DNA of 64,000 nucleotides from an uncultured Erysipelotrichaceae bacterium (lineage in GTDB: Bacteria > Bacillota_I > Bacilli_A > Erysipelotrichales > Erysipelotrichaceae). The stretch covers positions 14,231 through 78,230 of the forward strand of contig CACYXJ010000002.1 in NCBI GenBank assembly GCA_902778375.1, written 5' to 3'. Both the position numbers and the translations under genes were made by a program. Each line of letters begins with the position of its first letter. The first letter of the stretch is position 1. Positions 1 through 64,000 of the stretch are shown piece by piece. Under the pieces are notes generated by a model. That model searched no databases and was not told the DNA's origin. It saw only the letters and a list, made by a program, of their open reading frames with translations.

Positions 1-2
1 AG

Positions 3-452
3 GTTGCTCTGCAGATGCTGCCGCAGATCCGTCTGGTTCAGAACAACGACACTCTGATGACAGAAAAGATCCAGAGCACACTGGTCAACACGATCCCGCT
101 GTGGAAGAACCAGATCGTTCTGTCCCTCGGTATCCAGCACTCCAAGGAAGCTCTTGAAGCAGAGCGCGAAGTCACCAACATGACCAACGACCTGCTCAAG
201 AAGAATGCCGAAACACTGCACCAGGCTACAGTTGAAACAGCCCGTGAGAGCGAAAGAGGTATCGTCGATATCGAAACTCTCCAGCATACGAACGAGCAGC
301 TGATCAGCACCCTGGACGAAGTGCTTGCCATTCAGAAGGAAGGCCACGAGAAGCGCGAAGCTGCCGAACTCGAACTGAGAAGAATCGAGAACCAGCTGAC
401 CGACAAACTTCTGGAAATCAACAACGAAAGAGACATTACCAAGAGAAAGTAA
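3..452 (+). CDS. Toxic anion resistance protein (TelA/YaaN family), 5' truncated
   Basis: Frame open from window edge; C-terminal TelA pattern 'NTIPLWKNQIVLSLG...TNDLLKKNAETLHQATVETARESERGIVDIETL'. Confidence 0.85.
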   Translation, partial: VALQMLPQIRLVQNNDTLMTEKIQSTLVNTIPLWKNQIVLSLGIQHSKEALEAEREVTNMTNDLLKKNAETLHQATVETARESERGIVDIETLQHTNEQLISTLDEVLAIQKEGHEKREAAELELRRIENQLTDKLLEINNERDITKRK

Positions 453-472
453 TCTCAAAAATTAACAGAACA

Positions 473-505
473 AAAAGCAGATCCTGTATTCCGGGATCTG
501 CTTTT
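473..505 (+). terminator. Intrinsic terminator after telA
   Basis: AAAAGCAGATCC / GGATCTGCTTTT inverted repeat with T tail. Confidence 0.75.
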
Positions 506-512
506 GCGTCTG

Positions 513-538
513 AAAAAAAACCATGACCAGAGTCATGG
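513..538 (-). terminator. Intrinsic terminator of the L,D-transpeptidase gene
   Basis: CCATGAC-caga-GTCATGG hairpin preceded by A8 (T8 on minus strand), just past the stop at 547. Confidence 0.65.
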
Positions 539-546
539 CATCATGC

Positions 547-1731
547 TTACCAGGGATTTTCCGGATCAGGATCTGTCGGATCCCAGCCGCGGTTGGGAGA
601 GTCAGGATCGATCCAGATCGAGCCGGGTTTGCCGAGCGGACCGGGAGAATCCCAGTCATCATACAGTTCGACCGTCGTGCCGATCGGACAGTTGTTGAAG
701 ATCCACATGGCATCTCTTACGCAAAGACGGATACAGCCCATCGAGGCAGCTGTTCCCAGCTTGTTGTATTCGTTGAATTCCAGGTCACCCTTGTCCTGGG
801 TATAGTAGGGAACAGAATGGAACAGGATATCGCCGACAATGTCTGTGACATACTGGCCATAGCAGGGACCGTAGAGCAGCCGCCAGTAGCTCTTGTTGAA
901 AGTGCGGTACGTGCCTAACGGTGTCGCGGCTCCGGTAGAGCAGACAAAGGCGGTATAGGGGACGGAGTAATTGCCGTCGTCGCCCTGGGTATAGACGGTC
1001 ACGGTATTCAGTGCCCGGTTGATGCGGATATAGTAAGGATAATCGGAAGATGCAGGTGTTTCTGCCGGTGTTTCGATAACCGCCGGTTTTGGCTTTTCCG
1101 CCACATAGACAGAATAGGAGGATTCACTTTCGTTGCCGTGGTTGTCACGGGCTTTGACCGTCACGGTATATTCGCCGGGAACGGAAGGGTCGAAGTCGCT
1201 GACAACCGTATAGGAACTGTCTTTGAGTTCCTCGCTTTGCGACAGATTTCCTTCCACCGGATCAGTGACTTTGGTCAGGTTGGAAAGAATATCAAAGTCA
1301 TCGCCTTCCGTCAGCTCGATCTCTTCCGATTCAAAGGAAATTTCCGGTGCTCTGGTATCTTTTACCGTAAACTGGCGGGGGAAGTCCTTCCATGCCCGCT
1401 GTCCGTATTCATCCCTTGCGGATACCCGGTAGGTAATGTCATAGACACCCGGTTCCAGGGTGTTGACCACACCGTAATAGGAAACCTTTCCGGTGCTTTC
1501 CTGTACAGGGGAAAGACGGTCCAGATTGGCTCCGTATTCCACCGTAAAGAGATCTTCATCCACCTTCAGATCCAGTGTCGCTGCCGTCTTTGCCAGGGAA
1601 GCTTCCATGGCTTCCATCCGCTTGATATTGTTGAATATCACAAAGCCGGTTACAGCCGCGACCGCAAAGAGTACAACAAACGGCACCGCCATCCAGGTAC
1701 GTGCCTTTTTTTTCAGTCTTCTTTTACCCAT
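547..1731 (-). CDS. Membrane-anchored L,D-transpeptidase (YkuD family) with two Ig-like repeats
   Basis: N-terminal TM; two 'G.Y.(I/V)T...D..GN' Ig-like repeats; YkuD catalytic motif 'LFHS...ASMGCIRL'. Confidence 0.85.
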   Translation of the reverse strand: MGKRRLKKKARTWMAVPFVVLFAVAAVTGFVIFNNIKRMEAMEASLAKTAATLDLKVDEDLFTVEYGANLDRLSPVQESTGKVSYYGVVNTLEPGVYDITYRVSARDEYGQRAWKDFPRQFTVKDTRAPEISFESEEIELTEGDDFDILSNLTKVTDPVEGNLSQSEELKDSSYTVVSDFDPSVPGEYTVTVKARDNHGNESESSYSVYVAEKPKPAVIETPAETPASSDYPYYIRINRALNTVTVYTQGDDGNYSVPYTAFVCSTGAATPLGTYRTFNKSYWRLLYGPCYGQYVTDIVGDILFHSVPYYTQDKGDLEFNEYNKLGTAASMGCIRLCVRDAMWIFNNCPIGTTVELYDDWDSPGPLGKPGSIWIDPDSPNRGWDPTDPDPENPW

Positions 1732-1789
1732 GTGTAATCATTATAGACAGAAACGTGGAAAAAAACAGTTGAAACAACATTCGTGTATA

Positions 1790-2659
1790 ATGAAAACCGT
1801 GAACAGAAAAAAGACAACAGTCAGAAAGAGAAGAAAAAGAAGAGCCGGACCGGGTACGTATCTGATCCTGGCTTTCCTTGTGTTTGCGCTGACGACCAGA
1901 GTCTATGGCTGTGTGCGCCGGGAAAGAGAAACCCGGGAAGCAGAAGCAACGACGGTCACGGTTCCGTATGTCTATCACGATTACGACTTTTCCAACCTGG
2001 ACTGGAACTGGCCTTTTGTCAGTTATGAAGATGAAAACTACACCTCCCGCCAGGGAATCGATGTCTCCATGCACCAGGAGGAAATCGACTGGGACAAGGT
2101 GGCGGAACAAGGCATAGATTTCGCCATTATCCGCTGCGGCTACCGCGGCTATATGTACGGAGATGTATGGGAGGATCCCTACTTCCATGACAACATGATG
2201 GGAGCCATCCGCAACAATATTGATATCGGCGTCTATTTCTTCTCGCAGGCAATGAATGAAGATGAAGCCAGGGAAGAAGCCGACTTTGTCATCCGCATGT
2301 TAAGGAATTACGAAATCGATCTGCCGGTTGTCTTCGACATGGAAGACTCGGTGGACGGCCATCCCGCCAGGATCGTCGAAGCAGACCGTTTCGACCGGAC
2401 AGTCGCAGCGGTAACGTTCCTGCACCATCTGCAGAATGCCGGTTACGAGGTCATGGTCTATAACAGTTCGCTGCTGTTCGATCAGATTTTCATGGCGGAA
2501 TATCTGCAGGAATTTGATACCTGGGTGGCGGATTATTCCTATGCCCCGCAATATCCCTATCAGTTCTCCATCTGGCAGTACACCAGCGAAGGCAATGTGG
2601 AAGGTATTGAAGGCGGAACCGATATGGATATCATGTTCGTGCCGAAGAACGGAAACTAA
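1790..2659 (+). CDS. GH25 family lysozyme/muramidase with N-terminal membrane anchor
   Basis: 'GIDVSMHQEEIDWDKV', 'FAIIRCGYRGY', 'VFDME' (DxE), 'WQYTSEG'. Start moved to ATG 1790 because the ORF-track extension overlaps the divergent gene. Confidence 0.85.
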   Translation: MKTVNRKKTTVRKRRKRRAGPGTYLILAFLVFALTTRVYGCVRRERETREAEATTVTVPYVYHDYDFSNLDWNWPFVSYEDENYTSRQGIDVSMHQEEIDWDKVAEQGIDFAIIRCGYRGYMYGDVWEDPYFHDNMMGAIRNNIDIGVYFFSQAMNEDEAREEADFVIRMLRNYEIDLPVVFDMEDSVDGHPARIVEADRFDRTVAAVTFLHHLQNAGYEVMVYNSSLLFDQIFMAEYLQEFDTWVADYSYAPQYPYQFSIWQYTSEGNVEGIEGGTDMDIMFVPKNGN

Positions 2660-2692
2660 AAGAGTCTTGATCGTTCTGTAATATACAGACAG

Positions 2693-3298
2693 TCAGACTC
2701 TTTTTTCGATATATACGGTTTCAATGAAGACTGCTTCGACCGTGCCTTTGGATATATTGCGGATATTCTCGGGAATGTCCTTTTTTTCTGTCGCGAAAGT
2801 ACAGGTGACTTCGCTGTCATAGCTGAGATCCTGTATTTCGGTATTGCGGCGCAGCCAGTTTTCCAGACTTCCCGACATGTCATAGGGATAGGTGACCTGC
2901 CAGATGTCCACCGGGACGGATTCGGTCTTCGGGGCATTGGCCAGAGCCGAGGCGACAGCCCCGGAGTAGGCTCTGATCAGACCGCCGGCGCCAAGCTTGA
3001 TACCGCCGAAATAACGGACGACACAGGCGACGACATCGCTGAGGCCGCTTTTGCGGATGCTCTCCAGCATCGGCACGCCGGCAGTTCCGGAAGGTTCCTT
3101 GTTGTCGGAAGAGCGCTGGATCATGTTGTTTTCGCCCAGCATGTAGGCGGTACAGACATGAGAGGCGTCAGGGTACTCCTTGCGGATCTTTTCGATATAT
3201 TCCCGTGCTTCCTCTTCGCTCAGTGCCCGGTTGACGCAGGCAATGAAGCGGGATCTGTTGATCACGGTTTCTTCCCGGTATTCTTTTTCCAGTCTCAT
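2693..3298 (-). CDS. YigZ/IMPACT family protein
   Basis: 'SRFIA', 'ASHVCTAY', 'SSDNKEPSGTAGVPML', 'RYFGGIKLGAGGLIRAY'. Confidence 0.9.
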   Translation of the reverse strand: MRLEKEYREETVINRSRFIACVNRALSEEEAREYIEKIRKEYPDASHVCTAYMLGENNMIQRSSDNKEPSGTAGVPMLESIRKSGLSDVVACVVRYFGGIKLGAGGLIRAYSGAVASALANAPKTESVPVDIWQVTYPYDMSGSLENWLRRNTEIQDLSYDSEVTCTFATEKKDIPENIRNISKGTVEAVFIETVYIEKRV

Positions 3299-3375
3299 AT
3301 ATAAAAAATAACGTACTTTGCTTCAACTGACAACTGAACCGGAAGTCGGTATAATGGAGAAACGGAGGCGGACTT

Positions 3376-6270
3376 ATGGAAATCACGCAGGGAAAAACGA
3401 TTCACGGCTTTCAGGTGACAAATGTCAGGGAACTGGAAGACTGTGACGGTGTGCTGTATGAAATGCAGCATGAAAAAACCGGAGGACAGCTTTGCTGGCT
3501 GAAGCGGGACGACCGCAACAAGACGTTCGCGATCACTTTCAAGACACTGCCGCAGGATGATACCGGAGTATTTCATATTCTGGAACATTCCGTACTGAAC
3601 GGCTCCAGGAAATATCCCGTCAGGGAACCGTTTGTGGAACTGCTCAAGGGCAGTCTGCAGACCTTCCTGAATGCTTTTACCTATCCCGATAAGACAATGT
3701 ACCCGGTTGCTTCCCGCAATGACAAGGATTTCATGAATCTGATATCCGTCTATATGGATGCGGTTTTTCATCCGGCAATCTATGAGAATCCCAATATCTT
3801 TTACCAGGAAGGCTGGCATTATGAGATCCGGGACAAGGACGAACAGCCGGTATACAAAGGTGTCGTGCTGAATGAAATGAAGGGAGCGTTCTCTTCTGTC
3901 GACGAAACGCTGGTAGATGCCTTCAACCGCAGACTGTTTCCGGACAACTGCTACCGGTTTGTTTCCGGCGGCGATCCGGCGGCGATTACCGATCTTTCCT
4001 ACGAGCAGGCGCTGGCAACACACGGCAGGTTCTACCATCCTTCCAATTCCAGGGTCTTCCTGGATGGTGATATGGATATCGAAAAGGTGCTTGCCTTTAT
4101 CGATGATGAATACTTTTCCCATTATGAAAAGGAAGACATGAACTTTGATATCGCCATGCAGAAGGAAACACCGGCTCAGAAATACGAATATGAATATGAA
4201 ATCGCGGCTGATGAAGATGAAGCGGATAAAACGCAGATCGCGATGGGCCGGATCGTGTCGACATTCGACAATTATGAGAAGAATGTTGCCTGGAGCGCTC
4301 TGGCATCAATTCTGGTGTCCAATAACGATTCGCCTTTGAAGAAAGAAATCATTGACCGCGGACTCGGTCAGGACGTGGAACTGGAACTGTTTGACGGTAT
4401 CCAGCAGCCGTGGGTCATTCTGAATGTCCGCAATACAAATACGGACCGGTATGATGAAGTCACGGAAACGATCAAACGGACCGCGAAGAAACTGGTCGAA
4501 GAAGGTCTGCCGCATGAGCAGATCACAGCTGCGCTTAACCAGATGGAATTCCGTTACCGCGAAAAGCGGGAACCGGCAGGGTTGATGTACGGCCAGCGGG
4601 CAATGGATGCCTGGCTGTATGACGGTGATCCGGCAACCTATCTGTGCCTTTCCGGAATCTTTGAAACATTGCGGCAGAAGACGGAAGAGGGATACTTTGA
4701 GGAACTTCTGAGAGAATTCCTGCTGGACGAGGAACATCTCTGCACCGTTGTCGCTGTTCCTTCCCGGACAATGGCGGAAAAACGGCTGGCGAAGGAAAGA
4801 GAAAAACTGCAGGCAGCCAGGGAAAACTGGCCGGATGTTCAGGAATATATTGATCTGAACCTTGCGCTGGATCAGTGGCAGGAAGAAGGCGACAGTGAAG
4901 AAGCGCTGGCAACACTGCCGAAGCTGACACTGAATGATCTGAATGACATGCCGGAGGATGAACCGTTTGCGGAAACAAAGATCCGCGGTGTTCCGGTGAT
5001 CGTTCATCCATCGGAAAAATCCGGCATTGTTTATATGAACCTTTATTTCAATCTGGCCGGACTCAGACGTGAAGATCTGCCGTCACTGGGACTGTATGCC
5101 GGACTGTTCATGAATCTTCCGACGAAGAGGAAAACTGTGGAACAGCTGCAGGAAGCGATCCGCCGGGATCTCGGCGGACTGAATGTGTTCCTTGATGCCT
5201 GTTCGATGAAACAGGACAACAAGCGGGTTCTTCCGATGCTTGGCGTCAGTTGTTCGGTATTGGAGAAGAATCTGGATACGGCAGTTGAACTGATTCTGGA
5301 AGTTCTGCAGGAAACGGTCTTCGACAAGGACAGGATCCTGCCGCTTCTGAAACAGGACAACGAGGATTTCCGCCAGTCCCTGATTATGAACGGCCATGCC
5401 CTCGCCATGCGCAGGGCTTCCGCTCATTACAGCGGTGAAGGTGTCTTCCGCGAATATGTCGGTGGTATTGCCTCGGGTATCCATGACCGTGATCTGGAAG
5501 CTCATTATGAAGAAAAGATCGGCGAATTCCTGAACGAATGCGATATGTACAGCGACGTACTGTTTGCCGGTGACAGGCTGACCGTCAGTATTACCGGCGA
5601 GCATGAGGACGCATTGCTGAAACTGATTGAACGGCTGCACCGTTACGACGCCAACCGGGCACTGGTGCATTATCCAATGCTGCAGGATCCGAAGGAAGCG
5701 GTTGTCATACCGGCCGGCATTTCCTACAGTGCTGTCATCGGCAATCTGCTGGACCAGGGCGGTCAATTCAAACCGCATCTGCATGTCATTTCCCAGGCGC
5801 TGACATATGACTATCTCTGGAGCGAAGTCAGAGTCAAGGGCGGAGCTTACGGAACCGGCTTCAGCACCAATCCAAACGGGAACAGCGGGGCATATTCCTA
5901 CCGCGATCCTGATCCGCTGCGCACCCTGCAGGTCTTTGCCGGCATTCCGGAATATATCCGCACCTTCGGGGAAACGCAGGATATCACCCAGCTGATCATC
6001 GGAACCATTGCGGCAACTGAACCATTGCTTTCACCGGCTGCGAAGGTCCGGGTCAAGGACATCAGATACTTCCGGCATGTGACATATGAGGAGAGACTGG
6101 AAGTCAGACGTTCGATCTGCAGTATGGATACGGAGACCTTCCGCAGTTATGCCGGCCTGTATGAGAAAGTTCTGGAACATCCCGCAGTCTGTGTGATCGG
6201 GGCAAAAGAAACGATTGACCTGCTGCCGGAGGATTTCACGGAGATCAGATTCGATGACTTTGACGAGTAA
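3376..6270 (+). CDS. Insulinase-family M16C metallopeptidase (PreP-like)
   Basis: Inverted zinc motif 'HILEH', 'FLNAFTYPDKTMYP', 'EVRVKGGAYG'; TATAAT and GGAGG upstream. Confidence 0.9.
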   Translation: MEITQGKTIHGFQVTNVRELEDCDGVLYEMQHEKTGGQLCWLKRDDRNKTFAITFKTLPQDDTGVFHILEHSVLNGSRKYPVREPFVELLKGSLQTFLNAFTYPDKTMYPVASRNDKDFMNLISVYMDAVFHPAIYENPNIFYQEGWHYEIRDKDEQPVYKGVVLNEMKGAFSSVDETLVDAFNRRLFPDNCYRFVSGGDPAAITDLSYEQALATHGRFYHPSNSRVFLDGDMDIEKVLAFIDDEYFSHYEKEDMNFDIAMQKETPAQKYEYEYEIAADEDEADKTQIAMGRIVSTFDNYEKNVAWSALASILVSNNDSPLKKEIIDRGLGQDVELELFDGIQQPWVILNVRNTNTDRYDEVTETIKRTAKKLVEEGLPHEQITAALNQMEFRYREKREPAGLMYGQRAMDAWLYDGDPATYLCLSGIFETLRQKTEEGYFEELLREFLLDEEHLCTVVAVPSRTMAEKRLAKEREKLQAARENWPDVQEYIDLNLALDQWQEEGDSEEALATLPKLTLNDLNDMPEDEPFAETKIRGVPVIVHPSEKSGIVYMNLYFNLAGLRREDLPSLGLYAGLFMNLPTKRKTVEQLQEAIRRDLGGLNVFLDACSMKQDNKRVLPMLGVSCSVLEKNLDTAVELILEVLQETVFDKDRILPLLKQDNEDFRQSLIMNGHALAMRRASAHYSGEGVFREYVGGIASGIHDRDLEAHYEEKIGEFLNECDMYSDVLFAGDRLTVSITGEHEDALLKLIERLHRYDANRALVHYPMLQDPKEAVVIPAGISYSAVIGNLLDQGGQFKPHLHVISQALTYDYLWSEVRVKGGAYGTGFSTNPNGNSGAYSYRDPDPLRTLQVFAGIPEYIRTFGETQDITQLIIGTIAATEPLLSPAAKVRVKDIRYFRHVTYEERLEVRRSICSMDTETFRSYAGLYEKVLEHPAVCVIGAKETIDLLPEDFTEIRFDDFDE

Positions 6271-6856
6271 GCTCAAAGACGGCAATGAAAACCTGATCGT
6301 TTTCATCTGCGGCGAAGAATACGAAGAACTGCTGCACAAGGGCAGAAAAGAAAGTTTTCTGATCATCAAGGCAGATGACTGGAACAGGGATCTTTCTCCC
6401 TGGCCGGCGCAGCGGGTCTTTAAAAAAGGGGAAGACTTCGCCGGCGGGGCAGATGAGACAATCGATGAGCTGCTGCGGATGCTGGAACCATACAGAAACC
6501 GGTTCCGGACAATCGCAATAACCGGCTATTCACTGGCCGGACTGTTCGCGCTCTATACCTGTACGAAAACGGAGGTCTTTGACTATTGTCTTTCGATCTC
6601 CGGATCACTGTGGTATCCGGGCTGGACCGAATACCTGAAAAACCATCCGGTACATTGCAAAAGGGTATATCTTTCCCTGGGCGATACGGAAAAGAACACC
6701 CGCAATCCGCTGATGGCCACAGTGGAAGACAATACCCGCAAAACAGAAGAAATACTGAAGGAATATACGGAAGTGATCCTGGAAATGAATCCGGGCAATC
6801 ACTTCAATGATCCGGCAGGAAGAATAATCAGGGGAATTCAGAAGCTCTTTGCTTGA
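6254..6856 (+). CDS. Alpha/beta hydrolase (putative esterase)
   Basis: Nucleophile elbow 'GYSLAG', 'SGSLWYPG', C-terminal 'GNHF'. ATG 6254 chosen, overlapping the peptidase stop. Confidence 0.75.
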   Translation: MTLTSKLKDGNENLIVFICGEEYEELLHKGRKESFLIIKADDWNRDLSPWPAQRVFKKGEDFAGGADETIDELLRMLEPYRNRFRTIAITGYSLAGLFALYTCTKTEVFDYCLSISGSLWYPGWTEYLKNHPVHCKRVYLSLGDTEKNTRNPLMATVEDNTRKTEEILKEYTEVILEMNPGNHFNDPAGRIIRGIQKLFA

Positions 6857-6880
6857 ATTCTCCTTTCTTTTCTGAAATAA

Positions 6881-6895
6881 TGAGAATGAATCTCA
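6881..6895. promoter_or_regulatory. Fur-family (Fur/Per) box, 7-1-7
   Basis: TGAGAAT-G-AATCTCA (1 mismatch from a perfect inverted repeat) immediately upstream of the fur/perR RBS. Confidence 0.55.
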
Positions 6896-6907
6896 ATAAG
6901 GAGTGCT

Positions 6908-7306
6908 ATGCAGAGAAGACATACGCGCCAGAAACAGATCATTCAGAGTATCATCGAAGGTCCGGGAAAGCACATGACAGCCGAGGAAGTGGCTGCTGTT
7001 CTGAAAGAAACGGAACCGGGAATCGGCATGGCGACTGTTTACCGGAATCTGAATGTTCTGTGCGAAGAAGGCATCATTCAGAAGATCTGTGAAAGAGGAC
7101 ACAGTTTTTATGACGGCAATCCCATGCCGCATGATCATCTGTACTGCTGCAGCTGCGGCTCTGTCTTTGACATCGACGCACCCTATGACCAGGAAGCGGA
7201 CAAAAAAACCGCGGCAGGAACAGGGGCAAGAATTATCCGCCACAGCACGGCCTTTGAAGGGATCTGTAAAAACTGTCTGAGTAAGGAGGAAAGACAATGG
7301 AATTGA
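6908..7306 (+). CDS. Fur-family transcriptional regulator (PerR-like)
   Basis: 'HMTAEEV', 'ATVYRNL', '[10 protein letters not shown]', 'CKNC'; coupled to rubrerythrin. Confidence 0.85.
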
Positions 7307-7836
7307 AAGGCTCAAAGACTGAGAAGAATCTGCAGGACGCATTTGCCGGTGAAAGCCAGGCACGCAACAAGTACACATACTTTGCTGAAAAGGCACGTGA
7401 GGAAGGTTACGAACAGATTGCGAATATCTTCCTTGAAACAGCCCGCAACGAACAGGAACATGCCAAGAAATGGTTCGAAGCTCTCCATGGCGGAGCTGTT
7501 CCGACAACAGCCGAGAATCTGCAGGCAGGTATCGACGGGGAAAACGAAGAATGGACAGACATGTACAAGAGAATGGCTGCCGAAGCACGTGAAGAAGGCT
7601 TCACCCGCATCGCTGCCCAGATGGACATGGTTGCCAAGGTGGAAAAGGATCATGAGGAAAGATACCAGAAACTGCTGGATAACCTCAAAGCTGAAAAGGT
7701 TTTCTCCAAGGATGAGGAAGTTGTCTGGATCTGCGAGATCTGCGGCTACACAATGACCGGCAAGAATGCCCCGAAGGTCTGCCCGCTGTGCGGATATAAG
7801 GGATCCTTCTTCGAAGTCAAAAAGGAAAACTACTGA
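7297..7836 (+). CDS. rbr: Rubrerythrin
   Basis: '[12 protein letters not shown]', di-iron ExxH motifs, C-terminal rubredoxin 'WICEICG...CPLCG'. Confidence 0.95.
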
Positions 7837-7848
7837 GATACGCCAGTC

Positions 7849-7883
7849 AGGCTGTGACAGTGAAAACTGACACAGCCTTTTCT
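7849..7883 (+). terminator. Terminator after rbr
   Basis: AGGCTGTG...CACAGCCT hairpin followed by TTTT. Confidence 0.65.
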
Positions 7884-7899
7884 TGTTGAAAAAACAGAT

Positions 7900-8154
7900 T
7901 CACCCGGAATCTGTTTCATTGTGATCAGGTTCTGTATCCGGAATTTCGCAGGATCCGGAATCAGATGTTTCAATTGTTTCCGCGGCTTCTGTTCCGGCAG
8001 GAGCGTTTTCTTCTGCTTTGATACCGTAGACCGTTTCCCTTTGTTTCCTTGCCGTCTCCATGACGGAGGCTGTGATATTCCTGCGCTTTTCCTCCTCTGA
8101 TACGGTCAGAAGGCGGAATCTTTTAAACAGGGCTTTTCTTTTCTTCCTGCTCAT
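7900..8154 (-). CDS. Hypothetical protein (basic N-terminus, acidic C-terminus)
   Basis: Strong RBS (AAAGGAG) on minus strand, 2 bp after the DUF885 stop. Confidence 0.55.
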   Translation of the reverse strand: MSRKKRKALFKRFRLLTVSEEEKRRNITASVMETARKQRETVYGIKAEENAPAGTEAAETIETSDSGSCEIPDTEPDHNETDSG

Positions 8155-8156
8155 GT

Positions 8157-10076
8157 TCAGTCTCCTTTATTACTCTTTCCGGTGATCTTGCGGATGATCC
8201 AGCGGATCAGCTTGAAGAGCAGCCAGAGAACAAGAACAGCAAGCAGGATAAGTGCGCCGATAATCAGCATGATGTGCTTGCTGACAAAGCTCACGATCGA
8301 GCCCATGGAGTTTTCCGTGGCTGACAGTTCAAACAGCTTGAAGTCTTTCACAAAAGTCTGTCCTTTGCCTTCCACATACTTCTGCAGGTCGCTTTCGACC
8401 ACCTCGAACGGACGGGGTCCATTGGTCAGGATCTGCAGGTGGAAGTCTTCGAGATTGAAGTCGTTGCCAAGAGAAGCGTGAACACGTTCGTTGTATTCCC
8501 ACATCTTGCACAGGCCGAATCCGTACGGCAGGATCTGGCCGGGAGCAGCAGAAACAGTATCGATAATCTCCTGGAGATCTTCTTCTTTCATTCCGCTGAA
8601 ACCGGCAGCTTCCATTGCGGCTGAGAGCTGCCTGGCATCATATCCGTAACCGTTGACCAGAATGTCGGCATATGCCTGCATTATATAGCCCAGATAGACA
8701 TTGCAGGAAAGGAACTCGCTGTCGTCAGTGCTGAGCGGGGAACGCAGCAGCATGATTCTTTCCACATACTGGGCCCAGCCCTCAGTATAACCGGTCGCGT
8801 TGATGGTATGGCGCAGGGGATTGATATCCTGACTGTAATACCAGGTAAACTGATACATATGACCGGGCAGGCCTTCATGCGCCAGCGTGTAATACAGAGT
8901 GTTGGGATCGTCATTGACGATTCCGCCGTTGATGCGGATGACATTGCTGGTAACATCATCGAGCGGGGTCGGCATGTAATATGCCATGATGGTCGGCTGG
9001 GCGACACTTGGATCCAGATAGGACGGGTAATAGACGATGTCCGGTCCTTTCGGGAAATCTTCCATATGTTCCGCCAGATAAGCCAGGTCTTCTTCCGGAT
9101 CATTGAAAGTATCGATCGTAACTCCGCCAAGGGAGTAATGGGAAATCGTGTAATCGAAAATGTCTGTCAGGCATTTGGCAAGATAATCCCTCTTTTCATC
9201 CAGGGAAATGCCGGAGGAACACTTATTGTTTGCCATTGCTTCATAGTATTCCCGGCCGTTTTCATATTCATAGACAGATCCTGTGACGCTGCGGCTTCCG
9301 CGCAGGGTCGCCAGTTCGTCTTTCGTGCTCAGGATCGCCGGATAGACGGTATTGAGAACAAGGTCACGGTTTCTTTCCTTATAAGAGGTCTTTTCTTCCT
9401 CGCTCAGGCCCGGCAGCTCATCGATTCTCTGGCTGTAGATGATGATCAGCGGGTTTTCTTCCTTCTTGTCGACGAAGTCCTGCATGGTTGTCAGCTGCTT
9501 GTCGAGCGCGGCATCCGTCATAAAGCAGCCTTTAGCCGCCTGCTGTCTGGTGAATTCCAGCATGTCTTTCAGCAGCCGCGGGAAGTCGGCTGTCAGGGTC
9601 AGATAGTCTTCGGCAGATTCCTTATCGTACAGCGTGAATTCTGTCATGTTGGTAATGACATCGCTGTATAGACCATTGTACGGACTGAAGCATTCATAAA
9701 AATCAGGATATTTATCAATGGCCAGATTGCATTGCAGATACCATTCATATGCCAGGTAGTCGTGCTGCTGTTTTTCGTTCAGGGCGTTGAAGTCGAACTG
9801 ATGCAGTCTGTCCAGCGACGCCTGAAAACGGGCAGCTTCCGCGGCGAAGGCTTCGTAGGAAGCATCCGGCAGCCGGACCGCCGGTTTTGTAAAGCCGAAC
9901 TTTTTGTAATCGATGACACCGAAATGGAATTCGGTATAATCACTGCTGTATATTTTCCGGTTCTCTTCCGTAAGGAAGGCATCGAAATCGTCTTCTGCCT
10001 TTACCGGAACGAAACATCCCAGCACCATGACAATGCTGAGCAGAAGGACGTGCAGTATACGGGTCGTTCTTTTCAT
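8157..10076 (-). CDS. DUF885 family protein (putative zinc metallopeptidase), signal peptide plus C-terminal TM anchor
   Basis: 'AHEGLPGHMYQ', 'EGWAQYVE', 'PGQILPYGFG'; RBS AGGAG. Confidence 0.8.
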   Translation of the reverse strand: MKRTTRILHVLLLSIVMVLGCFVPVKAEDDFDAFLTEENRKIYSSDYTEFHFGVIDYKKFGFTKPAVRLPDASYEAFAAEAARFQASLDRLHQFDFNALNEKQQHDYLAYEWYLQCNLAIDKYPDFYECFSPYNGLYSDVITNMTEFTLYDKESAEDYLTLTADFPRLLKDMLEFTRQQAAKGCFMTDAALDKQLTTMQDFVDKKEENPLIIIYSQRIDELPGLSEEEKTSYKERNRDLVLNTVYPAILSTKDELATLRGSRSVTGSVYEYENGREYYEAMANNKCSSGISLDEKRDYLAKCLTDIFDYTISHYSLGGVTIDTFNDPEEDLAYLAEHMEDFPKGPDIVYYPSYLDPSVAQPTIMAYYMPTPLDDVTSNVIRINGGIVNDDPNTLYYTLAHEGLPGHMYQFTWYYSQDINPLRHTINATGYTEGWAQYVERIMLLRSPLSTDDSEFLSCNVYLGYIMQAYADILVNGYGYDARQLSAAMEAAGFSGMKEEDLQEIIDTVSAAPGQILPYGFGLCKMWEYNERVHASLGNDFNLEDFHLQILTNGPRPFEVVESDLQKYVEGKGQTFVKDFKLFELSATENSMGSIVSFVSKHIMLIIGALILLAVLVLWLLFKLIRWIIRKITGKSNKGD

Positions 10077-10217
10077 ACAGGTGAATCTCCTTAAATGATC
10101 AGTAGTAGAATTCTGTTGCTGTAATTAATTATATGCCATAATAATGCTTAGTTTATTAATATAATGTCCTGCCGCCGGAAAAGAATTTCAGGACCGGCAG
10201 GCGGAAGGAGTATGCAT

Positions 10218-10616
10218 ATGCAGGCAGGCAGTTCCGTGATTTTTCTTCCCTGCAGGGATATCAGTAAGACATTGCATTTCTATCATGATGTCCTCGGTCT
10301 GAAGGTCGAACAAAAGCAGGGAGACAGCCTCTATATATTCGATACCGGATATGGCTACTGGGGATTCTGTCAGTATGGTGACGGGAGAAAACCGCTGAGC
10401 GGGGAAAAGGGAGTATGTCTTTCCCTGAACCTGGCAGATGATGCGGCAGTAAGGAAACGCTATGAGCAGCTGAAAGACTGCTGCGATGTGTTCCGCGGAC
10501 CTGAAAAGCATCCGCGGTTTCCTGTCTATTCCTTTTTTCTGAAAGATCCGGACGGATATCTGGTGGAGTATCAGAATGTCTATGGGACAGGCACAGATTC
10601 TTATGCGCAAAAATAA
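10218..10616 (+). CDS. VOC/glyoxalase family protein
   Basis: 'TLHFYHDVLGL', 'SFFLKDPDGYLVEYQ'; AAGGAG upstream of ATG 10218. Confidence 0.85.
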   Translation: MQAGSSVIFLPCRDISKTLHFYHDVLGLKVEQKQGDSLYIFDTGYGYWGFCQYGDGRKPLSGEKGVCLSLNLADDAAVRKRYEQLKDCCDVFRGPEKHPRFPVYSFFLKDPDGYLVEYQNVYGTGTDSYAQK

Positions 10617-10672
10617 ATTCCGGGAACAGAGATTGTGGTATACTCGGAAATATGTTTAAGGGGAGATAGTTT

Positions 10673-12067
10673 ATGTTCGCTGATATCATTGACAAGATAG
10701 ATTCGTTTGTCTGGGGATGGCCGCTGATTCTGCTGCTGTTCGGGACACATATCTTCATGACCGTCCGCACCGGCTTTATTCAGAAAGATATTTTCAAGGC
10801 AATCAAAATGTCGGTGACAAAAGACGAGAACGCCGAGGGAGACGTTTCCCAGTTCGGCGCTCTGACAACAGCGCTTTCCTCGACGATCGGCACCGGCAAT
10901 ATCATCGGTGTCGGAACGGCGATCGCCCTTGGCGGCCCGGGAGCCATTCTCTGGATGTGGCTGACCGGGATCTTCGGTATTGCCACCAAGTATGCCGAAA
11001 ACCTGATTGCCGTCAAATACCGTGTCCGTTCGGAAAACGGAACGATGATCGGCGGTGCCATGTATGCCCTGGACAGGGGACTGAACATGCGCTGGCTGGG
11101 CATTGTCTTCGCTCTTCTGGCATCGGTATGCGCCTTTGGCATCGGCAATATGGTGCAGGCGAATGCCGTTGTGACCAATATCACGCAAAACTTCAGCATT
11201 TCACCGCTGCCGGTGGCTATTGTTCTGACAGCGGTTGTCGCGCTTGTTATTCTCGGCGGCATCAAATCCATTACCAAAGTAGCGGAAAAACTGGTTCCGT
11301 TCATGGCCCTGTTCTATTTCCTCGGCTGTCTCTGGATCCTGTTCGTCAATGCCGATGTCCTGCCTGAGACAATTTCGCTGATTCTCACTTCGGCTTTCTC
11401 GCCAAAGGCGATTGCCGGCGGCTTTGTCGGCGTCAGTATCTCGGTTGCCTGCCGTTATGGTTTCGCCAGAGGTCTGTTCTCCAATGAAGCAGGTATGGGT
11501 TCGGCCCCGCTGGTCGGTGCTGCTGCCCAGACAGCCAATCCGAAGCGTCAGGCTCTGGTCTCCATGACCGGTGTTTTCTGGGATACAGTCGTCATCTGTC
11601 TGATGAGCGGCCTGGTCATGATTTCCAGTATTATCAAATATCCCAACATTGACGGACTGAGCGGCGACGGAGGCATTGTTGCGACCGGTGCGTTCTCCGT
11701 CATTCCCTATATCGGTGTGCCGGTACTGGTGTTCGGACTGGTTACGTTTGCCTTCTCGACGATCCTCGGCTGGTATTACTATGGTGAAAGAGCCTGCGTC
11801 TATCTGTTTGGCGAAAAGGCGATCAAACCTTATAAAATTCTGTGGGTCATCTTCGTTCTTGTCGGCTCTCTGGTGGAACTCAACGTCGTCTGGAATATCG
11901 CCGATATCCTCAACGGGCTGATGGCAATTCCGAATATCATCGCAGTACTGCTGCTGCATAAAGTTATTGCCAATGAGACAGAGAAATACAGCGGTGAACA
12001 TATCACCGATATTGATACGGAGGAAATCCCGACAATTAAGAATGCCGACAAGGGAATTCTTGCATAA
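10673..12067 (+). CDS. Alanine/glycine:cation symporter (AgcS family)
   Basis: 'SSTIGTGNIIGV', 'GGPGAILWMW', 'RGLFSNEAGMGSAP', 'NGLMAIPN'. Confidence 0.92.
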   Translation: MFADIIDKIDSFVWGWPLILLLFGTHIFMTVRTGFIQKDIFKAIKMSVTKDENAEGDVSQFGALTTALSSTIGTGNIIGVGTAIALGGPGAILWMWLTGIFGIATKYAENLIAVKYRVRSENGTMIGGAMYALDRGLNMRWLGIVFALLASVCAFGIGNMVQANAVVTNITQNFSISPLPVAIVLTAVVALVILGGIKSITKVAEKLVPFMALFYFLGCLWILFVNADVLPETISLILTSAFSPKAIAGGFVGVSISVACRYGFARGLFSNEAGMGSAPLVGAAAQTANPKRQALVSMTGVFWDTVVICLMSGLVMISSIIKYPNIDGLSGDGGIVATGAFSVIPYIGVPVLVFGLVTFAFSTILGWYYYGERACVYLFGEKAIKPYKILWVIFVLVGSLVELNVVWNIADILNGLMAIPNIIAVLLLHKVIANETEKYSGEHITDIDTEEIPTIKNADKGILA

Positions 12068-12073
12068 ACAATG

Positions 12074-12114
12074 ACGGAACATCAGGACGAACATCAGGAC
12101 GGTGTTCCGTTTTT
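12074..12114 (+). terminator. Terminator containing a 12-bp tandem duplication in its loop
   Basis: Stem ACGGAACATC/GGTGTTCCGT plus T tail; GAACATCAGGAC at 12077-12088 and 12089-12100. Confidence 0.6.
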
Positions 12115-12177
12115 CCTGCCTGCAGTGCGAAGGATGGGAATTTCGTATATAATGGATATTACGAAAAGAGAACAGCA

Positions 12178-12963
12178 ATGAAGACATATACGATTATCAG
12201 CAGAGGAGACAGTCTGTCCGAGGAACTGAGCAGGCAGACGGAGGCAGAACTGCAGGAACACGGGTATACAAGAAACGATCTGCAGCCGGACACGGTTTTT
12301 GTCATCGGCGGAGACGGTACCTATATCCGCGCCATTCATGAAGTTCTGCGCAAGGCCGGCAAATGGTTTTCAAATGTCTGTTTCTACGGCATTCATACCG
12401 GAACACTTGGGTTCTATACCGATTACCGGGACAAGGACTACCGGGAGTTCATGGACAGTTTTTTCAATAACGAACTGAGAGAAAAGAAATACCGTCTGCT
12501 GCAGATGACGGCAGATGGCATGAAACATCATGCGGTCAATGAAGTGCGGGTGGAAAATCCCTACCGCACCCAGATCATTGAAGTATATATCAACGGTGAG
12601 AAATTCGAGACCCTGCGCGGCAGCGGTGTTCTTGTCTGCACTCAGCTCGGATCTTCGGCATTCAACCGCTCGCTGGGCGGGGCAGTGATCCAGGAAGGGC
12701 TGGACTTTATCGAACTGACGGAAATGAGTGTCATTCATCACAGTCTTTTCCGCAGTCTGCAGTCACCGATCATTCTGAAACCGGAAACAGTCATCGAATT
12801 CCGTTCCAATAATTTCAGCGGTGCCGTACTGGCCTGTGATCAGGACACCTATTCCCTGGAAGGCCTGCACAGCTTTACGGTTTCTTCCGCCAAAGACATT
12901 AATGTCAGAGTACTGAGCGGCCGGGAAGTCTCTTATTTCGACCGTCTCAAAACATTGTTTTAA
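12178..12963 (+). CDS. nadK: NAD(+) kinase
   Basis: 'GGDGT', 'GTLGFY', 'AVNE', 'TQLGSSAFNRSLGG'. Confidence 0.88.
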   Translation: MKTYTIISRGDSLSEELSRQTEAELQEHGYTRNDLQPDTVFVIGGDGTYIRAIHEVLRKAGKWFSNVCFYGIHTGTLGFYTDYRDKDYREFMDSFFNNELREKKYRLLQMTADGMKHHAVNEVRVENPYRTQIIEVYINGEKFETLRGSGVLVCTQLGSSAFNRSLGGAVIQEGLDFIELTEMSVIHHSLFRSLQSPIILKPETVIEFRSNNFSGAVLACDQDTYSLEGLHSFTVSSAKDINVRVLSGREVSYFDRLKTLF

Positions 12964-12978
12964 GAATTGAGGTAATTG

Positions 12979-14538
12979 ATGCGAAACTGGCAGTCATTTT
13001 ATGAAATACTGAAATTTCCGCTCTGCGTGATTTTCTTTGCGGTCTGTCTGATTGGTCTGGGCAATCTGATCACCAATCCAGTATATGGATTCGCAGGTGT
13101 TTTCAGCGGGGATACATTGATTTCCTTCGGCGAACTGTTTATCAAAATCGGCCAGTTCCTGGTAGTCAATTTTCCGCTGCTGTTCCTGATCCGTCTGACG
13201 ACAAGACGCGGCGGTTCAGCTACCACGATCATGTCGGCTCTGTCCGGCTATGTCACATTCCTTGCCACGACTATGTACTTTGCCGATCCGGGACTGCCCT
13301 CAACTGTCTACAGCAGTATCCTTGGCTTGAGCGTCAACCGCACAAGTGTCGTCTCGCTGACCGGGGCCACGCATTATCCGCTGCAGACCGGACTGATCGG
13401 TGCGATCATTGTGACAATGATCACCCTTTGGTCCTTTAATGGTTCCCGCCGCAAGACGGAATACGGTTTCTTCTCGTTTGTTTCGAAAGAAATGTCGTGT
13501 GTATTGCGGACGGTATTCTTCAGTATCATTGCCGGCCTTGCAATGTCGTTTGTCTGGCCGTATGCGGTACAGTTTATCCAGCGCGTTGTTCACTTCATTT
13601 CGGTTGACACCAACAACCCGATCAATCTTGCTCTCTATGGAATCAGTGAGCGGCTGCTTGGCGTACTGGGACTTGGCACGGCGATCCGTCAGCCCTTCTG
13701 GTATGAAATCAGCGGTGGTTCCTGGGTCAACGCGGCCGGTATTTCGGTTTCCGGCGACGTCAATATCTGGACGGCACAGCTCGCTGCCAACGGTGTGACA
13801 GGCATGGCGGGAAGATTCTTCACGCCCTATTACATCCTGAATATCTTTGCCATGCCGGCGATGATCTGGGCGGCCTTCTCGCTCGATACCAATCCGATGG
13901 AAAAACGGCGCATGATCCTGTTGTGCATCATTGGTACCCTGGCTTCCCTGCTTTGGGGAACACTGCTGCCGCTGGAACTGATTCTTCTGATTCTCTGCCC
14001 GCTGCTGTTTGCCTTCCATGTCTCATGCACCGGCATTCTGTATATGACCCTGCAGTCACTGCATATCTATCTTGGCTATCAGTCCACGGATACGATCACT
14101 TTGACAGCAAGACCCGGTTCCCTGCCGGAGTTCATCAGTTATATTCAGTATCCGGCGCTGGCCAGAAGTCTGATCGGAGTAGCTGTTGCCGGAATTATCA
14201 CCGGGGCAATCTATTTCCTGGTTACCCGGCTGTACTTTCGGTATCTGGCAATGGATCTCTTCAAGACCGGCAGTAAGGACGAAGTGATCAGTGCTGTAAT
14301 CAAGGCGGCCGGCGGAATCGAAAACATCAAAATGACCAATTCTTCGATTGCCAAGCTGACCCTGAGTGTCTATGATCCGGGCAAGGTCGATGTGCAGAGG
14401 CTGAGGAGGCTTGGGTCGCACAGGATCTATGAAAACCGTGCCGGCTTCAATATCTGTTTCGGTGCCCCAAGCACGATGATCCGTCTCGGTATCGACAGCG
14501 CCATGCGTGATGCCGTGCGGGAAGTCAACCGGATGTAA
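12979..14538 (+). CDS. Glucose-family PTS EIICB-like membrane protein, divergent; EIIB catalytic Cys absent
   Basis: EIIC-like TM region ('ERLLGVLGLGTAIRQPFW', 'GRFFTPYY'); C-terminal EIIB-like 'GGIENIKMTNSSIAKLTLSVYD'. Confidence 0.75.
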   Translation: MRNWQSFYEILKFPLCVIFFAVCLIGLGNLITNPVYGFAGVFSGDTLISFGELFIKIGQFLVVNFPLLFLIRLTTRRGGSATTIMSALSGYVTFLATTMYFADPGLPSTVYSSILGLSVNRTSVVSLTGATHYPLQTGLIGAIIVTMITLWSFNGSRRKTEYGFFSFVSKEMSCVLRTVFFSIIAGLAMSFVWPYAVQFIQRVVHFISVDTNNPINLALYGISERLLGVLGLGTAIRQPFWYEISGGSWVNAAGISVSGDVNIWTAQLAANGVTGMAGRFFTPYYILNIFAMPAMIWAAFSLDTNPMEKRRMILLCIIGTLASLLWGTLLPLELILLILCPLLFAFHVSCTGILYMTLQSLHIYLGYQSTDTITLTARPGSLPEFISYIQYPALARSLIGVAVAGIITGAIYFLVTRLYFRYLAMDLFKTGSKDEVISAVIKAAGGIENIKMTNSSIAKLTLSVYDPGKVDVQRLRRLGSHRIYENRAGFNICFGAPSTMIRLGIDSAMRDAVREVNRM

Positions 14539-14607
14539 AAATATCAGCAGATGCATAAAAGTGCGTCTGCTTTTTCATATCTCCCTGACAAGGGATACAA
14601 TAGAAGC

Positions 14608-15204
14608 ATGATTGTTCTCAAGGATATCGATGACAGACATATACGGGAAATCGCCGGAGCATTTGCGGACTCTTTTCTTGCGGAGGAAGGTGTCGTTTCC
14701 TGGAGTCTGGATTATGACGATGCCGTGCAGTACTTTTATCATACGCTGAAGGAATTTGTCCGCTGCGGAAGACTGTTTGCGACGTCCGAGCAGGAAGAAG
14801 GATTTATTGTCTGGTACCGGAAAGGGCATGGTCTGCCGTGGTACAGGGAACTTCTGCTGACGGTGAAATACATGATGTACATGTCGCTGGAAGGCGTGCA
14901 GAAGATGATTCTGAGCAGGAACGGCTGGACGGATTATACGATGTCACATCAGTTTGACCGCGATTATGTGGATGTCTGTCTGGTCTGTGTCCGCAGAGAG
15001 TATCAGCATCAGGGTATCCTGAAGCAGCTGTTGCAGCAGCCGTTTCAGGAAGCGGATGAGAACGGACTGATCACTATCCTGGATACGGATGCCGGGATCA
15101 AGATGAAGAAGTATGAACATGAGGGAATGCAGGTAGAAAAGGATGCCGTCCTGAAAAGCGGCATCCATATGTATACTATGATCAGACGGGAGAGAAAAAT
15201 ATGA
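14608..15204 (+). CDS. GNAT-family N-acetyltransferase-like protein
   Basis: Acetyl-CoA motif-like 'VCVRREYQHQGILKQLL', 'ILDTD', 'YEHEGM'. Confidence 0.7.
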   Translation: MIVLKDIDDRHIREIAGAFADSFLAEEGVVSWSLDYDDAVQYFYHTLKEFVRCGRLFATSEQEEGFIVWYRKGHGLPWYRELLLTVKYMMYMSLEGVQKMILSRNGWTDYTMSHQFDRDYVDVCLVCVRREYQHQGILKQLLQQPFQEADENGLITILDTDAGIKMKKYEHEGMQVEKDAVLKSGIHMYTMIRRERKI

Positions 15205-15968
15205 AGAAACTGATTATCCGGGCCGATGATGTCGGCTACAGTGAAGCGGTGAATTACGGAATCTGTAAAGCGGTAAAAGACGGTATGATAAGAAGCGTGG
15301 GCGTGATGCCCAATATGCCTTTTGCCCGGCACGGACTGGATCTTCTGAAGGATTTCGATCTTGCGGTCGGCCAGCATACGAACGTCTGTCTTGGCATGCC
15401 TTGCGCTGATCCAAAGAAGATTCCCTCTTTGCTGGATGAAAACGGGGAATTCAAATCGTCAAAGCAGTACCGGGCAGCGTTTCAGAACGGGGAAGATTTT
15501 GTCGATGTCGAAGAAGCGGTCATCGAAATCGAAGCCCAGTACCGGAAATTCAGGGAGCTGACCGGACAGGAGCCGGATTATTTTGAAGCGCACGCAGTTG
15601 CCAGTATGAATCTGTTCAAGGCACTGGAAATCGTGGCGGATAAGTACTCGCTGCCACTGCAGAAACTGCGTTTTGACGGCGGTGAGACAACATTCAACAG
15701 CAAGCCAGTCAGGATCCTGCCGATGAAGTCAGGTTCGCCGGATTACGATGCCTATGAATGCCTGAAGGAAGGTGTTCTGAATGTGGCAAAGGAAGACATG
15801 CCGAGCGTCGCAGTGCTGCATCCGGGATATCTTGATGACTTTATTCTCAATCACTCTTCTTTGACTGTGAACCGGACGAAAGAGGTCGTCATGCTGTGCG
15901 ATCCGGCCATGAAAACATGGCTTGATGAACACGATGTCGAACAGATCGACTATCGGGATATCCGTTAA
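15201..15968 (+). CDS. ChbG/YdjC family carbohydrate deacetylase
   Basis: 'LIIRADDVG', 'VGQHTN', 'FEAH', 'LHPGY'. Confidence 0.88.
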   Translation: MKKLIIRADDVGYSEAVNYGICKAVKDGMIRSVGVMPNMPFARHGLDLLKDFDLAVGQHTNVCLGMPCADPKKIPSLLDENGEFKSSKQYRAAFQNGEDFVDVEEAVIEIEAQYRKFRELTGQEPDYFEAHAVASMNLFKALEIVADKYSLPLQKLRFDGGETTFNSKPVRILPMKSGSPDYDAYECLKEGVLNVAKEDMPSVAVLHPGYLDDFILNHSSLTVNRTKEVVMLCDPAMKTWLDEHDVEQIDYRDIR

Positions 15969-15971
15969 AAG

Positions 15972-16256
15972 ATGAAGAAGCGTTACGAGTATGATGCCGT
16001 TCTTCACGAGATGGAAGATAACGGCGGTGCTTATGTTGAGTTTCCCTGGGATATCAGAAAAGAGAGCCGCAAAGGACGTCTGAAAGTCCATGCGTCATTC
16101 GATGGTATTCCTTATGAAGGCAGCATCGTCAATATGGGAGTGAAGAATGACGACGGATCGATCTGCTATATCATCGGGGTATTGAAATCGATCCGGAAGA
16201 GACTGAACAAAAAAGACGGTGACACGATTCATGTCGTGATCGAGGCAGAACTATGA
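15972..16256 (+). CDS. DUF1905 domain protein
   Basis: 'GGAYVEFPWD', 'KVHASFDGIPYEGSIVNMG', 'KSIRKRLNKKDGDTIHV'. Confidence 0.8.
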   Translation: MKKRYEYDAVLHEMEDNGGAYVEFPWDIRKESRKGRLKVHASFDGIPYEGSIVNMGVKNDDGSICYIIGVLKSIRKRLNKKDGDTIHVVIEAEL

Positions 16257-16591
16257 CAATACAGGAATATATTAACTCCCAGGAGGTAAACGTCCGGGAG
16301 CGTCTCAACGCAATCTATGAAACGATCCGATCAGCGATACCGGATGCAGAAGAACGCATTTCCTGGGGCATGCCGACATTCTGGAAAGGACGCAATATCA
16401 TTCACTTCGCACCGGCAAAGAAACATATCGGTCTGTATCCGGGATCGGAAGCTGTGGAAGCTTTCCGGGAACAGCTGAAGGATTACAAAACCAGCAAAGG
16501 TGCGATCCAGCTGCCAAACAATAAGGAACTGCCGCTTTCGCTGGTTGCGGAAATCGCCCGCTGGAGTTATGAAAAGAACCGGAAAGAATGA
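16253..16591 (+). CDS. DUF1801 (YdhG-like) protein
   Basis: 'AEERISWGMPTF', 'HIGLYPG', 'YKTSKGAIQLP'. Confidence 0.85.
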   Translation: MTIQEYINSQEVNVRERLNAIYETIRSAIPDAEERISWGMPTFWKGRNIIHFAPAKKHIGLYPGSEAVEAFREQLKDYKTSKGAIQLPNNKELPLSLVAEIARWSYEKNRKE

Positions 16592-16607
16592 GTGTCGGGA
16601 AACAGAT

Positions 16608-16796
16608 ATGGAAAGAATCGAAGCTTTTGAAAAAATGCTTTCGGATCTGCAGGCACAGGCAGAATTCGAAAGGCAGAAGATGGCGGAACTGAAAGCCGCC
16701 GGCAAGGAGAAAACTGCAACCTACCGGCAGTATTTCGGAAACCGGCTGTTTTATAAAATGATGCTGGACAAATATAAGCAATACGGTCTTTTATAG
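16608..16796 (+). CDS. Small hypothetical protein (62 aa)
   Basis: Fills the gap in a co-directional gene run; helical, 'GKEKTATYRQYFGNRL'. Confidence 0.6.
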   Translation: MERIEAFEKMLSDLQAQAEFERQKMAELKAAGKEKTATYRQYFGNRLFYKMMLDKYKQYGLL

Positions 16797-16824
16797 ACAG
16801 AGTCATTTAGAAAGAGGTCGGAAT

Positions 16825-18180
16825 ATGTTCTATTGGGGCAACAGCGTATCAAGCATGCAGACAGAAGGCGGATGGAATGAAGGCGGAAAGTCACTTTCTG
16901 TCTATGACATCGTCGAACCGGCGGAAAACAGAAGCGACTGGCATTTCGCCAACGACAATTACCATCATTATGAAGAAGATCTGGATCTGATGAAGGACCT
17001 GGGGATGAATATGTACCGCATACAGATTTCCTGGTCAAGATGTGTCAAGGACGGCTGCGGTGATTTCAACGAAGAAGGGTTCGCCTATTATGACAGACTG
17101 CTTGATGCGATGATCGCACGCGGTCTGGAACCGATGGTGTGCCTGTATCATTTTGACATGCCGTTATATCTGGCTGAGAAGTACAATGGTTTCCTTTCCA
17201 GGAAAGTCGTGGATTACTTTGTCAGATTCGGCGAAGAGGTGGTCCGCAGATTTCATCATAAAGTGAAATACTGGCTGACATTCAATGAACAGAACCTGTA
17301 CTGGAATCCGGATATTGCTTTCCGTATTGCCGGCTATCTGGAAGGCGGGAAGACGGAGGACGAACTGTATCAGATCGGTCATCATGTCATGGTAGCCCAT
17401 GTGCGGATGGTGAATTATGTACATGAGCATACTGACGGAAAGATCGGCGGCATGCTGGCATATGCCGAGACTTATCCGGCAACCTGTGCTCCAAAAGACA
17501 TCCTGGCTGCCAGAAAGACTGATGAGTTCCTGAATAAAACACTGCTGGATGTCTTTGCAAGAGGAGAGTATTCCCGGGAAATGATGCAGTGGGTCAAGGT
17601 GAAAAACATCAATATGGATTTCACGGAAGAAGACGCAAAACTGTTCCGGGAACATTGCGAGGATTATCTGGCCTTCTCTTACTACAGTTCTTCCACAGTC
17701 AGTGCTGAAAAGATTCCGGAAGGAACGACTCCGAATTACTACATGCATTACGGCAAGAAGGACAATCCGTTTATCGCTACGACAGAATGGAACTGGCAGA
17801 TCGATCCGGATGGCTTCCGGGATGTGCTGAACAAGATGTATCAGACATATCATATGCCGGTATTCCCGATTGAAAACGGTGTCGGTGTTCAGGAGGAATG
17901 GGATGGTGTCAATGAGATTCAGGATGACTACCGGATCGAATATCATCGCAATCATATCCAGGCTATGAAGGATGCCATGAATATTGACGGTGTGGAAGTG
18001 CTTGGCTATCTCGGCTGGGGGCTGATCGATATTCTGTCCTCCCAGGGAGACATGCGGAAACGCTATGGAGTCGTCTATGTCAACCGCACGAATCATGATT
18101 TAAGAGACATGAAGAGAGTACCGAAAAAGAGTTATCACTGGCTGAAAAAAGTCATTGCATCAAACGGAGAAAACCTGTAA
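16825..18180 (+). CDS. GH1 6-phospho-beta-glucosidase
   Basis: 'QTEG', 'YRIQISWSR', acid/base 'TFNEQN', nucleophile 'PIENG', 'KRYGVVYV'. Confidence 0.9.
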   Translation: MFYWGNSVSSMQTEGGWNEGGKSLSVYDIVEPAENRSDWHFANDNYHHYEEDLDLMKDLGMNMYRIQISWSRCVKDGCGDFNEEGFAYYDRLLDAMIARGLEPMVCLYHFDMPLYLAEKYNGFLSRKVVDYFVRFGEEVVRRFHHKVKYWLTFNEQNLYWNPDIAFRIAGYLEGGKTEDELYQIGHHVMVAHVRMVNYVHEHTDGKIGGMLAYAETYPATCAPKDILAARKTDEFLNKTLLDVFARGEYSREMMQWVKVKNINMDFTEEDAKLFREHCEDYLAFSYYSSSTVSAEKIPEGTTPNYYMHYGKKDNPFIATTEWNWQIDPDGFRDVLNKMYQTYHMPVFPIENGVGVQEEWDGVNEIQDDYRIEYHRNHIQAMKDAMNIDGVEVLGYLGWGLIDILSSQGDMRKRYGVVYVNRTNHDLRDMKRVPKKSYHWLKKVIASNGENL

Positions 18181-18186
18181 TCAAAC

Positions 18187-18209
18187 AACCGGATGAAGAT
18201 CCGGTTTTC
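18187..18209 (+). terminator. Terminator after GH1
   Basis: AACCGGAT-gaag-ATCCGGTT then TT. Confidence 0.7.
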
Positions 18210-18229
18210 TTCTGTCTGACAGAGCCGAT

Positions 18230-18278
18230 TTGACACAAATCCATGCAGGCATTAAAATGCAACTGAAAATCAGTTGCA
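18230..18278 (+). promoter_or_regulatory. Sigma-A promoter with overlapping palindromic operator for hicB
   Basis: TTGACA (18230-35), 17 bp, TAAAAT (18253-58); perfect 9-3-9 inverted repeat TGCAACTGA-aaa-TCAGTTGCA (18258-78) over the expected TSS. Confidence 0.75.
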
Positions 18279-18292
18279 AACAGGTAAGGCTT

Positions 18293-18631
18293 ATGAATGT
18301 GCTGGAATACAAAGGATATCATGCAGTTGTTGAATATGATGTGCTGGACAAAATGCTGTATGGCAGAGTGGAAGGCGTCAACGATCCGATTCAGTTTGAG
18401 AGTACTTCTTCAAAAAACATTGAAAAGGAATTCCGCAAGGCAGTGGATGAATATCTCGATTTCTGTATGACAACAGGAAAAGAACCGGAAAAGGAATATA
18501 CCGGATCCTTTAATGTCAGGATCGGGAAAAAACTTCACAAAGAACTCGCCCTTCAGGCACTGAAATCACAGATCAGTCTGAACGCAGCAGTGATTGAAGC
18601 AATCGAAATGTATCTTGAGCATTCGCTCTGA
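18293..18631 (+). CDS. hicB: HicB-family antitoxin (RHH C-terminus), no adjacent HicA
   Basis: 'LEYKGYHAVVEY', 'AVDEYLDFC', 'PEKEYTGSFNVRI...LHKEL...ISLN'. Confidence 0.88.
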   Translation: MNVLEYKGYHAVVEYDVLDKMLYGRVEGVNDPIQFESTSSKNIEKEFRKAVDEYLDFCMTTGKEPEKEYTGSFNVRIGKKLHKELALQALKSQISLNAAVIEAIEMYLEHSL

Positions 18632-18656
18632 TCAGTAAACGCAGTAGTATAAAGAT

Positions 18657-20519
18657 ATGACTTTCTGGGACAGCGGCGGTGACCGCCTGAAAAGAGAATA
18701 TGAAATCTTCCGTTTTCTTTTGGATGAATATCGTCTGAGATACCGTCTGCATGAAACCTACCCGCGCCGGCACGATCCGGATATGGTAGCACTGTATCAG
18801 CCGGATGGACGGTGGTGCGCGGTTGGCAGACTGATTTCCTCCGAGGAAATTGCGATGGAAACGGACGAGCTTTACTATGCAATAGAGATCCCTTTTGATC
18901 CGGCAAGAATTCCGGAAATGATCATGTATGAATATTGCGCCTTGAGTTCGGAAATGGATCCGAAACAGTGGCTGATGCTGGTAATCGACGAACATGTGAA
19001 GATCGATGTATACAGAAGTCTGATGAATGAAGGATATGAATGGCTGCGGGACTCTTCCGGAAAACAGTCGGCTTCTCTGCAGGAAGGAACAGTATACCGG
19101 GATGTTTCCATTCCTTCACGGCATGAAATCAGAAGCGAAAACGTTCCGGTGCAGATCGCGGAAATGAAGAAGCTTTACCAGCCAAGAAGAAACATTCCCA
19201 ATGATGAAGTGTTCTGTTTCTGGCGGCAGGCCGTTTTCATGAAGGACTATAAGGACAGTTATCATTTCCGGGGAACATTCATGAATATTCATCCTGTCTA
19301 CCGGATGATGACAGACAGTCAGTTACGAGGATATTTCAGCTGGCGTACGGAACTGATGGAAAACGGACAGCTGAGTGATAATACACCGGTATCATTTCTG
19401 AAACTCTATGTCTATGAACTGCTGCATCTTCTCCACAGTAACGCCTGTGATACCTTTGCCCAGTTGTGTGCGATCGAGGAAATGTATTCCGGAAACGACA
19501 GACTCTTCATGCTGGAATTAAGAAGATGGATCAATGATTTTGTCATTTATTATGATCTGAATGAAATGATTCCGATGCGGTTTGAAACTGTCGATATGAC
19601 AAACTGGAAGATTCTCGATGATACGGCCAGGGATCCCGAAAGCCATGATGAAGCGGAGCTTCAGAAAGCAATCGGAATGATCGCGGCCAGAGAGATCAGC
19701 CGCTCGGCTTTCCTGCGGGAGAATCTTGCGGATGTGATGGCGGTACTGGCGAAAGCCTGGCGCATGTACTGCAGAGAATACAGGAAACAGGGACGTTCGT
19801 TTCTGGAAGCGGAAGTGTGCAGTGTTGTCAATGAACCGTACCGGATGTTTTCCTCGGCGGTTTTCTATGAAAACGAGAAACATGCGGATACAACGGTCAT
19901 GATCAATGAACAGAATATCTATTCATGCGAGAACGGCAGATGGACGAAGAAAAGTTATGTGCTGCGCAGCGAATGGTCGAAACTGATATCGGAAACCGAC
20001 CGGCTTCTGCGGATTGCGACAAGGTATGGCCGGCACATCAAGCAGCGGACCGGACTGACCTTCGATCCGGAAACCATCAAGGAAGCGATCCGGGAATATC
20101 TGAAAGAAAAGAAGGAAGCTTCGAAACCCGTCGTTAATATCGACATGGATATCCTGACCTCCATCCGAGATGATGCGGCATTGACCCGGGACTCTTTACT
20201 GGTGGAAGAAGATATTGAAGAGGAAACGGAAGAAGAACTGTTCGCTGTACCTGAAGAAGAACAGTATGAAGAAGAATTTGATGATACACTGTTTACGAAA
20301 GAGGAGAAGATCCTTTTGAAGGCTTTGCTGGAAGGAAAGGATCCCCGCTCTCTTGAGACGTTGAAGAATGTATCTCTGTCGCTGTTGTGCGATGAAATCA
20401 ATGAAAAGCTGATGGATGAGATCGGCGACACGGTCATCGAGTTCGACGGCGACGATCCAGTCCTGATCGAAGATTATATTGAAGATATCCGGGAAATGAT
20501 AAAGGAGGCAGGCAAATGA
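18657..20519 (+). CDS. TerB-N/TerB-C domain protein (Shango SngA-like) with N-terminal YjbR/MmcQ-like domain
   Basis: TerB-N 'PVYRMMTDSQLRGYFSWRT...FLKLYVYELL'; TerB-C 'CDEINEKLMDEIGDTVIEFDGDDPVLIEDY'; N-terminal 'MDPKQWLMLVID...LMNEGYEW'. Confidence 0.75.
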   Translation: MTFWDSGGDRLKREYEIFRFLLDEYRLRYRLHETYPRRHDPDMVALYQPDGRWCAVGRLISSEEIAMETDELYYAIEIPFDPARIPEMIMYEYCALSSEMDPKQWLMLVIDEHVKIDVYRSLMNEGYEWLRDSSGKQSASLQEGTVYRDVSIPSRHEIRSENVPVQIAEMKKLYQPRRNIPNDEVFCFWRQAVFMKDYKDSYHFRGTFMNIHPVYRMMTDSQLRGYFSWRTELMENGQLSDNTPVSFLKLYVYELLHLLHSNACDTFAQLCAIEEMYSGNDRLFMLELRRWINDFVIYYDLNEMIPMRFETVDMTNWKILDDTARDPESHDEAELQKAIGMIAAREISRSAFLRENLADVMAVLAKAWRMYCREYRKQGRSFLEAEVCSVVNEPYRMFSSAVFYENEKHADTTVMINEQNIYSCENGRWTKKSYVLRSEWSKLISETDRLLRIATRYGRHIKQRTGLTFDPETIKEAIREYLKEKKEASKPVVNIDMDILTSIRDDAALTRDSLLVEEDIEEETEEELFAVPEEEQYEEEFDDTLFTKEEKILLKALLEGKDPRSLETLKNVSLSLLCDEINEKLMDEIGDTVIEFDGDDPVLIEDYIEDIREMIKEAGK

Positions 20520-21844
20520 CAACTGAACGAAAAGCACCGAAGCGAATTGCGGCTTCCGTAATCAATTCCCTGAAGGGCGGTGTCGTGCCGAGAATCGGCC
20601 TGCCGTATATTACCGTCGGCCGGAAGAATGAAATCGCGGCACTTCTGAACGATGTGGATATTGTCGCAGAAGGAGGAGCTTCCTTCCGCTTTATTGTCGG
20701 CCGTTACGGCAGCGGCAAGTCTTTCATGCTGCAGACGATCCGGACTTATGTCATGGACAGAGGCTTTGTTGTCATGGATGCCGACCTGTCGCCGGAAAGA
20801 AGACTGCAGGGTACCAAGGGACAGGGCCTTGCGACCTACCGTGAACTGCTCAGAAACATGTCTACCAAAACCAGACCCGAGGGCGGTGCCATCATGCTGG
20901 TGCTGGACCGCTGGGTCAGATCGTTGAATGATGAAATCAAGGCAGCAGTCGGTGGGGATAACGAGACCGCTTTTGAAGAGGAAGCGCAGAAAAGACTGAA
21001 TACCTTGATGCATACGATGAACGAGCTGGTACACGGATATGACTTTGCCGAAGTGCTGAAAATCTATTATCTGGCGGACCGGAAACAGGACGAGGAACAG
21101 AAGGCGCTTGCCGTCAAATGGTTCCGCGGCGAATACAACACCCGAACGGAAGCCAGAAGCGAACTGGGTGTGCGCAATATCATTTCCGATGATGACTGGT
21201 ATGACTATCTGAAACTGTTTGCTGTATTCCTGAAGGAAATCGGCTACAGCGGTCTGATGGTTCTGATCGATGAGCTTGTGAATATCTACAAGATTCCCAA
21301 CAGTATCACCCGTCAATACAACTATGAAAAGATTCTGACAATGTACAACGACACGATGCAGGGAAAGGCCAGGTATCTTGGCATCCTGATGAGCGGAACA
21401 CCGCAGGCAATCGAAGACAGACGCAGAGGCATCTACAGTTATGAAGCGCTGCGTTCAAGACTTGCCGAGGGCAAATTTTCCCGTGACGGTGCAAGGGACC
21501 TTTTGGCCCCGGTCATCCGTCTGGAGCCGCTGTCGGCGGAAGAAATGCTGGTATTGGTTGGCAAACTGGCCGAACTGCACGAACGTCTTTATGACTATAC
21601 ATGCGGACTGAGCGATGAAGATCTGGCAATGTTTATCAAAATCGAATACGGCCGGATCGGTGCCGATTCCGCCATTACGCCAAGAGAAGTGATCCGTGAC
21701 TTTATCGAACTTCTGGATATTCTCTACCAGCATCCGGATATGAATATGGAACAGTTGCTGAACAGTGACGAGTTTTCCTATGCCAAAGGCAGTCTGGAGG
21801 ATGGTGAAGAAGTACCGGACGCCTTTGCGGAGTTTACGGTGTGA
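20516..21844 (+). CDS. DUF2791/BrxD-like P-loop ATPase (Shango SngB-like)
   Basis: 'SLKGGVVPRIGL', Walker A 'GRYGSGKS', Walker B 'LIDE'; 4-bp overlap with the upstream gene. Confidence 0.85.
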   Translation: MTTERKAPKRIAASVINSLKGGVVPRIGLPYITVGRKNEIAALLNDVDIVAEGGASFRFIVGRYGSGKSFMLQTIRTYVMDRGFVVMDADLSPERRLQGTKGQGLATYRELLRNMSTKTRPEGGAIMLVLDRWVRSLNDEIKAAVGGDNETAFEEEAQKRLNTLMHTMNELVHGYDFAEVLKIYYLADRKQDEEQKALAVKWFRGEYNTRTEARSELGVRNIISDDDWYDYLKLFAVFLKEIGYSGLMVLIDELVNIYKIPNSITRQYNYEKILTMYNDTMQGKARYLGILMSGTPQAIEDRRRGIYSYEALRSRLAEGKFSRDGARDLLAPVIRLEPLSAEEMLVLVGKLAELHERLYDYTCGLSDEDLAMFIKIEYGRIGADSAITPREVIRDFIELLDILYQHPDMNMEQLLNSDEFSYAKGSLEDGEEVPDAFAEFTV

Positions 21845-21855
21845 GGTGAATCAGA

Positions 21856-24180
21856 ATGGATATTTTTTCCCGATATGCACCATTTATACAGGATTATATT
21901 TACAGTCATGAATGGGAAAACCTCAGGGCTGTGCAGGTGGCTGCCGCTGATGCCATATTCAATACAGAGGATCATGTTCTTCTGACGAGTTCCACAGCAT
22001 CGGGAAAAACGGAAGCTGCCTTTTTCCCGATTCTGACACTGCTGTATGAAGATATGCCGCAATCCGTCGGGGTTCTTTATATCGGACCTTTGAAGGCTTT
22101 GATCAATGACCAGTTTATCCGCCTCAACGATCTGTGCGAGGAGGCGGGAATTCCGGTATGGCACTGGCATGGCGATGTATCTTCTTCCCATAAGGATAAG
22201 ATGCTGAAACATCCTTCCGGTATCCTGCAGATCACGCCGGAAAGTCTCGAAGCAATGCTGATGCACAAGCATTCACTAATCCCGAAACTGTTCCATGACC
22301 TGCGCTTCATCGTCATCGACGAAGTACATTCCCTGATGCGCGGTGACCGTGGGTTTCAGACATTATGCCTGCTGGAACGCTTAAGCAGACTGGCGGATGT
22401 CAGACCGCGAAGAATCGGTCTTTCTGCTACGATCGGCGATCCGGAGGCTGCCGGCGAATTTCTGGCTGCCGGGACAGGCAGAAAGACGGTGATTCCGACA
22501 ATTGCGTCTTCGAAGCAGAAATGGCGTCTGTCCATGGAACATTTTTATAAGACTGCTTTGGAGAAAAAGCAGGAAGAAGGCATCATTGACCTGCACCAGG
22601 CAACCGATACAGGAGTGTTTGCCATGGACGAGAAAAGCGATGATGCGCCGGTCGGAGCCGATCCCGGCATAGGCTATATCTTTGAACATACCGCTGATAA
22701 GAAGTGTCTGATTTTCTGCAACTCCCGCGAAGAGGCAGAAACTGTCACGGCAGTATTGCGGCAGTATTGCGAACTGAAACATGAACCGGACCGTTTCCTG
22801 ATCCATCACGGAAATCTGTCGGTATCCTACCGGCAGAGCGCGGAAGAAGTAATGAAAGACGAGGAACAGACAATTTCCACAGTGACGACTTCGACACTGG
22901 AACTGGGAATCGATATCGGCAGACTTGAAAGAGCATTCCAGATTGATGCACCGTTTACCGTTTCTTCCTTCCTGCAGAGAATGGGCAGGACAGGAAGACG
23001 CTCCCAGCCGCAGGAAATGTGGTTCGTCATCCGTGAAGAGGAACCGGAACCGCGGACAATGCTGCCGGAGACGATTTCCTGGAAGCTGCTGCAGGCAATT
23101 TCCCTGGTCCAGCTGTATCTGGAGGAGAAATGGGTCGAGCCGCCGCGCCTGGACAGAATGCCATACAACCTGCTGTACCATCAGACGATGGCAACCCTTG
23201 CCTCAGGCGGGGAAATGACACCTGCCCAGCTGGCCGCAAGAGTATTGTCTTTATCGGTATTTCACAGAATCAGCCAGGAAGATTACAAGATCCTCTTACG
23301 GCATCTTCTGGATACCGATCACATACAGAGAACAGATCAGGGAGGATTGATCCTGGGCCTTGCCGGTGAAAGAATTACCAATAACTTCCGCTTCTATGGA
23401 GTATTCGTAGATGATGAAGAGTATACTGTACGCAGCGAGGCAAATGAACTGGGAACAATCGTTGCCCCGCCGCCGGTCGGTGACAAGATTGCCATTGCCG
23501 GCAGAGTGTGGGTCGTCGAAGAAATCGACCATCCGCATCATATTGTCTACTGCACCCTGGTCAAAGGCATTATTCCGGCCTACTTCGGCAACTGCCCCGG
23601 CGATATCCACACCCGCATTCTGGAAAGAATGAAGCAGGTTCTGGACGAAGACACCTACTATCCGTATCTTCTGGGGAATGCCAGGGAAAGACTGCTGAAG
23701 GAGCGTACAGCCGCATTTGAAAGCGGCATGACAAAACATCCGCTGATTCATCTCGGCGGCAATATGTGGGCACTGTTTCCGTGGCTTGGCACTTACAGCT
23801 TCATGGCACTGGAAAGGTTCCTGAAGATCCGCTGCAAGGAGCGGCTTGGCTTAAAGGGTTTCGATTCCGGCAAGCCGTACTTCATGCAGTTTACAATGAA
23901 AGTCACACCAGAGGAATTCTTCGAAATCCTTCTGGATGAAGCGTCACAGCCGATCGAGCCGATGGAACTGGTGTATCCCAAAGAAGTACCAATCTTCGAG
24001 AAGTATGATGAATATGTGCCGGAAGAACTGGTCCGCAAAGGATTTGCCTATGGTGTTCTCGATATTCAAGGTATGATAAAGAGGATCAGGGAGTGGGCGC
24101 CGTATGCCCGGATCGGACACCGGGAAACAAAGCCTGTCGAGGCAAGGTATCTCTATGAAAAAACAAAGGAAAGCAAATAG
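21856..24180 (+). CDS. Lhr-like DEAD/DEAH-box SF2 helicase (Shango SngC-like)
   Basis: 'TASGKT', 'DEVH', 'SAT', 'TLELGIDIG', 'QRMGRTGRR'. Confidence 0.88.
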   Translation: MDIFSRYAPFIQDYIYSHEWENLRAVQVAAADAIFNTEDHVLLTSSTASGKTEAAFFPILTLLYEDMPQSVGVLYIGPLKALINDQFIRLNDLCEEAGIPVWHWHGDVSSSHKDKMLKHPSGILQITPESLEAMLMHKHSLIPKLFHDLRFIVIDEVHSLMRGDRGFQTLCLLERLSRLADVRPRRIGLSATIGDPEAAGEFLAAGTGRKTVIPTIASSKQKWRLSMEHFYKTALEKKQEEGIIDLHQATDTGVFAMDEKSDDAPVGADPGIGYIFEHTADKKCLIFCNSREEAETVTAVLRQYCELKHEPDRFLIHHGNLSVSYRQSAEEVMKDEEQTISTVTTSTLELGIDIGRLERAFQIDAPFTVSSFLQRMGRTGRRSQPQEMWFVIREEEPEPRTMLPETISWKLLQAISLVQLYLEEKWVEPPRLDRMPYNLLYHQTMATLASGGEMTPAQLAARVLSLSVFHRISQEDYKILLRHLLDTDHIQRTDQGGLILGLAGERITNNFRFYGVFVDDEEYTVRSEANELGTIVAPPPVGDKIAIAGRVWVVEEIDHPHHIVYCTLVKGIIPAYFGNCPGDIHTRILERMKQVLDEDTYYPYLLGNARERLLKERTAAFESGMTKHPLIHLGGNMWALFPWLGTYSFMALERFLKIRCKERLGLKGFDSGKPYFMQFTMKVTPEEFFEILLDEASQPIEPMELVYPKEVPIFEKYDEYVPEELVRKGFAYGVLDIQGMIKRIREWAPYARIGHRETKPVEARYLYEKTKESK

Positions 24181-24355
24181 ACTCGGCAACAGGAAACTGT
24201 ATGTCGACGAGAATGGCAAATACATTCTCTACGGCGGAAAAAAGACAGCGGAAGAACTTGCGGAAATGCGCAAGAACAGAGCCAATGTCTATGTTGACCG
24301 CAAGAAGCAGAATAAAAAATACTCCTGCCGCAGCAAATCAAAAACAACAGAATAA
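24155..24355 (+). CDS. Possible small basic protein (66 aa)
   Basis: ORF overlapping the helicase stop; weak RBS; no recognised family. Confidence 0.3.
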   Translation: MKKQRKANRLGNRKLYVDENGKYILYGGKKTAEELAEMRKNRANVYVDRKKQNKKYSCRSKSKTTE

Positions 24356-24357
24356 AA

Positions 24358-24369
24358 GGGGGGGGGGGG
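24358..24369 (+). repeat. G12 homopolymer at the prsW ribosome-binding position
   Basis: 12 consecutive G ending 5 nt before ATG 24375. Confidence 0.9.
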
Positions 24370-24374
24370 AAAAT

Positions 24375-25109
24375 ATGGTTATTGTTATTGGAGCATTTAT
24401 TGTCAGTCTGATCCCTGCAGTATTGCTGTATTTCTATCTGAAACTGAAATGCAGGGTGCCGGCGGATGAAAACTATCAGAAATCCTGCAAAGATGCATTG
24501 ATCAAAGGTGTTCTTTCGACATTTCTGGTCATACTGTTGTCGGGAATCTTTGCCCTGATCGGCAAATTCACCGGATTGACACGGGGCGCATCTGTGTTGG
24601 GCTCGGCTTACCATACATTTATTGTCCTGGCGCTGATGGAAGAATGTGCCAAAGTCTTTATGTTTACGCAGGTCCTCAAGAAAGCCGAGTTTAAGTATAC
24701 ATGGCTGGATATCACTGCTCTGATGGTCATTGTCAGTCTCGGCTTCGAGATTCTTGAGTCCTTAGTCTATGTTTTCGAATCTGGTCCGATCCAGATTCTG
24801 GTCAGAGGCATTACCGTCATGCACGGCGGGTTCGGATTCATTGAGGGCTGGTTTATTGGAAAAAGCGCGTATACCGGCAACAAGACATACGGCATAGTGG
24901 GTTTTGTGCTAGCCTGGCTGTTCCACGGCTTCTATGATTTCGGTTTAAGCGAACCGTTCCTGGCTCTGGGCGACTGGACGGCGTTCCTTTCCGTCAGTCT
25001 GGCTGTCGTCGCCTTGATCCTCTTTATTTTCATGATCATCTTCTTTGTTAAGAAGGATAAGAAGGAACAGTATCTGGTGCCGGTTGAAAAAACCACAGCA
25101 CAGAACTGA
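24375..25109 (+). CDS. PrsW-family intramembrane metalloprotease
   Basis: Multi-TM; 'ALMEECAK', 'GFEILE', 'MHGG', 'HGFYDF'. Confidence 0.85.
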   Translation: MVIVIGAFIVSLIPAVLLYFYLKLKCRVPADENYQKSCKDALIKGVLSTFLVILLSGIFALIGKFTGLTRGASVLGSAYHTFIVLALMEECAKVFMFTQVLKKAEFKYTWLDITALMVIVSLGFEILESLVYVFESGPIQILVRGITVMHGGFGFIEGWFIGKSAYTGNKTYGIVGFVLAWLFHGFYDFGLSEPFLALGDWTAFLSVSLAVVALILFIFMIIFFVKKDKKEQYLVPVEKTTAQN

Positions 25110-25149
25110 CACAAGACAGCACTTATTTACAGCATAACAGGAGAAACAA

Positions 25150-25758
25150 ATGGGTATTTTTTCAGACATTTTCCGCTTCCGGGAAGCCGGCGAACCGGTA
25201 AATATCAACAATCTGGAAGAATTCGGCGAACCGGAATACTCGCTGTTTACAAGCACGAAAGTGTTCTCGCTGCATCACAGGATCGAGATCACGGACGAGC
25301 AGGGATTTGTAAGATACAACGTCGAGACAAAGTTTCCGTCCCTGCATGACAAGACATATATTACCGATGCCCAGGGAGACGATGTGGCATATATTCACAG
25401 AAAGCTCTTTACCCTCCACGAGAGGCACTTTATCGACATGGCAGACGGTCTGTCATTCGAGATGGCGACTGAATGGTGGCATATCATCAAGGACATCATG
25501 AACATCGAAGGACTTGCCTGGCAGCTGCGCGGCAATATCCTCAGACTGAACTTTCAGCTGTATGACCAGAACGGGGAAATCGCAGCCTTGATTTCCCAGA
25601 AGGCAATCTCTCTGCATGACAAATACTGCATCGACATCTATCAGCCGGATTATGAAAAAGTCGTAGTCGCGATCCTGATCACCCTGCAGCATATGATGAG
25701 TGACAGACAGATCAATGACGCTTTATCTTCCGGCAGTTCATCAACATCCGACAACTGA
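25150..25758 (+). CDS. LURP-one-related / scramblase (Tubby-C-like) protein
   Basis: 'KVFSLHHRIEITDEQG', 'WQLRGNIL..NFQLYD', 'HDKYCIDI'. Confidence 0.75.
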   Translation: MGIFSDIFRFREAGEPVNINNLEEFGEPEYSLFTSTKVFSLHHRIEITDEQGFVRYNVETKFPSLHDKTYITDAQGDDVAYIHRKLFTLHERHFIDMADGLSFEMATEWWHIIKDIMNIEGLAWQLRGNILRLNFQLYDQNGEIAALISQKAISLHDKYCIDIYQPDYEKVVVAILITLQHMMSDRQINDALSSGSSSTSDN

Positions 25759-25763
25759 GAACC

Positions 25764-26159
25764 ATGAAACAGGAATACAAGGAACTATTGGCGGATTTTA
25801 CTTCCAACGGAAAATCAGATGCAGCAGTAAGTGAAGTCAATGACATCCCTCTGCCGCAGGAGTATCTCGACTTCATACACGACTGTAACGGCGGCGAAGG
25901 CAATCTTGGCAAAAACGCATATATACAGATCTATCCATTGGAAGAACTGGCAGAAATCAACAGGGATTATGAAATACAGGAATACCTGCCGGGATATTTT
26001 GTTTGGGGCACGGATCTAGGCGGCATGCTGTTTGGATACAGTCATAAAACAGGCATGTATTCAGCAGTGGATTCTGTCTCTTTGAACGAAGATGATCTGA
26101 TGTATGAAGAACCGTCGCTGCTGGCATTTCTCAAACGATGGGATGCGGAACTGGAGTAG
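25764..26159 (+). CDS. SMI1/KNR4 (SUKH) family protein
   Basis: 'LPQEYLDFIHDCNGGEG', 'GTDLGGMLFGY'. Confidence 0.8.
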   Translation: MKQEYKELLADFTSNGKSDAAVSEVNDIPLPQEYLDFIHDCNGGEGNLGKNAYIQIYPLEELAEINRDYEIQEYLPGYFVWGTDLGGMLFGYSHKTGMYSAVDSVSLNEDDLMYEEPSLLAFLKRWDAELE

Positions 26160-26172
26160 GAAAGACAACAAA

Positions 26173-26206
26173 AAACCAGTCGGTGCAGAATTGCACTGAC
26201 TGGTTT
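26173..26206. terminator. Bidirectional terminator between the defence island and the polysaccharide locus
   Basis: AAACCAGTCGGTGCA-gaat-TGCACTGACTGGTTT between convergent genes. Confidence 0.75.
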
Positions 26207-27329
26207 ACTTTTCTGACAGGTTTTCAAACACAGGCAGGGACAATACGTTTTCTTTAAATACCGGATAAGTAAAGGTGTTCATATAGAAATCTGCTGTATG
26301 CTGGCGCATGGAAATGTCATAATTCACAACTTGTTCATAATCAAGGGAAGGCTGGACATTGAATCCGATCTTCTCTTTTTCTGTGAACGCCCAGGTATCG
26401 GCCTTGATCGTATTGAGAATCGGCAGTCCGGAAGCGAAATAATCCAGACTTTTCATAGTAAGACCGACAACGACAGTATCTTTCATGATGTTCAGACCGT
26501 AATGGCACTGATCCATGATCTGTTTCTTTTCAACCTGATCATAAACAATACCATGGTAGAGAACAGCAGCCCCGCTGCTTTGTGCGGACTCAACCAGCAG
26601 GTCGAGGTTTTCACCGCTGCCGATAATATGCAGAGTAACAGGTTTGTACCGGGAGATATTTTCTATGACTTCCTGGATTTTCGGAATATCGATGATATTG
26701 TTGATGGCACCAAGCCAGCAGAGATAAATTCTGTCTTCCGGCAGTGCTGCAGGCAGCTGTGGTTTTTGGATATCTCTGGCAAGATAGATCGTTTTTGAAG
26801 GTGTATCCTTGATGACCGGCTTCAGGTTGTCTTCAAACAGCTGGCATTCTGTTACTACCTGATCAGCTGCATTGATGTGGTTGTTTCGCAGGTCGCGCCA
26901 ATAGGCCATAGGCCAGAGGTTTCTGGCTTTTTCTGCCGGCAGGGTTTCCGGCCAGAAATCATTGGCATCCAGCACCAGTTTGATCTGAGGATACTTTTCC
27001 TTGATTTTCGCGGCATCTTTGACAAAACTGTTGGGAGGGAAAATGACCCAGAGAACATCGATTTCATTGTGATGCTTGTCGACATAATTGAAGATTTTGC
27101 GTGACAGTCTGACATGGGAAATGATTCTGTCTATGGACAGATTTTTATAATACGGTTTCGCATGAAAAAGACGGTAGCCTTCCTTGGCTTCCACTCTTTT
27201 TACTTTTTCGAGATGTTTCCAGTCAGATGCCAGAACAATAACGGAATGGCCTGCTTCGAGAAATACTCTCTTCAGCATATCCGCTCTCTGTTCGTTGGTA
27301 TCGAAAGCTGTAATAATACAGATATTCAT
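26205..27329 (-). CDS. GT4-family glycosyltransferase
   Basis: GT-B fold; 'DANDFWPETL', 'KSLDYFASGLPILN'. Confidence 0.8.
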   Translation of the reverse strand: MNICIITAFDTNEQRADMLKRVFLEAGHSVIVLASDWKHLEKVKRVEAKEGYRLFHAKPYYKNLSIDRIISHVRLSRKIFNYVDKHHNEIDVLWVIFPPNSFVKDAAKIKEKYPQIKLVLDANDFWPETLPAEKARNLWPMAYWRDLRNNHINAADQVVTECQLFEDNLKPVIKDTPSKTIYLARDIQKPQLPAALPEDRIYLCWLGAINNIIDIPKIQEVIENISRYKPVTLHIIGSGENLDLLVESAQSSGAAVLYHGIVYDQVEKKQIMDQCHYGLNIMKDTVVVGLTMKSLDYFASGLPILNTIKADTWAFTEKEKIGFNVQPSLDYEQVVNYDISMRQHTADFYMNTFTYPVFKENVLSLPVFENLSEK

Positions 27330-28117
27330 TCTTCTTCTCCGCTTTCTGCTTTGTGAATTTCTCCTGTGCCGCCTTCAACAACACCTTCTGCTTTTGCAAC
27401 CGAAAACAGAGTGCCGAAGAAGCATTTTACATCCATCAGGAAACCGCTTCTGCTGTCTTTGCGCAGTTCCTTTACATAATCACCGTCCAGTTTTGCCTTG
27501 ACGGGAATTTCCAGTTCATCTCTGCCGTTGATCTGTGCCCAGCCGGTTAGACCGGGAACAACATCGTTGGCATCATATTTATCGCGTTCCGCAATCAGGT
27601 CGTCCTGGTTCCATAGTGCAGGTCTTGGCCCGATAATGGACAGATTGCCGGCAAAGATATCCCAGATCTGCGGCAGTTCATCCAGACTGTATTTTCTGAG
27701 GAACTTTCCGACTCTTGTAATATACTGATCCGGATTGTCGAGAAGATGCGTAGGGGTATCATGCGGTGTGGACATCTTCATTGAACGGAACTTGTGCAGT
27801 TTAAAGTGTGTCTTACCCGCACCGACTCTTTTCTGAGTGAAAAAGACTGGTCCGGGATCATCGATATAGACAGCAGCTGATATGGCCAGCAACACCGGGC
27901 TGAGAATAATCAGCCCTCCAAAGGATAATATAGTGTCCAGAATCCTTTTTCCGGTTTTTTCATAGGAAGTTCTTGCGGCTGTACTTGCAACAGGATGATT
28001 GTCATATTCCTTATCCTGCTTTTTATTCTGTATGACAGCGGCAGTTTTCAACACTGCATAGGTGCCGCAGAGAAAAGCCGCGCATCCTAATATTTTTAAT
28101 CCGGTGTTTTTTTTCAT
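27326..28117 (-). CDS. Initiating polyprenyl-phosphate sugar-1-phosphate transferase (Bac_transf)
   Basis: 'KRILD', 'FTQKRVG', 'KFRSM', 'SLDELPQIW', 'IIGPRP', 'PGLTGWAQINGR'. Confidence 0.9.
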   Translation of the reverse strand: MKKNTGLKILGCAAFLCGTYAVLKTAAVIQNKKQDKEYDNHPVASTAARTSYEKTGKRILDTILSFGGLIILSPVLLAISAAVYIDDPGPVFFTQKRVGAGKTHFKLHKFRSMKMSTPHDTPTHLLDNPDQYITRVGKFLRKYSLDELPQIWDIFAGNLSIIGPRPALWNQDDLIAERDKYDANDVVPGLTGWAQINGRDELEIPVKAKLDGDYVKELRKDSRSGFLMDVKCFFGTLFSVAKAEGVVEGGTGEIHKAESGEEE

Positions 28118-28209
28118 ATATCTGATTCACTCCGATTCAATTTTAACATTGAATAGTATAAAGAATAGCATCCGCAGGGAAAACGGAGGCTGTTATTACT
28201 ATGTCTTTC

Positions 28210-29256
28210 TCAGCGCAAAGACTGATCCATGCCTGCAATCATCCGTTCGTACAGCATCAGCAGATCCCCTGTAGGGCGCCAGCCAAGTGCTGTCAATGCG
28301 CTGATATCAAGATTCAGATAGGATGGAGCAGGATATTTTGAAGTGTCTCCGTTCTCTGCTGTACGGACAGAAATCCTGTTGCGGCCTATTTTTTCAGCAA
28401 CCATTTCTGCCATCTCATAAATAGAACAATATGTGTCCGGGTTTGCAGCGTTGTATACGGAACCGGGAACACCCTTAAGAAGCACAGTGAGAACAGCAGT
28501 GACAGCCTGGGCAGTATACAGATAGGAATGTCTGCTGTTGCCTTTTGTCTGCAGTATAATGTCTTCTTTTGCCAGCGCATTGCGAGCCATCATGGCAAAG
28601 ACTCTCTGATCATTACGGGAAATGCCCGGGCCAAAAGTCTGGGACAGCCGGACAGAACAGGCAGGGACTCTGTATTCTGTTGCGTAAGCGTGGCACATTG
28701 CCTCGCACATGCGCTTGCATTCCGGGTAGCAGCTTCTGGTTTCGGCCGGATTCAGATATCCAAGATCAGCCTCTTTTAAAGGAGCTTCGCTCAAGACGGT
28801 TCCATAGGCTTCCATGCTGGAAAGATATACAAACCCCTTCACGCATTTTTCTTTTGCAAGCCCAAGAAGGTTCATTGTTCCGAGCACACCGGCCTGAATC
28901 GTTTCGACAGGCTGATTCATGAAGAATCTGCTGGAGGTAGGGCTGGCGGCGTGAACGATATAGTCGACAGGTTCTGTTATTACCGGCAGATTTTCAACGG
29001 ACCCTTTCAGCAGAACAAGACCTTCATCCTGCCTGAGCATGGATTTTGCTTTTTCCGAGTTTCTAACGACTGCAAGTATGCGGGTATGAAACCCTCTGGT
29101 CTGGTTTGCATACAGCAAAGCATTGATCAGAGTTGAACCGATCAGTCCTGTTCCACCGCTGATCAGTACAGTTGCAGTCTGCAGATTCTCAAAAGGGATG
29201 AAATCCGACTGCAGGATGTATTCATAGTCTTCAATGTAAACAGAAGTATTACTCAT
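28210..29256 (-). CDS. NAD-dependent epimerase/dehydratase (SDR extended), likely reductase partner of the IspD-like enzyme
   Basis: 'GGTGLIG', 'HAASPTS', 'YPECKR' (YxxxK). Confidence 0.8.
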   Translation of the reverse strand: MSNTSVYIEDYEYILQSDFIPFENLQTATVLISGGTGLIGSTLINALLYANQTRGFHTRILAVVRNSEKAKSMLRQDEGLVLLKGSVENLPVITEPVDYIVHAASPTSSRFFMNQPVETIQAGVLGTMNLLGLAKEKCVKGFVYLSSMEAYGTVLSEAPLKEADLGYLNPAETRSCYPECKRMCEAMCHAYATEYRVPACSVRLSQTFGPGISRNDQRVFAMMARNALAKEDIILQTKGNSRHSYLYTAQAVTAVLTVLLKGVPGSVYNAANPDTYCSIYEMAEMVAEKIGRNRISVRTAENGDTSKYPAPSYLNLDISALTALGWRPTGDLLMLYERMIAGMDQSLR

Positions 29257-29261
29257 TATTA

Positions 29262-29984
29262 TTACTCCAGGAACTGTTTATTCTCTTTGGCATCGATCAT
29301 TGCCCGGAAAATATAGAAATCCTCAGGGGTAGTGATCTTAATATTTTCAACAGGACCGACAACAGTATAGAGGTCATGACCGTAATGCTGCATCATACTG
29401 GCAGAATCAATAAAGGAAAGGCCATCTTTAATTGCTTTCCTGTGGGCTTCAAGGATTTCGCTGAGATAAAAACACTGCGGAGCTCTTGCCAGCATGCATT
29501 TGGAGCGGTCTATGATTGTTCCGACCTTATTGTCGACAGCGTCTGTTGTGATTGTCTCGATTGCCGGTGTAACTGTAATGGCAGAGTGATACTGTCTGGT
29601 ACAGTCGATTGCCCTGAGGATGGTATCTTCATTGATCAGCGGACGCACTCCGTCATGAATCAGAACAACAGCCTCATCTGGGTATTCTTTTCCGGCGGCA
29701 CAGAGGCCGTTATAAATGGATTCCTGTCCGGAGGATCCTCCTGCCACAATCGTTTTAACCTTGGACAGTTTATAGCGCTCGACCAGTTCGTAACAATAAC
29801 CGATCCAGTCTTTCAGGCTGACCAGAACGATACCGTCAATTGCATCACAATCCTGAAATCTTTCCAGAGTATAGACCAGAATCGGTTTTTCGTGCAGCTC
29901 CAGGAATTGTTTCGGTTTTGATTTTGAGTTCATCCGCTGTCCGGTTCCACCGGCAAATATCAAAGCTATGTTTTTCATATTCAT
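29262..29984 (-). CDS. IspD/TarI-family polyol-phosphate cytidylyltransferase
   Basis: 'AGGTGQRM..KPKQFL', 'IHDGVRP', 'NIKITTPED'. Confidence 0.88.
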   Translation of the reverse strand: MNMKNIALIFAGGTGQRMNSKSKPKQFLELHEKPILVYTLERFQDCDAIDGIVLVSLKDWIGYCYELVERYKLSKVKTIVAGGSSGQESIYNGLCAAGKEYPDEAVVLIHDGVRPLINEDTILRAIDCTRQYHSAITVTPAIETITTDAVDNKVGTIIDRSKCMLARAPQCFYLSEILEAHRKAIKDGLSFIDSASMMQHYGHDLYTVVGPVENIKITTPEDFYIFRAMIDAKENKQFLE

Positions 29985-30097
29985 TTTCCGTGTCTTTATA
30001 TTATAAAGTATTATACAGCAAATACAGGTTTACTTCAGTTTATCGGTTTTTCAAGGATGTTTTAAAAAACTTTGAATAATGTAGTATTATTTATAAT

Positions 30098-32134
30098 ATG
30101 CTGCAAATCAGAGATAAAAAAGAAGATGTATACAGAAAGCACAAAACAGCATTCGCATGGCGTATTTTGTACTTCAGTGTCTGTTTCTTTTTTTTGTTTA
30201 CCGTTGAAGCAAACGCTTATATTGATCCGTCTGTCATGACCTATGCCATCCAGGCGATTGCCGGCATTGCGATTGCACTGGGTACATTTTTCAATATCTA
30301 CTGGCGCAGACTCTGGAAAAGAATAGGCTGGAACGGATTGTTTTCAACTAAATATGAAAAAACAGAATCCGATGAACTGTACTTTGATGACCCGGTGTCC
30401 CGGCAGCGAATCCAGCCGGAATACAAACCAGGAAATGACGTACAGGTTCAGAAGGAAAAAGAGCCGTTCCTTCGGAAACTGTGGAACGAGTACAAGTATG
30501 CGCTGATTCTTGCGGCGTGCGGAAGCTTCCTCATCATGATCTTCAGCCCGCTTGATCTGTATTTCAATAATATGAAGGACTTCTGGTTTGATTTTGGAAT
30601 TGTCTTCCCGATTCTGTTCAAATCATTTATAAAATGTTTCCTGACATTATCAGCGCTTTTCCTGGTATGCCTACTGCTGTTTGATGAACTGTATCATGTG
30701 GTCTATATCGGCGCTTTTGCGGCTTTTGTCTGCGCGTATATACAAGGAAACTTTCTGGCCGGAAAACTGCCGTCACTGGATGGTTCGGCGATCGACTGGT
30801 CACTTTATCACATACAGATGCTTCAGTCCAGATATCTGTGGAGCCTTTTGCCACTGGCTGTTTTATTGATTGCCCGGTTTGTCAGAATGAAGGGCTTTTA
30901 TAAGATTACAAAGTACGTGAATCTTCTGATTACGGCAATGCTTGCTGTATCCCTCCTGACAGTCGGAATCAGGAACAAAGGATTTTCGGACAAGAACTAC
31001 CGCATTGCCACATCCGATCATCTATTCGAAATGTCAGAGAAGCAGAATTTCATTATTCTGATGGTCGACGCTCTGGATGCCCGGATTTTTGGGCAGATCA
31101 TGCAGGAAAACCCTGAATACGCGGAATACTTTGAAGACTTTACATTTTTCCCGGATACTGTCGGAGCCTATACTTTTACGAGTTATGCGATGCCGCAGGT
31201 TCTGACAGGAGAATGGATGGAAAACCAGACGGATTACCAGACCTATTTTTCCGAGGCGATGGACAATTCTCCGTTGTTTGCGGATCTGAAGGAGAAGGAT
31301 TACCGGATGGGTATGTATGAAACAAACCTGTATTATGACAGCGATAATATCTATCAGTTTGAAAACATCCATGACGCAGAAGTCGACTTTAAATCAAGAG
31401 ATGAATTCATGGAGACAGAAAAAGAACTGTTTATATTCAAATACGCACCGTATCAGCTGAAAAGAGATCATGTTCCGGATATGCTCACTTTTTACCGCAC
31501 TCAGCAGATCAACGGTGATATGGACATATTCTCGGACAACAACGAGAACTTTTATAATAAGATTCACTCCGAGCCGATTGTCATGACGCAGGACAAATGT
31601 TTCAAATTCATCCATATCGAAGGTGCTCATGTGCCGTTCCGCTATAACAAGGATGTGGAGCGGATCGATACAGAAGACGGTTCTTATGAACAGAACGTAC
31701 TATGCAGCATCACGATCATGAATGCGTATCTGAGCGCTCTGAAAGAAGCAGGTGCTTATGACAATACGGCAATTATCATAATGGGAGACCATGGATTCAA
31801 TTATGACAATGATGAATACTGGGGTCGCTGGAATCCCGCACTTCTGGTCAAAGGCATTGACGAGCATCATGAGTATACTGAATCACTGGCACCGCTTTCC
31901 TTTGATGATCTGCAGGAAGCATACAGAAGACTGGAAGAAGGACAGCCAGCAGAGGCGTGTTTCGATGCTGAAGAAGGCGATATGAGAGAACGCCGGTATA
32001 TGCATTTTATCCGGGAAGCAAAAATCACCGAATACATACAGACCGGTTATGCGGCGGATGAAGAAACACTTGTTCCCACAGGAAGGGTTTTTGAAAGAGC
32101 CGTCGATTATCTGGCAGAATTCCATATCAACTGA
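30098..32134 (+). CDS. LtaS/EptA-like membrane alkaline-phosphatase-superfamily transferase, paralogue 1 (YIDPS module)
   Basis: Signal-like N-terminus, YIDPS-TM, ~5 TMs, then 'VDALD', 'FTSYAMPQVLTG', 'HIEGAHVPF', 'MGDHG'. Confidence 0.75.
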   Translation: MLQIRDKKEDVYRKHKTAFAWRILYFSVCFFFLFTVEANAYIDPSVMTYAIQAIAGIAIALGTFFNIYWRRLWKRIGWNGLFSTKYEKTESDELYFDDPVSRQRIQPEYKPGNDVQVQKEKEPFLRKLWNEYKYALILAACGSFLIMIFSPLDLYFNNMKDFWFDFGIVFPILFKSFIKCFLTLSALFLVCLLLFDELYHVVYIGAFAAFVCAYIQGNFLAGKLPSLDGSAIDWSLYHIQMLQSRYLWSLLPLAVLLIARFVRMKGFYKITKYVNLLITAMLAVSLLTVGIRNKGFSDKNYRIATSDHLFEMSEKQNFIILMVDALDARIFGQIMQENPEYAEYFEDFTFFPDTVGAYTFTSYAMPQVLTGEWMENQTDYQTYFSEAMDNSPLFADLKEKDYRMGMYETNLYYDSDNIYQFENIHDAEVDFKSRDEFMETEKELFIFKYAPYQLKRDHVPDMLTFYRTQQINGDMDIFSDNNENFYNKIHSEPIVMTQDKCFKFIHIEGAHVPFRYNKDVERIDTEDGSYEQNVLCSITIMNAYLSALKEAGAYDNTAIIIMGDHGFNYDNDEYWGRWNPALLVKGIDEHHEYTESLAPLSFDDLQEAYRRLEEGQPAEACFDAEEGDMRERRYMHFIREAKITEYIQTGYAADEETLVPTGRVFERAVDYLAEFHIN

Positions 32135-32194
32135 TATCCGGCAATATGGTCCGATAACCGGTTATCAAGATCGGAAGCAGAAAGGAGAACGCCG

Positions 32195-33091
32195 ATGAGC
32201 CTGACAAGGAAACAGTTTGATGTTCTGGAAGTATTGGCCACATCAGAAGAGACTCTGACGCAAAGAGAACTTGAGGCTGACACCGGACACAGTCTGGGAA
32301 CGGTAAACCGTATTCTCAAAGAATTGAATGAACTTGGTTATGCCGGAAACGGAAAGATCACCAATGCCGGCATGACAGCTTTGGAACCATATCGTGCGAA
32401 AAGAGCGGTTTTTATTGCGGCCGGATTTGGTTCCCGCCTTGTTCCGATTACTTTCAATACTCCCAAACCTCTGATTCGTGTTCAGGGTGTTCGCATTATT
32501 GACCGTCTGATTGATGCATGTCTGGAAGTTGATATTGATGATATTTACATTGTCCGCGGACATCTCGGAGAACAGTTCGACCAGCTTCTCTATAAATATC
32601 CGATGATCAAGTTTCTGGAAAATCCTATGTATAACGAGACAAACAATATCTCCAGTTCCTTGGTCGCGCGGTATCTGCTTTCCAACGCATATGTGTTCGA
32701 AGCAGATCTTCTGATATCCAATCCAAAGATTATCAGGAAGTATCATTACACTTCCGACTTCCTGGCAATCAAAAAGGAACGCAGCGACGACTGGTGCCTT
32801 CGGGTCAGAAACGGTGTGATCGTTGAAGAAATGGTCGGCGGAGAAGGCGACGATATCTGGCAGATGGTCGGTATATCTTACTGGAATGAAGCAGACGGCA
32901 ATATGCTTGCCCAGGATATCCAGGAGGTATATGCATCTCCCGGCGGAAAGGAACGTTATTGGGAACAGGTGCCGCTGGTATACAGAAAAGAGCGGTATGC
33001 TGTCAGGGTTCAGGAATGCTTTGAATCAGATGTCGTGGAAATCGACACCTTTACCGAACTGAAGGCAATTGATAAAACATACGACGTGTAA
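32195..33091 (+). CDS. Winged-helix + LicC-type cytidylyltransferase
   Basis: wHTH 'LTQRELEADTGHSLGTVNRILKEL'; NTase 'AAGFGSRL.P.T...PKPL', 'NNISS', 'EADL', 'DDW', 'GISYW', 'YWE', 'EIDT'. Confidence 0.85.
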   Translation: MSLTRKQFDVLEVLATSEETLTQRELEADTGHSLGTVNRILKELNELGYAGNGKITNAGMTALEPYRAKRAVFIAAGFGSRLVPITFNTPKPLIRVQGVRIIDRLIDACLEVDIDDIYIVRGHLGEQFDQLLYKYPMIKFLENPMYNETNNISSSLVARYLLSNAYVFEADLLISNPKIIRKYHYTSDFLAIKKERSDDWCLRVRNGVIVEEMVGGEGDDIWQMVGISYWNEADGNMLAQDIQEVYASPGGKERYWEQVPLVYRKERYAVRVQECFESDVVEIDTFTELKAIDKTYDV

Positions 33092-33176
33092 ACCTGGCAA
33101 TTTGTGACAGTTGACATCAGATCAAGGAACGATTGTTCAAAATTTCAAATATTTCTTCTAAAATGGAACATATATA

Positions 33177-33250
33177 TTGACGTTTATAGTTTGCGTTATT
33201 AAAATTATGTTCAGTTCTTGTTAAAAACACAGTTCAACGTGAACTGTGTT
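33177..33250 (+). promoter_or_regulatory. Sigma-A promoter of the ABC operon and downstream 11-3-11 palindrome
   Basis: TTGACG (33177-82), 17 bp, TAAAAT (33200-05); AACACAGTTCA-acg-TGAACTGTGTT (33226-50). Confidence 0.7.
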
Positions 33251-33340
33251 ATGTGTTTCTGAAAAGGATATGTATCAAAACGTGTTCAAAACAGGCGGTA
33301 AGCACAGGCAAGAAGGAAAAAAAGCAGGAGAATTAACGTT

Positions 33341-34384
33341 ATGAAAAAGAAAAACATGAGCATGGCTGCGTTTCTGTGCAGTGCGGCACTTGTACTGACA
33401 GGCTGCGGTTCTTCCAACAGTGCGTCCGGTACTGAACCGGCTTCCAGCGGCGGAAAAGACCGCGTAGTCATCTATACAGCTGCTGAAGATGAGCGGATTG
33501 AATATATTCAGCAGGAACTTGATAAGCAGTTCCCGGATACTGAAATCGTGATTCAGTCGCTTGGAACAGGCCAGCTTTTATCGAAACTGCAGGCAGAAGG
33601 TACAAACAGCGACTGTGATATCTTCTATGATCTGGAAGTTGTGAATGCGGAAATCATTCTGAACGCATCTCCGGATCTGTTCGCGGATCTTTCCGAATAT
33701 GACTTCTCTATTTACGATGCGTCTGTTACCGGCTATACTGATCGTCATCACCAGTATGCAGTCAACGGCAAGACAGCTGGTGCGTTCCTGGTCAATACCA
33801 AGGTTCTGGAAGAGAAAGGTCTTCCGGTTCCGGAAACATATGAAGACATGCTGAAGCCCGAATATGCCGGTCTGATCTCAATGCCGAGTCCCAAGTCTTC
33901 CGGAACGGGTTACAGCTACTACAACGGAATGGTTACTGTTCTTGGTGAAGAAGCAGGTATGAAGTACTTCGATGACCTGAACCCGAACATCAAGGAATAT
34001 ACAACTTCCGGTTCTGCTCCGGCAAAGGCAGCTGTCCGCGGTGACGTCGCAATTGCTTACGGTCTGCTCTGGCAGTGTGTCAACTATGCCAACGAGAATG
34101 AAGGGCTGAAAGTCATCATTCCTGAAAACGGGCTTGCCTTCGATCTGTTTACCATGGGCATGATTTCCGGTCATGAAACAAAAGGCAGCGTCAAGGAAGT
34201 GTTCACTTATCTGTATAACGAACTGAACAAGCCGCAGTGTGCGAAGTTCAATCCGGATAAGATCTACGTAGATATGCCGGCTGCTGAAATTGCAAACTAC
34301 CCGGAAAGCTATGCAGAGATTACCATGAACGGTCTGTTCGATTTCAACTATAAACAGAATCTGCTGGATCAGTGGAAATACTGA
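33341..34384 (+). CDS. ABC substrate-binding lipoprotein, Fe3+/sugar-phosphate/2-aminoethylphosphonate class
   Basis: Lipobox 'LTGC'; 'VIYTAAE', 'GLPVPETYEDMLKPEY.GLISMPSPKSSGTG', 'YTTSGSAP'. Confidence 0.82.
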   Translation: MKKKNMSMAAFLCSAALVLTGCGSSNSASGTEPASSGGKDRVVIYTAAEDERIEYIQQELDKQFPDTEIVIQSLGTGQLLSKLQAEGTNSDCDIFYDLEVVNAEIILNASPDLFADLSEYDFSIYDASVTGYTDRHHQYAVNGKTAGAFLVNTKVLEEKGLPVPETYEDMLKPEYAGLISMPSPKSSGTGYSYYNGMVTVLGEEAGMKYFDDLNPNIKEYTTSGSAPAKAAVRGDVAIAYGLLWQCVNYANENEGLKVIIPENGLAFDLFTMGMISGHETKGSVKEVFTYLYNELNKPQCAKFNPDKIYVDMPAAEIANYPESYAEITMNGLFDFNYKQNLLDQWKY

Positions 34385-34403
34385 TTTCTTAAGAAAGGCT
34401 CAG

Positions 34404-34431
34404 GAATAGCAGGGATGCCTGCTATTCTTTT
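34404..34431 (+). terminator. Hairpin/partial terminator between SBP and ATPase genes
   Basis: GAATAGCAGG-gatg-CCTGCTATTC followed by T run. Confidence 0.6.
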
Positions 34432-34470
34432 CTTAATTATGTCTTTATGAAATACCAGGAGGAAACAACA

Positions 34471-35229
34471 ATGGCAGAACCTATTATTCAGGCAGTCAAT
34501 ATAAGTAAAAAATTCAAGTCCAAAACGGTCCTGGAAGATATTTCCTTTGATATCATGCGGGGAGAATTCCTGTCCCTGCTGGGACCTTCAGGATGCGGCA
34601 AAACAACGATTCTGCGCATGCTGATCGGTATTGAACAGCCTACGGCTGGCAAGATATTGAAAGACGGCGTGGATATCACAAATGCTGCACCGAAAGACAG
34701 AAACATCGGTATCGTTTTCCAGAATTATTCTTTGTTCCCGAATATGGACGTTTACCATAATATTTCCTATGCACTCAGCGCAAAGAAAATGGGAAAGGAA
34801 GAGATTGACAAAAAGGTCAAGGAAATCATCGAAACTGTCGGACTTGAAGAACATATCTATAAAAAACCAAAACAGCTTTCCGGCGGCCAGCAGCAGAGAG
34901 TGGCTATCGCCAGAACGCTGGTTCTGAATCCGGACGTGATTCTGTTTGACGAGCCGATGTCAGCTCTTGATGCGGAAATCAAAGTCATTCTGCGTCAGCA
35001 GCTGAAAGAGATTCAGAAGAAGCTGAAAATAACGATGGTGTATGTCACTCATGACCAGGAAGAAGCGTTTGCGCTTTCCGACCGCATCATGGTACTGAAC
35101 GACATGCGGATCATACAGATGGATACACCGTATAACCTTTATCACAACCCGACCGATCCGTTCGTAAAGCGGTTTGTCGTCGATCATCTTGATTTGAAAG
35201 TCAAATCGATAGAGGACAGCATCAAATGA
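34471..35229 (+). CDS. ABC ATP-binding protein (PotA/FbpC class, no TOBE tail)
   Basis: 'GPSGCGKT', 'LSGGQQQR', 'LFDEP', 'VTHD'; GGAGG before ATG 34471. Confidence 0.9.
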   Translation: MAEPIIQAVNISKKFKSKTVLEDISFDIMRGEFLSLLGPSGCGKTTILRMLIGIEQPTAGKILKDGVDITNAAPKDRNIGIVFQNYSLFPNMDVYHNISYALSAKKMGKEEIDKKVKEIIETVGLEEHIYKKPKQLSGGQQQRVAIARTLVLNPDVILFDEPMSALDAEIKVILRQQLKEIQKKLKITMVYVTHDQEEAFALSDRIMVLNDMRIIQMDTPYNLYHNPTDPFVKRFVVDHLDLKVKSIEDSIK

Positions 35230-37796
35230 ACACGCAGATCAATCGTGCCGGCAGAATCATCAAGCATGAATACCTGAGGCTCATATCAATAGGATGTATT
35301 CTGCTGTTTGCCATTCTGCCGCTGCTGACACTGGCATTTCATGTGACCGGGGAGGACTGGAGTTATATTCTGCAGGATGCAACATTCTGGGCAGCTGTCA
35401 AAAATTCCCTGATCTATACGACTGCAGCAGCCGTGACCACCACGGTGCTTGCCCTGGTTGCGGCATATCTGCTGAATACATCAAGTCTGAAGAGGAAAAA
35501 CCTGTTTGTCATTCTTCTGACACTTGGCATGCTTGTACCGACGATTTCCGTCGGTCTTGGTCTGAGAGTGCTTTTCGGTACAAACGGGTTTATCGATCTG
35601 CTTTTCGGGGCGGAGATCGAAGTCAGAGGCTTCTCAGGGCTGATCATGGGTTCAGTAATGACCTCGTTCCCGGCAACGTTTTTGATTCTCTATGATGCCC
35701 TGAACTATGAAGACAAGGGACCTTATGATGCAGCAAGCATCATGGGCATCGGCCGGCTGAGCACTTTCTTCCGAATGACCGTTCCCTATCTCAAGATTGC
35801 CTTGATTTCAGCTTTCTTTGCCTGTTTTACGCTGATCTTTTCCGACTATGGAATGCCGATGGAAATTGCCGGTAAGGTAAGCACCTTACCGATGTATCTT
35901 TACGATCAGTTCATGAGTAGCTTTCAGTATGGAAGAGGTTCGATTGCCGGCTTTGTTCTGCTGGTGCCTTCCATTGTTTCCTTTGTATTCGATTTGATCT
36001 TCAAGGATCAGAGTGAAAGCGAAAAGCAGAAAAAACTGATCGAAGCGGAAAAGAGTTTCAATATCGGCACAGCCGTGGTCATTACGCTGCTGTGCCTGGT
36101 TCTTTTCCTGCCGCAGCTGGCATTTATCAGCCTGTCTCTGACAAGGGCATTCCCGAACGATCTGTCGTTCACCTTTGAACACATTGCAAATATCTTCTCG
36201 AACACACACGGAGTGGGCCTGACGGCGTATATCTGGAATTCCCTGTCGCTGTCACTGCTTACGGCACTGTTCGGTACCGCATTTGCCTATCTGCTCGGTT
36301 ATCTGAGTGTCAGAAAAAGCGGCAGAATGGCAAAGGTCGTCAACCTGCTGGCATTGAGTACGATTGCTATTCCCGGTCTGGTACTGGGTATCGGTTTTAT
36401 CTTCCTGTTCAAGGGGACAAACGGCTATTTCTATGGGACCGTTCTGATCCTGGTTGTCGTGAATATCTTCCATTTCCTCGGATCACCGTATCTTCTGGCA
36501 AAGAACTGTCTCAGCAAGATCAACAGTGATTATGAGATTATCGGTGAGACACTGGGGATTTCCAAGGGACAGATCATCAGAAATGTTCTGATTCCCAATT
36601 CAGTGTCCACTCTGGTTGAAATGTTCTCGTATTTCTTCCTCAACAGCATGATTACGATCTCGGCTGTTGCCTTCCTGTGCAGTTATGACAACCAGCCGCT
36701 GTCCATCCTCATCACAACATATGAGAAAAACAGCAACTACGAGATGCAGAGCGTTATTTCTCTGATCATTCTGTTCCTCAACGTTGTAGCCCGGACCGGA
36801 TTTACGGCAATTGCAAACACATTACGTAACGCTGAAGCTAAAGAAGTTGACGGCGGCATCGGTCTTGAACGCCATGAATTTGATTTCCTGACATATCTGG
36901 AGAAACAGGGCAGAGGGCAGTACAGTCTTAGAAAAATGGCTGATGATCTGACAATTTCCCTGAATAACGTACAGAAATATCTGAAAGAGCTGAACGACAG
37001 GAACTATATCAATATTTTTGCGGACGGCAGTATTGAAATCAGCGAAAAAGGACTTAAGGCGCTTGAACCGTACAGAGTCCGCAAGGCAATCATCCTGGCA
37101 GCCGGCTTCGGTTCCAGACTGGCTCCGGTCACGCTGGATACACCTAAGTCGCTGGTCAAGGTCAACGGAGAAAGAATCATCGATACATTACTTGATGCTC
37201 TGGTTGCCAAGGGTATTACCAACATCACAATTGTCAGAGGCTACAAAAAGGAACAGTTTGATGCCTTGCTGGAGAAGTATTCTACGATCCGGTTCATTGA
37301 CAATCCGGAATACAACATCACCAACAATATTTCTTCCGCTGTCTGTGCAGCTGACCTGATTGACCGTTGCTATATCTGCGAAGCTGATCTGTATATCACC
37401 AATCCGGATGTCATAAACAAATATGAATATCAGTCCAATTATCTCGGGGCAAAGGTATCCGAAACGGATGACTGGTGCTTCAAAAAGATTAACGGTGCGG
37501 TTGCGGATTATCAGATGGGCGGTACAGACTGCTATCAGGCATTCGGTATCTCATACTGGAACAGTGAGGATGCGGAAAAACTGAAAGCAGACCTCCGCAA
37601 GGTATACGCCAGCAGAGGCGGCAAGGAAAACCTCTGGGAAATCGTACCGCTGAGAATCATGAAAAAGAAGTATCATCTGGAAGTCCGCAAATGTCATAAG
37701 AGCGACATTATCGAAATCGACAACTTTATCGAACTGATAGCGGCAGACAGTTCATATGCCCATTATCCGGGATATGAAGGTTTCCGGGTAGAATGA
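35226..37796 (+). CDS. Fusion: double ABC permease + winged helix + LicC-type cytidylyltransferase
   Basis: Two EAA-like loops ('DAASIMG', 'IIGETLG'); then 'YSLRKMADDLTISLNNVQKYLKEL'; then 'AIILAAGFGSRL', 'NNISS', 'EADL', 'DDW', 'GISYW', 'EIDN'. Single uninterrupted ORF. Confidence 0.85.
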   Translation: MNTQINRAGRIIKHEYLRLISIGCILLFAILPLLTLAFHVTGEDWSYILQDATFWAAVKNSLIYTTAAAVTTTVLALVAAYLLNTSSLKRKNLFVILLTLGMLVPTISVGLGLRVLFGTNGFIDLLFGAEIEVRGFSGLIMGSVMTSFPATFLILYDALNYEDKGPYDAASIMGIGRLSTFFRMTVPYLKIALISAFFACFTLIFSDYGMPMEIAGKVSTLPMYLYDQFMSSFQYGRGSIAGFVLLVPSIVSFVFDLIFKDQSESEKQKKLIEAEKSFNIGTAVVITLLCLVLFLPQLAFISLSLTRAFPNDLSFTFEHIANIFSNTHGVGLTAYIWNSLSLSLLTALFGTAFAYLLGYLSVRKSGRMAKVVNLLALSTIAIPGLVLGIGFIFLFKGTNGYFYGTVLILVVVNIFHFLGSPYLLAKNCLSKINSDYEIIGETLGISKGQIIRNVLIPNSVSTLVEMFSYFFLNSMITISAVAFLCSYDNQPLSILITTYEKNSNYEMQSVISLIILFLNVVARTGFTAIANTLRNAEAKEVDGGIGLERHEFDFLTYLEKQGRGQYSLRKMADDLTISLNNVQKYLKELNDRNYINIFADGSIEISEKGLKALEPYRVRKAIILAAGFGSRLAPVTLDTPKSLVKVNGERIIDTLLDALVAKGITNITIVRGYKKEQFDALLEKYSTIRFIDNPEYNITNNISSAVCAADLIDRCYICEADLYITNPDVINKYEYQSNYLGAKVSETDDWCFKKINGAVADYQMGGTDCYQAFGISYWNSEDAEKLKADLRKVYASRGGKENLWEIVPLRIMKKKYHLEVRKCHKSDIIEIDNFIELIAADSSYAHYPGYEGFRVE

Positions 37797-37824
37797 CACG
37801 TCGGTTCTGTTACAAAGCATATTG

Positions 37825-37848
37825 GCCATGGTGAAAACCATGGCTTTT
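37825..37848 (+). terminator. Terminator after the ABC operon
   Basis: GCCATGGT-gaaa-ACCATGGC-TTTT. Confidence 0.7.
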
Positions 37849-37956
37849 CTGATGATTTAAGTATGTTAATAGTTTGGAAAAAAGAGTAAGTTTCGTTTAC
37901 CTTACTGCATACTGTGCGGTAAAATGAAGCGGATACAACAAAAGAAGGAGTTGAGT

Positions 37957-38658
37957 ATGACAAAAGCAATTTTAATGGCAGCAGGTCTGGGTACGAGAAT
38001 GAGACCGCTGACAGAAACGATGCCGAAGCCGATGATAGAGGTGAACGGTACACCGATGGTCGAAACTGTTGTAAAGGGACTTCTGGAAAACAATGTCGAC
38101 AAACTGTATGTTGTTGTCGGCTATCTGAAGGACAAATTCGCGCCTCTGGCGGAGAAGTATCCTGAGATTGTCCTTGTCGAAAATACCGAATATACCATCA
38201 AGAACAATATTTCTTCGATTCACGCAGCAGCAGATTACATGCATGGGGATGATTTCTTTATCTGTGAAGCAGATCTGTATGTATCGGATCCTTCTATCTT
38301 CGCAATTCCGCATAAACAGTCCTGCTATTATGGCGTCATGGTGAAAGGCCATTCCGATGACTGGGTATTTGATCAGGATGAAAACGGACGGATCATCCGT
38401 GTCGGTAAATGCGGAGATGATGTATATAACATGTGCGGTGTTTCCTGGTTCAACCAGAACGATATTGAGACTCTGCGTGACTGCATTCTGAAAGAATATG
38501 AAAATGAAGGACACGAGCAGCTTTTCTGGGATGATGTTGTTGACAGGAATCTGGATGTTCTGAATCTGACAGTATGTCCGATCGACAGAAAGCAGATCAT
38601 CGAACTGGATACTGCTGATGAACTGTATGAATTTGAAAAAACACTGAACAAGGATTAG
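37957..38658 (+). CDS. licC: LicC-type choline/ethanolamine-phosphate cytidylyltransferase
   Basis: 'KAILMAAGLGTRMRPLTETMPKP', 'GYLKDKF', 'GVSWF', 'FWDDVV', 'ELDT', closely resembling pneumococcal LicC; AAGGAG before ATG 37957. Substrate not proven. Confidence 0.75.
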   Translation: MTKAILMAAGLGTRMRPLTETMPKPMIEVNGTPMVETVVKGLLENNVDKLYVVVGYLKDKFAPLAEKYPEIVLVENTEYTIKNNISSIHAAADYMHGDDFFICEADLYVSDPSIFAIPHKQSCYYGVMVKGHSDDWVFDQDENGRIIRVGKCGDDVYNMCGVSWFNQNDIETLRDCILKEYENEGHEQLFWDDVVDRNLDVLNLTVCPIDRKQIIELDTADELYEFEKTLNKD

Positions 38659-38674
38659 ACAGAAGGCTGCTTAA

Positions 38675-40150
38675 ATGAGTACAAACAAAAATGACAAACA
38701 GCCGGGTCTGCAGAGACAGCTGAGTCCGATGCATGTATGGGCAATCGCCTTTGGATGCATTATTGGCTGGGGCTCCTTTGTAAACCCGGGCAAAAAGTTT
38801 CTTCCTAATTCCGGTGTAGCCGGAACTGCAATTGCCATGGTGCTTGGTGCACTGGTCATGATGGTCATTGCCTGCAGTTATGCCTACATGGTTCCGAAAT
38901 ATCCGAAAGCCGGCGGCGAGTTTACCTTTACCAAGGCCTGCTTCGGCAAACGGGCGGCATATGTCTGCGGCTGGTTCCTGGTTGCGGCATATCTGACCAA
39001 TGTTCCGATGAATTCCACCGCAATCGGACTGATCGTGGACGGTCTGGACGGAGCTGCGGATATTCTGAAATTCGGATTTCATTATACGATTGCCGGCTTT
39101 GACGTCTATATGGGAGAGATGCTGTTCGCAATGTCGATTCTGGTGTTGTTTGGCTGGCTGAATATTGTCGGTGTCAAAAAGGCCGGCTTTGTTCAGACCG
39201 TATTGGCTGCATTGCTGGCATTATCAGTCGGCACGCTGACCATCGCAGCAATTATCAGTTCCAAGACTAGTACTGCCAACATGGCTCCGCTCTGGGGTTT
39301 TGACAAAGCATCCGCGATTGCGGCATACAAAGCCGGAACCTATACCGGAGTGGATGAATTTGCCAATACCAATATCATGTCGGCGATTCTGGCAACCTTT
39401 GCCATTGCACCATGGGCATATGTCGGCTTCGACACGATTCCCCAGGCAGCGGAAGAGTTCAAATTTTCCTATAAAAAAGTCAGCATGATCATGGTTGTTG
39501 CCATTGTCTTCGGCTGCTTTGTCTATACGGCAAACAATACGATTACTGCAGCTGCCCTGGAGAACTGGCCGGATCTGATCGTTGAATCGTCTTCCACTCC
39601 GTGGCTGCTTCTGGCTGCGGCGGAAAGACTTCTGGGGACACCGGGCAAAATTCTTGTTGGCGTTGCTGTGTCGTGTGCAGTTCTGTCGGGTATTATGGGA
39701 TTCTATCTTGCGTCAAGCCGTCTGATGTATTCCATGAGCAGAGACGGATATCTTCCTGATTTCTTCGGAAAGATCGATGAAAAACACGGAACCCCGAAAA
39801 ATGCGATGCTGTTCTGTATCGCTGTATCCCTGACCGGACCGGTTCTCGGCCGTGAGGCACTGGGCTGGTTTGTGGATATGTCCGCGATCGGAGCATCGAT
39901 CGGCTTCATGTTCACCTGCATGTCGACAATCGTTACCATGAAGCGCAATCAGGACAGGAGTCCGTTCCTGAAATGGATGGCTGTCCTTGGTGCGACATTC
40001 TCACTGGCGTTTATTGTTCTGCAGCTGGTTCCGATTCCGGGACTGGAAGGGGTACATTTCGGCGGGGAATCCTATGTACTTCTGGTCGTCTGGATCGTAT
40101 TGGGAATTATGTTTTATATCTATCAGGTTGATGAAATCAACGCATCATAA
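38675..40150 (+). CDS. APC-family amino acid/amine permease
   Basis: 'AFGCIIGWG', 'PKAGGEF', 'WAYVGFD', 'ASSRLMYSM', ~12 TMs. Confidence 0.85.
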   Translation: MSTNKNDKQPGLQRQLSPMHVWAIAFGCIIGWGSFVNPGKKFLPNSGVAGTAIAMVLGALVMMVIACSYAYMVPKYPKAGGEFTFTKACFGKRAAYVCGWFLVAAYLTNVPMNSTAIGLIVDGLDGAADILKFGFHYTIAGFDVYMGEMLFAMSILVLFGWLNIVGVKKAGFVQTVLAALLALSVGTLTIAAIISSKTSTANMAPLWGFDKASAIAAYKAGTYTGVDEFANTNIMSAILATFAIAPWAYVGFDTIPQAAEEFKFSYKKVSMIMVVAIVFGCFVYTANNTITAAALENWPDLIVESSSTPWLLLAAAERLLGTPGKILVGVAVSCAVLSGIMGFYLASSRLMYSMSRDGYLPDFFGKIDEKHGTPKNAMLFCIAVSLTGPVLGREALGWFVDMSAIGASIGFMFTCMSTIVTMKRNQDRSPFLKWMAVLGATFSLAFIVLQLVPIPGLEGVHFGGESYVLLVVWIVLGIMFYIYQVDEINAS

Positions 40151-40160
40151 GCAGACAGTA

Positions 40161-40203
40161 AAGGCATGGATGCGCAGAAATGCGTAATAATCCATGCCTT
40201 TTT
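40161..40203 (+). terminator. Terminator after the APC permease
   Basis: AAGGCATGGAT...ATCCATGCCTT-TTT. Confidence 0.7.
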
Positions 40204-40260
40204 GAGCAATATCATATATTATATATAGGTTAGAGCATTAGTTGAAACAGGGGTATAGTT

Positions 40261-42375
40261 ATGGGCTTTTTGGGACAGATACTGGGACCGTTCATGAGTT
40301 TTTGTTACAATCTGACAAAAAACTACGGCCTGGCAATTATATTATTCACTCTGATCAGTAAGTTTATTCTGCTTCCGATTTCGGTGTGGGTGCAGAAAAA
40401 CTCGATTACCATGGTGAAGATCGAGCCGGAAGTCAACCGGATCAAGATCAAGCATTTTGGTGACAAGGATACAATTGCTGAAGAACAGCAGAAACTTTAT
40501 AAAAAGGAACATTATAATCCGCTGGCATCCCTCGTACCGCTGATCGCCCAGATTGTTTTGCTGATGGGTGTTGTCGAGGTTATTTATCATCCTCTGGATT
40601 ATGTCCTGCGGGTACCGCAGCCGGTTGCTCAGGACATGATGAAAGTGACTCTGGAGAATGTGGATTTCCTGGATGAAGAATCCAGTTCGATTCAGATCTA
40701 TACAGTAGAGGATATTCAGGCGGGAAATGAAGCCGATTATCTGCAACTGCAGGAAAAATACCCGGATACGGATCTGCAGCCTGTCATCGATTCCTGTAAG
40801 AACTTCAATATGAAATTCCTGGGAATCGATCTGGGATGGATCGCATCTGAGGTCGGCGGTATTGCCCTGATTGCTCCGCTGCTGGCGGGTCTTTCCTCCC
40901 TGCTGCTGGCAATTGCCCAGAACAAAATCAATCCGTTGCAGGCAGAGCAGTCCAACGCCAATAAATACGGCATGCTGGCATTTTCTGTTGCGCTGTCGTT
41001 ATATCTTGGCATGTTTGTTCCGGCCGGTGTCGCACTTTACTGGGTTGCCAGCAACCTGATGGCGATCATCCAGCAGTGGCTGATGAACAAAGCCATTAAT
41101 CCGGAGAAATATGTTGACTATGAAGCTTTGGAGTCGACACGCGAAGAACTGAAATCGCTGTCCGGCGGAGACAAGAAACTGAAATTCAACGATCCGCTGG
41201 CGAAACGTGCGAAAGCAGACTATAAACGTTTCTTCTCGATCGAAAACAAGCACCTTGTTTTCTATTCAGAAAGCAACGGTTTCTATAAATACTTCAAGGG
41301 TATGATCGAATATATCCTGAAGTATACGAATATTCCTGTTCATTACATCACCAGTGATCCGAACGACCAGATCTTTGAACTGGCAAAAGAGAATGATCAG
41401 ATCAAGCCGTACTTCATCGATCCAATCACACTGATCACATTGATGATGAAGATGGATGCAGATGTTGTCGTCATGACAATGCCTGACCTTGAAACGTATC
41501 AGATCAAACGTTCCTATGTCCGCAAGGATATTGAATATATCAATATTTCCCATGGAATGGGATCCCTGAATATGACTTTCCGTAAGGGTGCCCTGGATCA
41601 TTTCGACACAGTATACGCATCCGGAAAGCATCAGAAGGAAGAACTGGAGAAACAGGAAGAATTCTATCATCTCCCGAAGAAGAATATTTTCGAAGGCGGC
41701 TATCCGCTGCTCGATGACATGCGGGCCAGTTATGCTGCTTCAGAAAAGCCGGTTCATGAGAAAAAACAGATTCTGATTGCTCCGTCATGGCAAAAGGACA
41801 ATATCGTTGACAGCTGTCTGGACGAAATTCTCGAGCAGTTGAAAGGACATGGCTATCAGATCACGGTCCGTCCGCATCCGCAGCATGTACGCCATATGCC
41901 GGAAAAGATGGAAGCGCTCAAGCAGAAGTTTGCCAACGATCATGATATTGAGATCCAGACCGACTTCTCCAAAACCAGCAATGTCTTTGAGGCCGATCTG
42001 ATGATTACCGACTGGTCGGATATTTCCCACGAATTTGCCTATACGACATACAAACCGGTTCTCTTTATCGATACTCCGATGAAGGTCATGAATCCGGAAT
42101 ATCAGAATATCGATACAGTTCCGATCAACATCTGGGTAAGAGATGAAATCGGTATGGTTGTCGGACTGGATAAACTGGACGAAATACCTGAAAAGGTTGA
42201 ATACATGCTGTCGCATACAGAAGAGTATCATGAGCGCATTGATAAACTTGCGCACGAATATGTATATCACCTTGACGAAAGTGTGCCTTATGATGCCCGC
42301 TATATTATCGAGGCGGTATTCAGAAAAGTAGAAGAAAGAAACGGTGTAAAAGCAGAAAATGTACAGACTGCTTAA
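40261..42375 (+). CDS. Fusion: YidC/Oxa1 insertase + TagF-like (CDP-glycerol glycerophosphotransferase-type) domain
   Basis: YidC 'NYGLAIILFTLISKFILLP', 'EEQQKLYKKEHYNPL', 'GVALYWVASN'; TagF-like 'SHG', 'GYP.LD', 'APSW', 'RPHP', 'DLMITDWSDI'. Confidence 0.82.
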   Translation: MGFLGQILGPFMSFCYNLTKNYGLAIILFTLISKFILLPISVWVQKNSITMVKIEPEVNRIKIKHFGDKDTIAEEQQKLYKKEHYNPLASLVPLIAQIVLLMGVVEVIYHPLDYVLRVPQPVAQDMMKVTLENVDFLDEESSSIQIYTVEDIQAGNEADYLQLQEKYPDTDLQPVIDSCKNFNMKFLGIDLGWIASEVGGIALIAPLLAGLSSLLLAIAQNKINPLQAEQSNANKYGMLAFSVALSLYLGMFVPAGVALYWVASNLMAIIQQWLMNKAINPEKYVDYEALESTREELKSLSGGDKKLKFNDPLAKRAKADYKRFFSIENKHLVFYSESNGFYKYFKGMIEYILKYTNIPVHYITSDPNDQIFELAKENDQIKPYFIDPITLITLMMKMDADVVVMTMPDLETYQIKRSYVRKDIEYINISHGMGSLNMTFRKGALDHFDTVYASGKHQKEELEKQEEFYHLPKKNIFEGGYPLLDDMRASYAASEKPVHEKKQILIAPSWQKDNIVDSCLDEILEQLKGHGYQITVRPHPQHVRHMPEKMEALKQKFANDHDIEIQTDFSKTSNVFEADLMITDWSDISHEFAYTTYKPVLFIDTPMKVMNPEYQNIDTVPINIWVRDEIGMVVGLDKLDEIPEKVEYMLSHTEEYHERIDKLAHEYVYHLDESVPYDARYIIEAVFRKVEERNGVKAENVQTA

Positions 42376-44341
42376 AACGACATTCAAATATCTGTATTTC
42401 TCAGCAGCATTCCTGCTTCTTTTCACCGTTCCTGTTCAGGCTTATATCGATCCTTCGGTCATGACATATGCCATCCAGGCACTTGCCGGTATCGCGATCG
42501 CTCTGGGTACATTCTTCGGTCTTTACTGGCGTAAGATCCGTAAGCCGGTACTGAAATTCTTTAACCTGGATGAAACCGTCGGACGTGAAGAAGAATCGGA
42601 TGAACTTGTCTTTTTCGATCCCTCTGTGATGAAGGAAGAAAAACGGATCATTCTGCCGAAGACTGCCGAAGGAAAGACTTCCGAGGACAGAAAGAAAGGA
42701 AAACTGCGGGAAATTGCAGAAGATATGATACCGGCGCTGTTTATTACGCTGTCCGGTTGCTTCATGGTGTGTATCTATGCACCGCTGGATCTATTCTTCA
42801 ACAATAAGAATGAATTCTGGTTCAATGCCGGCATTCTGGTGCCGCAGCTGATCCGTATGTTCTGTATGTTTGTGCCGGCTGTGCTGCTGATATACCTGCT
42901 TTGCCGGCTGATCAGCAAAAAGGTTTATTCCGGCGCTCTGTTTATTTCCACAGCTGCATTTATCTGCTCGTACATACAGGGCAATTTCCGCATCAGGAAT
43001 CTGCCGCCGATGGACGGTTCGTCTGTTGACTGGACGATTTATGACACAGAAAATGCCATTACGGCAATAATATGGGTCATTGTGATTACTGCTCTTCTGT
43101 ATGTTTACAAGTATGTCAGGGATAAAGGATTTAAAGCTGTTGTCGAAGTGGTAAGCTGTCTGCTGCTTGTAATTCTTTCCGTTTCTCTCTTTACTTCCTA
43201 TCTGGGCTCCCGGAATATTGTGGAGAAGAGCGTGTTCGTTTCTACCAAGGACCATGAGTTTGAGGTATCCGATACAGAGAATTTCTTTATTCTGGTGGTG
43301 GATGCCGTGGATGCCGACCGATATGCTGATGTATTCAACAGTCATCCTGAATATCAGGAATGGTTCGAAGATTTCACATTCTTCCAGAATGTCACCAGTA
43401 TCTATCCGTTTACATCCAGAGCCATTCCGCAGATTCTGACCGGAGAAGTCTATGAAAACGAAATGGACTTCACGGAGTTTGTCACCCAGGCTATGGACAG
43501 GTGTCAGTTCTTTCAGACACTGGAAAATGACGGTTACCGGATGGGAATATATGAATGCGAACTGCCATATAACGGCGACAAGCTTCACCGGTTTGAAAAT
43601 ATGAAAACCGACGATGTCGATCTGAATCCGGCTGCGAAAAACACCTTCATCAAAGAACAGTTCAAACTGACACTGTTCAAGTACCTGCCGTACTACTTCA
43701 AGAAATTCATTCACTGCAACACAAACAGTTTTTCCAGCATGATCTGGCCGGAACCGTTCCTGATGGTCAACCGTGATTTCTATGAAGATCTGCTGGAAGA
43801 CAATGTCGGGCATACAGGCGATAAGGTTTTCCGTTATTACCATGTGGAAGGCGGACATGTACCGTTTGTCTATGACAAGGATGTAAATTCGATTCCTGAG
43901 GAAGAAGGTACATACCGTCAGAACGTGGAAGCCAGCATGACGATTGCCGGTGCTTTTGTAAACAAGCTGAGAGAGGCTGGGGTTTATGATAACGCGACCA
44001 TTATTATCATGGCCGACCATGGATACAGCGATGATGTCGGCGGAATTATGGACCGTTTCAATCCGCTCCTGATGATCAAGAGTTTCGGAGAGAAACATCC
44101 GTATGCAGTATCCCAGGCGCCGCTTTCCTATGTGGATCTTCCGGAAGCGTATAACCGGCTGCTGGAGCATAAAACTGCTGAAGAATGCTTTGATGCCCGG
44201 GAAGGCGACGCAAGAGTCAGAAGACTGCTGTGGCTTGAATGGCTGAAAGAAGAATACATGGTTGAATACTATCAGGACGGTTATGCATCGGATTATCAGA
44301 ATATCAAACCGACCGGTAAAGAATTCAGATTGGAGCAGTGA
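42359..44341 (+). CDS. LtaS/EptA-like membrane transferase, paralogue 2 (YIDPS module)
   Basis: 'VQA|YIDPSVMTYAIQ', 'VDAVD', 'FTSRAIPQILTG', 'HVEGGHVPF', 'MADHG'; overlaps the yidC fusion by 17 bp. Confidence 0.75.
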   Translation: MYRLLKTTFKYLYFSAAFLLLFTVPVQAYIDPSVMTYAIQALAGIAIALGTFFGLYWRKIRKPVLKFFNLDETVGREEESDELVFFDPSVMKEEKRIILPKTAEGKTSEDRKKGKLREIAEDMIPALFITLSGCFMVCIYAPLDLFFNNKNEFWFNAGILVPQLIRMFCMFVPAVLLIYLLCRLISKKVYSGALFISTAAFICSYIQGNFRIRNLPPMDGSSVDWTIYDTENAITAIIWVIVITALLYVYKYVRDKGFKAVVEVVSCLLLVILSVSLFTSYLGSRNIVEKSVFVSTKDHEFEVSDTENFFILVVDAVDADRYADVFNSHPEYQEWFEDFTFFQNVTSIYPFTSRAIPQILTGEVYENEMDFTEFVTQAMDRCQFFQTLENDGYRMGIYECELPYNGDKLHRFENMKTDDVDLNPAAKNTFIKEQFKLTLFKYLPYYFKKFIHCNTNSFSSMIWPEPFLMVNRDFYEDLLEDNVGHTGDKVFRYYHVEGGHVPFVYDKDVNSIPEEEGTYRQNVEASMTIAGAFVNKLREAGVYDNATIIIMADHGYSDDVGGIMDRFNPLLMIKSFGEKHPYAVSQAPLSYVDLPEAYNRLLEHKTAEECFDAREGDARVRRLLWLEWLKEEYMVEYYQDGYASDYQNIKPTGKEFRLEQ

Positions 44342-44350
44342 AGAAATAAC

Positions 44351-46330
44351 ATGAGAAAAATGCTGAAAAGCGGAATACGGTATGTTTATTTTTCAACAGC
44401 CTTTCTGTTTCTTTTCACAATCCAGGCAAATGCATATATTGATCCTTCTGTCATGACCTATGCAATTCAGGCGCTTGCCGGTATTGCGATTGCATTAGGC
44501 ACATTCTTCGGACTGTACTGGCGAAAGATCCGGAAACCGATTCTTCACTTCTTTAATCTGGATGAAACCGCCGGAAGAGAAACAGAATCGGATGAACTGT
44601 ATTTTTATGATGCTTCCTGTATGAAGGAAGAAAGGCGTATCACACTGTCTTTGGACAGTCCGGATAAAAAGTCTGTAAAGGATAAAGGAAAGTTCGGACA
44701 GATTCTTTCCGACCTTGTACCGGCACTGTTCATTACTCTTTCCGGATGCTTTATGCTGTGTATCTGTGCGCCGCTGGATCTGTATTTCAACAATAAGAAT
44801 GAATTCTGGTTCAATACAGACATTCTTGTTCCGCAGCTGATCCGCATGATGTGCATGATTGCACCGGTTGTGCTTCTGGTGTATCTGCTGATCCGGCTCA
44901 TCAACAAAAAAGCATATTATATTTCTCTTGTCGTTTCTGTGATTGCCTTTGTATGTTCCTATATTCAGGGAAATTTCCGCATCAAAAATCTGCCTCCGAT
45001 GGACGGCTCTTCTGCCGACTGGTCACGCTATACAGGCGAGAACATCATAACGCTGCTGATATGGATTGCTGTCGGAACAATAGTGGTATGGATTTACCGG
45101 AAGGTAAAGGACAAAGGTTTTGCGTCCGTTGCGGAAGTGGTCAGTGTGCTGATGGCGGTTATTCTTTCCATTACACTTGTAACAACTGCCATTGGATCCA
45201 GAAATGTTATCAAGAAAGCATTGTATGTAGCAACAAAGGACGGTGAATTCAAAGCCTCAAAGCAGGATAATCTGTTTATTCTGGTTCTGGATGCGCTGGA
45301 TGCGTATACCTATGATGAAGTGGCACTTGCTCATCCGGAGTATAAAGAATGGTTTGCGAATTTTACGTATTATCCGAATACGACCAGCGTGTTTCCGTTT
45401 ACGACCCGCTCCATACCGCAGATGTTGACGGGAAAGATTTTCGAAAACGAAACGGACTTTACAGAATACAGCACGGATGCACTGGACAATGCGGAATTCC
45501 TGCGGCATCTTGAAGAACGCAATTATCAGATCGGTATTTATGAAACCGAATTATCCTATAACGGAGATAAACTGTCCCGTTTTGAAAACATCCGGACAGA
45601 TGATGTTGAACTGAACATGGCTGCGAAGAACACCTTTATCAAGGAACAGTTCAAGCTTGTTCTCTTCAAATATCTCCCGTACTGTTTCAAGCAGTATGTT
45701 GACTGCAATACCAACAGTTTTATCAGTATGATCTGGCCGCCGCCGTTCCGTACGGACAACTGGGATTTTTACAATGATATCCATACAGCGGAAACCGAAT
45801 ATATCGACCAGAACAATTTCCGGTTTATTCACGTGGAAGGAGCACATGTGCCTTTCAGATATGACAAGGATATGAACTGGATTTCTGAAGACGAGGGATC
45901 ATATTACAAAAATATCGAAGCGAGCATGACGCTTGCCAATGCATATATTCAGAAACTGAAAGATGCCGGAGTGTATGATAATTCCGCAATCATTATCATG
46001 GCTGACCACGGCTCCAGAATTCTTGATGAAGAGGAAGATGAATTATACAAATTCAATCCGATCTTCATGGTCAAGGGAATCGGAGAAAATCATGAGTACC
46101 GTGTCGATCAGGCACCGCTCTCCTATGAAGATCTGATCGAATGCTATGAAAGGCTGATGGATCATAAGCCCGCATCAGAATGTTTTGACTGGAAAGAGGG
46201 AGATCACCGTGTCAGACGGCTGATCTGGTCGGCATGGCTGCAGGAAGACCACATGATCGAATATACATTGGACGGACATGCTTCAGAATTTGAAAAAATG
46301 GAACCGACAGGAAGAGAATTCAACCGATAA
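44351..46330 (+). CDS. LtaS/EptA-like membrane transferase, paralogue 3 (YIDPS module)
   Basis: 'ANA|YIDPSVMTYAIQ', 'LDALD', 'FTTRSIPQMLTG', 'HVEGAHVPF', 'MADHG'. Confidence 0.75.
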   Translation: MRKMLKSGIRYVYFSTAFLFLFTIQANAYIDPSVMTYAIQALAGIAIALGTFFGLYWRKIRKPILHFFNLDETAGRETESDELYFYDASCMKEERRITLSLDSPDKKSVKDKGKFGQILSDLVPALFITLSGCFMLCICAPLDLYFNNKNEFWFNTDILVPQLIRMMCMIAPVVLLVYLLIRLINKKAYYISLVVSVIAFVCSYIQGNFRIKNLPPMDGSSADWSRYTGENIITLLIWIAVGTIVVWIYRKVKDKGFASVAEVVSVLMAVILSITLVTTAIGSRNVIKKALYVATKDGEFKASKQDNLFILVLDALDAYTYDEVALAHPEYKEWFANFTYYPNTTSVFPFTTRSIPQMLTGKIFENETDFTEYSTDALDNAEFLRHLEERNYQIGIYETELSYNGDKLSRFENIRTDDVELNMAAKNTFIKEQFKLVLFKYLPYCFKQYVDCNTNSFISMIWPPPFRTDNWDFYNDIHTAETEYIDQNNFRFIHVEGAHVPFRYDKDMNWISEDEGSYYKNIEASMTLANAYIQKLKDAGVYDNSAIIIMADHGSRILDEEEDELYKFNPIFMVKGIGENHEYRVDQAPLSYEDLIECYERLMDHKPASECFDWKEGDHRVRRLIWSAWLQEDHMIEYTLDGHASEFEKMEPTGREFNR

Positions 46331-46338
46331 CGAAACAG

Positions 46339-46378
46339 CAGACCGCAATATGATTTTTGAATCCTGTTGCGGTCTGTT
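46339..46378 (+). terminator. Hairpin after paralogue 3
   Basis: CAGACCGCAA...TTGCGGTCTG-TT. Confidence 0.55.
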
Positions 46379-46409
46379 ATGATTAATAAGATAAACAGGA
46401 GTCTGATAT

Positions 46410-47330
46410 ATGAAGGTGTTTGTAACAGGTGTCGGCGGCCAGCTGGGTCACGATGTCATAAATGAATTGTATAAAAGAGGATATGAAGGTGTCGGCAGCG
46501 ATATTCAGCCTGCGTACAGCGGTGTACAGGATGGAACGGCTGTAACAACAGCACCGTATTTCCCGCTGGATATTACCGATCCGGAAGCAGTCGGGAAAGT
46601 AATCAGGGAAGTAAATCCGGATGTCGTCATTCATTGTGCCGCCTGGACGGCAGTGGATATGGCGGAAGATGATGACAAGGTGGAGAAAGTACGTGCGATC
46701 AACGCCGGCGGAACGCAGAACATTGCCAATGTCTGTAAGGAACTTGACTGCAAGATGGTCTATATCTCCACGGATTATGTCTTTGACGGCCAGGGAGAAA
46801 CACCATGGGATCCAGACTGTAAAGACTATAAGCCTTTGAATGTCTACGGTCAGACAAAGCTGGAAGGCGAACTTGCTGTGGCAAATACACTGGATAAATA
46901 CTTTATTGTCCGGATTGCCTGGGTATTTGGCCTGAACGGGAAGAACTTTATCAAAACCATGCTCAATGTCGGAAAGAAGTATGATACCGTGCGGGTCGTT
47001 AATGACCAGTTCGGAACGCCGACGTATACTCTGGACCTGGCCAGACTGCTTGTCGATATGATCGAAACTGAAAAATACGGGTACTATCATGCGACCAACG
47101 AAGGCGGATATATCTCCTGGTATGACTTCACCTGCGAAATCTTCAGACAGGCGGGGTATACAACAAAAGTCGTTCCGGTTACAACTGAAGAATACGGCTT
47201 AAGCAAAGCAGCCAGACCAACCAACAGCCGCCTGGATAAATCCAAGCTGGTAAAGAATGGTTTTGAACCTTTGCCGACATGGCAGGATGCGCTGGCAAGA
47301 TATTTAATACAGATAAAAGACTCTGAATGA
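46410..47330 (+). CDS. rmlD: dTDP-4-dehydrorhamnose reductase
   Basis: 'GVGGQLG', 'HCAAWTAVD', 'ISTDYVFDG', 'YGQTK', 'GTPTYT', 'AARPTNSRLD'. Confidence 0.92.
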   Translation: MKVFVTGVGGQLGHDVINELYKRGYEGVGSDIQPAYSGVQDGTAVTTAPYFPLDITDPEAVGKVIREVNPDVVIHCAAWTAVDMAEDDDKVEKVRAINAGGTQNIANVCKELDCKMVYISTDYVFDGQGETPWDPDCKDYKPLNVYGQTKLEGELAVANTLDKYFIVRIAWVFGLNGKNFIKTMLNVGKKYDTVRVVNDQFGTPTYTLDLARLLVDMIETEKYGYYHATNEGGYISWYDFTCEIFRQAGYTTKVVPVTTEEYGLSKAARPTNSRLDKSKLVKNGFEPLPTWQDALARYLIQIKDSE

Positions 47331-47346
47331 AAGGTAAGTGATGGAG

Positions 47347-48423
47347 ATGCTTAATTTTACAGTCGGACCGGTAATGAGCAACGAAGAGGTCCGTGCAATT
47401 GGCGGGGAACAGGTACCGTATTTCCGAACAGCAGAGTTTTCGGAACTGATGCTGGAAAACGAAAGACTGATGAAGAAATTCGCAAAGGCAGATGAAGGTG
47501 CGAGAGTAGTTTTCATTACCGGCTCAGGAAGTGCATCGATGGAAGCCAGCGTAATGAACAGCTTTACGCAGCAGGACAAGGTGCTGGTTGTCAATGGCGG
47601 CAGTTTCGGTGCCCGTTTTGTAAAACTGTGCTGTGATGTTCATGAGATTCCGTTCTCTGAAATCAAACTAAGACCGGGACAGAAACTGACGGAAGATCAT
47701 CTGAAACCGTATGACGGACAGGGATATACCGGTTTCCTGGTAAATGTCGATGAAACATCTACAGGTGTTTTATATGATATGGAAATGATCGGCAGATTCT
47801 GCAGAAGGAACAACCTGTTCTTGGTGGCAGACTGTGTCAGCGCGTTCCTGGCGGACCCGTTCAACATGGCAGAAATCGGCGCTGATATTATGATTACCGG
47901 CTCACAGAAGGCACTTGCCTGTCCGCCCGGCATTTCGGTAATCGTTCTGAGCAAAAGGGCGGTCGAGCGGGTCAATCAGATGCATGTCAGGTCACTCTAT
48001 TTCGACCTGAAGGATTCGTTGAAGAACGGGGAAAGAGGACAGACTCCTTTTACTCCGGCAGTATCTGTACTCCGACAGATCAATGCAAGACTCAGGGAAA
48101 TAGAAAGAAACGGCGGCGTGGATACGGAAACAGCCAAGATTGCGGCTCTTGCGGCAGATTTCAGGGAAAAGATCAAAGAACTTCCTTTTGAGTTTGTTTC
48201 CGAAAGCCCGGCCAACGGTGTTACTCCGCTGCATCCGTTGAATGTATCGGCATATGACATCTTCCTTGAACTGAAAGACAACTATAATATCTGGATCTGC
48301 CCGAATGGGGGCGAACTGAAAGATACGGTGCTCAGAGTCGGTCATCTCGGCGACCTGGCACCGGAAGACAACACAACTTTGATCAATGCACTGAAAGACA
48401 TGCAGAGCAGAGGATTGTTATGA
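47347..48423 (+). CDS. Class V PLP-dependent aminotransferase
   Basis: 'FTVGP', 'GSGSASME', 'ETSTG', 'DCVS', PLP lysine in 'GSQKAL'. Start could be 47338/47341. Confidence 0.85.
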
Positions 48424-49724
48424 CGAAAGTAATCACTTACGGAACATATGATCTGATGCATTATGGCCATGTCCGTCTGCTTGAGCGTGCAAAAGCGCTG
48501 GGAGACTATCTGATTGTCGGTGTTACCGCTGAAGATTTCGACAAGCAGCGCGGCAAGATCAATGTCAAGCAGTCGCTGGAAGAAAGAATTGCCAATGTCA
48601 GGGCGACCGGGCTTGCGGATCAGATCATTGTCGAAGAATATGAAGGTCAGAAAATAGATGACATCAAACGATATGATGTTGATATTTTTACAGTAGGATC
48701 TGACTGGGTCGGTGTGTTTGACTACCTGAATGAATACTGCAAGGTTGTATATCTTGACAGAACCCAGGGTATTTCAAGCACACAGCTGCGCCAGGAAAAC
48801 TCCGTGAAAATCGGTATTGTCGGCGCATCCAGAGTTGTCAATAAATTCGGCAATGAATGCGGATATGTGAATGGCATCGAGGTCGCCGGTGTATGTACCG
48901 ATAATACCAAGGTGCTGTCCGAAGAACTTCAGGGAGCAGAACTGACAGGCGATTTCACCCAGCTTCTGACCAAGGTTGATGCTGTTTATATCTATTCCAC
49001 GCCGGAACTTCATTATGATCAGGCAAAGCAGGCGCTGCTTGCAGGAAAACATGTATTATGTGAATCCCCGATCGCATTGAAGAAAGAGCAGTGTATTGAA
49101 CTGTTTCAGATTGCGAAAGAAAAAGGACTTGTTTTGCAGGAATCCATTAAAACAGCATATTCGCTGGCATATTCCCGGCTGGTACTGCTGGCAAAAGGCG
49201 GGAAAATAGGCAAAATCGTTTCAGTGGATACAAGCTGCACAAGTCTGAAGGATCTTCCGGAAGGCTGGGGCAGCCTGGATGACTGGGGACCGACAGCAAT
49301 GCTGCCGGTGCTTCAGCTGCTGGGCACAGATTACAGAAGCATAGAAGTTCTGTCGCAGTTCAACGAGGAAACCGGATTTGATTCATTTACAAAGGTTAAT
49401 TTCCGGTATGACCATTCAGTTGCATCTGTTAAAGTCGCAAACGGTGTTAAGTCCGAGGGAGAACTGATTGTGTCCGGTACAAAGGGATATATTTATGTTC
49501 CTGCTCCGTGGTGGAAAACAGACTATTTCGAAGTCCGGTTTGAGAATCCCGACAACAACAAACGCTATTTCTACCAGCTGGATGGAGAAGGAATCCGGTT
49601 TGCAATTGTTTCCTTCATAAAGGCGATCGAAGGAATACAAAGCACAGGATATATTGAAGAGAGCGTTTCGGAAGCCATTTCAGGCGTTATCGAGTATTCA
49701 AAGGAAAACGCAATAGTACTCTGA
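48420..49724 (+). CDS. Fusion: TagD-like cytidylyltransferase + Gfo/Idh/MocA oxidoreductase
   Basis: '[11 protein letters not shown]', 'RTQGISST'; then 'IGIVGA', 'GKHVLCESP'. Confidence 0.85.
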
Positions 49725-49747
49725 ACAGGATGAATATCACCGGAAAG

Positions 49748-49778
49748 TAAATCTGCTTTGACTGCAGATTTATTTTTT
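49748..49778 (+). terminator. Terminator
   Basis: TAAATCTGC...GCAGATTTA followed by T6. Confidence 0.65.
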
Positions 49779-49864
49779 GAGTCGTACAATCAGAAAGTCA
49801 GAATCAATACAGACAAGAATAAAATATAGGTTTAGGGTACAATAGAGGAGATAAAGAGGTAGTT

Positions 49865-50473
49865 ATGGGACAGATTGCAGTAGAAAAAAACGTAGGAGGC
49901 ATTGAAGGCCTTTGCATAATCACCCCGGCAGTACACGGAGACAGCCGCGGGTACTTTATGGAAACATACAGTCAGCGTGATATGGAAGAAGCAGGAATCA
50001 ACATCATATTTGTGCAGGACAATCAGTCGATGAGTACAAAAGGTGTTTTAAGAGGTCTTCACTTCCAGAAGAACTATCCGCAGACCAAACTTGTCAGAGT
50101 CATAAAAGGTTCTGTTTATGATGTTGCGGTCGATTTGAGGGCTGATTCCGCAACATACGGCAAATGGTTTGGCGTGGAGCTGACGGAAGAAAACAAGAAA
50201 CAGTTCCTGATTCCGCGCGGATTCGCACATGGTTTTCTGGTATTGTCCGATACAGCTGAGTTCTGCTACAAATGCGATGACTTTTATCATCCGAATGATG
50301 AAGGCGGCATGGCATGGAACGATCCGGAAATCGGTGTGGTATGGCCGCAGCTGAAAGGTGAGTATAACGGTACGGCAAGCGCTGAAGGCTATACCATGGA
50401 AGACGGAACGTTGCTGAATCTTTCAGAAAAAGACCAGAAGTGGCTGGGGCTGAAAGACACTTTCAAATTCTGA
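49865..50473 (+). CDS. rmlC: dTDP-4-dehydrorhamnose 3,5-epimerase
   Basis: 'DSRGYFME', 'QDNQS', 'GVLRGLHFQ', 'VAVDLR', 'FAHGF'. Confidence 0.93.
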   Translation: MGQIAVEKNVGGIEGLCIITPAVHGDSRGYFMETYSQRDMEEAGINIIFVQDNQSMSTKGVLRGLHFQKNYPQTKLVRVIKGSVYDVAVDLRADSATYGKWFGVELTEENKKQFLIPRGFAHGFLVLSDTAEFCYKCDDFYHPNDEGGMAWNDPEIGVVWPQLKGEYNGTASAEGYTMEDGTLLNLSEKDQKWLGLKDTFKF

Positions 50474-50481
50474 GGCAGAAG

Positions 50482-51264
50482 ATGGATCATTCGTTTGTAA
50501 TATGCGCATATAAGGAAAGCCGGTATCTTGAGGAATGTATTAAATCGTTAAAAGAGCAGGTGGAAGAATCTGTTGTTTTAATGGTTACCTCAACACCGAA
50601 TGCGTATATTTCCGGTCTGGCTGAGCAGTATGATATTCCTCTTTATATCAATGAAGGAGAATCCGGGATTACCCAGGACTGGAACTTCGGCTACAGTAAG
50701 GCAAAGACAAAATATATAACGATTGCCCATCAGGATGATATTTACTGCAGAACATACTCCAGAACGGTTCTGCAGCGGCTGCGCAGCAATCCGGATGCTC
50801 TGATTGCCTTTACGGATTACGGAGAACTTCGCGGCCAGCAGACTGTTGAAAGCAATATCAACCTGATAATCAAAAGAATTCTGTTATCCCCGCTGAAAGT
50901 AAAAGAGTTCAGGAAAGTCAATTCCATAAAGCACAGAGTGCTGTCACTGGGCAATCCAATCTGCTGTCCGGCAGTCACTTTCAATTCCGAACTGCTTCCT
51001 GAACAGGTGTTTGCAAATCATTTCCGAAGCAATGAAGACTGGGAAGCGTGGGAAAAGATTGCCCGGCGGGAAGGTTCGTTTGAATATATTCCGGAAGTTC
51101 AGATGTATCACAGAATTCATGAAGAATCAGAGACCTCAGCGATTATAGGTGATAACAGCAGGTCAAAAGAGGATTATGAAATGTTTATAAAGTTCTGGCC
51201 GGAGCTTATTGCAAAAGGACTGACAAAGCTTTATTCTCTGAGCGAGAAATCAAACCAGTTATGA
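50482..51264 (+). CDS. GT2-family glycosyltransferase
   Basis: 'VICAYKE', 'IAHQDD', 'EDWEAW', 'HRIHEESET'. Confidence 0.82.
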   Translation: MDHSFVICAYKESRYLEECIKSLKEQVEESVVLMVTSTPNAYISGLAEQYDIPLYINEGESGITQDWNFGYSKAKTKYITIAHQDDIYCRTYSRTVLQRLRSNPDALIAFTDYGELRGQQTVESNINLIIKRILLSPLKVKEFRKVNSIKHRVLSLGNPICCPAVTFNSELLPEQVFANHFRSNEDWEAWEKIARREGSFEYIPEVQMYHRIHEESETSAIIGDNSRSKEDYEMFIKFWPELIAKGLTKLYSLSEKSNQL

Positions 51265-51274
51265 GGGAACTGAT

Positions 51275-52183
51275 ATGAGTGAATATGATGAAATAACATT
51301 GAAAAGACTGCAGAGCATAGAACTGATGATCGTAAATGACCTGAAAAGGCTGTGTAAGAAACATGATCTTCAGTATTTTGGCTTTGCAGGAACCGGCATC
51401 GGAGTTCTGAGACACAAAGGTTTTATTCCCTGGGATGATGATATTGACATTGGGTTCCTCCGGCCGGATTATGAAAAATTTATCCAATATGCAAAGGAAG
51501 AACTGAACGACAAATACATTGTCATGAACGCTGAAACAGATCCGGATTATCCGCTTATGACGACCCGTCTTATGCTGAGAGGGACCAGATTCAGGGAAGA
51601 GGCTCTGAAAGATCTGAAATGTGAACTGGGTGTTTTCCTGGACCTGTATGCTTTTGATCAGGCCAGCGATGATGAAAAAGAGTTCAGAAAGCAATGCCGG
51701 GAAGCGTGGTGGTACAGTCATCTCATGATACTGAGAAGTATTCCTTTCCCGGTGCTTCCTGTGAAAGGGATAAAGGCAAAACTCGCTCATGCAGCTACTG
51801 CTGCAGTGTATGGCGGACTGACCCTTTTCCATGTATCCAAGACAAAGCTGGCACAGAAAGCCAAGGAGGCTGCCACAAGATTCAATAACGGACCAAAAAC
51901 AAAAAATGTTAATTTCTTTTTTGACACACTGCCTGATATGTGTGTGTACGGATACGATGAACTGTTTCCGCTGGTAGAACTTCCGTTTGAAAATACGACA
52001 TTATCATTCCCGAAAGAGCAGGACCGGTATCTGCGCTCCTTTTACGGCGATTACATGCAGCTGCCGCCGGCGGAGAACAGGAAAAACCACTATCCTCATG
52101 AACTGGATTTTGGTCCGTATAAAGATGTTCCGCTTGAAGAACTGAGAGATCCTGATAAGTACATCGATCCGGCAAAACTCTAA
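51275..52183 (+). CDS. LicD-family phosphotransferase
   Basis: 'GTGIGVLRHKGFIPWDDDIDIG', 'LDLY', 'YLRSFYGDYMQLPP'. Confidence 0.9.
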   Translation: MSEYDEITLKRLQSIELMIVNDLKRLCKKHDLQYFGFAGTGIGVLRHKGFIPWDDDIDIGFLRPDYEKFIQYAKEELNDKYIVMNAETDPDYPLMTTRLMLRGTRFREEALKDLKCELGVFLDLYAFDQASDDEKEFRKQCREAWWYSHLMILRSIPFPVLPVKGIKAKLAHAATAAVYGGLTLFHVSKTKLAQKAKEAATRFNNGPKTKNVNFFFDTLPDMCVYGYDELFPLVELPFENTTLSFPKEQDRYLRSFYGDYMQLPPAENRKNHYPHELDFGPYKDVPLEELRDPDKYIDPAKL

Positions 52184-52191
52184 GAATTTAT

Positions 52192-53670
52192 ATGGCTGAA
52201 AACGAAGTAAGAGTAAAAAAATCTGTTACCAGAAACGCAATGCTGAACATTATTAAAACGGTGATGTCTTTGGCATTTCCTTTAATAACGTTTCCGTATT
52301 CAGCGCGTGTTCTGGGCCTGACTGCTGTAGGCAAGTATAATTTTGCCAGTTCAATAGTAAGTTATTTTACTCTGCTTGCTGCACTTGGCTTTACGATGTA
52401 TGCAGTCCGGGAAGGCAGTAAATACCGTGACAATCAGAAAGACATTGATGAATTCAGCAGCGAAGTATTCTCGATTAATATCTATTCCATGCTGTTTGCC
52501 TGTTTACTGCTTTTAATAAGCATTCTGTTTATAGACAAACTGAAGGATTATACGATTCTGCTGCTGATCTTCGGATTCAGAATCGTATTGAACACAATCG
52601 GTGTCAACTGGGTTTTTACAATATTTGAGGATTTTACTTTTCCGGCAATTGCTTCATGTATTATGGAAGTCCTGTCGATTTCAATAATGCTTCTGTTTGT
52701 ACATTCGCCGGAGGATCTTTATATCTATGCCATCAGTTCGGTAATTGCCTATAACGGGGCGCATCTGCTGATGTTTCTGAATGTGGGGCGGTATGTAAAC
52801 CTCCGTTTTATTCCAAAACCGCCGATAAAGCATCTTAAACCGATTCTGATTATTTTTTCTCTTGAATTGGGTATGTCTATCTATGTCAATTCCGATCTGA
52901 CGATTCTTGGCTGGATGGAAGGTGATGACGCGGCAGGACTATACAGTACAGCGGCAACGATATACAGAATACTGAAGCAGATTCTCAACGCAATAATCAC
53001 GGTTGTTCTGCCCAGAATTGCCTATCATGTCAGCAAGGAAAAAGAAGCAAAGGATGCGGAAGGGTATGAAGTAAACCATAAAGAAGTGGTAGATCTGAGC
53101 AATCTGCTTGTTAATACTCTGGTCACTCTGGCACTCCCGATGATGGTCGGTATCTATGCTCTTGCCGAACCCATTGTCACATTGTTTGCAGGACCTGCAT
53201 TTCAGAACTCTGCGGAACCGCTGCAGCTGCTGTCGGTTGCAATTATATTTGCGGTACTGTCTACGTTCTTTGGAGAGAGCATATTAATGGCTTATAAACA
53301 GGAAAAGGAGTTTATGAAAGCCACTGCAATTTCGGCAGTGATCAATATTGTTCTGAATCTTCTTCTCATTCCGCATTTCCATATAAATGCCGCAGCATAT
53401 ACAACCATTGTTGCTGAAATGTTCATGCTGGTTTATACATATATAGAAGCAAGAAAACATGTAAGAACGAAAGTATCCGGTAATGTATTGATTTCAAGTG
53501 TTATCGGATGCGTTGCCATATATTTCATCTGCATGGGAGTAAAAACAATTATTGACTCTTCTGCTTTGTATATTTTGGTAAGTGTTGTTATCTCGGTGGC
53601 AGTGTACTTCGTTGTGCTGCTGCTGTTCAGGAATGATGCTCTTAGAGAACTGCTGAAGTTCAAAAATTAA
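52192..53670 (+). CDS. Wzx-type flippase
   Basis: 'LAFPLITFPYSARVLG', 'HLKPILIIF', 'GLYSTA', 'LPRIAY', ~12 TMs. Confidence 0.85.
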   Translation: MAENEVRVKKSVTRNAMLNIIKTVMSLAFPLITFPYSARVLGLTAVGKYNFASSIVSYFTLLAALGFTMYAVREGSKYRDNQKDIDEFSSEVFSINIYSMLFACLLLLISILFIDKLKDYTILLLIFGFRIVLNTIGVNWVFTIFEDFTFPAIASCIMEVLSISIMLLFVHSPEDLYIYAISSVIAYNGAHLLMFLNVGRYVNLRFIPKPPIKHLKPILIIFSLELGMSIYVNSDLTILGWMEGDDAAGLYSTAATIYRILKQILNAIITVVLPRIAYHVSKEKEAKDAEGYEVNHKEVVDLSNLLVNTLVTLALPMMVGIYALAEPIVTLFAGPAFQNSAEPLQLLSVAIIFAVLSTFFGESILMAYKQEKEFMKATAISAVINIVLNLLLIPHFHINAAAYTTIVAEMFMLVYTYIEARKHVRTKVSGNVLISSVIGCVAIYFICMGVKTIIDSSALYILVSVVISVAVYFVVLLLFRNDALRELLKFKN

Positions 53671-53695
53671 GTGCGGCAAAAAAACAGGGAGATTT

Positions 53696-54403
53696 ATGAA
53701 ACTATCTGTATGCATGGCAACCTACAACGGTGAAAAATATATACACGAACAGCTGGAATCCATTCTGAAACAGTTAAAGGAAAATGATGAAATCATCATT
53801 TCTGATGACGGATCCCTGGATGGTACGCTGAATGCTGTCCGTGCTTTTGACGATGCCCGGATACAGATCATTGAGAATCATGGTGAACACGGTTATACCA
53901 GAAATTTCGAAAACGCTCTGACTCATGCGACAGGCGATATCATCTTTATCTCTGACCAGGACGATGTCTGGATGGATAACAAGGTGGAAAGATGTCTGGA
54001 TGCTCTGAAAGATCATGAGCTGGTGATTCATGATGCCACGATGACGGATGAGAATCTGAACGTGACTGCTGTTTCCCATTTTGAGAAATATAATGTTCAG
54101 GACGGTTTCTGGAATACTCTGCTGAGAACAAGGTATACCGGCGCCTGTATGGCTTTTACAAAGAAATTTCTGGTAGAGCGGGTACTCCCGTTCCCCGAGG
54201 AACAGAAGTATTGCCCGTATGACTACTGGCTTGCCTATCTCGGCCTGTACTATAAAGAGGCTGTTGTGCTTCATGAACCGTTGATTCTGTACAGAAGACA
54301 TGAAGGAACAGCTCTGAATGCCGGTGAGTACAGCACAAGGACAGCCTGGGAAAGAATCTATACCAGAATCTACTGCATGAAGGAAGTGCTTGGAAGAAAA
54401 TGA
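53696..54403 (+). CDS. GT2-family glycosyltransferase
   Basis: 'SVCMATYNGEKYI', 'DDGSLD', 'SDQDDVW', 'YRRH'. Confidence 0.88.
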   Translation: MKLSVCMATYNGEKYIHEQLESILKQLKENDEIIISDDGSLDGTLNAVRAFDDARIQIIENHGEHGYTRNFENALTHATGDIIFISDQDDVWMDNKVERCLDALKDHELVIHDATMTDENLNVTAVSHFEKYNVQDGFWNTLLRTRYTGACMAFTKKFLVERVLPFPEEQKYCPYDYWLAYLGLYYKEAVVLHEPLILYRRHEGTALNAGEYSTRTAWERIYTRIYCMKEVLGRK

Positions 54404-56478
54404 AATATCGTTTTGAAAGTATCGTATTTAAAGACGGACAGTGTATGATCAGCGGATTTGCATTGGGAAATGATCCCGATGCCGTTTTGTCGTATACAGT
54501 CATGGATGAATATGACAATGTCATCAAAGCAGATATCAGAAAACTGGTCAGAAACGATGTCAGCAATAAATACCTTCATAGAATCACAGACAATGAATAC
54601 GGTTTTTCAGTTTCCTTTCCGGCAGACCCGGGCAGAAAATACCGCATGCTGGTTAAGGCCGGTATGGAACAGAAGATTTTCAGGATCGATCAGAACAGTG
54701 CCGCTTTCCATAATGGACTGATGAAACTGCGGAAGAATGCATTTCTCAGAAATCTGAAGGATAAAATCAGAAACGCCGGCAGCGGCGAGCTGACATATAA
54801 CGATTGGTATAACAAAACAAAAATCACAAAAGAAGAACTGAGTGAGCAGAGAAAACTGATCATTACAGATGACATGCCTCTGTTTTCAATTGTGATTCCT
54901 CTGTACTGCACAGCTGAAAAATATCTGTGCGAACTGATTGAATCGATATTGAATCAGACTTACGGAAAGTTTGAACTGTGTCTTGCGGACGGAAGCCCGG
55001 AAGACAAAAAAGTCGAACAGATCGTCAGAAAATATCCGGATGAAAGAATCAGATATACATTCATTGGTGAAAACCGCGGTATTTCCGACAATACCAATGT
55101 GGCTGTGGAAATGGCATCGGGAGATTTTATCGTCTTATGTGATCACGACGATCTACTGCCGGAAAATGCATTATATGAATTTGCCTTGGAAATCATGAAA
55201 CATCCGGAAACCGACTGCATCTATTCTGATGAAGACAAGATCAACCAGAACGGAACGGTGGTTTTTGAACCGCATTTCAAGCCGGATTTCAATATCGATA
55301 TGCTTAGAAGCAACAACTATATCTGTCATCTGTTTGCGGTCCGGAAAACTCTTGTCGATCAGTACGGCGGTTTTGACTCCGCCTATGACGGATCACAGGA
55401 CCACGACTTTATCTTCCGCATGACAGAACATGCCAGGTATGTTGCACATGTTCCGAAAGTGCTGTATCACTGGCGGACCATTGAAGGCTCTACGGCTCTG
55501 AATCCGGAAAGCAAGATGTATGCAATCGAAGCCGGAGCCCGGGCGGTACGGGCAAATTATGAACGCACTGTACCTGAAGTCAGAATTGGTGAAATCACCA
55601 AAGGAGCACATTACGGTCTGTATCATGTGCACTTTGTCTTTGACGAGTATCCGCTCGTTTCCGTCGTAATTCCGAACAAGGATCACCGGGAGGATCTGGA
55701 TAAAGCAATCCGTTCATTATTCAATATCGGCACATGGCCGAATCTGGAAGTGGTCGTTGTTGAAAACAATTCAACGGAACCGGAAACATTCACGTATTAT
55801 GAAGAGATTCAGAAAGAATATGGGAATGTCAGGGTGGTAACGTATCCGGATACCTTCAATTATTCCAAAATCAACAACTTCGGCGTAACATTTGCCAAAG
55901 GTGAATATCTGCTGTTCCTGAACAATGATGTGGAAATGATCGAACCGGAATCCATTCAGGAAATGATGGGCTACGCCCTGCGCCATGATGTCGGAGCAGT
56001 CGGCTGCCGTCTGCTGTATCCGGACAAAACCATCCAGCATGCCGGAGTTGTTGTGGGGATCGGTGTGGCAGATCATGCCTTCAAAGGAACATATTCCGGG
56101 GATGGCACATATTTCAACAGAGCCATGACACCGCAGGATGTCTCGGCGGTAACAGCCGCGGCGATGCTGACAAAGCGGAGTCTATTTGACGAGGTTGGCG
56201 GGTTTGACGAGGAACTGGCAGTTGCCTTCAACGACATCGATTACTGTCTTAAAATCAACCGGTCCGGCAGGAAGGTCGTATATAATCCATATGCCTGTTT
56301 CTATCATTACGAGTCCAGATCGAGAGGACAGGATACGACGGACGAAAAGAATGCTAGATACATGCAGGAGCTGACACTGTTTACAGAACGGTGGAAGGAA
56401 ATCTATCAGAACGGGGATCCGTATTACAATCCCAATCTATCCCTGACAAAGACGGATTATTCCCTGAAAGAACTGTAA
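54400..56478 (+). CDS. Bifunctional GT2 (two GT-A domains; rhamnan-synthase-like) with N-terminal beta-sandwich domain
   Basis: 'SIVIPLY', 'CDHDD', 'GSQDHD', 'VLYHWR'; second domain 'LNND', 'AFNDIDYC', 'HYESRSRG'. Confidence 0.85.
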   Translation: MKYRFESIVFKDGQCMISGFALGNDPDAVLSYTVMDEYDNVIKADIRKLVRNDVSNKYLHRITDNEYGFSVSFPADPGRKYRMLVKAGMEQKIFRIDQNSAAFHNGLMKLRKNAFLRNLKDKIRNAGSGELTYNDWYNKTKITKEELSEQRKLIITDDMPLFSIVIPLYCTAEKYLCELIESILNQTYGKFELCLADGSPEDKKVEQIVRKYPDERIRYTFIGENRGISDNTNVAVEMASGDFIVLCDHDDLLPENALYEFALEIMKHPETDCIYSDEDKINQNGTVVFEPHFKPDFNIDMLRSNNYICHLFAVRKTLVDQYGGFDSAYDGSQDHDFIFRMTEHARYVAHVPKVLYHWRTIEGSTALNPESKMYAIEAGARAVRANYERTVPEVRIGEITKGAHYGLYHVHFVFDEYPLVSVVIPNKDHREDLDKAIRSLFNIGTWPNLEVVVVENNSTEPETFTYYEEIQKEYGNVRVVTYPDTFNYSKINNFGVTFAKGEYLLFLNNDVEMIEPESIQEMMGYALRHDVGAVGCRLLYPDKTIQHAGVVVGIGVADHAFKGTYSGDGTYFNRAMTPQDVSAVTAAAMLTKRSLFDEVGGFDEELAVAFNDIDYCLKINRSGRKVVYNPYACFYHYESRSRGQDTTDEKNARYMQELTLFTERWKEIYQNGDPYYNPNLSLTKTDYSLKEL

Positions 56479-56507
56479 ACCGGCATATTTGGTGAATTTG
56501 CCGGTTT
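56477..56507 (+). terminator. Hairpin after the GT2
   Basis: AAACCGGCA...TGCCGGTTT. Confidence 0.5.
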
Positions 56508-56542
56508 AGTATATAATCATAGCGTTTATATAAGGTAGAACG

Positions 56543-57694
56543 ATGAATCCAGGAAATGCAATAGAAGTCAGAAATATGTATAAGAGTTTCAAGATCAGCA
56601 CCGACCGTGCCGGTACTCTGAAAGACCTGCTGGTCATCAGAGGCAGGAAGAAGGCGAAGCGTCTTGAAGTTTTGAACGATGTCAGTCTGGATATTAAAAA
56701 AGGTGAAACAGTTGCCCTGATCGGAACCAATGGTAGCGGTAAATCCACCCTTTTAAAACTGATGACACGTATTATCTATCCCAACAGCGGCACGATCGAG
56801 ACAGACGGAAAAGTCACTTCCCTTCTCGAACTCGGCGCCGGCTTCCATCAGGATTTTACCGGCCGGGAGAACATCTATTTCAATGCGGCTGTTTTCGGCC
56901 TGACGGAAAAAGAGATCAATGACCGTCTGGACGACATCATTGCCTTCTCGGAACTGGAAGAATTCATCGATGAACCGGTCAGAACCTATTCTTCCGGTAT
57001 GTATATGCGTCTTGCTTTCTCGGTTGCCATCAATGTCGAAGCAGATATTCTTCTCATCGATGAGATTCTGGCTGTCGGCGACCAGCATTTTCAGGAGAAA
57101 TGCTATGCCAAACTGTACGAACTGAAAGACCAGGGCAAGACGATTGTCTTCGTCTCCCATGATCTGGAAGTGGTCAGCGAACTGTGCACCAGAGCGGTAT
57201 GGATCTACAAGAGCCATATCAGGATGGATGGCAAACCGGATGAAGTCATTGCGGCATACAGAAAACAGATTGCCGAAGACCATAAGGTGCAGAAAGCTGA
57301 AGAAAAGGCAAAAGGTGTCAAACACGAAGGAGAGCTGTTCATAGATCTGCCGCAGGAAGGCGATCTTGTGGATATCGACGGCGATGTGGTTCTCAGAGGC
57401 TGGAAAGTCAGCGACAGTTTTGAAAACAAGATCGAGGTATATCTTGGCGACCGGCTGATAGAAACTGAGCCGGAACGCAGACAGGATGTATTCAATGTCA
57501 AGTTTGAGAAGTACGGACAGTTTATCGATGTCAACACTGTCGGCTGGACGAAAACCCTCAAAGTCAGGGATTTTGAGGACCAGATCAGCAAAATGGGCAC
57601 GCTGACCCTTCGCGTCATTCTGAAGGACGCCAACGATTTTGTCATCAGTGAAAAGGCAGTCACCTTTATGGTGTCTTCTGAGGAGGATGCTTGA
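56543..57694 (+). CDS. Polysaccharide ABC exporter ATP-binding subunit (Wzt/TagH-like) with atypical C-terminal domain
   Basis: 'GTNGSGKSTL', 'LELGAGF', 'YSSGMYMRL', 'LIDEILAVGD'. Confidence 0.9.
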   Translation: MNPGNAIEVRNMYKSFKISTDRAGTLKDLLVIRGRKKAKRLEVLNDVSLDIKKGETVALIGTNGSGKSTLLKLMTRIIYPNSGTIETDGKVTSLLELGAGFHQDFTGRENIYFNAAVFGLTEKEINDRLDDIIAFSELEEFIDEPVRTYSSGMYMRLAFSVAINVEADILLIDEILAVGDQHFQEKCYAKLYELKDQGKTIVFVSHDLEVVSELCTRAVWIYKSHIRMDGKPDEVIAAYRKQIAEDHKVQKAEEKAKGVKHEGELFIDLPQEGDLVDIDGDVVLRGWKVSDSFENKIEVYLGDRLIETEPERRQDVFNVKFEKYGQFIDVNTVGWTKTLKVRDFEDQISKMGTLTLRVILKDANDFVISEKAVTFMVSSEEDA

Positions 57695-58467
57695 TGTTTA
57701 AAGAACTATATCAGTACAGGGAACTGCTGAAGACAAGCATAAAGAAAGAGATACGGGGAAAGTACAAGGCGTCTGCGCTGGGTGTCCTCTGGTCATTTAT
57801 CAACCCGCTGCTGCAGACTCTGGTCTATGCTCTGGTATTCCCGCATATTCTGGGCAACCGGGTAGATAACTATATCGTTTATCTTGTCTGCGGTATTATT
57901 CCCTGGACATATTTCCATACAGTGCTGAATCAGTGCACCGGATGTATCCGCAATAACTACGGCATTATCAAAAAGGTATATTTCCCACGAGTGATCCTGC
58001 CGATATCCGTCATGGCAAGTGCGCTGGTCAATTTCATGATTTCATGTGTGATTATCATTGCATTCTGCCTGTTCTATGGCGTGGGTGTCAGCTGGCATAT
58101 CGTGTTTGTGCCGCTGATCGCAATTCTTGAAGGTCTGTTCGGACTGGGAATCGGCATGGCACTTGGTGCGGCGGATGCCTATTATCAGGATCTGGAATAT
58201 TTGGTAACATTCATTCTTCAGCTGATGTTCTACGGATCGCCGATCGTATATCAGCTTTCGCAGTTTGGTTCTGAGAACATTATTGTCAAGCTGATCGGGC
58301 TGAATCCGATTACCATATTTATCACCAGTTATCGAGACTGTTTCCTGTATCATCAGATGCCGGACCTTACCGCTCTTGGCTATGCCGGCCTGTTTGCTCT
58401 GGCAGTTGTGGTGATCGGCTACTTTGTGTTCAAAAAGCTGGAAAGAGGATTCGCTGAACAATTGTAA
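57694..58467 (+). CDS. Polysaccharide ABC exporter permease (Wzm/TagG-like)
   Basis: 'YKASALGVLWSFINPL', 'KKVYFPR', 'YGSPIVY', 'LNPI'. Confidence 0.9.
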   Translation: MFKELYQYRELLKTSIKKEIRGKYKASALGVLWSFINPLLQTLVYALVFPHILGNRVDNYIVYLVCGIIPWTYFHTVLNQCTGCIRNNYGIIKKVYFPRVILPISVMASALVNFMISCVIIIAFCLFYGVGVSWHIVFVPLIAILEGLFGLGIGMALGAADAYYQDLEYLVTFILQLMFYGSPIVYQLSQFGSENIIVKLIGLNPITIFITSYRDCFLYHQMPDLTALGYAGLFALAVVVIGYFVFKKLERGFAEQL

Positions 58468-58472
58468 GAATT

Positions 58473-60884
58473 ATGGATATTAAATACAGTATCGAAAAGT
58501 TCTGCATCAACCGTTTTGATGAAGAGATCTATATTTCAGTTGACGGCTATGCTGTAGATTCAGATAGCTGTTTTCCTGATATTGAATTTCATGTCAACGG
58601 TGAATCTGAAGAGTATCTGCTGAGCAGAAGGGAACGCCCTGATATTGTTGCAAAATATCGTCTGAAACCATCCGCATTAATGTGCGGATTTCATATTGTT
58701 GCAAAGCCTGCCGTCAAGGAACTGCATCAGATTGCCGTGGACTTTTTCAGCGGCGGTACCGGAAAAAAGTGGTCTGCAAATCAGGAGCAGATCGAAAAGA
58801 CGGTCGTCGATACACCGCTGCTGTATTATGTGGAACATGTGACCTATGAAGACATCGACAGCACCATCACTCTGACCGGCTGGGCAGTATCCCTGGATCA
58901 TTTGCCGGTATCGTTAAGAATACTGGATGCGGCTGGAAATAAGGTAGACGATGAACACCGCTTCTTTTACCGCAGAGACATGAGCGATCTGTACTATTCA
59001 GGCAATACGAAAGAACAATACGGATTCAGCATCAGTTTTAAAGGAGAGCGTCATAACCGCTATATTCTTGAACTGAGCACTGATAAAGCAACTGAGTCCT
59101 TCGAGGTGTTTTCCCAGGGTGTTGAAGAGGAAAATCAGGGACTGCTCAAAAGAGTCCTTGGCTTTGTCAATGCCGGCAATTTCGCGAAGGTTGGCAATTA
59201 TTTCAAAACCTACGGAGTCGGGCAGACGCTGAAGGCGGTAGTCCGCAAGATCAAAGGCAGGAATTACTATCACGAGTGGTTTAAGAAACACAGTGTCACA
59301 AAGGCGGCTTTACAGCAGCAGAGGGAAACTGTCTTTTCCTATGCGCCGAAAATCAGTCTGCTGGTTCCGGTTTTCAATACGCCGGAGCAGTATTTCCGGG
59401 AAATGGTGGAATCGGTACAGAATCAGTCATATTCCAACTGGGAACTTTGCCTTGCGGACGGCAGCCAGGAAGGACATCCCGTCAAGCAGTTGATCAGGGA
59501 ATATGCCGCATCGGACAGCCGTATCAGATACACATTCCTGGATCAGAATTACGGCATTTCCGGAAACACCAATAAGGCCCTTGAACTTGCTTCAGGGGAT
59601 TATATCGGCCTGTTCGATCATGATGATCTCCTGGAAGCTGATATTCTGTTCGAGATTGTAAAGTCACTGCAGGAAGTCCGGCATGATGCAATTTATACGG
59701 ATGAAGACAAATTTAACAGCCGTACAAAACAGTATGAAATTCCGAATTTCAAACCGGATTTCGATATCACGCTGCTGAGATCGGAAAACTATATTACGCA
59801 TTTCTTTACGGTCAAAGCAGAAATTCTTAAAGGCGTGGGCGGATTCCATTCGGAATATGACGGTTCACAGGATCTGGATGTCATTCTGCGGTGTGTGGAA
59901 AACGCACAGAGTGTACATCATATTCCAAAGCCGTTATATCACTGGCGAATGCATGCGGCTTCGACTGCGGAAGATCCCGCCAGCAAGCTGTATTGTTATC
60001 AGGCCGGTGAAAGAGCGGTGACAGACCATATGCAGAGAACAGGTCTGAAGGGATCTGCGAAATTCATGGAAGAACCGCTCTGGGGAACATATCAGGTTAC
60101 CTATAATATTGATGAAGCACCATTTTTGTCGGTGGTTCTTCTGAATGGTGATGATCAGCAGGCCTTTGAAGAGATGCTGGACAGTCTGCAGAATATCAAT
60201 GATCTGCCTGGTTACGAGATTCTTCTTTGCCAGGCGGAAACAACGGAATTCACACCGGCAGAAGAACATATCAGGATATTCCGCTATCATCAGAAGATGA
60301 AGGGGAAAGATCTGAACCGGATCATGCTGCAGACAAGAGGAGAGTACGTTCTTTTCCTTGATAATGTAACCTGCAGGGATGCTGATGCAATACGCAGAAT
60401 GCTGGGCTTCTGTATGCAGAAAGAAACTGCGGCAGTAGGCGGCAAGGTGCTTTCGGAAACCGGAGAGGTCAGAAGTTCGTTCCGGGTTATCGGTCTGGAT
60501 GATTTCAGTGCTGATGTTTTTGTCGGACTGGCCGGAAATGCAGCCGGACATCTGAACCGTTCCGTTGTTGCCTGCGAGTGTTCGGCTATCGGTCATACCT
60601 GCATCATGATGAAAAAGGAATGCATCAAAAAGAGCGATGGATTCCCTGAGGAGCTGAGTCTGGATGAAGCCATCATCGATATGTGTCTGCAGTTCAGAGA
60701 AAAGAATGAAAAAATCGTTTATCTGCCGTATTCGGTCTGGATCCGGCATAGCAGCAGAAACGAACAGGAAGATAAGGAAAGTATTGGTACCCTGAAAAAC
60801 AGATGGGCAGAAATCCTGCGGGAGGGAGACCCGTATTATAACGTAAATTTCGATTCCAAAGCAGGACCGTTTGTCTTCCGGTAA
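58473..60884 (+). CDS. GT2 with two N-terminal beta-sandwich repeats; second GT-A domain degenerate
   Basis: First domain 'FDHDD', 'GSQDLD', 'LYHWR'; second lacks the LNND-type DxD and HYES motifs. Confidence 0.8.
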   Translation: MDIKYSIEKFCINRFDEEIYISVDGYAVDSDSCFPDIEFHVNGESEEYLLSRRERPDIVAKYRLKPSALMCGFHIVAKPAVKELHQIAVDFFSGGTGKKWSANQEQIEKTVVDTPLLYYVEHVTYEDIDSTITLTGWAVSLDHLPVSLRILDAAGNKVDDEHRFFYRRDMSDLYYSGNTKEQYGFSISFKGERHNRYILELSTDKATESFEVFSQGVEEENQGLLKRVLGFVNAGNFAKVGNYFKTYGVGQTLKAVVRKIKGRNYYHEWFKKHSVTKAALQQQRETVFSYAPKISLLVPVFNTPEQYFREMVESVQNQSYSNWELCLADGSQEGHPVKQLIREYAASDSRIRYTFLDQNYGISGNTNKALELASGDYIGLFDHDDLLEADILFEIVKSLQEVRHDAIYTDEDKFNSRTKQYEIPNFKPDFDITLLRSENYITHFFTVKAEILKGVGGFHSEYDGSQDLDVILRCVENAQSVHHIPKPLYHWRMHAASTAEDPASKLYCYQAGERAVTDHMQRTGLKGSAKFMEEPLWGTYQVTYNIDEAPFLSVVLLNGDDQQAFEEMLDSLQNINDLPGYEILLCQAETTEFTPAEEHIRIFRYHQKMKGKDLNRIMLQTRGEYVLFLDNVTCRDADAIRRMLGFCMQKETAAVGGKVLSETGEVRSSFRVIGLDDFSADVFVGLAGNAAGHLNRSVVACECSAIGHTCIMMKKECIKKSDGFPEELSLDEAIIDMCLQFREKNEKIVYLPYSVWIRHSSRNEQEDKESIGTLKNRWAEILREGDPYYNVNFDSKAGPFVFR

Positions 60885-60896
60885 TGAGGTAATTCA

Positions 60897-62660
60897 ATGA
60901 CAGGAAGTATTCAGCGCCGCAATCTGATTGCTCTGCTCATTGTCAATGCCATCCTGGCAGTGATTTTCAGCAGAGGAGAAGCTTGGAACTTCAATGACGG
61001 TGTCGCCAGAGAAGTTCTGTTTTTGGCGTTTGACTGTTTCCTGGTGATTCTTCTGCCGCTGTTCTTTGTCTTTAACAGAAAAGCCATGGTATTGCTGAAT
61101 ACAGCTGTGGACAGAATTTGGGAAGCACTGCAGAAATTATGGGAACAGCGGCAGCTGATCTTGAAGAATGCTGTTGTATGTGTACTTGGAATACCGGTTT
61201 CACTGGCAGTATCATATGGCATTTCAGCAGCAATGCAGATAGAGAACAATATGATTCTGCAATGGTCGGCAGCAGCAGTCGTATATCTTGCCATAGCAGT
61301 ATATCTCTTGCGAAATATGCTCGGAAAAAGACCGGAACTGGTTTTCTTTGCGGTAACGATGATTCTTGGCATTTATATGATCGAAGTCAGGCCATGCGAA
61401 GTCGGCTATTCCTGGGATGATCAGGATCACTTTGAACGCTCAGTTTCACTGGCAACGCTGAACGGTCCATATTATGAAGCGGACGAAGCAGTTTATCTCA
61501 ATGCCTGGGAACCGGCAGGCAAAGCTTCTGAAGCAGAGCGTATAGCGCGTATGGAATTTCTGAATACATCATATGAAAACAGGATCGTGAAGGATGGCCT
61601 CAATCACGGCAACCTGCGCCATATCAGCATCGAGAGCTATTTCCCGTATGCATTCGGCATCGTATTTGGAAGGGGCCTGGGATTCAGCTATGTTTCCTCC
61701 CTGCGATGCGGTCTGTTTTTCAATCTGTTATTCTATGCCGCTGTGATGGCATGGGCAATGTCGAAGCTCAGGTTCGGCAGGATCCTGATTGCTGTAATTG
61801 CCCTGTTTCCGACAAATATGTACATGGTGACTTCCTTTTCCTATGACCCGTGGATCACGGCATGGATCACACTGGCTTTTGCATATTTCTTCTCTTATTT
61901 ACAGGAGCCGGGAAAAATACTGACAGGAAAAGATACAACGATTATTCTCTGTGCGTTTATTCTGGGCTGTCTGCCGAAGGCAATTTACTTTGTTCTGATG
62001 TTCCCGCTTCTGTTTATGCCCAGGGATCATTTTGCCGGAGAGAAACAGCACAGGAAATATCTGACAGTTGTATTTGTGACAGCTTTCTGCCTTGCCGGAA
62101 CGTTCCTGCTGCCGATGCTTGTCAAAGGAGCCGGCAGCGGAGATTCCAGAGGCGGCAGCGAAGTCGATGCGACCCAGCAGATCAAATACATTCTTTCCCA
62201 GCCGCTGGATTACGCGAAAACCCTGCTGAACTTCATGGCATCAGAATTTCTGAATATTACGCACGCTGATCAGTACATGGTCAATTACGCATATATGGGC
62301 ATGGCACATGAAATGTTCCTGCCGATATCAGCTGTGCTTCTGTTCGTGATGTTCACCAATCATAACGGCAAAACAGGGAAGACAAAACCGGTCATTGCCG
62401 CTTCGATGTTTGCACTCTTCTGCATGGCGGCACTGATAGCGACAGCAATGTATATTTCCTATACGCCGGTCGGTCTGAACACGGTGAACGGATGTCAGCC
62501 CCGTTATCTGATTCCGATGGTTTTCCCGGCATTGTATATTCACAGTTTCGACCGGTTTGAAAACAGAATGAATTCGTCGTTCTACAATCTTCTGCCGATG
62601 CTGATTATGGCAATGACGATTATCATTTCCCTGGGAAGTAGGCTTTATGCGATGTATTGA
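60897..62660 (+). CDS. DUF2142-family polytopic membrane protein (putative GT-C)
   Basis: 'WDDQDHF', 'SFSYDPW', 'KAIYF', 'GCQPRYLIP'; many TMs. Confidence 0.72.
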   Translation: MTGSIQRRNLIALLIVNAILAVIFSRGEAWNFNDGVAREVLFLAFDCFLVILLPLFFVFNRKAMVLLNTAVDRIWEALQKLWEQRQLILKNAVVCVLGIPVSLAVSYGISAAMQIENNMILQWSAAAVVYLAIAVYLLRNMLGKRPELVFFAVTMILGIYMIEVRPCEVGYSWDDQDHFERSVSLATLNGPYYEADEAVYLNAWEPAGKASEAERIARMEFLNTSYENRIVKDGLNHGNLRHISIESYFPYAFGIVFGRGLGFSYVSSLRCGLFFNLLFYAAVMAWAMSKLRFGRILIAVIALFPTNMYMVTSFSYDPWITAWITLAFAYFFSYLQEPGKILTGKDTTIILCAFILGCLPKAIYFVLMFPLLFMPRDHFAGEKQHRKYLTVVFVTAFCLAGTFLLPMLVKGAGSGDSRGGSEVDATQQIKYILSQPLDYAKTLLNFMASEFLNITHADQYMVNYAYMGMAHEMFLPISAVLLFVMFTNHNGKTGKTKPVIAASMFALFCMAALIATAMYISYTPVGLNTVNGCQPRYLIPMVFPALYIHSFDRFENRMNSSFYNLLPMLIMAMTIIISLGSRLYAMY

Positions 62661-62671
62661 TGAGGTATGTA

Positions 62672-64000
62672 ATGGAACAGCAGTCTTATAGAAGAAATGT
62701 TCTGGTCTGTCTGATCACTAATGTGATCCTGGCTTTTCTGCTGATCAGGGCAGAACATTGGAATTTCAATGACGGATATTTTCATGAAGTGGTTTACGGA
62801 GCTGTGATTGCGACTCTGGTTTTTGTCATTCCTCTCCTGTATCCCCGCTTCACATTCCTGCAGAACCTGTATCAGAAAGCAGAAAACCTGGGAACAGCTG
62901 CAGGGACATATCTGAAGGAGAATTACAGACAGATCCTGATCAATATGGCTGTTTATGCCGGTGCTGCCCTGATTGGTCTGGCAGCAGCGCTGATCATCAA
63001 CAAAAACGAAATCATCACACTCGGAATCATTTCCGGATGTCTGGCAGTCGCATCGGTCTGGGTCTGCAGATCTTCCCTGGGAGACCATCCGGAGAAACTG
63101 TTTGCGGCACTGGCTTTGATTTCCGGCATGTTTTTCATTCAGGCGGCTCCGACACAGGTCGGCATCTGCTGGGACGACAACTTCCATTATGACGGAACGA
63201 TCGCTCTGCTGACTGTCAACGGGGCATGTTACAAGTCAGATGCCGAAATCATCGATAACGTTGGTGATGTTGCTTTGGATAAGGAAGGCTATACACAGGC
63301 GGAAAGACAGACCTGGGACAGCGAACTGAATTCCCTGTATACAGAAGAACAGATGATGCCTTATAATCACCGCAACTTCGGCACAAACACCATTGCCTAT
63401 ATTCCGTATTCTCTGGGATTGTATTTCGGCCGCGGACTCGGACTTCCGTATACAGTTGTATTCAGGATGGAAAAACTGTTCAATCTGCTGTTTTATATCG
63501 GTATTTTCTGTCTGGCAATCCGCAAACTTAAATTTGGCAAGATCCTTGTGGCATGTATCGGACTGGTGCCTACCAATCTGTTCATGGCAACGAGTTTCTC
63601 TTATGACCCATGGATCATCAGTCTTTCGGTTCTTGGCTATGCCTATTTCTTCGCGGCACTGCAGGAGCGGGATAAAAAGCTGACCAACAGCGAGATTGCA
63701 ATTATGCTTGTGGCATTTGCCCTGGCCTGCATTCCCAAAGCCCTGTATGTGGTATTGATGCTTCCGCTGCTGTTCATGCCGAAGGATAAATTTGCTTCAC
63801 CAAAGCAGAGAAAAGGATATCTGATCGGCGGTTTTGCAATTGCAATCCTTCTGTCTGCATCGGTATTGCTGCCGATGTTTATCCACGGAGCAGGCGAAGG
63901 CGATACAAGAGGCGGCAGCAATGTCAATTCTGCCGAACAGCTCCGGTTTATCGCTTCCGAACCAGCAGCTTTTCTGAAAATCATTTCTTCCTTTATTCTC
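62672..64000 (+). CDS. Second DUF2142-family protein, 3' truncated by the window edge
   Basis: Not in the ORF track (no stop). Hand translation from ATG 62672 gives MEQQSYRRNVL...WNFNDG...WDDNFHY...SFSYDPW...GDTRGGS, paralogous to 60897-62660. Confidence 0.75.
   Translation, partial: MEQQSYRRNVLVCLITNVILAFLLIRAEHWNFNDGYFHEVVYGAVIATLVFVIPLLYPRFTFLQNLYQKAENLGTAAGTYLKENYRQILINMAVYAGAALIGLAAALIINKNEIITLGIISGCLAVASVWVCRSSLGDHPEKLFAALALISGMFFIQAAPTQVGICWDDNFHYDGTIALLTVNGACYKSDAEIIDNVGDVALDKEGYTQAERQTWDSELNSLYTEEQMMPYNHRNFGTNTIAYIPYSLGLYFGRGLGLPYTVVFRMEKLFNLLFYIGIFCLAIRKLKFGKILVACIGLVPTNLFMATSFSYDPWIISLSVLGYAYFFAALQERDKKLTNSEIAIMLVAFALACIPKALYVVLMLPLLFMPKDKFASPKQRKGYLIGGFAIAILLSASVLLPMFIHGAGEGDTRGGSNVNSAEQLRFIASEPAAFLKIISSFIL

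Follow-up and report, generated by a model that had tools for sequence, protein, structure and literature searches.

A double ABC permease continuous with a winged helix and a LicC/PntC-type cytidylyltransferase in a rumen Firmicute

A single reading frame joins importer and enzyme

Positions 35226..37796 (+) of a 64-kb stretch of DNA from a rumen Firmicute (here called the window) form a single ORF of 856 aa, in which a double ABC permease continues through a linker into a winged helix (wHTH) and a nucleotidyltransferase (NTase). Since the channel and a CTP-activating enzyme are contained in one protein, uptake is seemingly wired to the first step of surface decoration, and import seems to be joined directly to the activation of a head group for the cell surface. 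In the literature, we found no description of an ABC importer permease fused to a cytidylyltransferase.

Pfam places two BPD_transp_1 domains at aa ~40-535 and, for the GT-A-like NTase (PF12804/PF00483), NTP_transferase/NTP_transf_3 at aa 620-736 (45.7 and 37.4 bits, both above cutoff); the winged helix matches HTH_45 at aa 570-618 with 18.2 bits, under the threshold of 25.5. The PhnU2-like double permease (aa 1-529, 35226..36812, +) was delimited by Pfam, TIGR03262, and a hydropathy scan that gave 12 transmembrane segments with a positive-inside pattern and an N-in/C-in topology, and the C-terminus of the fusion is predicted to face the cytoplasm. It is followed by a cytoplasmic linker of 15 aa (aa 530-544, 36813..36857, +) defined from the alignment of orthologues, the winged helix (aa 545-616, 36858..37073, +) defined from predicted structure and alignment, and a LicC/PntC-type cytidylyltransferase (aa 617-847, 37074..37766, +) defined from motifs and profile and fold matches. 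An AF2 model of the fusion has pLDDT values of 82-93 over aa 549-850, whereas the membrane part is below 50 and unreliable; Foldseek matched the permease to FbpBC (9j4r), though model confidence is low there.

The uninterrupted frame is present as originally predicted, as is the end-to-end match to a free wHTH-LicC encoded at 32195..33091 (+): aa 545-844 align with aa 1-296 of that protein at 46% identity (E 1e-89), beginning where I545 pairs with its Met1. A third LicC-type NTase lacking the winged helix (LicC3, 37924..38658, +, from Pfam and alignment; the gene-caller start gives 233 aa) matches aa 620-837 at 37% identity. No in-frame ATG, GTG, or TTG occurs between codons 507 and 571 and neither of these two codons is preceded by a Shine-Dalgarno-like motif, which bears out the claim that the junction has neither a start nor a ribosome-binding site. 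Stop codons close both of the remaining frames over 36780-36900.

The fusion is conserved and has split relatives

More than 120 related protein clusters exist, and the best 120 all have lengths of 843-875 aa, cover 98-100% of the query at 79-100% identity, and contain both sets of domains. We found 29 complete single-ORF orthologues in species-representative genomes and one in a metagenome (L043), giving 30 intact loci at 56-86% identity, mostly in ruminant-gut MAGs. None of the 30 is split, and separate genes appeared only in remote homologues. The identical protein was called as a single gene in two independent assemblies. Logan contigs from three unrelated metagenomes cross the junction free of indels and differ by substitutions alone, most of them in third codon positions, a pattern that indicates purifying selection. 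The linker is variable in sequence (34% mean identity), but its length is fixed and it is stop-free in all orthologues. The three-part architecture is retained at 53% identity (P0121), and a protein at 29% identity (P0175) still has a significant HTH_24 match along with NTP_transf_3. From these comparisons, we take the fusion to be genuine and selected.

In distant operons with 34-36% identity, the permease and wHTH-LicC are encoded by separate adjoining genes within the same SBP-ATPase-permease operon, so the fusion can be traced to neighboring genes, and the stop and start between them would have been lost. Such loci (L044-L053) begin with wHTH-LicC-choline kinase and continue with SBP, ATPase, a 533-aa permease, wHTH-LicC (295 aa), glycosyltransferases, and LicD, with 8-22 nt containing GGAGG between the permease and wHTH-LicC. 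The SBP-ATPase-permease order was kept in every complete locus examined, and in one protein (P0172) the fusion partner of a related permease is LicD. This Rosetta-stone relation supports a functional link between the transporter and wHTH-LicC.

The cytidylyltransferase domain retains a LicC fold and catalytic signature

Comparison of the fusion NTase with known structures by sequence gave LicC 1jyk at 3.7e-25 (92.3 bits) and PntC 6pd1 at 7.7e-12 (48.6 bits), and the top Foldseek hit was also 1jyk (E 1.5e-14, TM 0.86, rmsd 2.7 A, 30% identity), followed by the PntC-AEPT structure 6pd2. Across 46 sequences, both paralogues among them, the glycine-rich AAGFGSRL (aa 625-632) and K641 do not vary. 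W750 and W804 are invariant, as are E719-A-D721 and E830-I-D832, which align with metal-binding motifs of the S. pneumoniae (Spn) enzyme (xADxY and YEID, respectively); Glu216 in the latter has a metal-binding role (PMC6697681). Within the fusion, conservation is highest in the NTase (0.77). It retains the LicC fold and catalytic signature and looks competent for catalysis. The original prediction also raised heterodimers with the soluble HTH-LicC; these are not needed for catalysis, since Spn-LicC and Ari-PntC are active as monomers (PMC6697681).

Two published specificity positions distinguish PntC, which prefers 2-aminoethylphosphonate (AEP) and has Glu/Glu and a smaller pocket (Tde E104/E196), from LicC, which prefers phosphocholine and has Asp/Asp (Spn D105/D192). 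The first is Glu in every ABC-associated copy. The second switches between the two residues among fused orthologues, the window protein having Glu and several others Asp (including L029 and P0121), and the pair does not decide between the substrates. The choline aromatic box has lost two Tyr (NNISS, LW) and kept two Trp. The substrates of other LicC-like enzymes can be very different, as with phosphoglycerate for CpgD.

The operon points to import of a phosphorylated or phosphonylated head group

The fusion gene is preceded by genes for an SBP lipoprotein (SBP_bac_6; 33341..34384, +) and a 260-aa PhnT2/PotA-like ABC ATPase (34447..35229, +), the stop codon of which overlaps the ATG of the fusion (ATGA). 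The ATPase covers profile positions 4-244 of 353 and is without the regulatory domain at its C-terminus, so that the space beneath the nucleotide-binding domains is free. A sigma-70-like promoter (TTGACG-17-TAAAAT, 10/12 matches; 33177..33205, +) precedes the operon, and orthologous loci have TTGACA/TATAAT at the same position. A hairpin with a 12-bp stem and a T-rich tract lies 3' of the SBP gene (34402..34429, +), and a sequence scan found a terminator-like hairpin at the operon end (37824..37845, +). Bovine metatranscriptome contigs carry operon fragments, a thin signal that may include DNA. Downstream of LicC3, family profiles identify an APC-family amino-acid/ethanolamine-type permease (38675..40150, +), which recurs beside wHTH-LicC or LicC3 in related loci. 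The window also encodes a flippase, an ABC-2 exporter, and a LicD-family phospho-head-group transferase (51275..52183, +), the presumed consumer of a CMP/CDP conjugate; LicD genes are present in related loci as well.

For all three transporter parts, the best-scoring families are the PhnS2/T2/U2 "2-AEP" families, which in the case of the permease and SBP are well ahead of any other. The NCBIfam scores are all below the equivalog cutoffs (permease, 298 against 593 for TIGR03262; SBP, 169 bits against 393 for PhnS2, a putative 2-AEP SBP family; ATPase, 332 against 458), and "2-AEP" is therefore merely the nearest label. The ATPase also scores high against polyamine (PotA) models. The nearest solved structures of the SBP are AfuA, which binds sugar phosphates, and P5PA, which binds pyridoxal phosphate, and some PF13343 SBPs are proven 2-AEP binders (PMC8316502). 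Neither choline kinase nor Ppm (PEP mutase) was found within the window, and no PhnX was found in the genomic context of the operon; a PhnW/AepZ-like class-V aminotransferase 10 kb downstream scored 149 bits (cutoff 361). Nearly all hosts are MAGs from the ruminant gut. Rumen protozoa were the original source of isolated AEP (Horiguchi & Kandatsu 1959, as cited in PMC8942020), and its presence in feed and in bacteria of the rumen has also been reported (PMC4659874). Together, these features suggest that the imported head group is already phosphorylated or phosphonylated, with AEP as the leading candidate and phosphoethanolamine and phosphocholine as alternatives.

We propose that the SBP, ATPase, and double permease would form a type-I ABC importer for a small head group bearing a phosphate or phosphonate, and that the C-terminus of the permease would hold a monomeric LicC/PntC-type NTase on the ~15-aa linker and a winged-helix spacer. 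The tethered NTase would combine the incoming substrate with CTP into a CMP/CDP conjugate, and the substrate would therefore be trapped at the transporter exit with no kinase step. Surface polymers would then receive the head group from LicD-type transferases of the surrounding wall-polysaccharide/teichoic-acid locus. Uptake may be kinetically coupled to activation in this arrangement; the substrate channeling of the original prediction could also occur, although tethering by itself does not imply true channeling. Import-coupled activation as a whole is the best explanation of the locus, and we hold it with moderate confidence.

An ordinary Lic pathway is unlikely, although several observations fit it. 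Here, unphosphorylated choline or ethanolamine would be imported and phosphorylated by a kinase encoded elsewhere, and the fused LicC would act afterwards, the fusion serving to fix stoichiometry or co-expression. In the split sister operons, another wHTH-LicC is indeed fused to a choline kinase, kinase fusions of wHTH-LicC are common in the family, the PotA scores of the ATPase would fit such a substrate, and a kinase outside the window is conceivable. However, the flanks of most fused loci, like the window, lack a kinase, the kinase in the split operons goes with a different LicC copy (active-site motif CSSD rather than [CF]E[AS]D), and the closest relatives of the SBP are organophosphate and phosphonate binders.

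The free wHTH-LicC is the probable regulator of the system

The operon promoter is flanked by two operator-like elements that we call lic boxes. The upstream box (GTTCA-N25-GGAAC, 33135..33169, with one mismatch to TGAAC) ends 8 nt before the -35 hexamer, a layout shared by most related loci. The second (GTTCA at 33209, N26, TGAAC at 33240; 33209..33250) begins right after the -10 hexamer and holds a perfect 11-3-11 inverted repeat, AACACAGTTCA-ACG-TGAACTGTGTT (33226-33250). The box YGTTCA-N24-26-TGAACR is conserved around the operon promoter and precedes wHTH-LicC genes elsewhere. We counted 34 lic-box composites in 692 kb, of which 27 were just upstream of an SBP gene; shuffled sequence gave 4.3 +/- 1.8.

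The 298-aa free wHTH-LicC passes the Pfam cutoff for MarR_2 (35.5 bits against 27), and free paralogues keep the helix [HY]SLGT[VI]N[RK], which the fused winged helices of the window's clade have lost. The net charge of helix 3 and the wing averages -0.06 in free paralogues, compared with -1 in the window protein and a mean of -3.0 over 32 fusions. It is probable that the free protein is the DNA-binding repressor or regulator of the system, and it may act by binding the lic boxes. The original prediction placed a DNA-binding domain on the transporter, and of this the fold stands: the modeled domain (pLDDT 82-90) has helices at aa 549-561, 568-575, 579-591, and 607-616 and strands at 595-597 and 603-605. 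DNA binding finds less support, given the acidic, diverged helix and wing and the sub-threshold Pfam score; the tethered domain is probably not a DNA binder and most likely persists as a remnant with a structural or adaptor role.

If the fused winged helix did bind lic boxes, the transporter could signal substrate flux, or occupancy of the NTase, to the promoter that drives it in the manner of ToxR/CadC or PutA, and transporter, enzyme, and transcription factor would be contained in one polypeptide. In that case, the importer would act as a one-component regulator anchored in the membrane that binds or releases YGTTCA-N24-26-TGAACR boxes according to substrate flux, and would be the sole regulator in one clade of fusions (clade B, L023-L030). 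Consistent with this, the winged helix is retained in all fusions down to 29% identity, and conservation of wHTH and NTase is 0.55 and 0.77 in the fusion compared with 0.55 and 0.81 in the free paralogue. Clade-B fusions retain the family helix SLGT[IV]N[KR], and their loci have no free wHTH-LicC within 10 kb, with GTTCA-N3-TGAAC and a long box at the promoter. Even so, we consider this doubtful. Helix 3 and the wing are acidic in all fusions, in the window's clade the recognition helix has diverged and varies, with an insertion that breaks it in one member (L014), the Pfam match is sub-threshold, and a free wHTH-LicC may sit elsewhere in clade-B genomes. In addition, about half of the family representatives have clearly non-basic "recognition" helices.

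Winged helices joined to enzyme-like sensors are known, for example in PurR and NadR. The NTase could likewise be mainly a sensor that, on binding CTP or the CDP/CMP product, controls the transporter through trans-inhibition, standing in for the regulatory domain that the ATPase lacks and that MalK, MetN, and ModC have. We regard this as improbable, as the catalytic residues are all invariant across fusions and paralogues and the NTase is better conserved than any other part of the protein; moreover, sensing and catalysis are not mutually exclusive. Finally, an assembly chimera, sequencing frameshift, or recent pseudogene-like read-through is refuted for practical purposes by the intact orthologues from many studies, the more than 120 clusters, the selection pattern at the junction, and the closed alternative frames, and nothing in its favor was found with contigs, rather than reads, placed on the junction.

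Comparison with known systems

Import-coupled activation would draw on parts known separately. S. pneumoniae LicC (1JYK/1JYL) has the same fold, G-rich loop, Lys, and metal-binding acidic residues as the fusion NTase, and it feeds LicD-type transfer to wall polymers, as is proposed here. It differs in being a free 229-aa monomer that acts after LicB import and LicA phosphorylation, whereas the fusion NTase has an N-terminal winged helix and a covalently attached ABC permease, Glu in place of Asp105, and replacements of two choline-box Tyr.

PntC (Tde1415 PntC-AEPT, 6PD1/6PD2; Ari1348) is a LicC-like NTase that converts AEP to CMP-AEP with no kinase, and it is habitually fused to a pathway partner, as is the fusion NTase, which shares the Glu at the E104 position of the Tde enzyme. 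The biosynthetic Ppm and AEPT are the fusion or cluster partners of known PntCs (PMC6697681), whereas the partner here is an importer and neither Ppm nor Ppd was found in the window, which implies scavenging rather than synthesis. The fusion NTase is less similar to PntC than to LicC (48.6 against 92.3 bits).

PhnS2T2U2/AepSTU importers (TIGR03261/03265/03262; PMC8316502) also have a single double-permease polypeptide and a PF13343-family SBP, and their type-I parts (lipoprotein SBP, ATPase gene, and 12-TM double permease) are all found here, with scores far below the equivalog cutoffs. They feed AEP catabolism (PhnW/PhnX) in Proteobacteria, and none has been reported with an enzyme-fused permease. 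FbpBC (9J4R) and ThiP have the same 12-TM double BPD_transp_1 layout but no cytoplasmic enzyme domain.

BirA and B. subtilis PurR resemble the free wHTH-LicC in having an N-terminal winged helix, a nucleotide-handling domain, and candidate autoregulatory palindromic boxes, and wHTH-LicC has weak Pfam matches to wHTH-PRTase_assc. The lic-box core, an A/T-rich stretch followed by [TC]GAAC, resembles the PurBox of PurR, AWWWCCGAACWWT; unlike in those systems, the lic-box half-sites are ~30 bp apart. NadR of Enterobacteria combines an HTH with a nucleotidyltransferase and a kinase, and its action on the imported compound drives and regulates uptake by the dedicated PnuC. It is soluble and coupled to PnuC only functionally, it performs adenylyl transfer in NAD salvage, and its relationship to wHTH-LicC is that of a generic HTH. 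The NadR/PnuC analogy drawn in the original prediction is nevertheless fitting as logic, and NadR also represses pathway genes, much as is proposed for the free wHTH-LicC.

A single conserved protein spans permease, winged helix and cytidylyltransferase

The 856-aa fusion is encoded by one uninterrupted ORF at 35226-37796 (+), in which two BPD_transp_1 domains (aa ~40-535) are followed by a winged helix (wHTH; aa 570-618, a weak HTH_45 match below the Pfam threshold) and an NTP_transferase/NTP_transf_3 domain (NTase; aa 620-736), as the original prediction held. Its C-terminal part (aa 545-844) aligned with aa 1-296 of the free wHTH-LicC paralogue encoded at 32195-33091 (+) with 46% identity (E 1e-89), confirming the end-to-end correspondence that had been noticed, and the alignment opened exactly at Met1 of the free protein. 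A third LicC-type enzyme, LicC3 (37924-38658, +), lacks the winged helix and is 37% identical to the NTase of the fusion. Every descriptive point of the original prediction that could be checked held.

An internal start yielding a separate wHTH-LicC protein was ruled out, since codons 507-571 of the fusion contain no in-frame ATG, GTG or TTG and no Shine-Dalgarno-like motif. Both other reading frames are closed by stop codons across the junction, in keeping with the earlier judgment that a lost stop was unlikely. Permease and NTase Pfam domains were present in all of the best 120 protein clusters (90% clustering; 843-875 aa, 98-100% query coverage, 79-100% identity), which, where a source names them at all, bear just the NCBI name 'ABC transporter permease subunit'. 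A scan of one genome per species identified 34 fusion-bearing loci, and the 29 with a complete gene each have a single uninterrupted ORF of 852-874 aa (56-86% identity); a metagenome scan added one further fused orthologue (L043, 69% identity). The identical protein was a single gene call in two independent assemblies. Contigs from bovine-gut, soil and food-production metagenomes cross the junction with 0, 14 and 33 substitutions, mostly at third codon positions, and no indels; this check was made on assembled contigs, and the breadth of independent assemblies offsets their use over raw reads. Intact orthologues, matching assemblies, indel-free contigs and closed alternative frames thus rule out an artefact or a lost stop. 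Orthologues are consistently fused, only remote homologues are split, and the fusion is a real, conserved protein; the consistently split orthologues that would have refuted the original prediction were thus not seen. Among fused orthologues, conservation is 55% for the winged helix, 70% for the permease and 77% for the NTase; the linker (aa 536-546 in the orthologue alignment) is constant in length with a mean identity of 34%.

In two bovine metatranscriptomes, short contigs with 88-100% identity matched the regions for the SBP, the ATPase, the permease and the NTase. They weakly suggest transcription of the operon or of close relatives and carry no information on the junction or the transcription start. 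One 257-nt contig (RNA run X21) covers the whole intergenic region at 33104-33360 and reaches upstream of the predicted -35; it could stem from transcription running on out of the upstream wHTH-LicC gene, or from DNA carry-over.

Origin of the fusion and related architectures

The same three-part architecture was found in a representative from 50% clustering (P0121, 53% identity), and a more distant one (P0175, 29% identity) has a significant HTH_24 match and an NTP_transf_3 domain downstream of the permease. Through a permease-only relative (P0123), metagenome loci L044-L053 were found, in which the operon is split and encodes, in listed order, a wHTH-LicC-choline kinase (603 aa), the SBP, the ATPase, the permease, a wHTH-LicC, glycosyltransferases and LicD. 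This permease (533 aa, 34-36% identical to the membrane part of the fusion) ends at a stop codon, and a gap of 8-22 nt containing GGAGG separates it from the wHTH-LicC gene, whose 295-aa product is 57% identical to the free paralogue of the window. Because the two genes are adjacent in these operons, the fusion joined neighbouring genes of one operon in a Rosetta-stone event, and the alignment of I545 with the former Met1 fits such a joining.

Related architectures show that the LicC enzyme module is often fused to other parts of the Lic pathway. A wHTH-LicC-kinase-wHTH-LicC architecture occurs in P0125, P0128, P0195 and L029 (13499-16186, -), and other fusions join kinase to LicC (P0163) and permease to LicD (P0172). 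The chains with choline kinase at their center are ~890 aa long and contain two winged helices and two cytidylyltransferases; the permease of P0172 is of the same family as that of the fusion.

Proteins of the SBP-ATPase-fusion module share ~80% identity among MAGs labelled Lachnospiraceae, Oscillospiraceae, Ruminococcaceae, Solobacterium/Erysipelotrichaceae and 'Prevotella' (L001-L033), which suggests either that the module recently spread horizontally among rumen bacteria or that MAGs were wrongly binned or labelled. Horizontal spread would point to a selective value in the rumen.

Transporter and catalytic domain

A promoter-like site (TTGACG-17-TAAAAT, 33177-33205) precedes the genes for the SBP (33341-34384) and the ATPase (34447-35229), between which lies a hairpin (34402-34429). 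The ATPase stop codon overlaps the ATG of the fusion, and a terminator-like hairpin follows the fusion at 37824-37845. The best-matching families of the SBP, the ATPase and the permease were, respectively, PhnS2 (169 bits), PhnT2 (332) and PhnU2 (298), putative 2-aminoethylphosphonate (AEP) importer families, all below their equivalog cutoffs. Because these thresholds were missed, the transporter cannot be filed as a PhnS2T2U2/AepSTU importer, though it probably works like one. The closest solved relatives of the SBP bind organophosphates, namely AfuA (sugar phosphates) and P5PA (pyridoxal phosphate), and its Pfam family, PF13343, includes the proven 2-AEP binders AepX and AepS (PMC8316502). 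The ATPase (260 aa) is without the C-terminal regulatory domain of PhnT2/PotA/MalK-type subunits.

A hydropathy scan of the permease gave 12 TM segments that clearly follow the positive-inside rule, which places both termini of the fusion, and hence the appended domains, in the cytoplasm. The membrane part matched FbpBC by Foldseek; its AlphaFold model failed (pLDDT <50) because the input alignment was shallow, with sequences at least 79% identical. The model of aa 549-850 was confident (pLDDT 82-93), with a canonical winged helix whose last predicted helix (607-616) leads straight into strand 1 of the NTase. The best Foldseek match of the NTase was Streptococcus pneumoniae LicC (1jyk, TM 0.86, rmsd 2.7 A), followed by the phosphonate enzyme PntC-AEPT (6pd2); these alignments span the NTase only, and Foldseek returned no solved precedent for a winged helix joined to an NTase. 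Fusions and paralogues all share the nucleotide loop AAGFGSRL as well as K641, E719-A-D721, W750, W804 and E830-x-D832 without variation. Signature, modelled fold and metal ligands all indicate that the catalytic domain belongs to the LicC/PntC family. Spn-LicC and Ari-PntC are monomers (PMC6697681), so one tethered copy per transporter could work by itself, and the heterodimer with the soluble HTH-LicC that had been proposed is not required.

The lic box and the two kinds of winged helix

The conserved, operator-like motif YGTTCA-N24-26-TGAACR (lic box) occurs 34 times in 692 kb (loci and window) versus 4.3 +/- 1.8 times in shuffled sequences. Most copies (27/34) are found a short distance 5' of the SBP gene, whereas three precede free wHTH-LicC genes and one precedes the wHTH-LicC-kinase gene of L029; in split operons the motif precedes both the wHTH-LicC-kinase and the SBP gene. 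In the usual layout, (A/T-rich)TTGAAC lies ~8 nt upstream of the -35, YGTTCA directly follows the -10, and TGAAC comes ~30 nt later. The window has an upstream copy with one mismatch (33135-33169) and a second copy (33209-33244) that overlaps a perfect 11-3-11 inverted repeat (33226-33250). The half-site resembles the PurBox of Bacillus subtilis. The lic box was found upstream of SBP and wHTH-LicC genes across L001-L040 and L044-L053, and GTTCA recurs at a ~75-nt period.

The inverted arrangement could also reflect an RNA hairpin, and a weak stem of 5-6 bp may conceivably form. This reading is disfavored by the flanks, where complementarity is enriched at the first position only (19/34) and is at chance at positions 2-6, and by the copy upstream of the -35; for the same reasons a DNA operator is the more likely candidate. 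Rfam returned no known RNA element in the whole window, leader included.

Apart from the wHTH-LicC proteins, no HTH protein is encoded consistently in these loci. The free paralogue scores above the MarR_2 threshold and has a conserved recognition helix ([HY]SLGT[VI]N[RK]) and an about neutral helix 3 and wing, and it is a probable enzyme-regulator in the style of BirA, NadR and PurR. Being shared, even between distant clades, by the transporter operon and wHTH-LicC genes, the lic box is a candidate regulon signature and a concrete handle on this probable new family of enzyme-repressors.

A winged helix is present in the fusion, as originally predicted; its proposed role as a DNA-binding domain tethered to the transporter was weakened. 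The fused domain scores below the Pfam threshold. Its helix has diverged and is variable (ISLNNVQKY; ITLSNAARL in relatives), with an insertion in L014, and helix 3 and the wing are acidic, with a net charge of -1 in the window and -3.0 on average. In about half of the family's 50% cluster representatives the 'recognition' helix is clearly not basic. Relaxed constraint was not evident from identity ratios alone; charge and helix motif were the informative signal. The clade-B fusions (L023-L030) keep SLGT[IV]N[KR], and no free wHTH-LicC was seen in their loci, which leaves DNA binding a small probability; more probably, the winged helix was kept in the fusion as a spacer or adaptor. In L014 (9989-12613), a natural 'wHTH-damaged' variant, a Ser/Pro-rich segment ~19 aa longer replaces helices 2 and 3, with permease and NTase intact.

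Genomic context

The window is a large wall-polysaccharide/teichoic-acid locus. It encodes an initiating sugar transferase, a TarI-like cytidylyltransferase, RmlC/RmlD, several GT2s, a flippase, an ABC-2 exporter, LicD (51275-52183), three LtaS/sulfatase-like proteins and a YidC-glycerophosphotransferase fusion. Related loci repeat the SBP-ATPase-fusion set with a free wHTH-LicC or LicC3, an APC permease and LicD, as well as the YidC fusion and the sulfatase-like genes. No choline kinase, PEP mutase (Ppm), phosphonopyruvate decarboxylase (Ppd) or PhnX was found within the 64-kb window.

The YidC fusion (40261-42375, +; 704 aa) combines a YidC/Oxa1-type insertase (aa 22-277) with a TagF-like CDP-glycerol glycerophosphotransferase (aa 326-607), an unusual pairing that is kept beside lic genes in L008 (95%) and in L016, L033 and L037 (44-46%). 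The three sulfatase/LtaS-like paralogues (30098-32134, 42359-44341 and 44351-46330, all +; ~660-680 aa) have a multi-TM N-terminus, accompany lic genes in L008, L033 and L037, and may transfer phospho-head groups or polyol phosphates on the outer side of the membrane. Between rmlD and rmlC, close to licD, 47338-49724 (+) encodes a PhnW/AepZ-like class-V aminotransferase (149 bits, below cutoff) and, 3' of it, a TagD-like (PF01467) cytidylyltransferase joined to a Gfo/Idh/MocA oxidoreductase; their products could make a donor of the CDP-aminoglycerol or CMP-hydroxyethylphosphonate type. Beside the cell-wall locus, three consecutive genes (18657-24180, +) for a TerB_N/TerB_C protein (620 aa), a BrxC/BrxD-family ATPase (442 aa, E 1.8e-167) and a DEAD/Lhr-like helicase (774 aa) look like a small anti-phage defence island.

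Proposed import-coupled activation and its candidate substrate

The fusion, being real and conserved, is mechanistically suggestive, and we infer its function as follows. The importer would bring in a head group with phosphate or phosphonate already attached, the tethered LicC/PntC domain would convert it with CTP to a CMP/CDP conjugate at the cytoplasmic face, and LicD-type enzymes would pass the head group onto wall polymers. We lean slightly towards this mechanism as a whole. A kinase-free route sets the phosphonate (PntC) logic apart from the choline (LicA-LicC) logic (PMC6697681). In the split operons the kinase is joined to a different LicC copy, which has the active-site motif CSSD versus [CF]E[AS]D. 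Tethering supports proximity, a fixed 1:1 stoichiometry and metabolic trapping, and falls short of strict channelling.

AEP is our leading candidate substrate, put forward tentatively because of the resemblance of the transporter families, the Glu that the fusion carries at the Tde-PntC E104 position, and ecology. Almost all carriers of the fusion are ruminant-gut MAGs. AEP was discovered in rumen protozoa (Horiguchi & Kandatsu 1959, reference 8 of PMC8942020) and was later dropped as a protozoal marker for its reports in rumen bacteria; it has also been reported in feed (PMC4659874). The assignment is not decisive because all scores of the transporter fall below threshold, the second of the two published specificity positions (B) changes between Asp and Glu among fused orthologues, and LicC-like enzymes can take other substrates (e.g., CpgD). 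Owing to the variation at position B, these two residues were given up as a guide to the substrate.

Comparison with known systems

A literature search returned no description of an ABC permease-cytidylyltransferase fusion, wHTH-LicC proteins or import-coupled PntC, and neither transporters nor uptake are mentioned in the paper on PntC (PMC6697681). The same search returned no ABC importer with the next metabolic enzyme on its permease. ABC importers with fused substrate-binding or regulatory domains are known. If the model is right, the fusion would offer a clear-cut natural example of import linked to chemical trapping through nucleotidyl transfer. It would further be the first sign that the phosphonate or phospho-head groups with which bacteria decorate their surface can be scavenged and not self-made, which would explain the old reports of AEP in rumen bacteria. 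The resemblance to NadR/PnuC seen in the original prediction holds, in that uptake there is driven by an HTH-nucleotidyltransferase. Like PntC, the cytidylyltransferase is joined to a pathway partner, but the partner of PntC is a biosynthetic enzyme, whereas that of the fusion is an importer, which implies scavenging.

Follow-up and report, generated by a model that had tools for sequence, protein, structure and literature searches.

YidC is regarded as a general insertase, and the Pf3 coat and M13 procoat proteins, the latter processed with leader peptidase, are YidC-only substrates; MifM is an insertion sensor with an arrest region. In wall-polymer synthesis, TagB, TagF and TarL classically add phosphates to a lipid-linked polymer at the cytoplasmic face, LtaS-type enzymes can use ordinary phosphatidylglycerol, and three-component glycosylation combines a GtrB/CsbB synthase, a GtrA flippase and a GT-C ecto-transferase. 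Phosphonate and amino-alcohol decorations of surface glycans influence how a cell is recognised by the immune system, how phages adsorb to it and how choline-binding-type proteins are anchored. Three reports are relevant here: the invariant-Tyr shuttle motif of DltX belongs to a microprotein in Dlt but to a fusion protein in other MBOAT pathways (PMC12148441); lipid scrambling by Oxa1-family insertases, YidC among them, has been observed in vitro and in silico (PMC11047089); and nucleotidyl activation is the only step described for the "phosphonyl tailoring" pathways (PMC6697681). The YidC-TagF fusion that we describe is the hub of a widespread, undescribed gene set of gut and rumen bacteria, whose probable task is to bring small, phosphate-linked head groups out of the cytoplasm and onto the sugar polymers of the cell wall.

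The window, i.e., the whole 64-kb stretch of DNA that was analysed, carries all of the features located below on its + strand. Profile matches, an AF2 model and Foldseek confirm that the ORF at 40261-42375 (704 aa, ATG start) is a true fusion of a complete, five-helix YidC core (aa 1-283) with a TagF/TarL-like GT-B domain (aa 327-704), as the original prediction had proposed from the letters and their translation. The AF2 model (pLDDT 89.3) shows, in order, an amphipathic N-terminal helix, TM1, a cytoplasmic hairpin, TM2, a helical extracytoplasmic insert, TM3-5, two linker helices (aa 287-326, 41119-41238) and a two-Rossmann domain; the mutual placement of the two domains is uncertain because the pTM is only 0.60. 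A Shine-Dalgarno-like AGGGG was seen by inspection ~7 nt 5' of the ATG. Farther upstream, 3' of the permease gene, a terminator-like hairpin read directly from the sequence, AGGCATGGAT...ATCCATGCCT followed by TTTTT (40160-40208), suggests that the fusion gene opens a new transcription unit; its loop exceeds the length limit of the hairpin scan, which does not list it. At the other end, the gene overlaps that of YIDPS paralogue 2, to which translational coupling had been proposed, by 17 nt (paralogue 2 ATG at 42359, fusion stop codon at 42373-42375).

The YidC core (40261-41109) was delimited by Pfam, TIGR03592, alignments to YidC structures in the PDB and the AF2 secondary structure. Pfam 60KD_IMP (PF02096) matches aa 22-277 over its whole profile (1-163/163, E = 2.8e-33), and the TIGR03592 score is 110.9 bits (cut-off, 84.3). 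As expected for the YidC/Oxa1 family, the model has five TM helices (TM1, aa 22-36; TM2, 91-109; TM3, 200-223; TM4, 232-252; TM5, 255-278), preceded by the amphipathic helix, and a cytoplasmic hairpin between TM1 and TM2 (aa 38-82; helices 38-64 and 69-82, pLDDT ~82-93). The charged groove residue of the family is present as well. Lys34 (codon 40360-40362), in 'LISKFILLP', aligns with R366 of E. coli YidC and R72 of B. halodurans YidC2, and across 228 fusions this position is Lys in 218 and Arg in 5 (K/R, 223/228); the YidC-like protein of a distant split variant has Asn here. The extracytoplasmic helical insert between TM2 and TM3 (aa ~111-198, 40591-40854; AF2 and family comparison) is variable and is absent from family members of ~620-650 aa. 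Furthermore, a housekeeping Clostridial YidC that is 30% identical to the core (E = 1e-34) has the same long insert and a Lys; it is encoded in the rpmH-rnpA-yidD-yidC-jag order, and the groove position is Arg, Lys or Gly in its relatives. Consequently, neither the Lys nor the long loop is special to the fusion: the earlier observation that Lys preserves the positive charge of the groove Arg was correct, but the substitution is not a peculiarity of this protein.

The cytoplasmic phosphotransferase domain (41239-42372) was assigned from PF04464, Foldseek and a profile match to TarL. Glyphos_transf (PF04464) matches aa 326-607 (E = 3.8e-12; 46.3 bits against a gathering threshold of 22.1). With the fusion model as the query, Foldseek ranked TagF first (3l7k_D, E = 2.2e-9), TarL third (8va1) and Bcs3 22nd (8a0m), at TM-scores that are modest because the query has two domains. 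Single-sequence and narrow-profile searches against solved structures gave no match for this domain, which is too divergent for them; the family profile (A4) matched TarL (E = 9.6e-8), pairing APSW with APTF, RPHP with KMHP and TDWS with SDYS. The domain carries the motifs SHG (His431), IAPSW (506-510), RPHP (537-540) and TDWS (583-586). Each residue of APSW, RPHP and TDWS is kept in at least 224 of the 228 fusions, as is each putative catalytic or nucleotide-binding residue except E591 (E in 216, D in 10). His431, kept in 225 of the 228, lies upstream, outside the TarL-aligned region, at the distance expected for the catalytic His (H444 in TagF, H300 in TarL). The domain is strongly conserved and looks active.

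How widespread is this architecture? A database search with the fusion returned 7480 matches, the best 120 of which were full-length and, with one exception, contained both Pfam domains, a recurrence far beyond chance. Thousands of relatives occur in Erysipelotrichaceae, Lachnospiraceae, Oscillospiraceae, uncultured Bacilli and Saccharibacteria MAGs, where they are annotated only as "YidC" ("membrane protein insertase YidC") or are unnamed. Carriers include Lachnospira eligens and Waltera species, and one cluster of the microprotein described below is found on at least 1000 contigs.

Could the fusion nevertheless be the organism's only, housekeeping YidC that happens to carry an extra enzyme domain? 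Its core is complete, its relatives are annotated as the insertase, and four genome scans for the fusion and for housekeeping YidC gave no assembly common to both lists (the window itself comes from metagenome contigs). Its surroundings tell a different story. In line with the original prediction, we found no rnpA, jag or mnmE gene, and no second yidC, in the 64-kb window, nor a second yidC in the related fusion loci examined; the neighbours are transporter, nucleotidyltransferase and glycan genes of a variable glycan locus, not the rpmH-rnpA-(yidD)-yidC-jag neighbourhood, which at the housekeeping yidC of Ruthenibacterium lactatiformans (L087) reads rpmH-rnpA-yidD-yidC-jag. All 18 NCBIfam YidC equivalog models also fell far below their cut-offs for the fusion (e.g., NF002803, SpoIIIJ, 64.2 against 377 bits), and the TagF domain stands where the basic ribosome-binding tail would be. 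Finally, identities of 55-65% across classes, even to Saccharibacteria MAGs, imply horizontal spread; a single contig (L085) bears two copies, as does a single MAG (L006/L038); and no more than a few hundred of the 185,579 species genomes match, in pattern-seeded scans whose reach is fairly close relatives. The ORF is best read as an accessory YidC paralogue, and the idea that it is the only YidC is very improbable.

The conserved partner of the fusion is a single-pass helix module with the motif Y-(I/L/V)-D-P-(S/G). An ORF with this YxDP helix adjoins the fusion in 78 of 80 related loci, which are not phylogenetically independent, and in the remaining two the contig ends at the fusion gene; in 70 of the 80 loci, the ORF starts at most 400 nt downstream on the same strand. 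In most lineages the module is a stand-alone microprotein of usually 63-118 aa, to which no Pfam or NCBIfam family corresponds, and the enzymes there lack the helix. Here and in about 16 other loci, on the other hand, it is fused in frame to the enzyme, with the acidic motif kept as a cytoplasmic loop. Tyr1, Asp3 and Pro4 are invariant and Ser5 nearly so, and the motif always lies 0-5 residues from the mature N-terminus or straight after the signal-peptidase site. Leaderless microproteins consist of M-x(1-4)-YIDPS, a TM helix and a basic stretch, and the others of a signal peptide, a near-zero acidic loop and a TM helix; in the cytoplasmic tail, which is acidic and conserved, the motif IDENxNKEVESDDI lies ~25-30 residues past the TM helix. 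Of the 38 loci with a signal-peptide microprotein, 28 have a signal peptidase I gene, compared with none of the 24 others (Fisher p = 1.4e-9, from counts that likewise lack phylogenetic independence).

Rearrangements of these genes are equally informative. Natural triple fusions exist in both orders with a consistent topology and the module in an internal position, and one S26-YidC-TagF fusion was found. In a split version, three consecutive genes encode a TagF-like protein, a YLDPN microprotein of 70 aa and a YidC-like protein, beside sulfatase-type and phosphonate biosynthesis genes. Fusions as distant as 36% identity are still paired with 'MYLDPG..GG..Q' microproteins; in L085 the microprotein precedes the fusion, and the gene order thus varies among loci. 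The triple fusions, the split version and the restriction of signal peptidase I to loci whose microprotein has a signal peptide indicate that the parts belong together. The original prediction had tied the fusion to the YIDPS proteins as their dedicated insertase or, alternatively, seen in it a repurposed groove that moves a head-group-loaded lipid or peptide; the link is very strong for the helix module, which is adjacent or fused as described, and not for the sulfatase-type enzymes, which neighbour the fusion in 65-67 of the 80 loci. Its further suggestion, that the YIDPS tails are YidC-type substrates, gained support, as the module mirrors both Pf3-like and procoat-like forms and comes with a dedicated signal peptidase I. 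With these features of a classical YidC substrate, the helix is predicted to be inserted by the YidC domain.

Within the window, three membrane-anchored enzymes of the alkaline-phosphatase superfamily carry the YIDPS helix as an N-terminal fusion. In paralogue 2 (660 aa, 42359-44341; domain matches, AF2 and Foldseek), a signal peptide ending in ...PVQA (aa 1-28) precedes the YIDPS helix (aa 29-~58), and an acidic linker on the cytoplasmic side (aa ~59-114) leads to a TM bundle with an extracytoplasmic domain of that superfamily (aa 115-660); its helix module, YIDPSVMTYAIQALAGIAIALGTFFGLYWRK (42443-42532), is homologous to the stand-alone microproteins elsewhere. Paralogue 1 (678 aa, 30098-32134, motif start 30218) and paralogue 3 (659 aa, 44351-46330, motif start 44435) have the same architecture. 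Foldseek matched paralogue 2 to PbgA/YejM (6v8q and 6xlp, full-length), MCR-1 (9nww) and sulfatases, and the PF00884 score of 33.1 bits (against 25) agrees with a TM bundle plus an extracytoplasmic sulfatase fold; no NCBIfam family matched the YIDPS enzymes. By sequence comparison, D315, T352 and D553-H554, invariant in 36 sequences, fit the superfamily pattern for putative metal and nucleophile residues. In the AF2 model of paralogue 2, the pLDDT is >90 for the core, 54-80 for the N-terminal module and <50 for the linker. The model gives no confident packing of the helix against the enzyme that carries it, which we count as support for the docking proposed below. The large membrane-protein neighbours in L085 are not sulfatase-type.

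Which head groups might be handled? Judging from sequence, the neighbouring genes look as though they make CDP/CMP-activated small head groups, from imported 2-aminoethylphosphonate-type compounds in the case of the window. A MarR-type HTH fused to a LicC-like nucleotidyltransferase (32195-33091) is of a type that recurs in related loci. It is followed by an ABC importer (33341-37796) closest to the putative 2-aminoethylphosphonate transporter PhnS2/T2/U2, with all scores below the curated cut-offs, whose permease also contains fused wHTH and LicC-like nucleotidyltransferase domains; by a further LicC-like nucleotidyltransferase (37924-38658); and by an amino-acid/ethanolamine-type permease (38675-40150). 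A PhnW/AepZ-like class-V aminotransferase and a TagD-like cytidylyltransferase fused to a GFO/IDH oxidoreductase (47338-49724) are candidates for head-group tailoring and recur in 8-11 related loci. The window also encodes LicD, a Wzx-type flippase and a TagGH-like ABC exporter. Elsewhere, a PEP mutase, a decarboxylase and an Fe-ADH lie near family members (L081), TagD occurs with a kinase (L085), and a LicC-CobD-like fusion is found in 21 loci.

From the observed architecture, conservation, gene linkage, fusions and genomic context, we infer insertion, docking, the identity of a carrier and a direction of flow, combined here in a tentative proposal whose chances we put slightly below even: the accessory YidC-TagF inserts and docks the YxDP helix in a relay of head groups from the cytoplasm to the wall. 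The module would consist of YidC-TagF, the YxDP helix, often a dedicated signal peptidase I and one to three LtaS/EptA/PbgA-like membrane enzymes. The Clostridial-type YidC core would have its N-terminus outside, with the cytoplasmic TagF/TarL-like enzyme replacing the usual basic C-terminal tail. The YidC domain would insert the Pf3-/procoat-like YxDP hairpin, and trimming by signal peptidase would leave Y-I-D-P-S at the outer surface of the membrane. The helix would then remain docked at the YidC groove, with its acidic tail on the TagF domain, thereby coupling the outside enzymes to the inside enzyme. The TagF domain would take a phospho(no)-head group from a cytidine nucleotide and load it on a carrier embedded in the membrane, for which a lipid or glycolipid is the likeliest candidate; the loaded carrier would cross the membrane at the YidC groove, and the outside enzymes would hand the head group to a wall or lipoteichoic-type glycopolymer. 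The lipid scrambling seen with insertases (PMC11047089) speaks for this scheme; the Asn at the groove position of the distant split variant, the L085 neighbours that are not sulfatase-type, the uncertain placement of the two domains and the LicD, Wzx-type and TagGH-like genes of the locus speak against it. That the YidC paralogue was recruited away from general protein insertion and forms, with the YxDP microprotein, a trans-membrane conduit or shuttle, in which phospho(no)-head groups loaded by TagF on a lipid or on the N-terminal Tyr/Ser reach alkaline-phosphatase-type transferases outside, is an idea we hold with reserve, as possible rather than probable.

Would insertion alone suffice? The YidC domain might insert and then release the YxDP helix and the ecto-enzymes, the anchored TagF domain might decorate a lipid-linked polymer inside for export via Wzx or the ABC exporter, and the outside enzymes might work independently, e.g., from phosphatidylglycerol. 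Such a purely cytoplasmic decoration route is possible given the LicD, Wzx-type and TagGH-like genes in the locus, and the inner face is where TagF-family enzymes usually modify lipid-linked polymers. The canonical YidC motifs, groove charge included, are all kept, and the module copies both classical types of YidC-only substrate together with the matching signal peptidase. However, a housekeeping YidC should already handle such substrates, and a universally linked microprotein would be left without a function of its own. The conserved acidic cytoplasmic tail would also go unexplained, as would the persistence of TagF, YidC and helix together through fusion, fission and triple fusion across phyla. 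We therefore regard insertion alone as rather unlikely.

Two further explanations give the microprotein a role of a different kind. By analogy with DltX, the Tyr/Ser of the YxDP N-terminus might itself carry the phospho-head group covalently, being loaded by TagF in the groove, moved out by YidC and unloaded by the alkaline-phosphatase-type enzymes. The near-complete invariance of the motif and its place at the mature N-terminus would suit a carrier, an aryl phosphodiester should be a chemically good donor for such transferases, and the module is stand-alone or enzyme-fused by lineage in the pattern of DltX (PMC12148441). We find this covalent shuttle improbable, because the groove opens to the cytoplasm and the TagF site is cytoplasmic, so that the tail would have to flip to and fro across the membrane in every cycle, TagF-family enzymes are known to modify polyol or sugar hydroxyls and not protein side chains, and the 1-5 extra N-terminal residues of leaderless forms mean that a free Tyr amino group is not required. 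As for a MifM-like sensor, YidC-driven insertion would relieve an arrest at the acidic C-terminal motif and so govern how the downstream ecto-enzyme genes are translated. A short N-out TM protein does lie beside a yidC paralogue, directly upstream of the enzyme genes in most loci, and the position and sequence of the acidic motif are reminiscent of the MifM arrest region. Yet the module is fused in frame to the enzyme here and in about 16 other loci, lies inside the triple fusions and varies in its place, as in L085; the microprotein is usually downstream of the fusion, not a leader upstream of a regulated yidC, and the TagF domain would be given no role. A sensor of this kind is very improbable.

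What makes the system of interest is that a YidC paralogue is firmly linked to an enzyme of the cell wall, to one particular microprotein and, in many loci, to a signal peptidase of its own. If the docked relay operates, it would be a natural dedicated insertase-client pair and possibly a case of a YidC groove used for non-protein cargo, a question raised by the lipid scrambling of insertases (PMC11047089). It would also provide the missing transferase step of "phosphonyl tailoring", and a conduit or shuttle would do for phosphoryl groups what the DltB-DltX-DltD relay does for acyl groups. Firmicutes of the gut and rumen commonly carry the module, whose loci appear to attach phosphonate or amino-alcohol head groups to surface glycans. 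What is new is the obligatory YxDP partner of the fusion, and because several carriers are cultured, the hypotheses are directly testable.

In comparison with known systems, the fusion shares its five-TM core, hairpin, charged groove residue and 'LYW..SN' motif with housekeeping YidC, SpoIIIJ and YidC2 (e.g., B. halodurans YidC2, 3WO6/3WO7), and its long TM2-TM3 insert and Lys with the rnpA-linked YidC of R. lactatiformans, the 30% identical protein mentioned above. It differs from them in its GT-B enzyme in place of the basic tail, its gene context, its failure to match the equivalog models and its constant pairing with the microprotein module. The GT-B fold is that of TagF/TarL/TagB (3L7K, 8VA1) and Bcs3 (8A0M), and the nucleotide-binding half aligns motif by motif with TarL, but here the domain is covalently fused to YidC, and the genes around it are more in keeping with small zwitterionic head groups (AEP, amino-alcohol phosphates, glycerol phosphate) than with a defined poly(glycerol/ribitol phosphate) pathway. 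The leaderless YxDP microproteins resemble Pf3 coat, and the signal-peptide forms, which co-occur with a signal peptidase I gene, resemble M13 procoat; unlike these phage proteins, they are cellular, strongly conserved and encoded beside their own YidC paralogue. The YIDPS enzymes have the TM bundle and the sulfatase-fold domain of LtaS, GacH, EptA/MCR-1 and PbgA/YejM, with conserved Asp, Thr and Asp-His positions that fit the superfamily pattern, and in addition carry, or are accompanied by, the YxDP helix. The proposed logic of loading a carrier inside, flipping it and transferring outside is that of three-component glycosylation, whose components are unrelated and whose cargo is a sugar, whereas here it would be a phospho(no)-head group. 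The Dlt system offers an analogy, though not homology: a cytoplasmic activated donor, a polytopic membrane protein, an invariant-Tyr microprotein and an outside transferase. Like DltX, the YxDP module crosses the membrane once, bears an invariant Tyr within a short conserved motif at its outer end and occurs stand-alone or fused. On the other hand, the two systems have no sequence relationship, the proposed transfer is phosphoryl or phosphonyl instead of acyl, and the YidC groove of the fusion opens to the cytoplasm, whereas the MBOAT funnel of DltB opens to the outside.

The open reading frame at 40261..42375 on the + strand was confirmed and encodes a fusion protein of 704 aa. Pfam placed the YidC core (PF02096, profile 1–163/163, E = 2.8e-33) at aa 22–277 and a TagF-type domain (PF04464, E = 3.8e-12) at aa 326–607, both above the gathering scores, in agreement with the original prediction of a full YidC core with a C-terminal TagF-type domain. 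The fusion also passed the cut-off of the generic YidC domain model TIGR03592 and missed every NCBIfam YidC equivalog model by a wide margin. A phmmer alignment with PDB sequences set Lys34 of the LISKFILLP motif opposite Arg366 of E. coli YidC and Arg72 of B. halodurans YidC2, so that a lysine does occupy the position of the groove arginine, as had been proposed. An AGGGG ribosome-binding-like motif was read from the sequence ~7 nt 5' of the ATG, and a terminator-like hairpin followed by a T-run (~40160–40208) separates the fusion from the preceding permease gene. The presumed coupling to the gene of the sulfatase-type enzyme YIDPS2 was borne out by a 17-nt overlap between the fusion stop codon and the ATG of that gene (42359). 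The few short metatranscriptome contigs that match the two genes are compatible with expression but too thin for an operon claim. No rnpA, jag, mnmE or second yidC is present elsewhere in the 64-kb window, and the setting of the gene is not of the housekeeping type. Taken together, the two Pfam calls, the Lys34 alignment, the overlap and the absent rnpA, jag and mnmE genes show that the factual statements made from the sequence alone were all correct.

AlphaFold2, supplied with 32 diverse family members, modelled the fusion with a mean pLDDT of 89.3 and a pTM of 0.60. The predicted structure consists of an N-terminal amphipathic helix ahead of TM1 (aa 22–36), a cytoplasmic helical hairpin (aa 38–82), TM2 (aa 91–109), a helical extracytoplasmic insert (aa ~111–198), TM3–TM5 (aa 200–278), two linker helices (aa 287–326) and a two-Rossmann domain (aa 330–704). 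When the model was compared with the PDB by Foldseek, TagF (3l7k) ranked first (E = 2.2e-9), and TarL (8va1) and the TagF-like part of Bcs3 (8a0m) were also matched, amid generic GT-B enzymes. Neither a single sequence nor a narrow profile of the C-terminal domain matched a solved structure; only a broader profile with 46 stand-alone relatives matched TarL (E = 9.6e-8), pairing IAPSW, RPHP and TDWS of the fusion with APTF, KMHP and SDYS of TarL, respectively. Among 228 full-length fusions, the groove residue was Lys in 218 and Arg in 5, and the candidate catalytic residue His431, which we infer to be the equivalent of H444 of TagF, was kept in 225. Asp366, Lys416, Arg417, Glu461, Ser509, Trp510, Arg537, His539 and Asp584-Trp585-Ser586 were each present in at least 224 of the 228. 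These counts indicate strong purifying selection on both domains, and the TagF domain is thus conserved rather than decayed. Three stand-alone TagF-like relatives (P0199, P0213 and P0232) have no adjoining YidC-like gene, and therefore the link to YidC does not hold across the whole wider TagF-like clade.

A word-indexed search returned 7480 matches to the fusion, of which the best 120 are full-length (681–734 aa), carry both Pfam domains in all but one case and are named either "membrane protein insertase YidC" or not at all. When the 50%-identity representatives were searched exhaustively, 12,524 matched at E ≤ 1e-3, 576 of them at E ≤ 1e-30. Among species-representative genomes, the closest relatives (95% and 91% identity) belong to Erysipelotrichaceae/"Solobacterium", and fusions also occur in Lachnospiraceae (Waltera, Acetatifactor, Lachnospira eligens, Roseburia and strain COE1), in Oscillospiraceae/Ruminococcaceae, in uncultured Bacilli and even in Saccharibacteria MAGs. 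The 55–65% identity between the fusions of these classes fits a horizontal spread together with the glycan loci. Rumen and gut metagenome contigs match the window as well.

Which neighbour is the constant partner of the fusion? A tblastn search with the window proteins found sulfatase-type neighbours in 65 of 80 related loci, most of them beginning at a position that corresponds to residue ~110 in the YIDPS proteins of the window and lacking the YIDPS helix. These enzymes were rejected as the constant partner, because most lack the helix and because one locus (L085) has other membrane proteins in their place. On the other hand, a six-frame motif scan placed a Y-(I/L/V)-D-P-S helix beside the fusion in 78 of the 80 loci, and the contigs of the remaining two stop 2–5 nt past the fusion gene. 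In 70 of 80 loci the helix begins no more than 400 nt downstream of the fusion and on its strand; it is a stand-alone microprotein of 63–118 aa in 62 loci and the N-terminus of sulfatase-type enzymes in the Solobacterium-type loci, including the window. Judged from these sequences, the real partner of the fusion is the helix module.

The microproteins consist of a variable leader, a mature segment (YIDPSVMTYAIQAxAGxxIAxGAxxGIY(W/F)RKAKKK) and a conserved acidic tail (LGIDEN(K/R)NKEVESDDI), with the Tyr, Asp and Pro of the motif invariant and a mid-membrane Gln nearly so. More distant fusions (36% identity) are paired with leaderless "MYLDPGxGGMLxQ..." microproteins. Neither Pfam nor NCBIfam has a family for the module. 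A profile search with it returned 5910 relatives, the best 120 of which are all 64–98 aa and called hypothetical, and one microprotein cluster is present on at least 1000 contigs. Locus L085 (1–7380) bears two YidC-TagF genes on a single contig, both paired with a leaderless "MYLDP" microprotein of their own, alongside TagD-like and FGGY-kinase genes. In place of the sulfatase-type enzymes, the locus has two membrane proteins of ~580 aa whose only match is a weak one to DUF6056.

When all neighbours were clustered, signal peptidase I (S26) came third among the families, behind the fusion itself and the sulfatase-type enzymes, and it occurs in 29 of 80 loci. Its gene is present in 28 of the 38 loci whose microprotein has a Sec-type signal peptide and missing from all 24 whose microprotein has a short leader or no leader (Fisher p = 1.4e-9 over the 62 stand-alone microproteins; here, as in all the co-occurrence statistics, the loci are not phylogenetically independent). 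Because S26 tracks the signal-peptide microproteins, a short mature N-terminal tail appears to matter. In the Oscillospiraceae-type loci L028, L031–L035, L040 and L042, the leaders are basic, non-hydrophobic stretches of 12–16 residues that end in K/R-G directly ahead of YIDPS, and the neighbourhood of these microproteins lacks an S26 gene. The parts also occur joined or separated in other ways. One representative is a signal peptidase I-YidC-TagF protein, and triple-domain representatives of 1168–1545 aa exist in both orders, sulfatase-YidC-TagF and YidC-TagF-sulfatase, both of which make topological sense, since the sulfatase domain lies on the outside and so does the N-terminus of YidC. Four of the long forms with YidC-TagF first (P0121, P0137, P0152 and P0163) have an internal "...xxA|Y(I/V)DPSV..." at residue ~680–697. 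In a split form, a stand-alone TagF-like gene (39% identical), the gene of a 70-aa "NANA|YLDPNSGG" microprotein and a YidC-like gene for 224 aa are consecutive, adjoining a sulfatase-type gene and a PEP-mutase/decarboxylase/Fe-ADH phosphonate set.

The AlphaFold2 model of YIDPS2 (pLDDT 85.4, pTM 0.73) has a core (aa 115–660) with pLDDT above 90, a signal peptide and YIDPS helix at 54–80 and a linker below 50, and hence the helix is not packed with confidence on its own enzyme. Foldseek matched YIDPS2 to full-length PbgA/YejM and MCR-1 and also to soluble sulfatases, and Asp315, Thr352 and Asp553-His554 are invariant.

Genes that could supply a head group surround the fusion. The best matches of a nearby ABC importer are to the putative 2-aminoethylphosphonate PhnS2/T2/U2 models, below their cut-offs. 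A single ORF (35226–37796) combines a PhnU2-like ABC permease (two BPD_transp_1 domains), a winged helix and a LicC-like nucleotidyltransferase; joining an importer to the enzyme that would activate its own cargo is an unusual architecture. The window also has an amino-acid/ethanolamine-type permease and two further LicC-like genes, one of them a MarR/wHTH-LicC-like fusion (32195–33091) of a type found in about 21–22 of the 80 related loci (for example L002, 14166–15104). At 47338–49724, the gene after a PhnW/AepZ-like class-V aminotransferase encodes a TagD-like cytidylyltransferase joined to a GFO/IDH oxidoreductase; the two genes occur together in 8–11 related loci and, speculatively, might produce a CDP-linked amino-polyol head group. 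The window further contains LicD, Wzx, a TagGH-like exporter, rhamnose genes and glycosyltransferases. Divergently transcribed genes on the minus strand (26205–29984) encode a GT4 glycosyltransferase, a priming sugar transferase (Bac_transf), an NAD epimerase/dehydratase and an IspD/TarI-like cytidylyltransferase, and suggest synthesis of a CDP-ribitol-type unit in the locus as well. Immediately upstream of the glycan locus, three consecutive genes (18657–24180) for a TerB_N/TerB_C protein, a BrxC/BrxD-family ATPase and a DEAD/Cas3-like helicase have the look of a phage-defence island. Elsewhere, the supply genes are a phosphonate biosynthesis set or TagD with a sugar kinase, and 21 loci carry a 585-aa fusion of a LicC-like nucleotidyltransferase to a CobD-like (threonine-phosphate decarboxylase) PLP enzyme (for example in L072, 16–1773), whose domains suggest a CDP-amino-alcohol head group formed by decarboxylation of an amino-acid phosphate. 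The common denominator of the loci is a small head group activated by a cytidine nucleotide, which fits a TagF-type transferase. These CDP/CMP-type activation genes agree with the view that nucleotidyl activation is dominant in the phosphonate tailoring of cell surfaces (PMC6697681).

Is the fusion simply the YidC of its hosts? A housekeeping gene for comparison was provided by L087 (PLSDB OY725844.1, 30828–39658), with the order dnaA, rpmH, rnpA, yidD, a 340-aa YidC and jag. The record is labelled as a 72-kb plasmid of Subdoligranulum variabile, yet it bears chromosome-origin genes. Its YidC matches the one of Ruthenibacterium lactatiformans 585-1 at 100% identity, and the record is probably a wrongly labelled chromosomal fragment from the origin region of that species. 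This YidC and aa 1–283 of the fusion share 30% identity (E = 1e-34), a Lys at the groove position and a long TM2-TM3 insert, which makes this half of the fusion paralogous to the housekeeping YidC of Clostridial type; the C-terminus is a lysine-rich tail in housekeeping YidCs but a GT-B domain in the fusion. Related housekeeping YidCs have Arg, Lys or Gly at the groove position, and the Lys-for-Arg exchange was ruled out as a mark of a repurposed groove, since a housekeeping Clostridial YidC also has Lys. No second YidC copy was found by tblastn of YidC queries on all related loci, and genome scans with the housekeeping YidC (single sequence and profile) and with the fusion (including an Oscillospiraceae-centred profile) had no assembly in both lists; PLSDB holds no Lachnospiraceae or Erysipelotrichaceae origin regions. 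Nevertheless, that the fusion is the sole housekeeping YidC is hardly credible, given the glycan-locus context, the missed equivalog models, the patchy, horizontally spread distribution and the presence of two copies on one contig (L085) and in one MAG (L006/L038). The same observations argue, indirectly, for an accessory YidC.

The loci thus share a conserved four-part module of YidC-TagF, YxDP helix, optional signal peptidase and ecto-enzymes. Could it pass a head group across the membrane? In the most economical mechanism, the YidC domain would insert the YxDP hairpin and then keep hold of the helix, a retention that, we propose, would physically couple the TagF domain in the cytoplasm to the transferases outside. 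The TagF domain would load a membrane carrier with the head group, the loaded carrier would cross at the YidC groove, and the ecto-enzymes would hand the head group to the polymer. Lipid scrambling by YidC-family proteins (PMC11047089) makes a crossing at the groove plausible. As a whole, we hold this relay tentatively, at somewhat under even chances. A YidC domain that is an insertase only, beside a TagF domain that is a classical cytoplasmic enzyme, seems unlikely, though it deserves to be taken seriously. The microprotein might instead be a peptide shuttle resembling DltX, by analogy with the Dlt microprotein (PMC12148441), which we consider rather improbable; that it is a MifM-like sensor is very doubtful.

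Literature searches on YidC with TagF or glycerophosphotransferase and on the YIDPS/YLDPG motifs gave nothing relevant, and two phosphonate-genomics papers mention neither YidC nor TagF. In the literature searched, neither the fusion nor the microprotein motif is described, and no YidC paralogue is linked to the tailoring of teichoic acids or phosphonates. The parts come from known families; their fixed combination is an undescribed variant, which could prove to be a trans-envelope relay of a new kind. The two textbook YidC-only substrates are Pf3 coat and M13 procoat with its leader peptidase, and the leader types of the microproteins mirror these two systems.

Follow-up and report, generated by a model that had tools for sequence, protein, structure and literature searches.

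A transaminase, a TagD-like fusion protein and LicD as a candidate route to phospho-serinol in a rhamnose cell-wall polysaccharide operon

Which alcohol is activated when a cytidylyltransferase is fused to an oxidoreductase-like domain and encoded directly behind an aminotransferase? This question is raised by a window of 64,000 nucleotides (the whole stretch of DNA analysed here) from an uncultured rumen bacterium of the Erysipelotrichaceae, in which a sequence-only reading had proposed oxidation followed by transamination as a route to a possibly new CDP-amino-alcohol for transfer by LicD. The setting is a rhamnose cell-wall polysaccharide operon, with all of the genes concerned on the forward strand. 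The dTDP-4-dehydrorhamnose reductase gene rmlD (46410–47330; RmlD_sub_bind, E = 2.4e-90) is followed after 7 nt by the gene of a class V (AGXT-like) PLP aminotransferase (47338–48423; Aminotran_5, 72 bits), whose open reading frame offers three candidate starts (GTG 47338, ATG 47341, and ATG 47347); the sequence-only reading took the last of these. As it also recognized, the TGA stop of this gene overlaps the ATG start of a fusion gene (ATGA within ttATGAcg, 48420–48423). The fusion gene (48420–49724) comprises a TagD-like cytidylyltransferase domain (48420–48800, PF01467; CTP_transf_like at residues 5–125) and a Gfo/Idh/MocA-like domain (48801–49724; GFO_IDH_MocA at residues 129–240).

Downstream of the fusion gene lies a terminator-like hairpin with a U-run (about 49738–49780), which folds with −19.8 kcal/mol (z = −4.9) and was not equalled in stability by any of 200 shuffled sequences. 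It is followed by the dTDP-4-dehydrorhamnose 3,5-epimerase gene rmlC (49865–50473; dTDP_sugar_isom, E = 1.9e-70), a GT2 glycosyltransferase gene (50440–51264; Glycos_transf_2, E = 3.6e-10), and, as the third gene after the fusion and thus where the earlier reading had placed it, a LicD-family phosphotransferase gene (51275–52183). The LicD match (122 bits, cut-off 22.6) spans the entire PF04991 profile (1–227 of 227), and a Wzx-type flippase gene (52192–53670; Polysacc_synt, E = 1.4e-29) begins only 8 nt further on. Given the hairpin, LicD may belong to the next transcription unit, and its separation from the aminotransferase–fusion pair weighs against the pathway proposed below. Homologues of the GT2 enzyme (35–41 % identity by tblastn) accompany LicD and aminotransferase genes in two other loci, L015 and L017, and the LicD proteins of these two loci, both of which likewise have an aminotransferase gene, are 45–46 % identical to that of the window.

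Judged by its residues, the aminotransferase appears to be catalytically complete. The PLP Schiff-base lysine (K191, in an SQK motif), the pyridine-nitrogen aspartate (D165), and the C-terminal substrate arginine (R333) are present and invariant among 129 sequences, and K191 aligns with the catalytic lysine of PhnW that is mutated in PDB entry 9kka. Among solved structures, the enzyme matches PDB entry 3f0h (E = 4.7e-170), the title of which names no function.

The association of this enzyme with the fusion protein extends far beyond the window. Of 20 close loci, 13 have the fusion gene directly behind a class V aminotransferase gene, and a fourteenth (L010) has a single gene between the two; the paired loci derive from Oscillospiraceae, Lachnospiraceae, Fusobacterium, Saccharibacteria, "Tenericutes", and Erysipelotrichaceae. 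Within a sample of the class Bacilli, the pairing was present in all seven orthologues of at least 56 % identity, and the three genes singled out by the sequence-only reading co-occur widely elsewhere, contrary to the lack of co-occurrence that this reading had named as a refutation. A second aminotransferase family can take the place of the first: in G840, a genome of the window's order, all that is left of the class V gene is a deletion remnant, and the position directly upstream of the fusion is taken by the gene of a HisC-like class I/II aminotransferase. This enzyme reaches 224 bits against a HisC cut-off of 276.6, with a true hisC (310 bits) located elsewhere in the same genome, and the exchange is best described, from the sequences, as a non-orthologous displacement. 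Among 80 metagenomic loci with the HisC-like paralogue, 62 have the fusion directly downstream of it and 11 have it directly upstream; in five more the fusion lies within 4 kb, and one lacks it, so that the two are found side by side or within 4 kb in 78 of the 79 informative loci. Further neighbours of the cassette include GNAT genes (L001, L012, L018, and L019) and an opine dehydrogenase gene (L010), which imply an amine.

We therefore propose, with confidence and doubt about evenly balanced, that the cassette proceeds by direct transamination, CTP activation, and LicD transfer, the transferred group likely being serinol phosphate. The class V aminotransferase would first transaminate a central keto-phosphate to an amino-alcohol phosphate, the most likely pair being dihydroxyacetone phosphate and serinol phosphate; the TagD-like half of the fusion would then form CDP-serinol from CTP and serinol phosphate, and LicD would move phospho-serinol from the CDP donor onto a side-chain sugar. 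The acceptor is probably a lipid-linked intermediate that would subsequently be exported by the adjacent Wzx flippase, leaving the wall polysaccharide with a cationic or zwitterionic substituent. A CDP-amino-alcohol transferred by LicD, as envisaged by the sequence-only reading, is accordingly the product with the best support. That dihydroxyacetone phosphate is the most likely keto-phosphate is argued by analogy: HisC transaminates a 2-oxopropyl-phosphate scaffold, which is also the scaffold of dihydroxyacetone phosphate, and Campylobacter jejuni Cj1437 and the N-terminal domain of Bradyrhizobium RtxA are known to transaminate dihydroxyacetone phosphate to (S)-serinol phosphate. What is compared with these two systems is the reaction, which is the first step proposed here; chemistry of this type would also be performed by the HisC-like enzyme that stands in for the class V one beside the fusion. 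In C. jejuni, by contrast, serinol phosphate enters an amide bond with glucuronate and subsequently loses its phosphate; it is neither CTP-activated nor linked as a phosphodiester.

The carbon skeleton could also be a different one, with another amine head group made instead, be it phosphoethanolamine, 2-aminoethylphosphonate, phosphoserine, 3-amino-2-hydroxypropyl phosphate (from glyceraldehyde-3-phosphate), or an amino-pentitol phosphate. Some observations do point in this direction, namely the top NCBIfam match of the aminotransferase, PhnW-AepZ (TIGR03301; 149.4 bits, although below the cut-off of 360.8), the existence of a PntC–aminotransferase fusion in the PDB (6pd1), and, in a Fusobacterium locus, an EutH ethanolamine permease gene bordering the cassette. 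The PntC–AEP transaminase fusion of phosphonate tailoring, with its LicD-like partner (6pd1/6pd2), in fact follows the same overall logic, in which a small phosphorus-bearing amine is produced by a class V aminotransferase, activated by a cytidylyltransferase, and attached by a LicD-type enzyme. However, the cytidylyltransferase of the window is of TagD type instead of LicC type, and the resemblance of its aminotransferase to 6pd1 is distant (E = 2.4e-19). Moreover, no match to PEP mutase (TIGR02320) was found in the window's genome, which is 92 % complete; the phosphonate route was rejected on this ground, and the substrate would consequently be a phosphate ester and not a phosphonate. Phosphoserine is disfavoured, as it needs no dedicated enzyme in a genome with a true SerC (536 bits), and we know of no central aldehyde or ketone that gives phosphoethanolamine by transamination. 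A TagD-sized pocket would argue against pentitols, and the HisC-like alternative partner again points to the 2-oxopropyl-phosphate scaffold. Taken together, a head group other than serinol phosphate seems unlikely.

The route favoured by the sequence-only reading places oxidation before transamination; spelled out here, the TagD half would make CDP-glycerol, the Gfo half would oxidize its C2 position, and the aminotransferase would aminate the CDP-bound ketone to CDP-serinol. The physical fusion of the cytidylyltransferase to a Gfo/Idh/MocA fold speaks for such a sequence of events, and nucleotide sugars are commonly modified in this order, by oxidation and then transamination. Strong conservation is likewise seen in the Gfo half, which matches the N-terminal Rossmann profile (PF01408; 67.8 bits, cut-off 24) and retains part of the Rossmann features, with G132 and G135 invariant, as well as an S193-x-P195-x-x-H198 motif. 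Nevertheless, the canonical catalytic residues are missing across the fusion family. The EKP motif reads E215-S216-P217, with serine in place of the lysine in 125 of 134 fusions and lysine in none, and the Asp-x3-His/Tyr pair is absent, the aspartate position being variable and the His/Tyr position being occupied by T292. The Gfo/Idh/MocA-like half thus does not look like a canonical dehydrogenase; it is more likely a structural or oligomerization partner of the cytidylyltransferase, although, in view of its conservation and of the Rossmann and S-x-P-x-x-H features that it retains, it may have a non-canonical redox role. Sister cassettes, furthermore, pair an aminotransferase with a LicC-type transferase and lack any Gfo domain. 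As proof that this domain is dispensable they are weakened by their aminotransferases, which form sister clades and are not nested, and these cassettes may for the same reason make another product. Finally, AGXT-like and HisC-like enzymes use small free phospho- or carboxy-substrates; ketones linked to a nucleotide are usually substrates of DegT-family enzymes instead. The HisC-like alternative partner of the fusion would likewise act on free keto-phosphates. The HisC-like partner, the Gfo half devoid of the canonical catalytic residues, and the Gfo-less sister cassettes therefore favour direct transamination, and we regard the oxidation-first route of the sequence-only reading as distinctly improbable.

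Could the fusion, in the simplest case, make CDP-glycerol (or CDP-2-glycerol) only, for transferases of the LicD or TagF type, with the aminotransferase being unrelated or regulatory? Measured against the motifs defined for TagD (HxGH, RTxGISTT, and Lys44/Lys46; PMC8262930), the CTP-binding elements are intact, with H14-Y-G-H17 for HxGH, R114-T-Q-G-I-S-S-T for RTxGISS, and K46, and the best PDB matches of the cytidylyltransferase half are TagD structures (E = 1e-35). No other TagD-type gene was found in the window's genome, which encodes a YidC–TagF fusion whose TagF-like domain may need CDP-glycerol. The parallel to TagD/TarD systems thus includes the cytidylyltransferase fold, its motifs, and the supply of a CDP-alcohol donor to a LicD-family phosphotransferase (or a TagF-type one) in a cell-wall glycan locus. 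However, the cytidylyltransferase half scores 113.7 and 116.4 bits with the TagD equivalog model TIGR01518, well below the cut-off of 165.4, and scores among 200 genomes of the same class are bimodal (116–123 bits for fusion-type domains and 165–214 bits for stand-alone TagD), with both types encoded in G840. In the fusions, the RYVDEVI motif of the dimer interface is replaced by T-G-L-A-D-x-I-I (arginine to G64 and valine to A66), the K44 position is arginine throughout, and the changes relative to stand-alone TagD include two to acidic residues, N41D and Trp74 to Glu. By these criteria, the cytidylyltransferase half is not a canonical TagD; it differs further from TagD/TarD in its fusion to a Gfo-like domain and in always having an aminotransferase partner. 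Since, in addition, each of two aminotransferase families shows tight linkage to the fusion and an amine is implied by the neighbouring GNAT and opine dehydrogenase genes, a product restricted to CDP-glycerol is very improbable.

A precedent that would have suited such a product is the CDP-2-glycerol pathway of Streptococcus pneumoniae serotypes 15 and 23, where a reductase, a cytidylyltransferase, and a third enzyme (Gtp1/Gtp2/Gtp3) supply the transferase WchX, and where a three-enzyme donor pathway and a phosphotransferase likewise lie beside rml genes. The idea that the cassette is a fused version of this pathway was dropped, as the published annotations (dehydrogenase, nucleotidyl transferase, and phosphotransferase) differ, hold no aminotransferase, and lead to a product without nitrogen; this comparison is one of annotated names.

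If serinol phosphate is indeed the group transferred, the cassette would represent an undescribed CDP-serinol decoration of surface polysaccharides; the searchable literature yielded no paper on a CDP-serinol or phospho-serinol decoration or on this combination of genes. Bacterial surfaces owe their charge, their recognition by phages, and their immune properties to small phosphate-linked head groups, among them phosphocholine, glycerol phosphate, and aminoethylphosphonate, and a cationic amine beside the phosphate would render the polymer zwitterionic. Zwitterionic polymers have been linked to immunomodulation by gut commensals. More tentatively, and with the chances slightly below even, phospho-serinol may be a decoration common to gut and rumen bacteria of several phyla, in which a TagD-derived enzyme on a pseudo-dehydrogenase scaffold would receive its amine from either of two aminotransferase families and give rise to zwitterionic wall or capsule polymers. 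What the sequence-only reading called possibly new is new in being uncharacterized but not in being rare: many gut and rumen bacteria have the cassette, and protein searches returned at least 8000 candidates each for the aminotransferase and the fusion. Split forms of the cytidylyltransferase were also seen, most of which resemble fragments at contig ends.

The class V aminotransferase gene (47338-48423, + strand) indeed overlaps by ATGA with the gene for a two-domain fusion protein (48420-49724, +) composed of a TagD-like cytidylyltransferase (Pfam CTP_transf_like, residues 5-125) and a Gfo/Idh/MocA-like domain (GFO_IDH_MocA, residues 129-240), and, counting from the fusion gene, licD (51275-52183, +) is the third gene downstream, which confirms the gene set of the sequence-only reading. 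By Pfam assignment, this cassette is preceded by rmlD (46410-47330, +), interspersed with rmlC (49865-50473, +) and a GT2 gene (50440-51264, +), and followed by a Wzx flippase gene (52192-53670, +), further GT2s and a TagG/TagH-like ABC exporter. From 40261 to 60884, every gene is on the + strand with little spacing, within a larger region for a rhamnose-type wall polysaccharide, where a YidC-TagF fusion, LtaS-like proteins, LicC paralogues and a TarI/TarJ-like pair are encoded as well. The gap from the fusion gene to rmlC holds a stable hairpin and U-run (49738-49780; dG -19.8 kcal/mol, z -4.9) and, after it, a TACAAT-like box; the hairpin may split or attenuate the operon, and rmlD-aminotransferase-fusion may therefore be a transcription unit apart from rmlC-GT2-licD-wzx. 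A canonical stand-alone TagD is absent from this genome (92% complete), yet a TagF-like domain fused to YidC is encoded at 40261-42375, for which CDP-ribitol from the TarI/TarJ-like pair (28210-29984, minus strand) could serve as donor.

Both cassette proteins have very many relatives (at least 8000 candidates per protein search). Both domains are present in all of the best 120 of at least 8000 fusion matches (62-99% identity), and the best 120 of at least 8000 aminotransferase matches share 70-94% identity. A species-level genome scan yielded 20 loci (at least 53% identity) from Oscillospiraceae, Lachnospiraceae, Prevotellaceae, Fusobacterium, Saccharibacteria, 'Tenericutes', Gastranaerophilaceae and Erysipelotrichaceae; the fusion gene lies immediately 3' of the aminotransferase gene in 13 of these and is separated from it by one gene in a 14th (L010). 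At least 11 of the 20 have a LicD homologue no more than 10 kb away. In a sample of the class Bacilli, the fusion follows all aminotransferase orthologues that reach 56% identity, and among 401 sampled Erysipelotrichaceae genomes, 30 contain a match at E 1e-50 or better. The sequence-only reading had made its proposal depend on the genes co-occurring elsewhere, and the pairing across the 20 loci and the Bacilli sample therefore leaves it standing on this point.

The oxidation that the same reading ascribed to the Gfo half, by contrast, is unsupported. Alignment to solved family members shows that the family motif EKP reads ESP in the window fusion, and among 134 fusions from distant taxa the lysine position is Ser in 125 and Lys in none; in these proteins the Asp-x3-His/Tyr pair is likewise missing, with a variable Asp position and Thr in place of His/Tyr. 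Since G132, G135, S193-x-P195-x-x-H198 and many C-terminal residues are nevertheless conserved, the domain is under selection, though it is no canonical dehydrogenase.

The cytidylyltransferase half retains HxGH, RTxGISS and K46 (for the HxGH/RTxGIS motif definitions of TagD, see PMC8262930), but scores no more than 114-116 bits with the equivalog model for TagD, which has a cut-off of 165.4. Across 200 genomes of the window's class the scores on this model are bimodal, with 165-214 bits for stand-alone TagD proteins (129-167 aa) and 116-123 bits for fusion-type domains, and one genome of the window's order, G840, encodes both types. Fixed differences of the fusions from TagD include E39D, N41D, K44R, a one-residue insertion, Trp74 to Glu and Asp93 to Ser, and the RYVDEVI dimer motif is lost. 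The new acidic residues would fit an amine-bearing substrate, and the loss of the dimer motif would fit a role of the Gfo half as scaffold. Two other genomes, G787 and G802, contain TagD-like domains (76-82 bits) within 486-512-aa ORFs and no aminotransferase match; these may represent a different kind of cytidylyltransferase fusion.

As to the amine, the window aminotransferase matches PDB 3f0h (titled 'Aminotransferase' only) at E 4.7e-170, its K191 corresponds in alignment to the PhnW catalytic lysine, and D165 and R333 are invariant. None of the curated equivalogs claims it, PhnW-AepZ scoring 149 bits against a cut-off of 360.8. The window's genome (92% complete) contains no PEP mutase and a true SerC (536 bits), which makes a phosphonate or phosphoserine product less likely.

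A different enzyme family points to the likely substrate. In G840 (locus L098, 4608-4918 and 6648-7706), only an N-terminal piece (residues 6-53) and a C-terminal piece (residues 323-359) of the class V gene are left, and a HisC-like class I/II aminotransferase is encoded directly 5' of the fusion gene. With 224 bits, this paralogue falls short of the 276.6 required for hisC; the true hisC (310 bits) lies elsewhere. Of 80 loci (at least 73% identity) recovered by a metagenome scan with the paralogue, 62 have the fusion immediately downstream of it, 11 immediately upstream and five within 4 kb; one lacks the fusion and one is not assessable. The fusion therefore requires an aminotransferase, which can come from either of two families. 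HisC converts a 2-oxopropyl phosphate to a 2-aminopropyl phosphate, and the central metabolite with a 2-oxopropyl-phosphate scaffold is dihydroxyacetone phosphate, which Cj1437 and RtxA are documented to transaminate to (S)-serinol phosphate. The product class of the sequence-only reading, a CDP-amino-alcohol, is probably right, without its oxidation step; we infer all of this chemistry, in which CDP-serinol would donate phospho-serinol to the wall polysaccharide. Downstream of the fusion, L098 also carries a TarI-like cytidylyltransferase and an SDR gene.

In four loci, GNAT acetyltransferase genes adjoin the cassette, and in L010 a gene with an opine (octopine/nopaline) dehydrogenase domain (11433-12755) stands between aminotransferase and fusion; both agree with a product that bears a free amine, and the L010 gene suggests that some bacteria N-carboxyalkylate the head group. 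The searchable literature yielded no mention of CDP-serinol or phospho-serinol decoration. The cassette shares its logic with Lic/Tag-type CDP-alcohol decoration and with PntC-aminotransferase phosphonate tailoring (PDB 6pd1), but uses other enzymes and probably another head group. By annotation, the pneumococcal genes for CDP-2-glycerol encode a dehydrogenase, a nucleotidyl transferase and a phosphotransferase.

In the LicC-type cassettes of L011, L012, L015 and L017, the aminotransferase (59-63% identity to that of the window) is paired with a stand-alone nucleotidyltransferase of the LicC type, and a Gfo domain is absent; two further such loci have more distant aminotransferases (42%). As these aminotransferases form sister clades, their product may differ from that of the window cassette. 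In the Fusobacterium MAG locus L013, the aminotransferase-fusion pair comes immediately after an EutH ethanolamine permease gene (8771-9976) and has a gene for an amino-acid permease (13043-13924) on its downstream side, an arrangement that might be fortuitous or might point to import of an amine. One metagenomic locus, L105 (1170-6049), unites the fusion, LicD, the HisC-like aminotransferase and a full-length class V aminotransferase.
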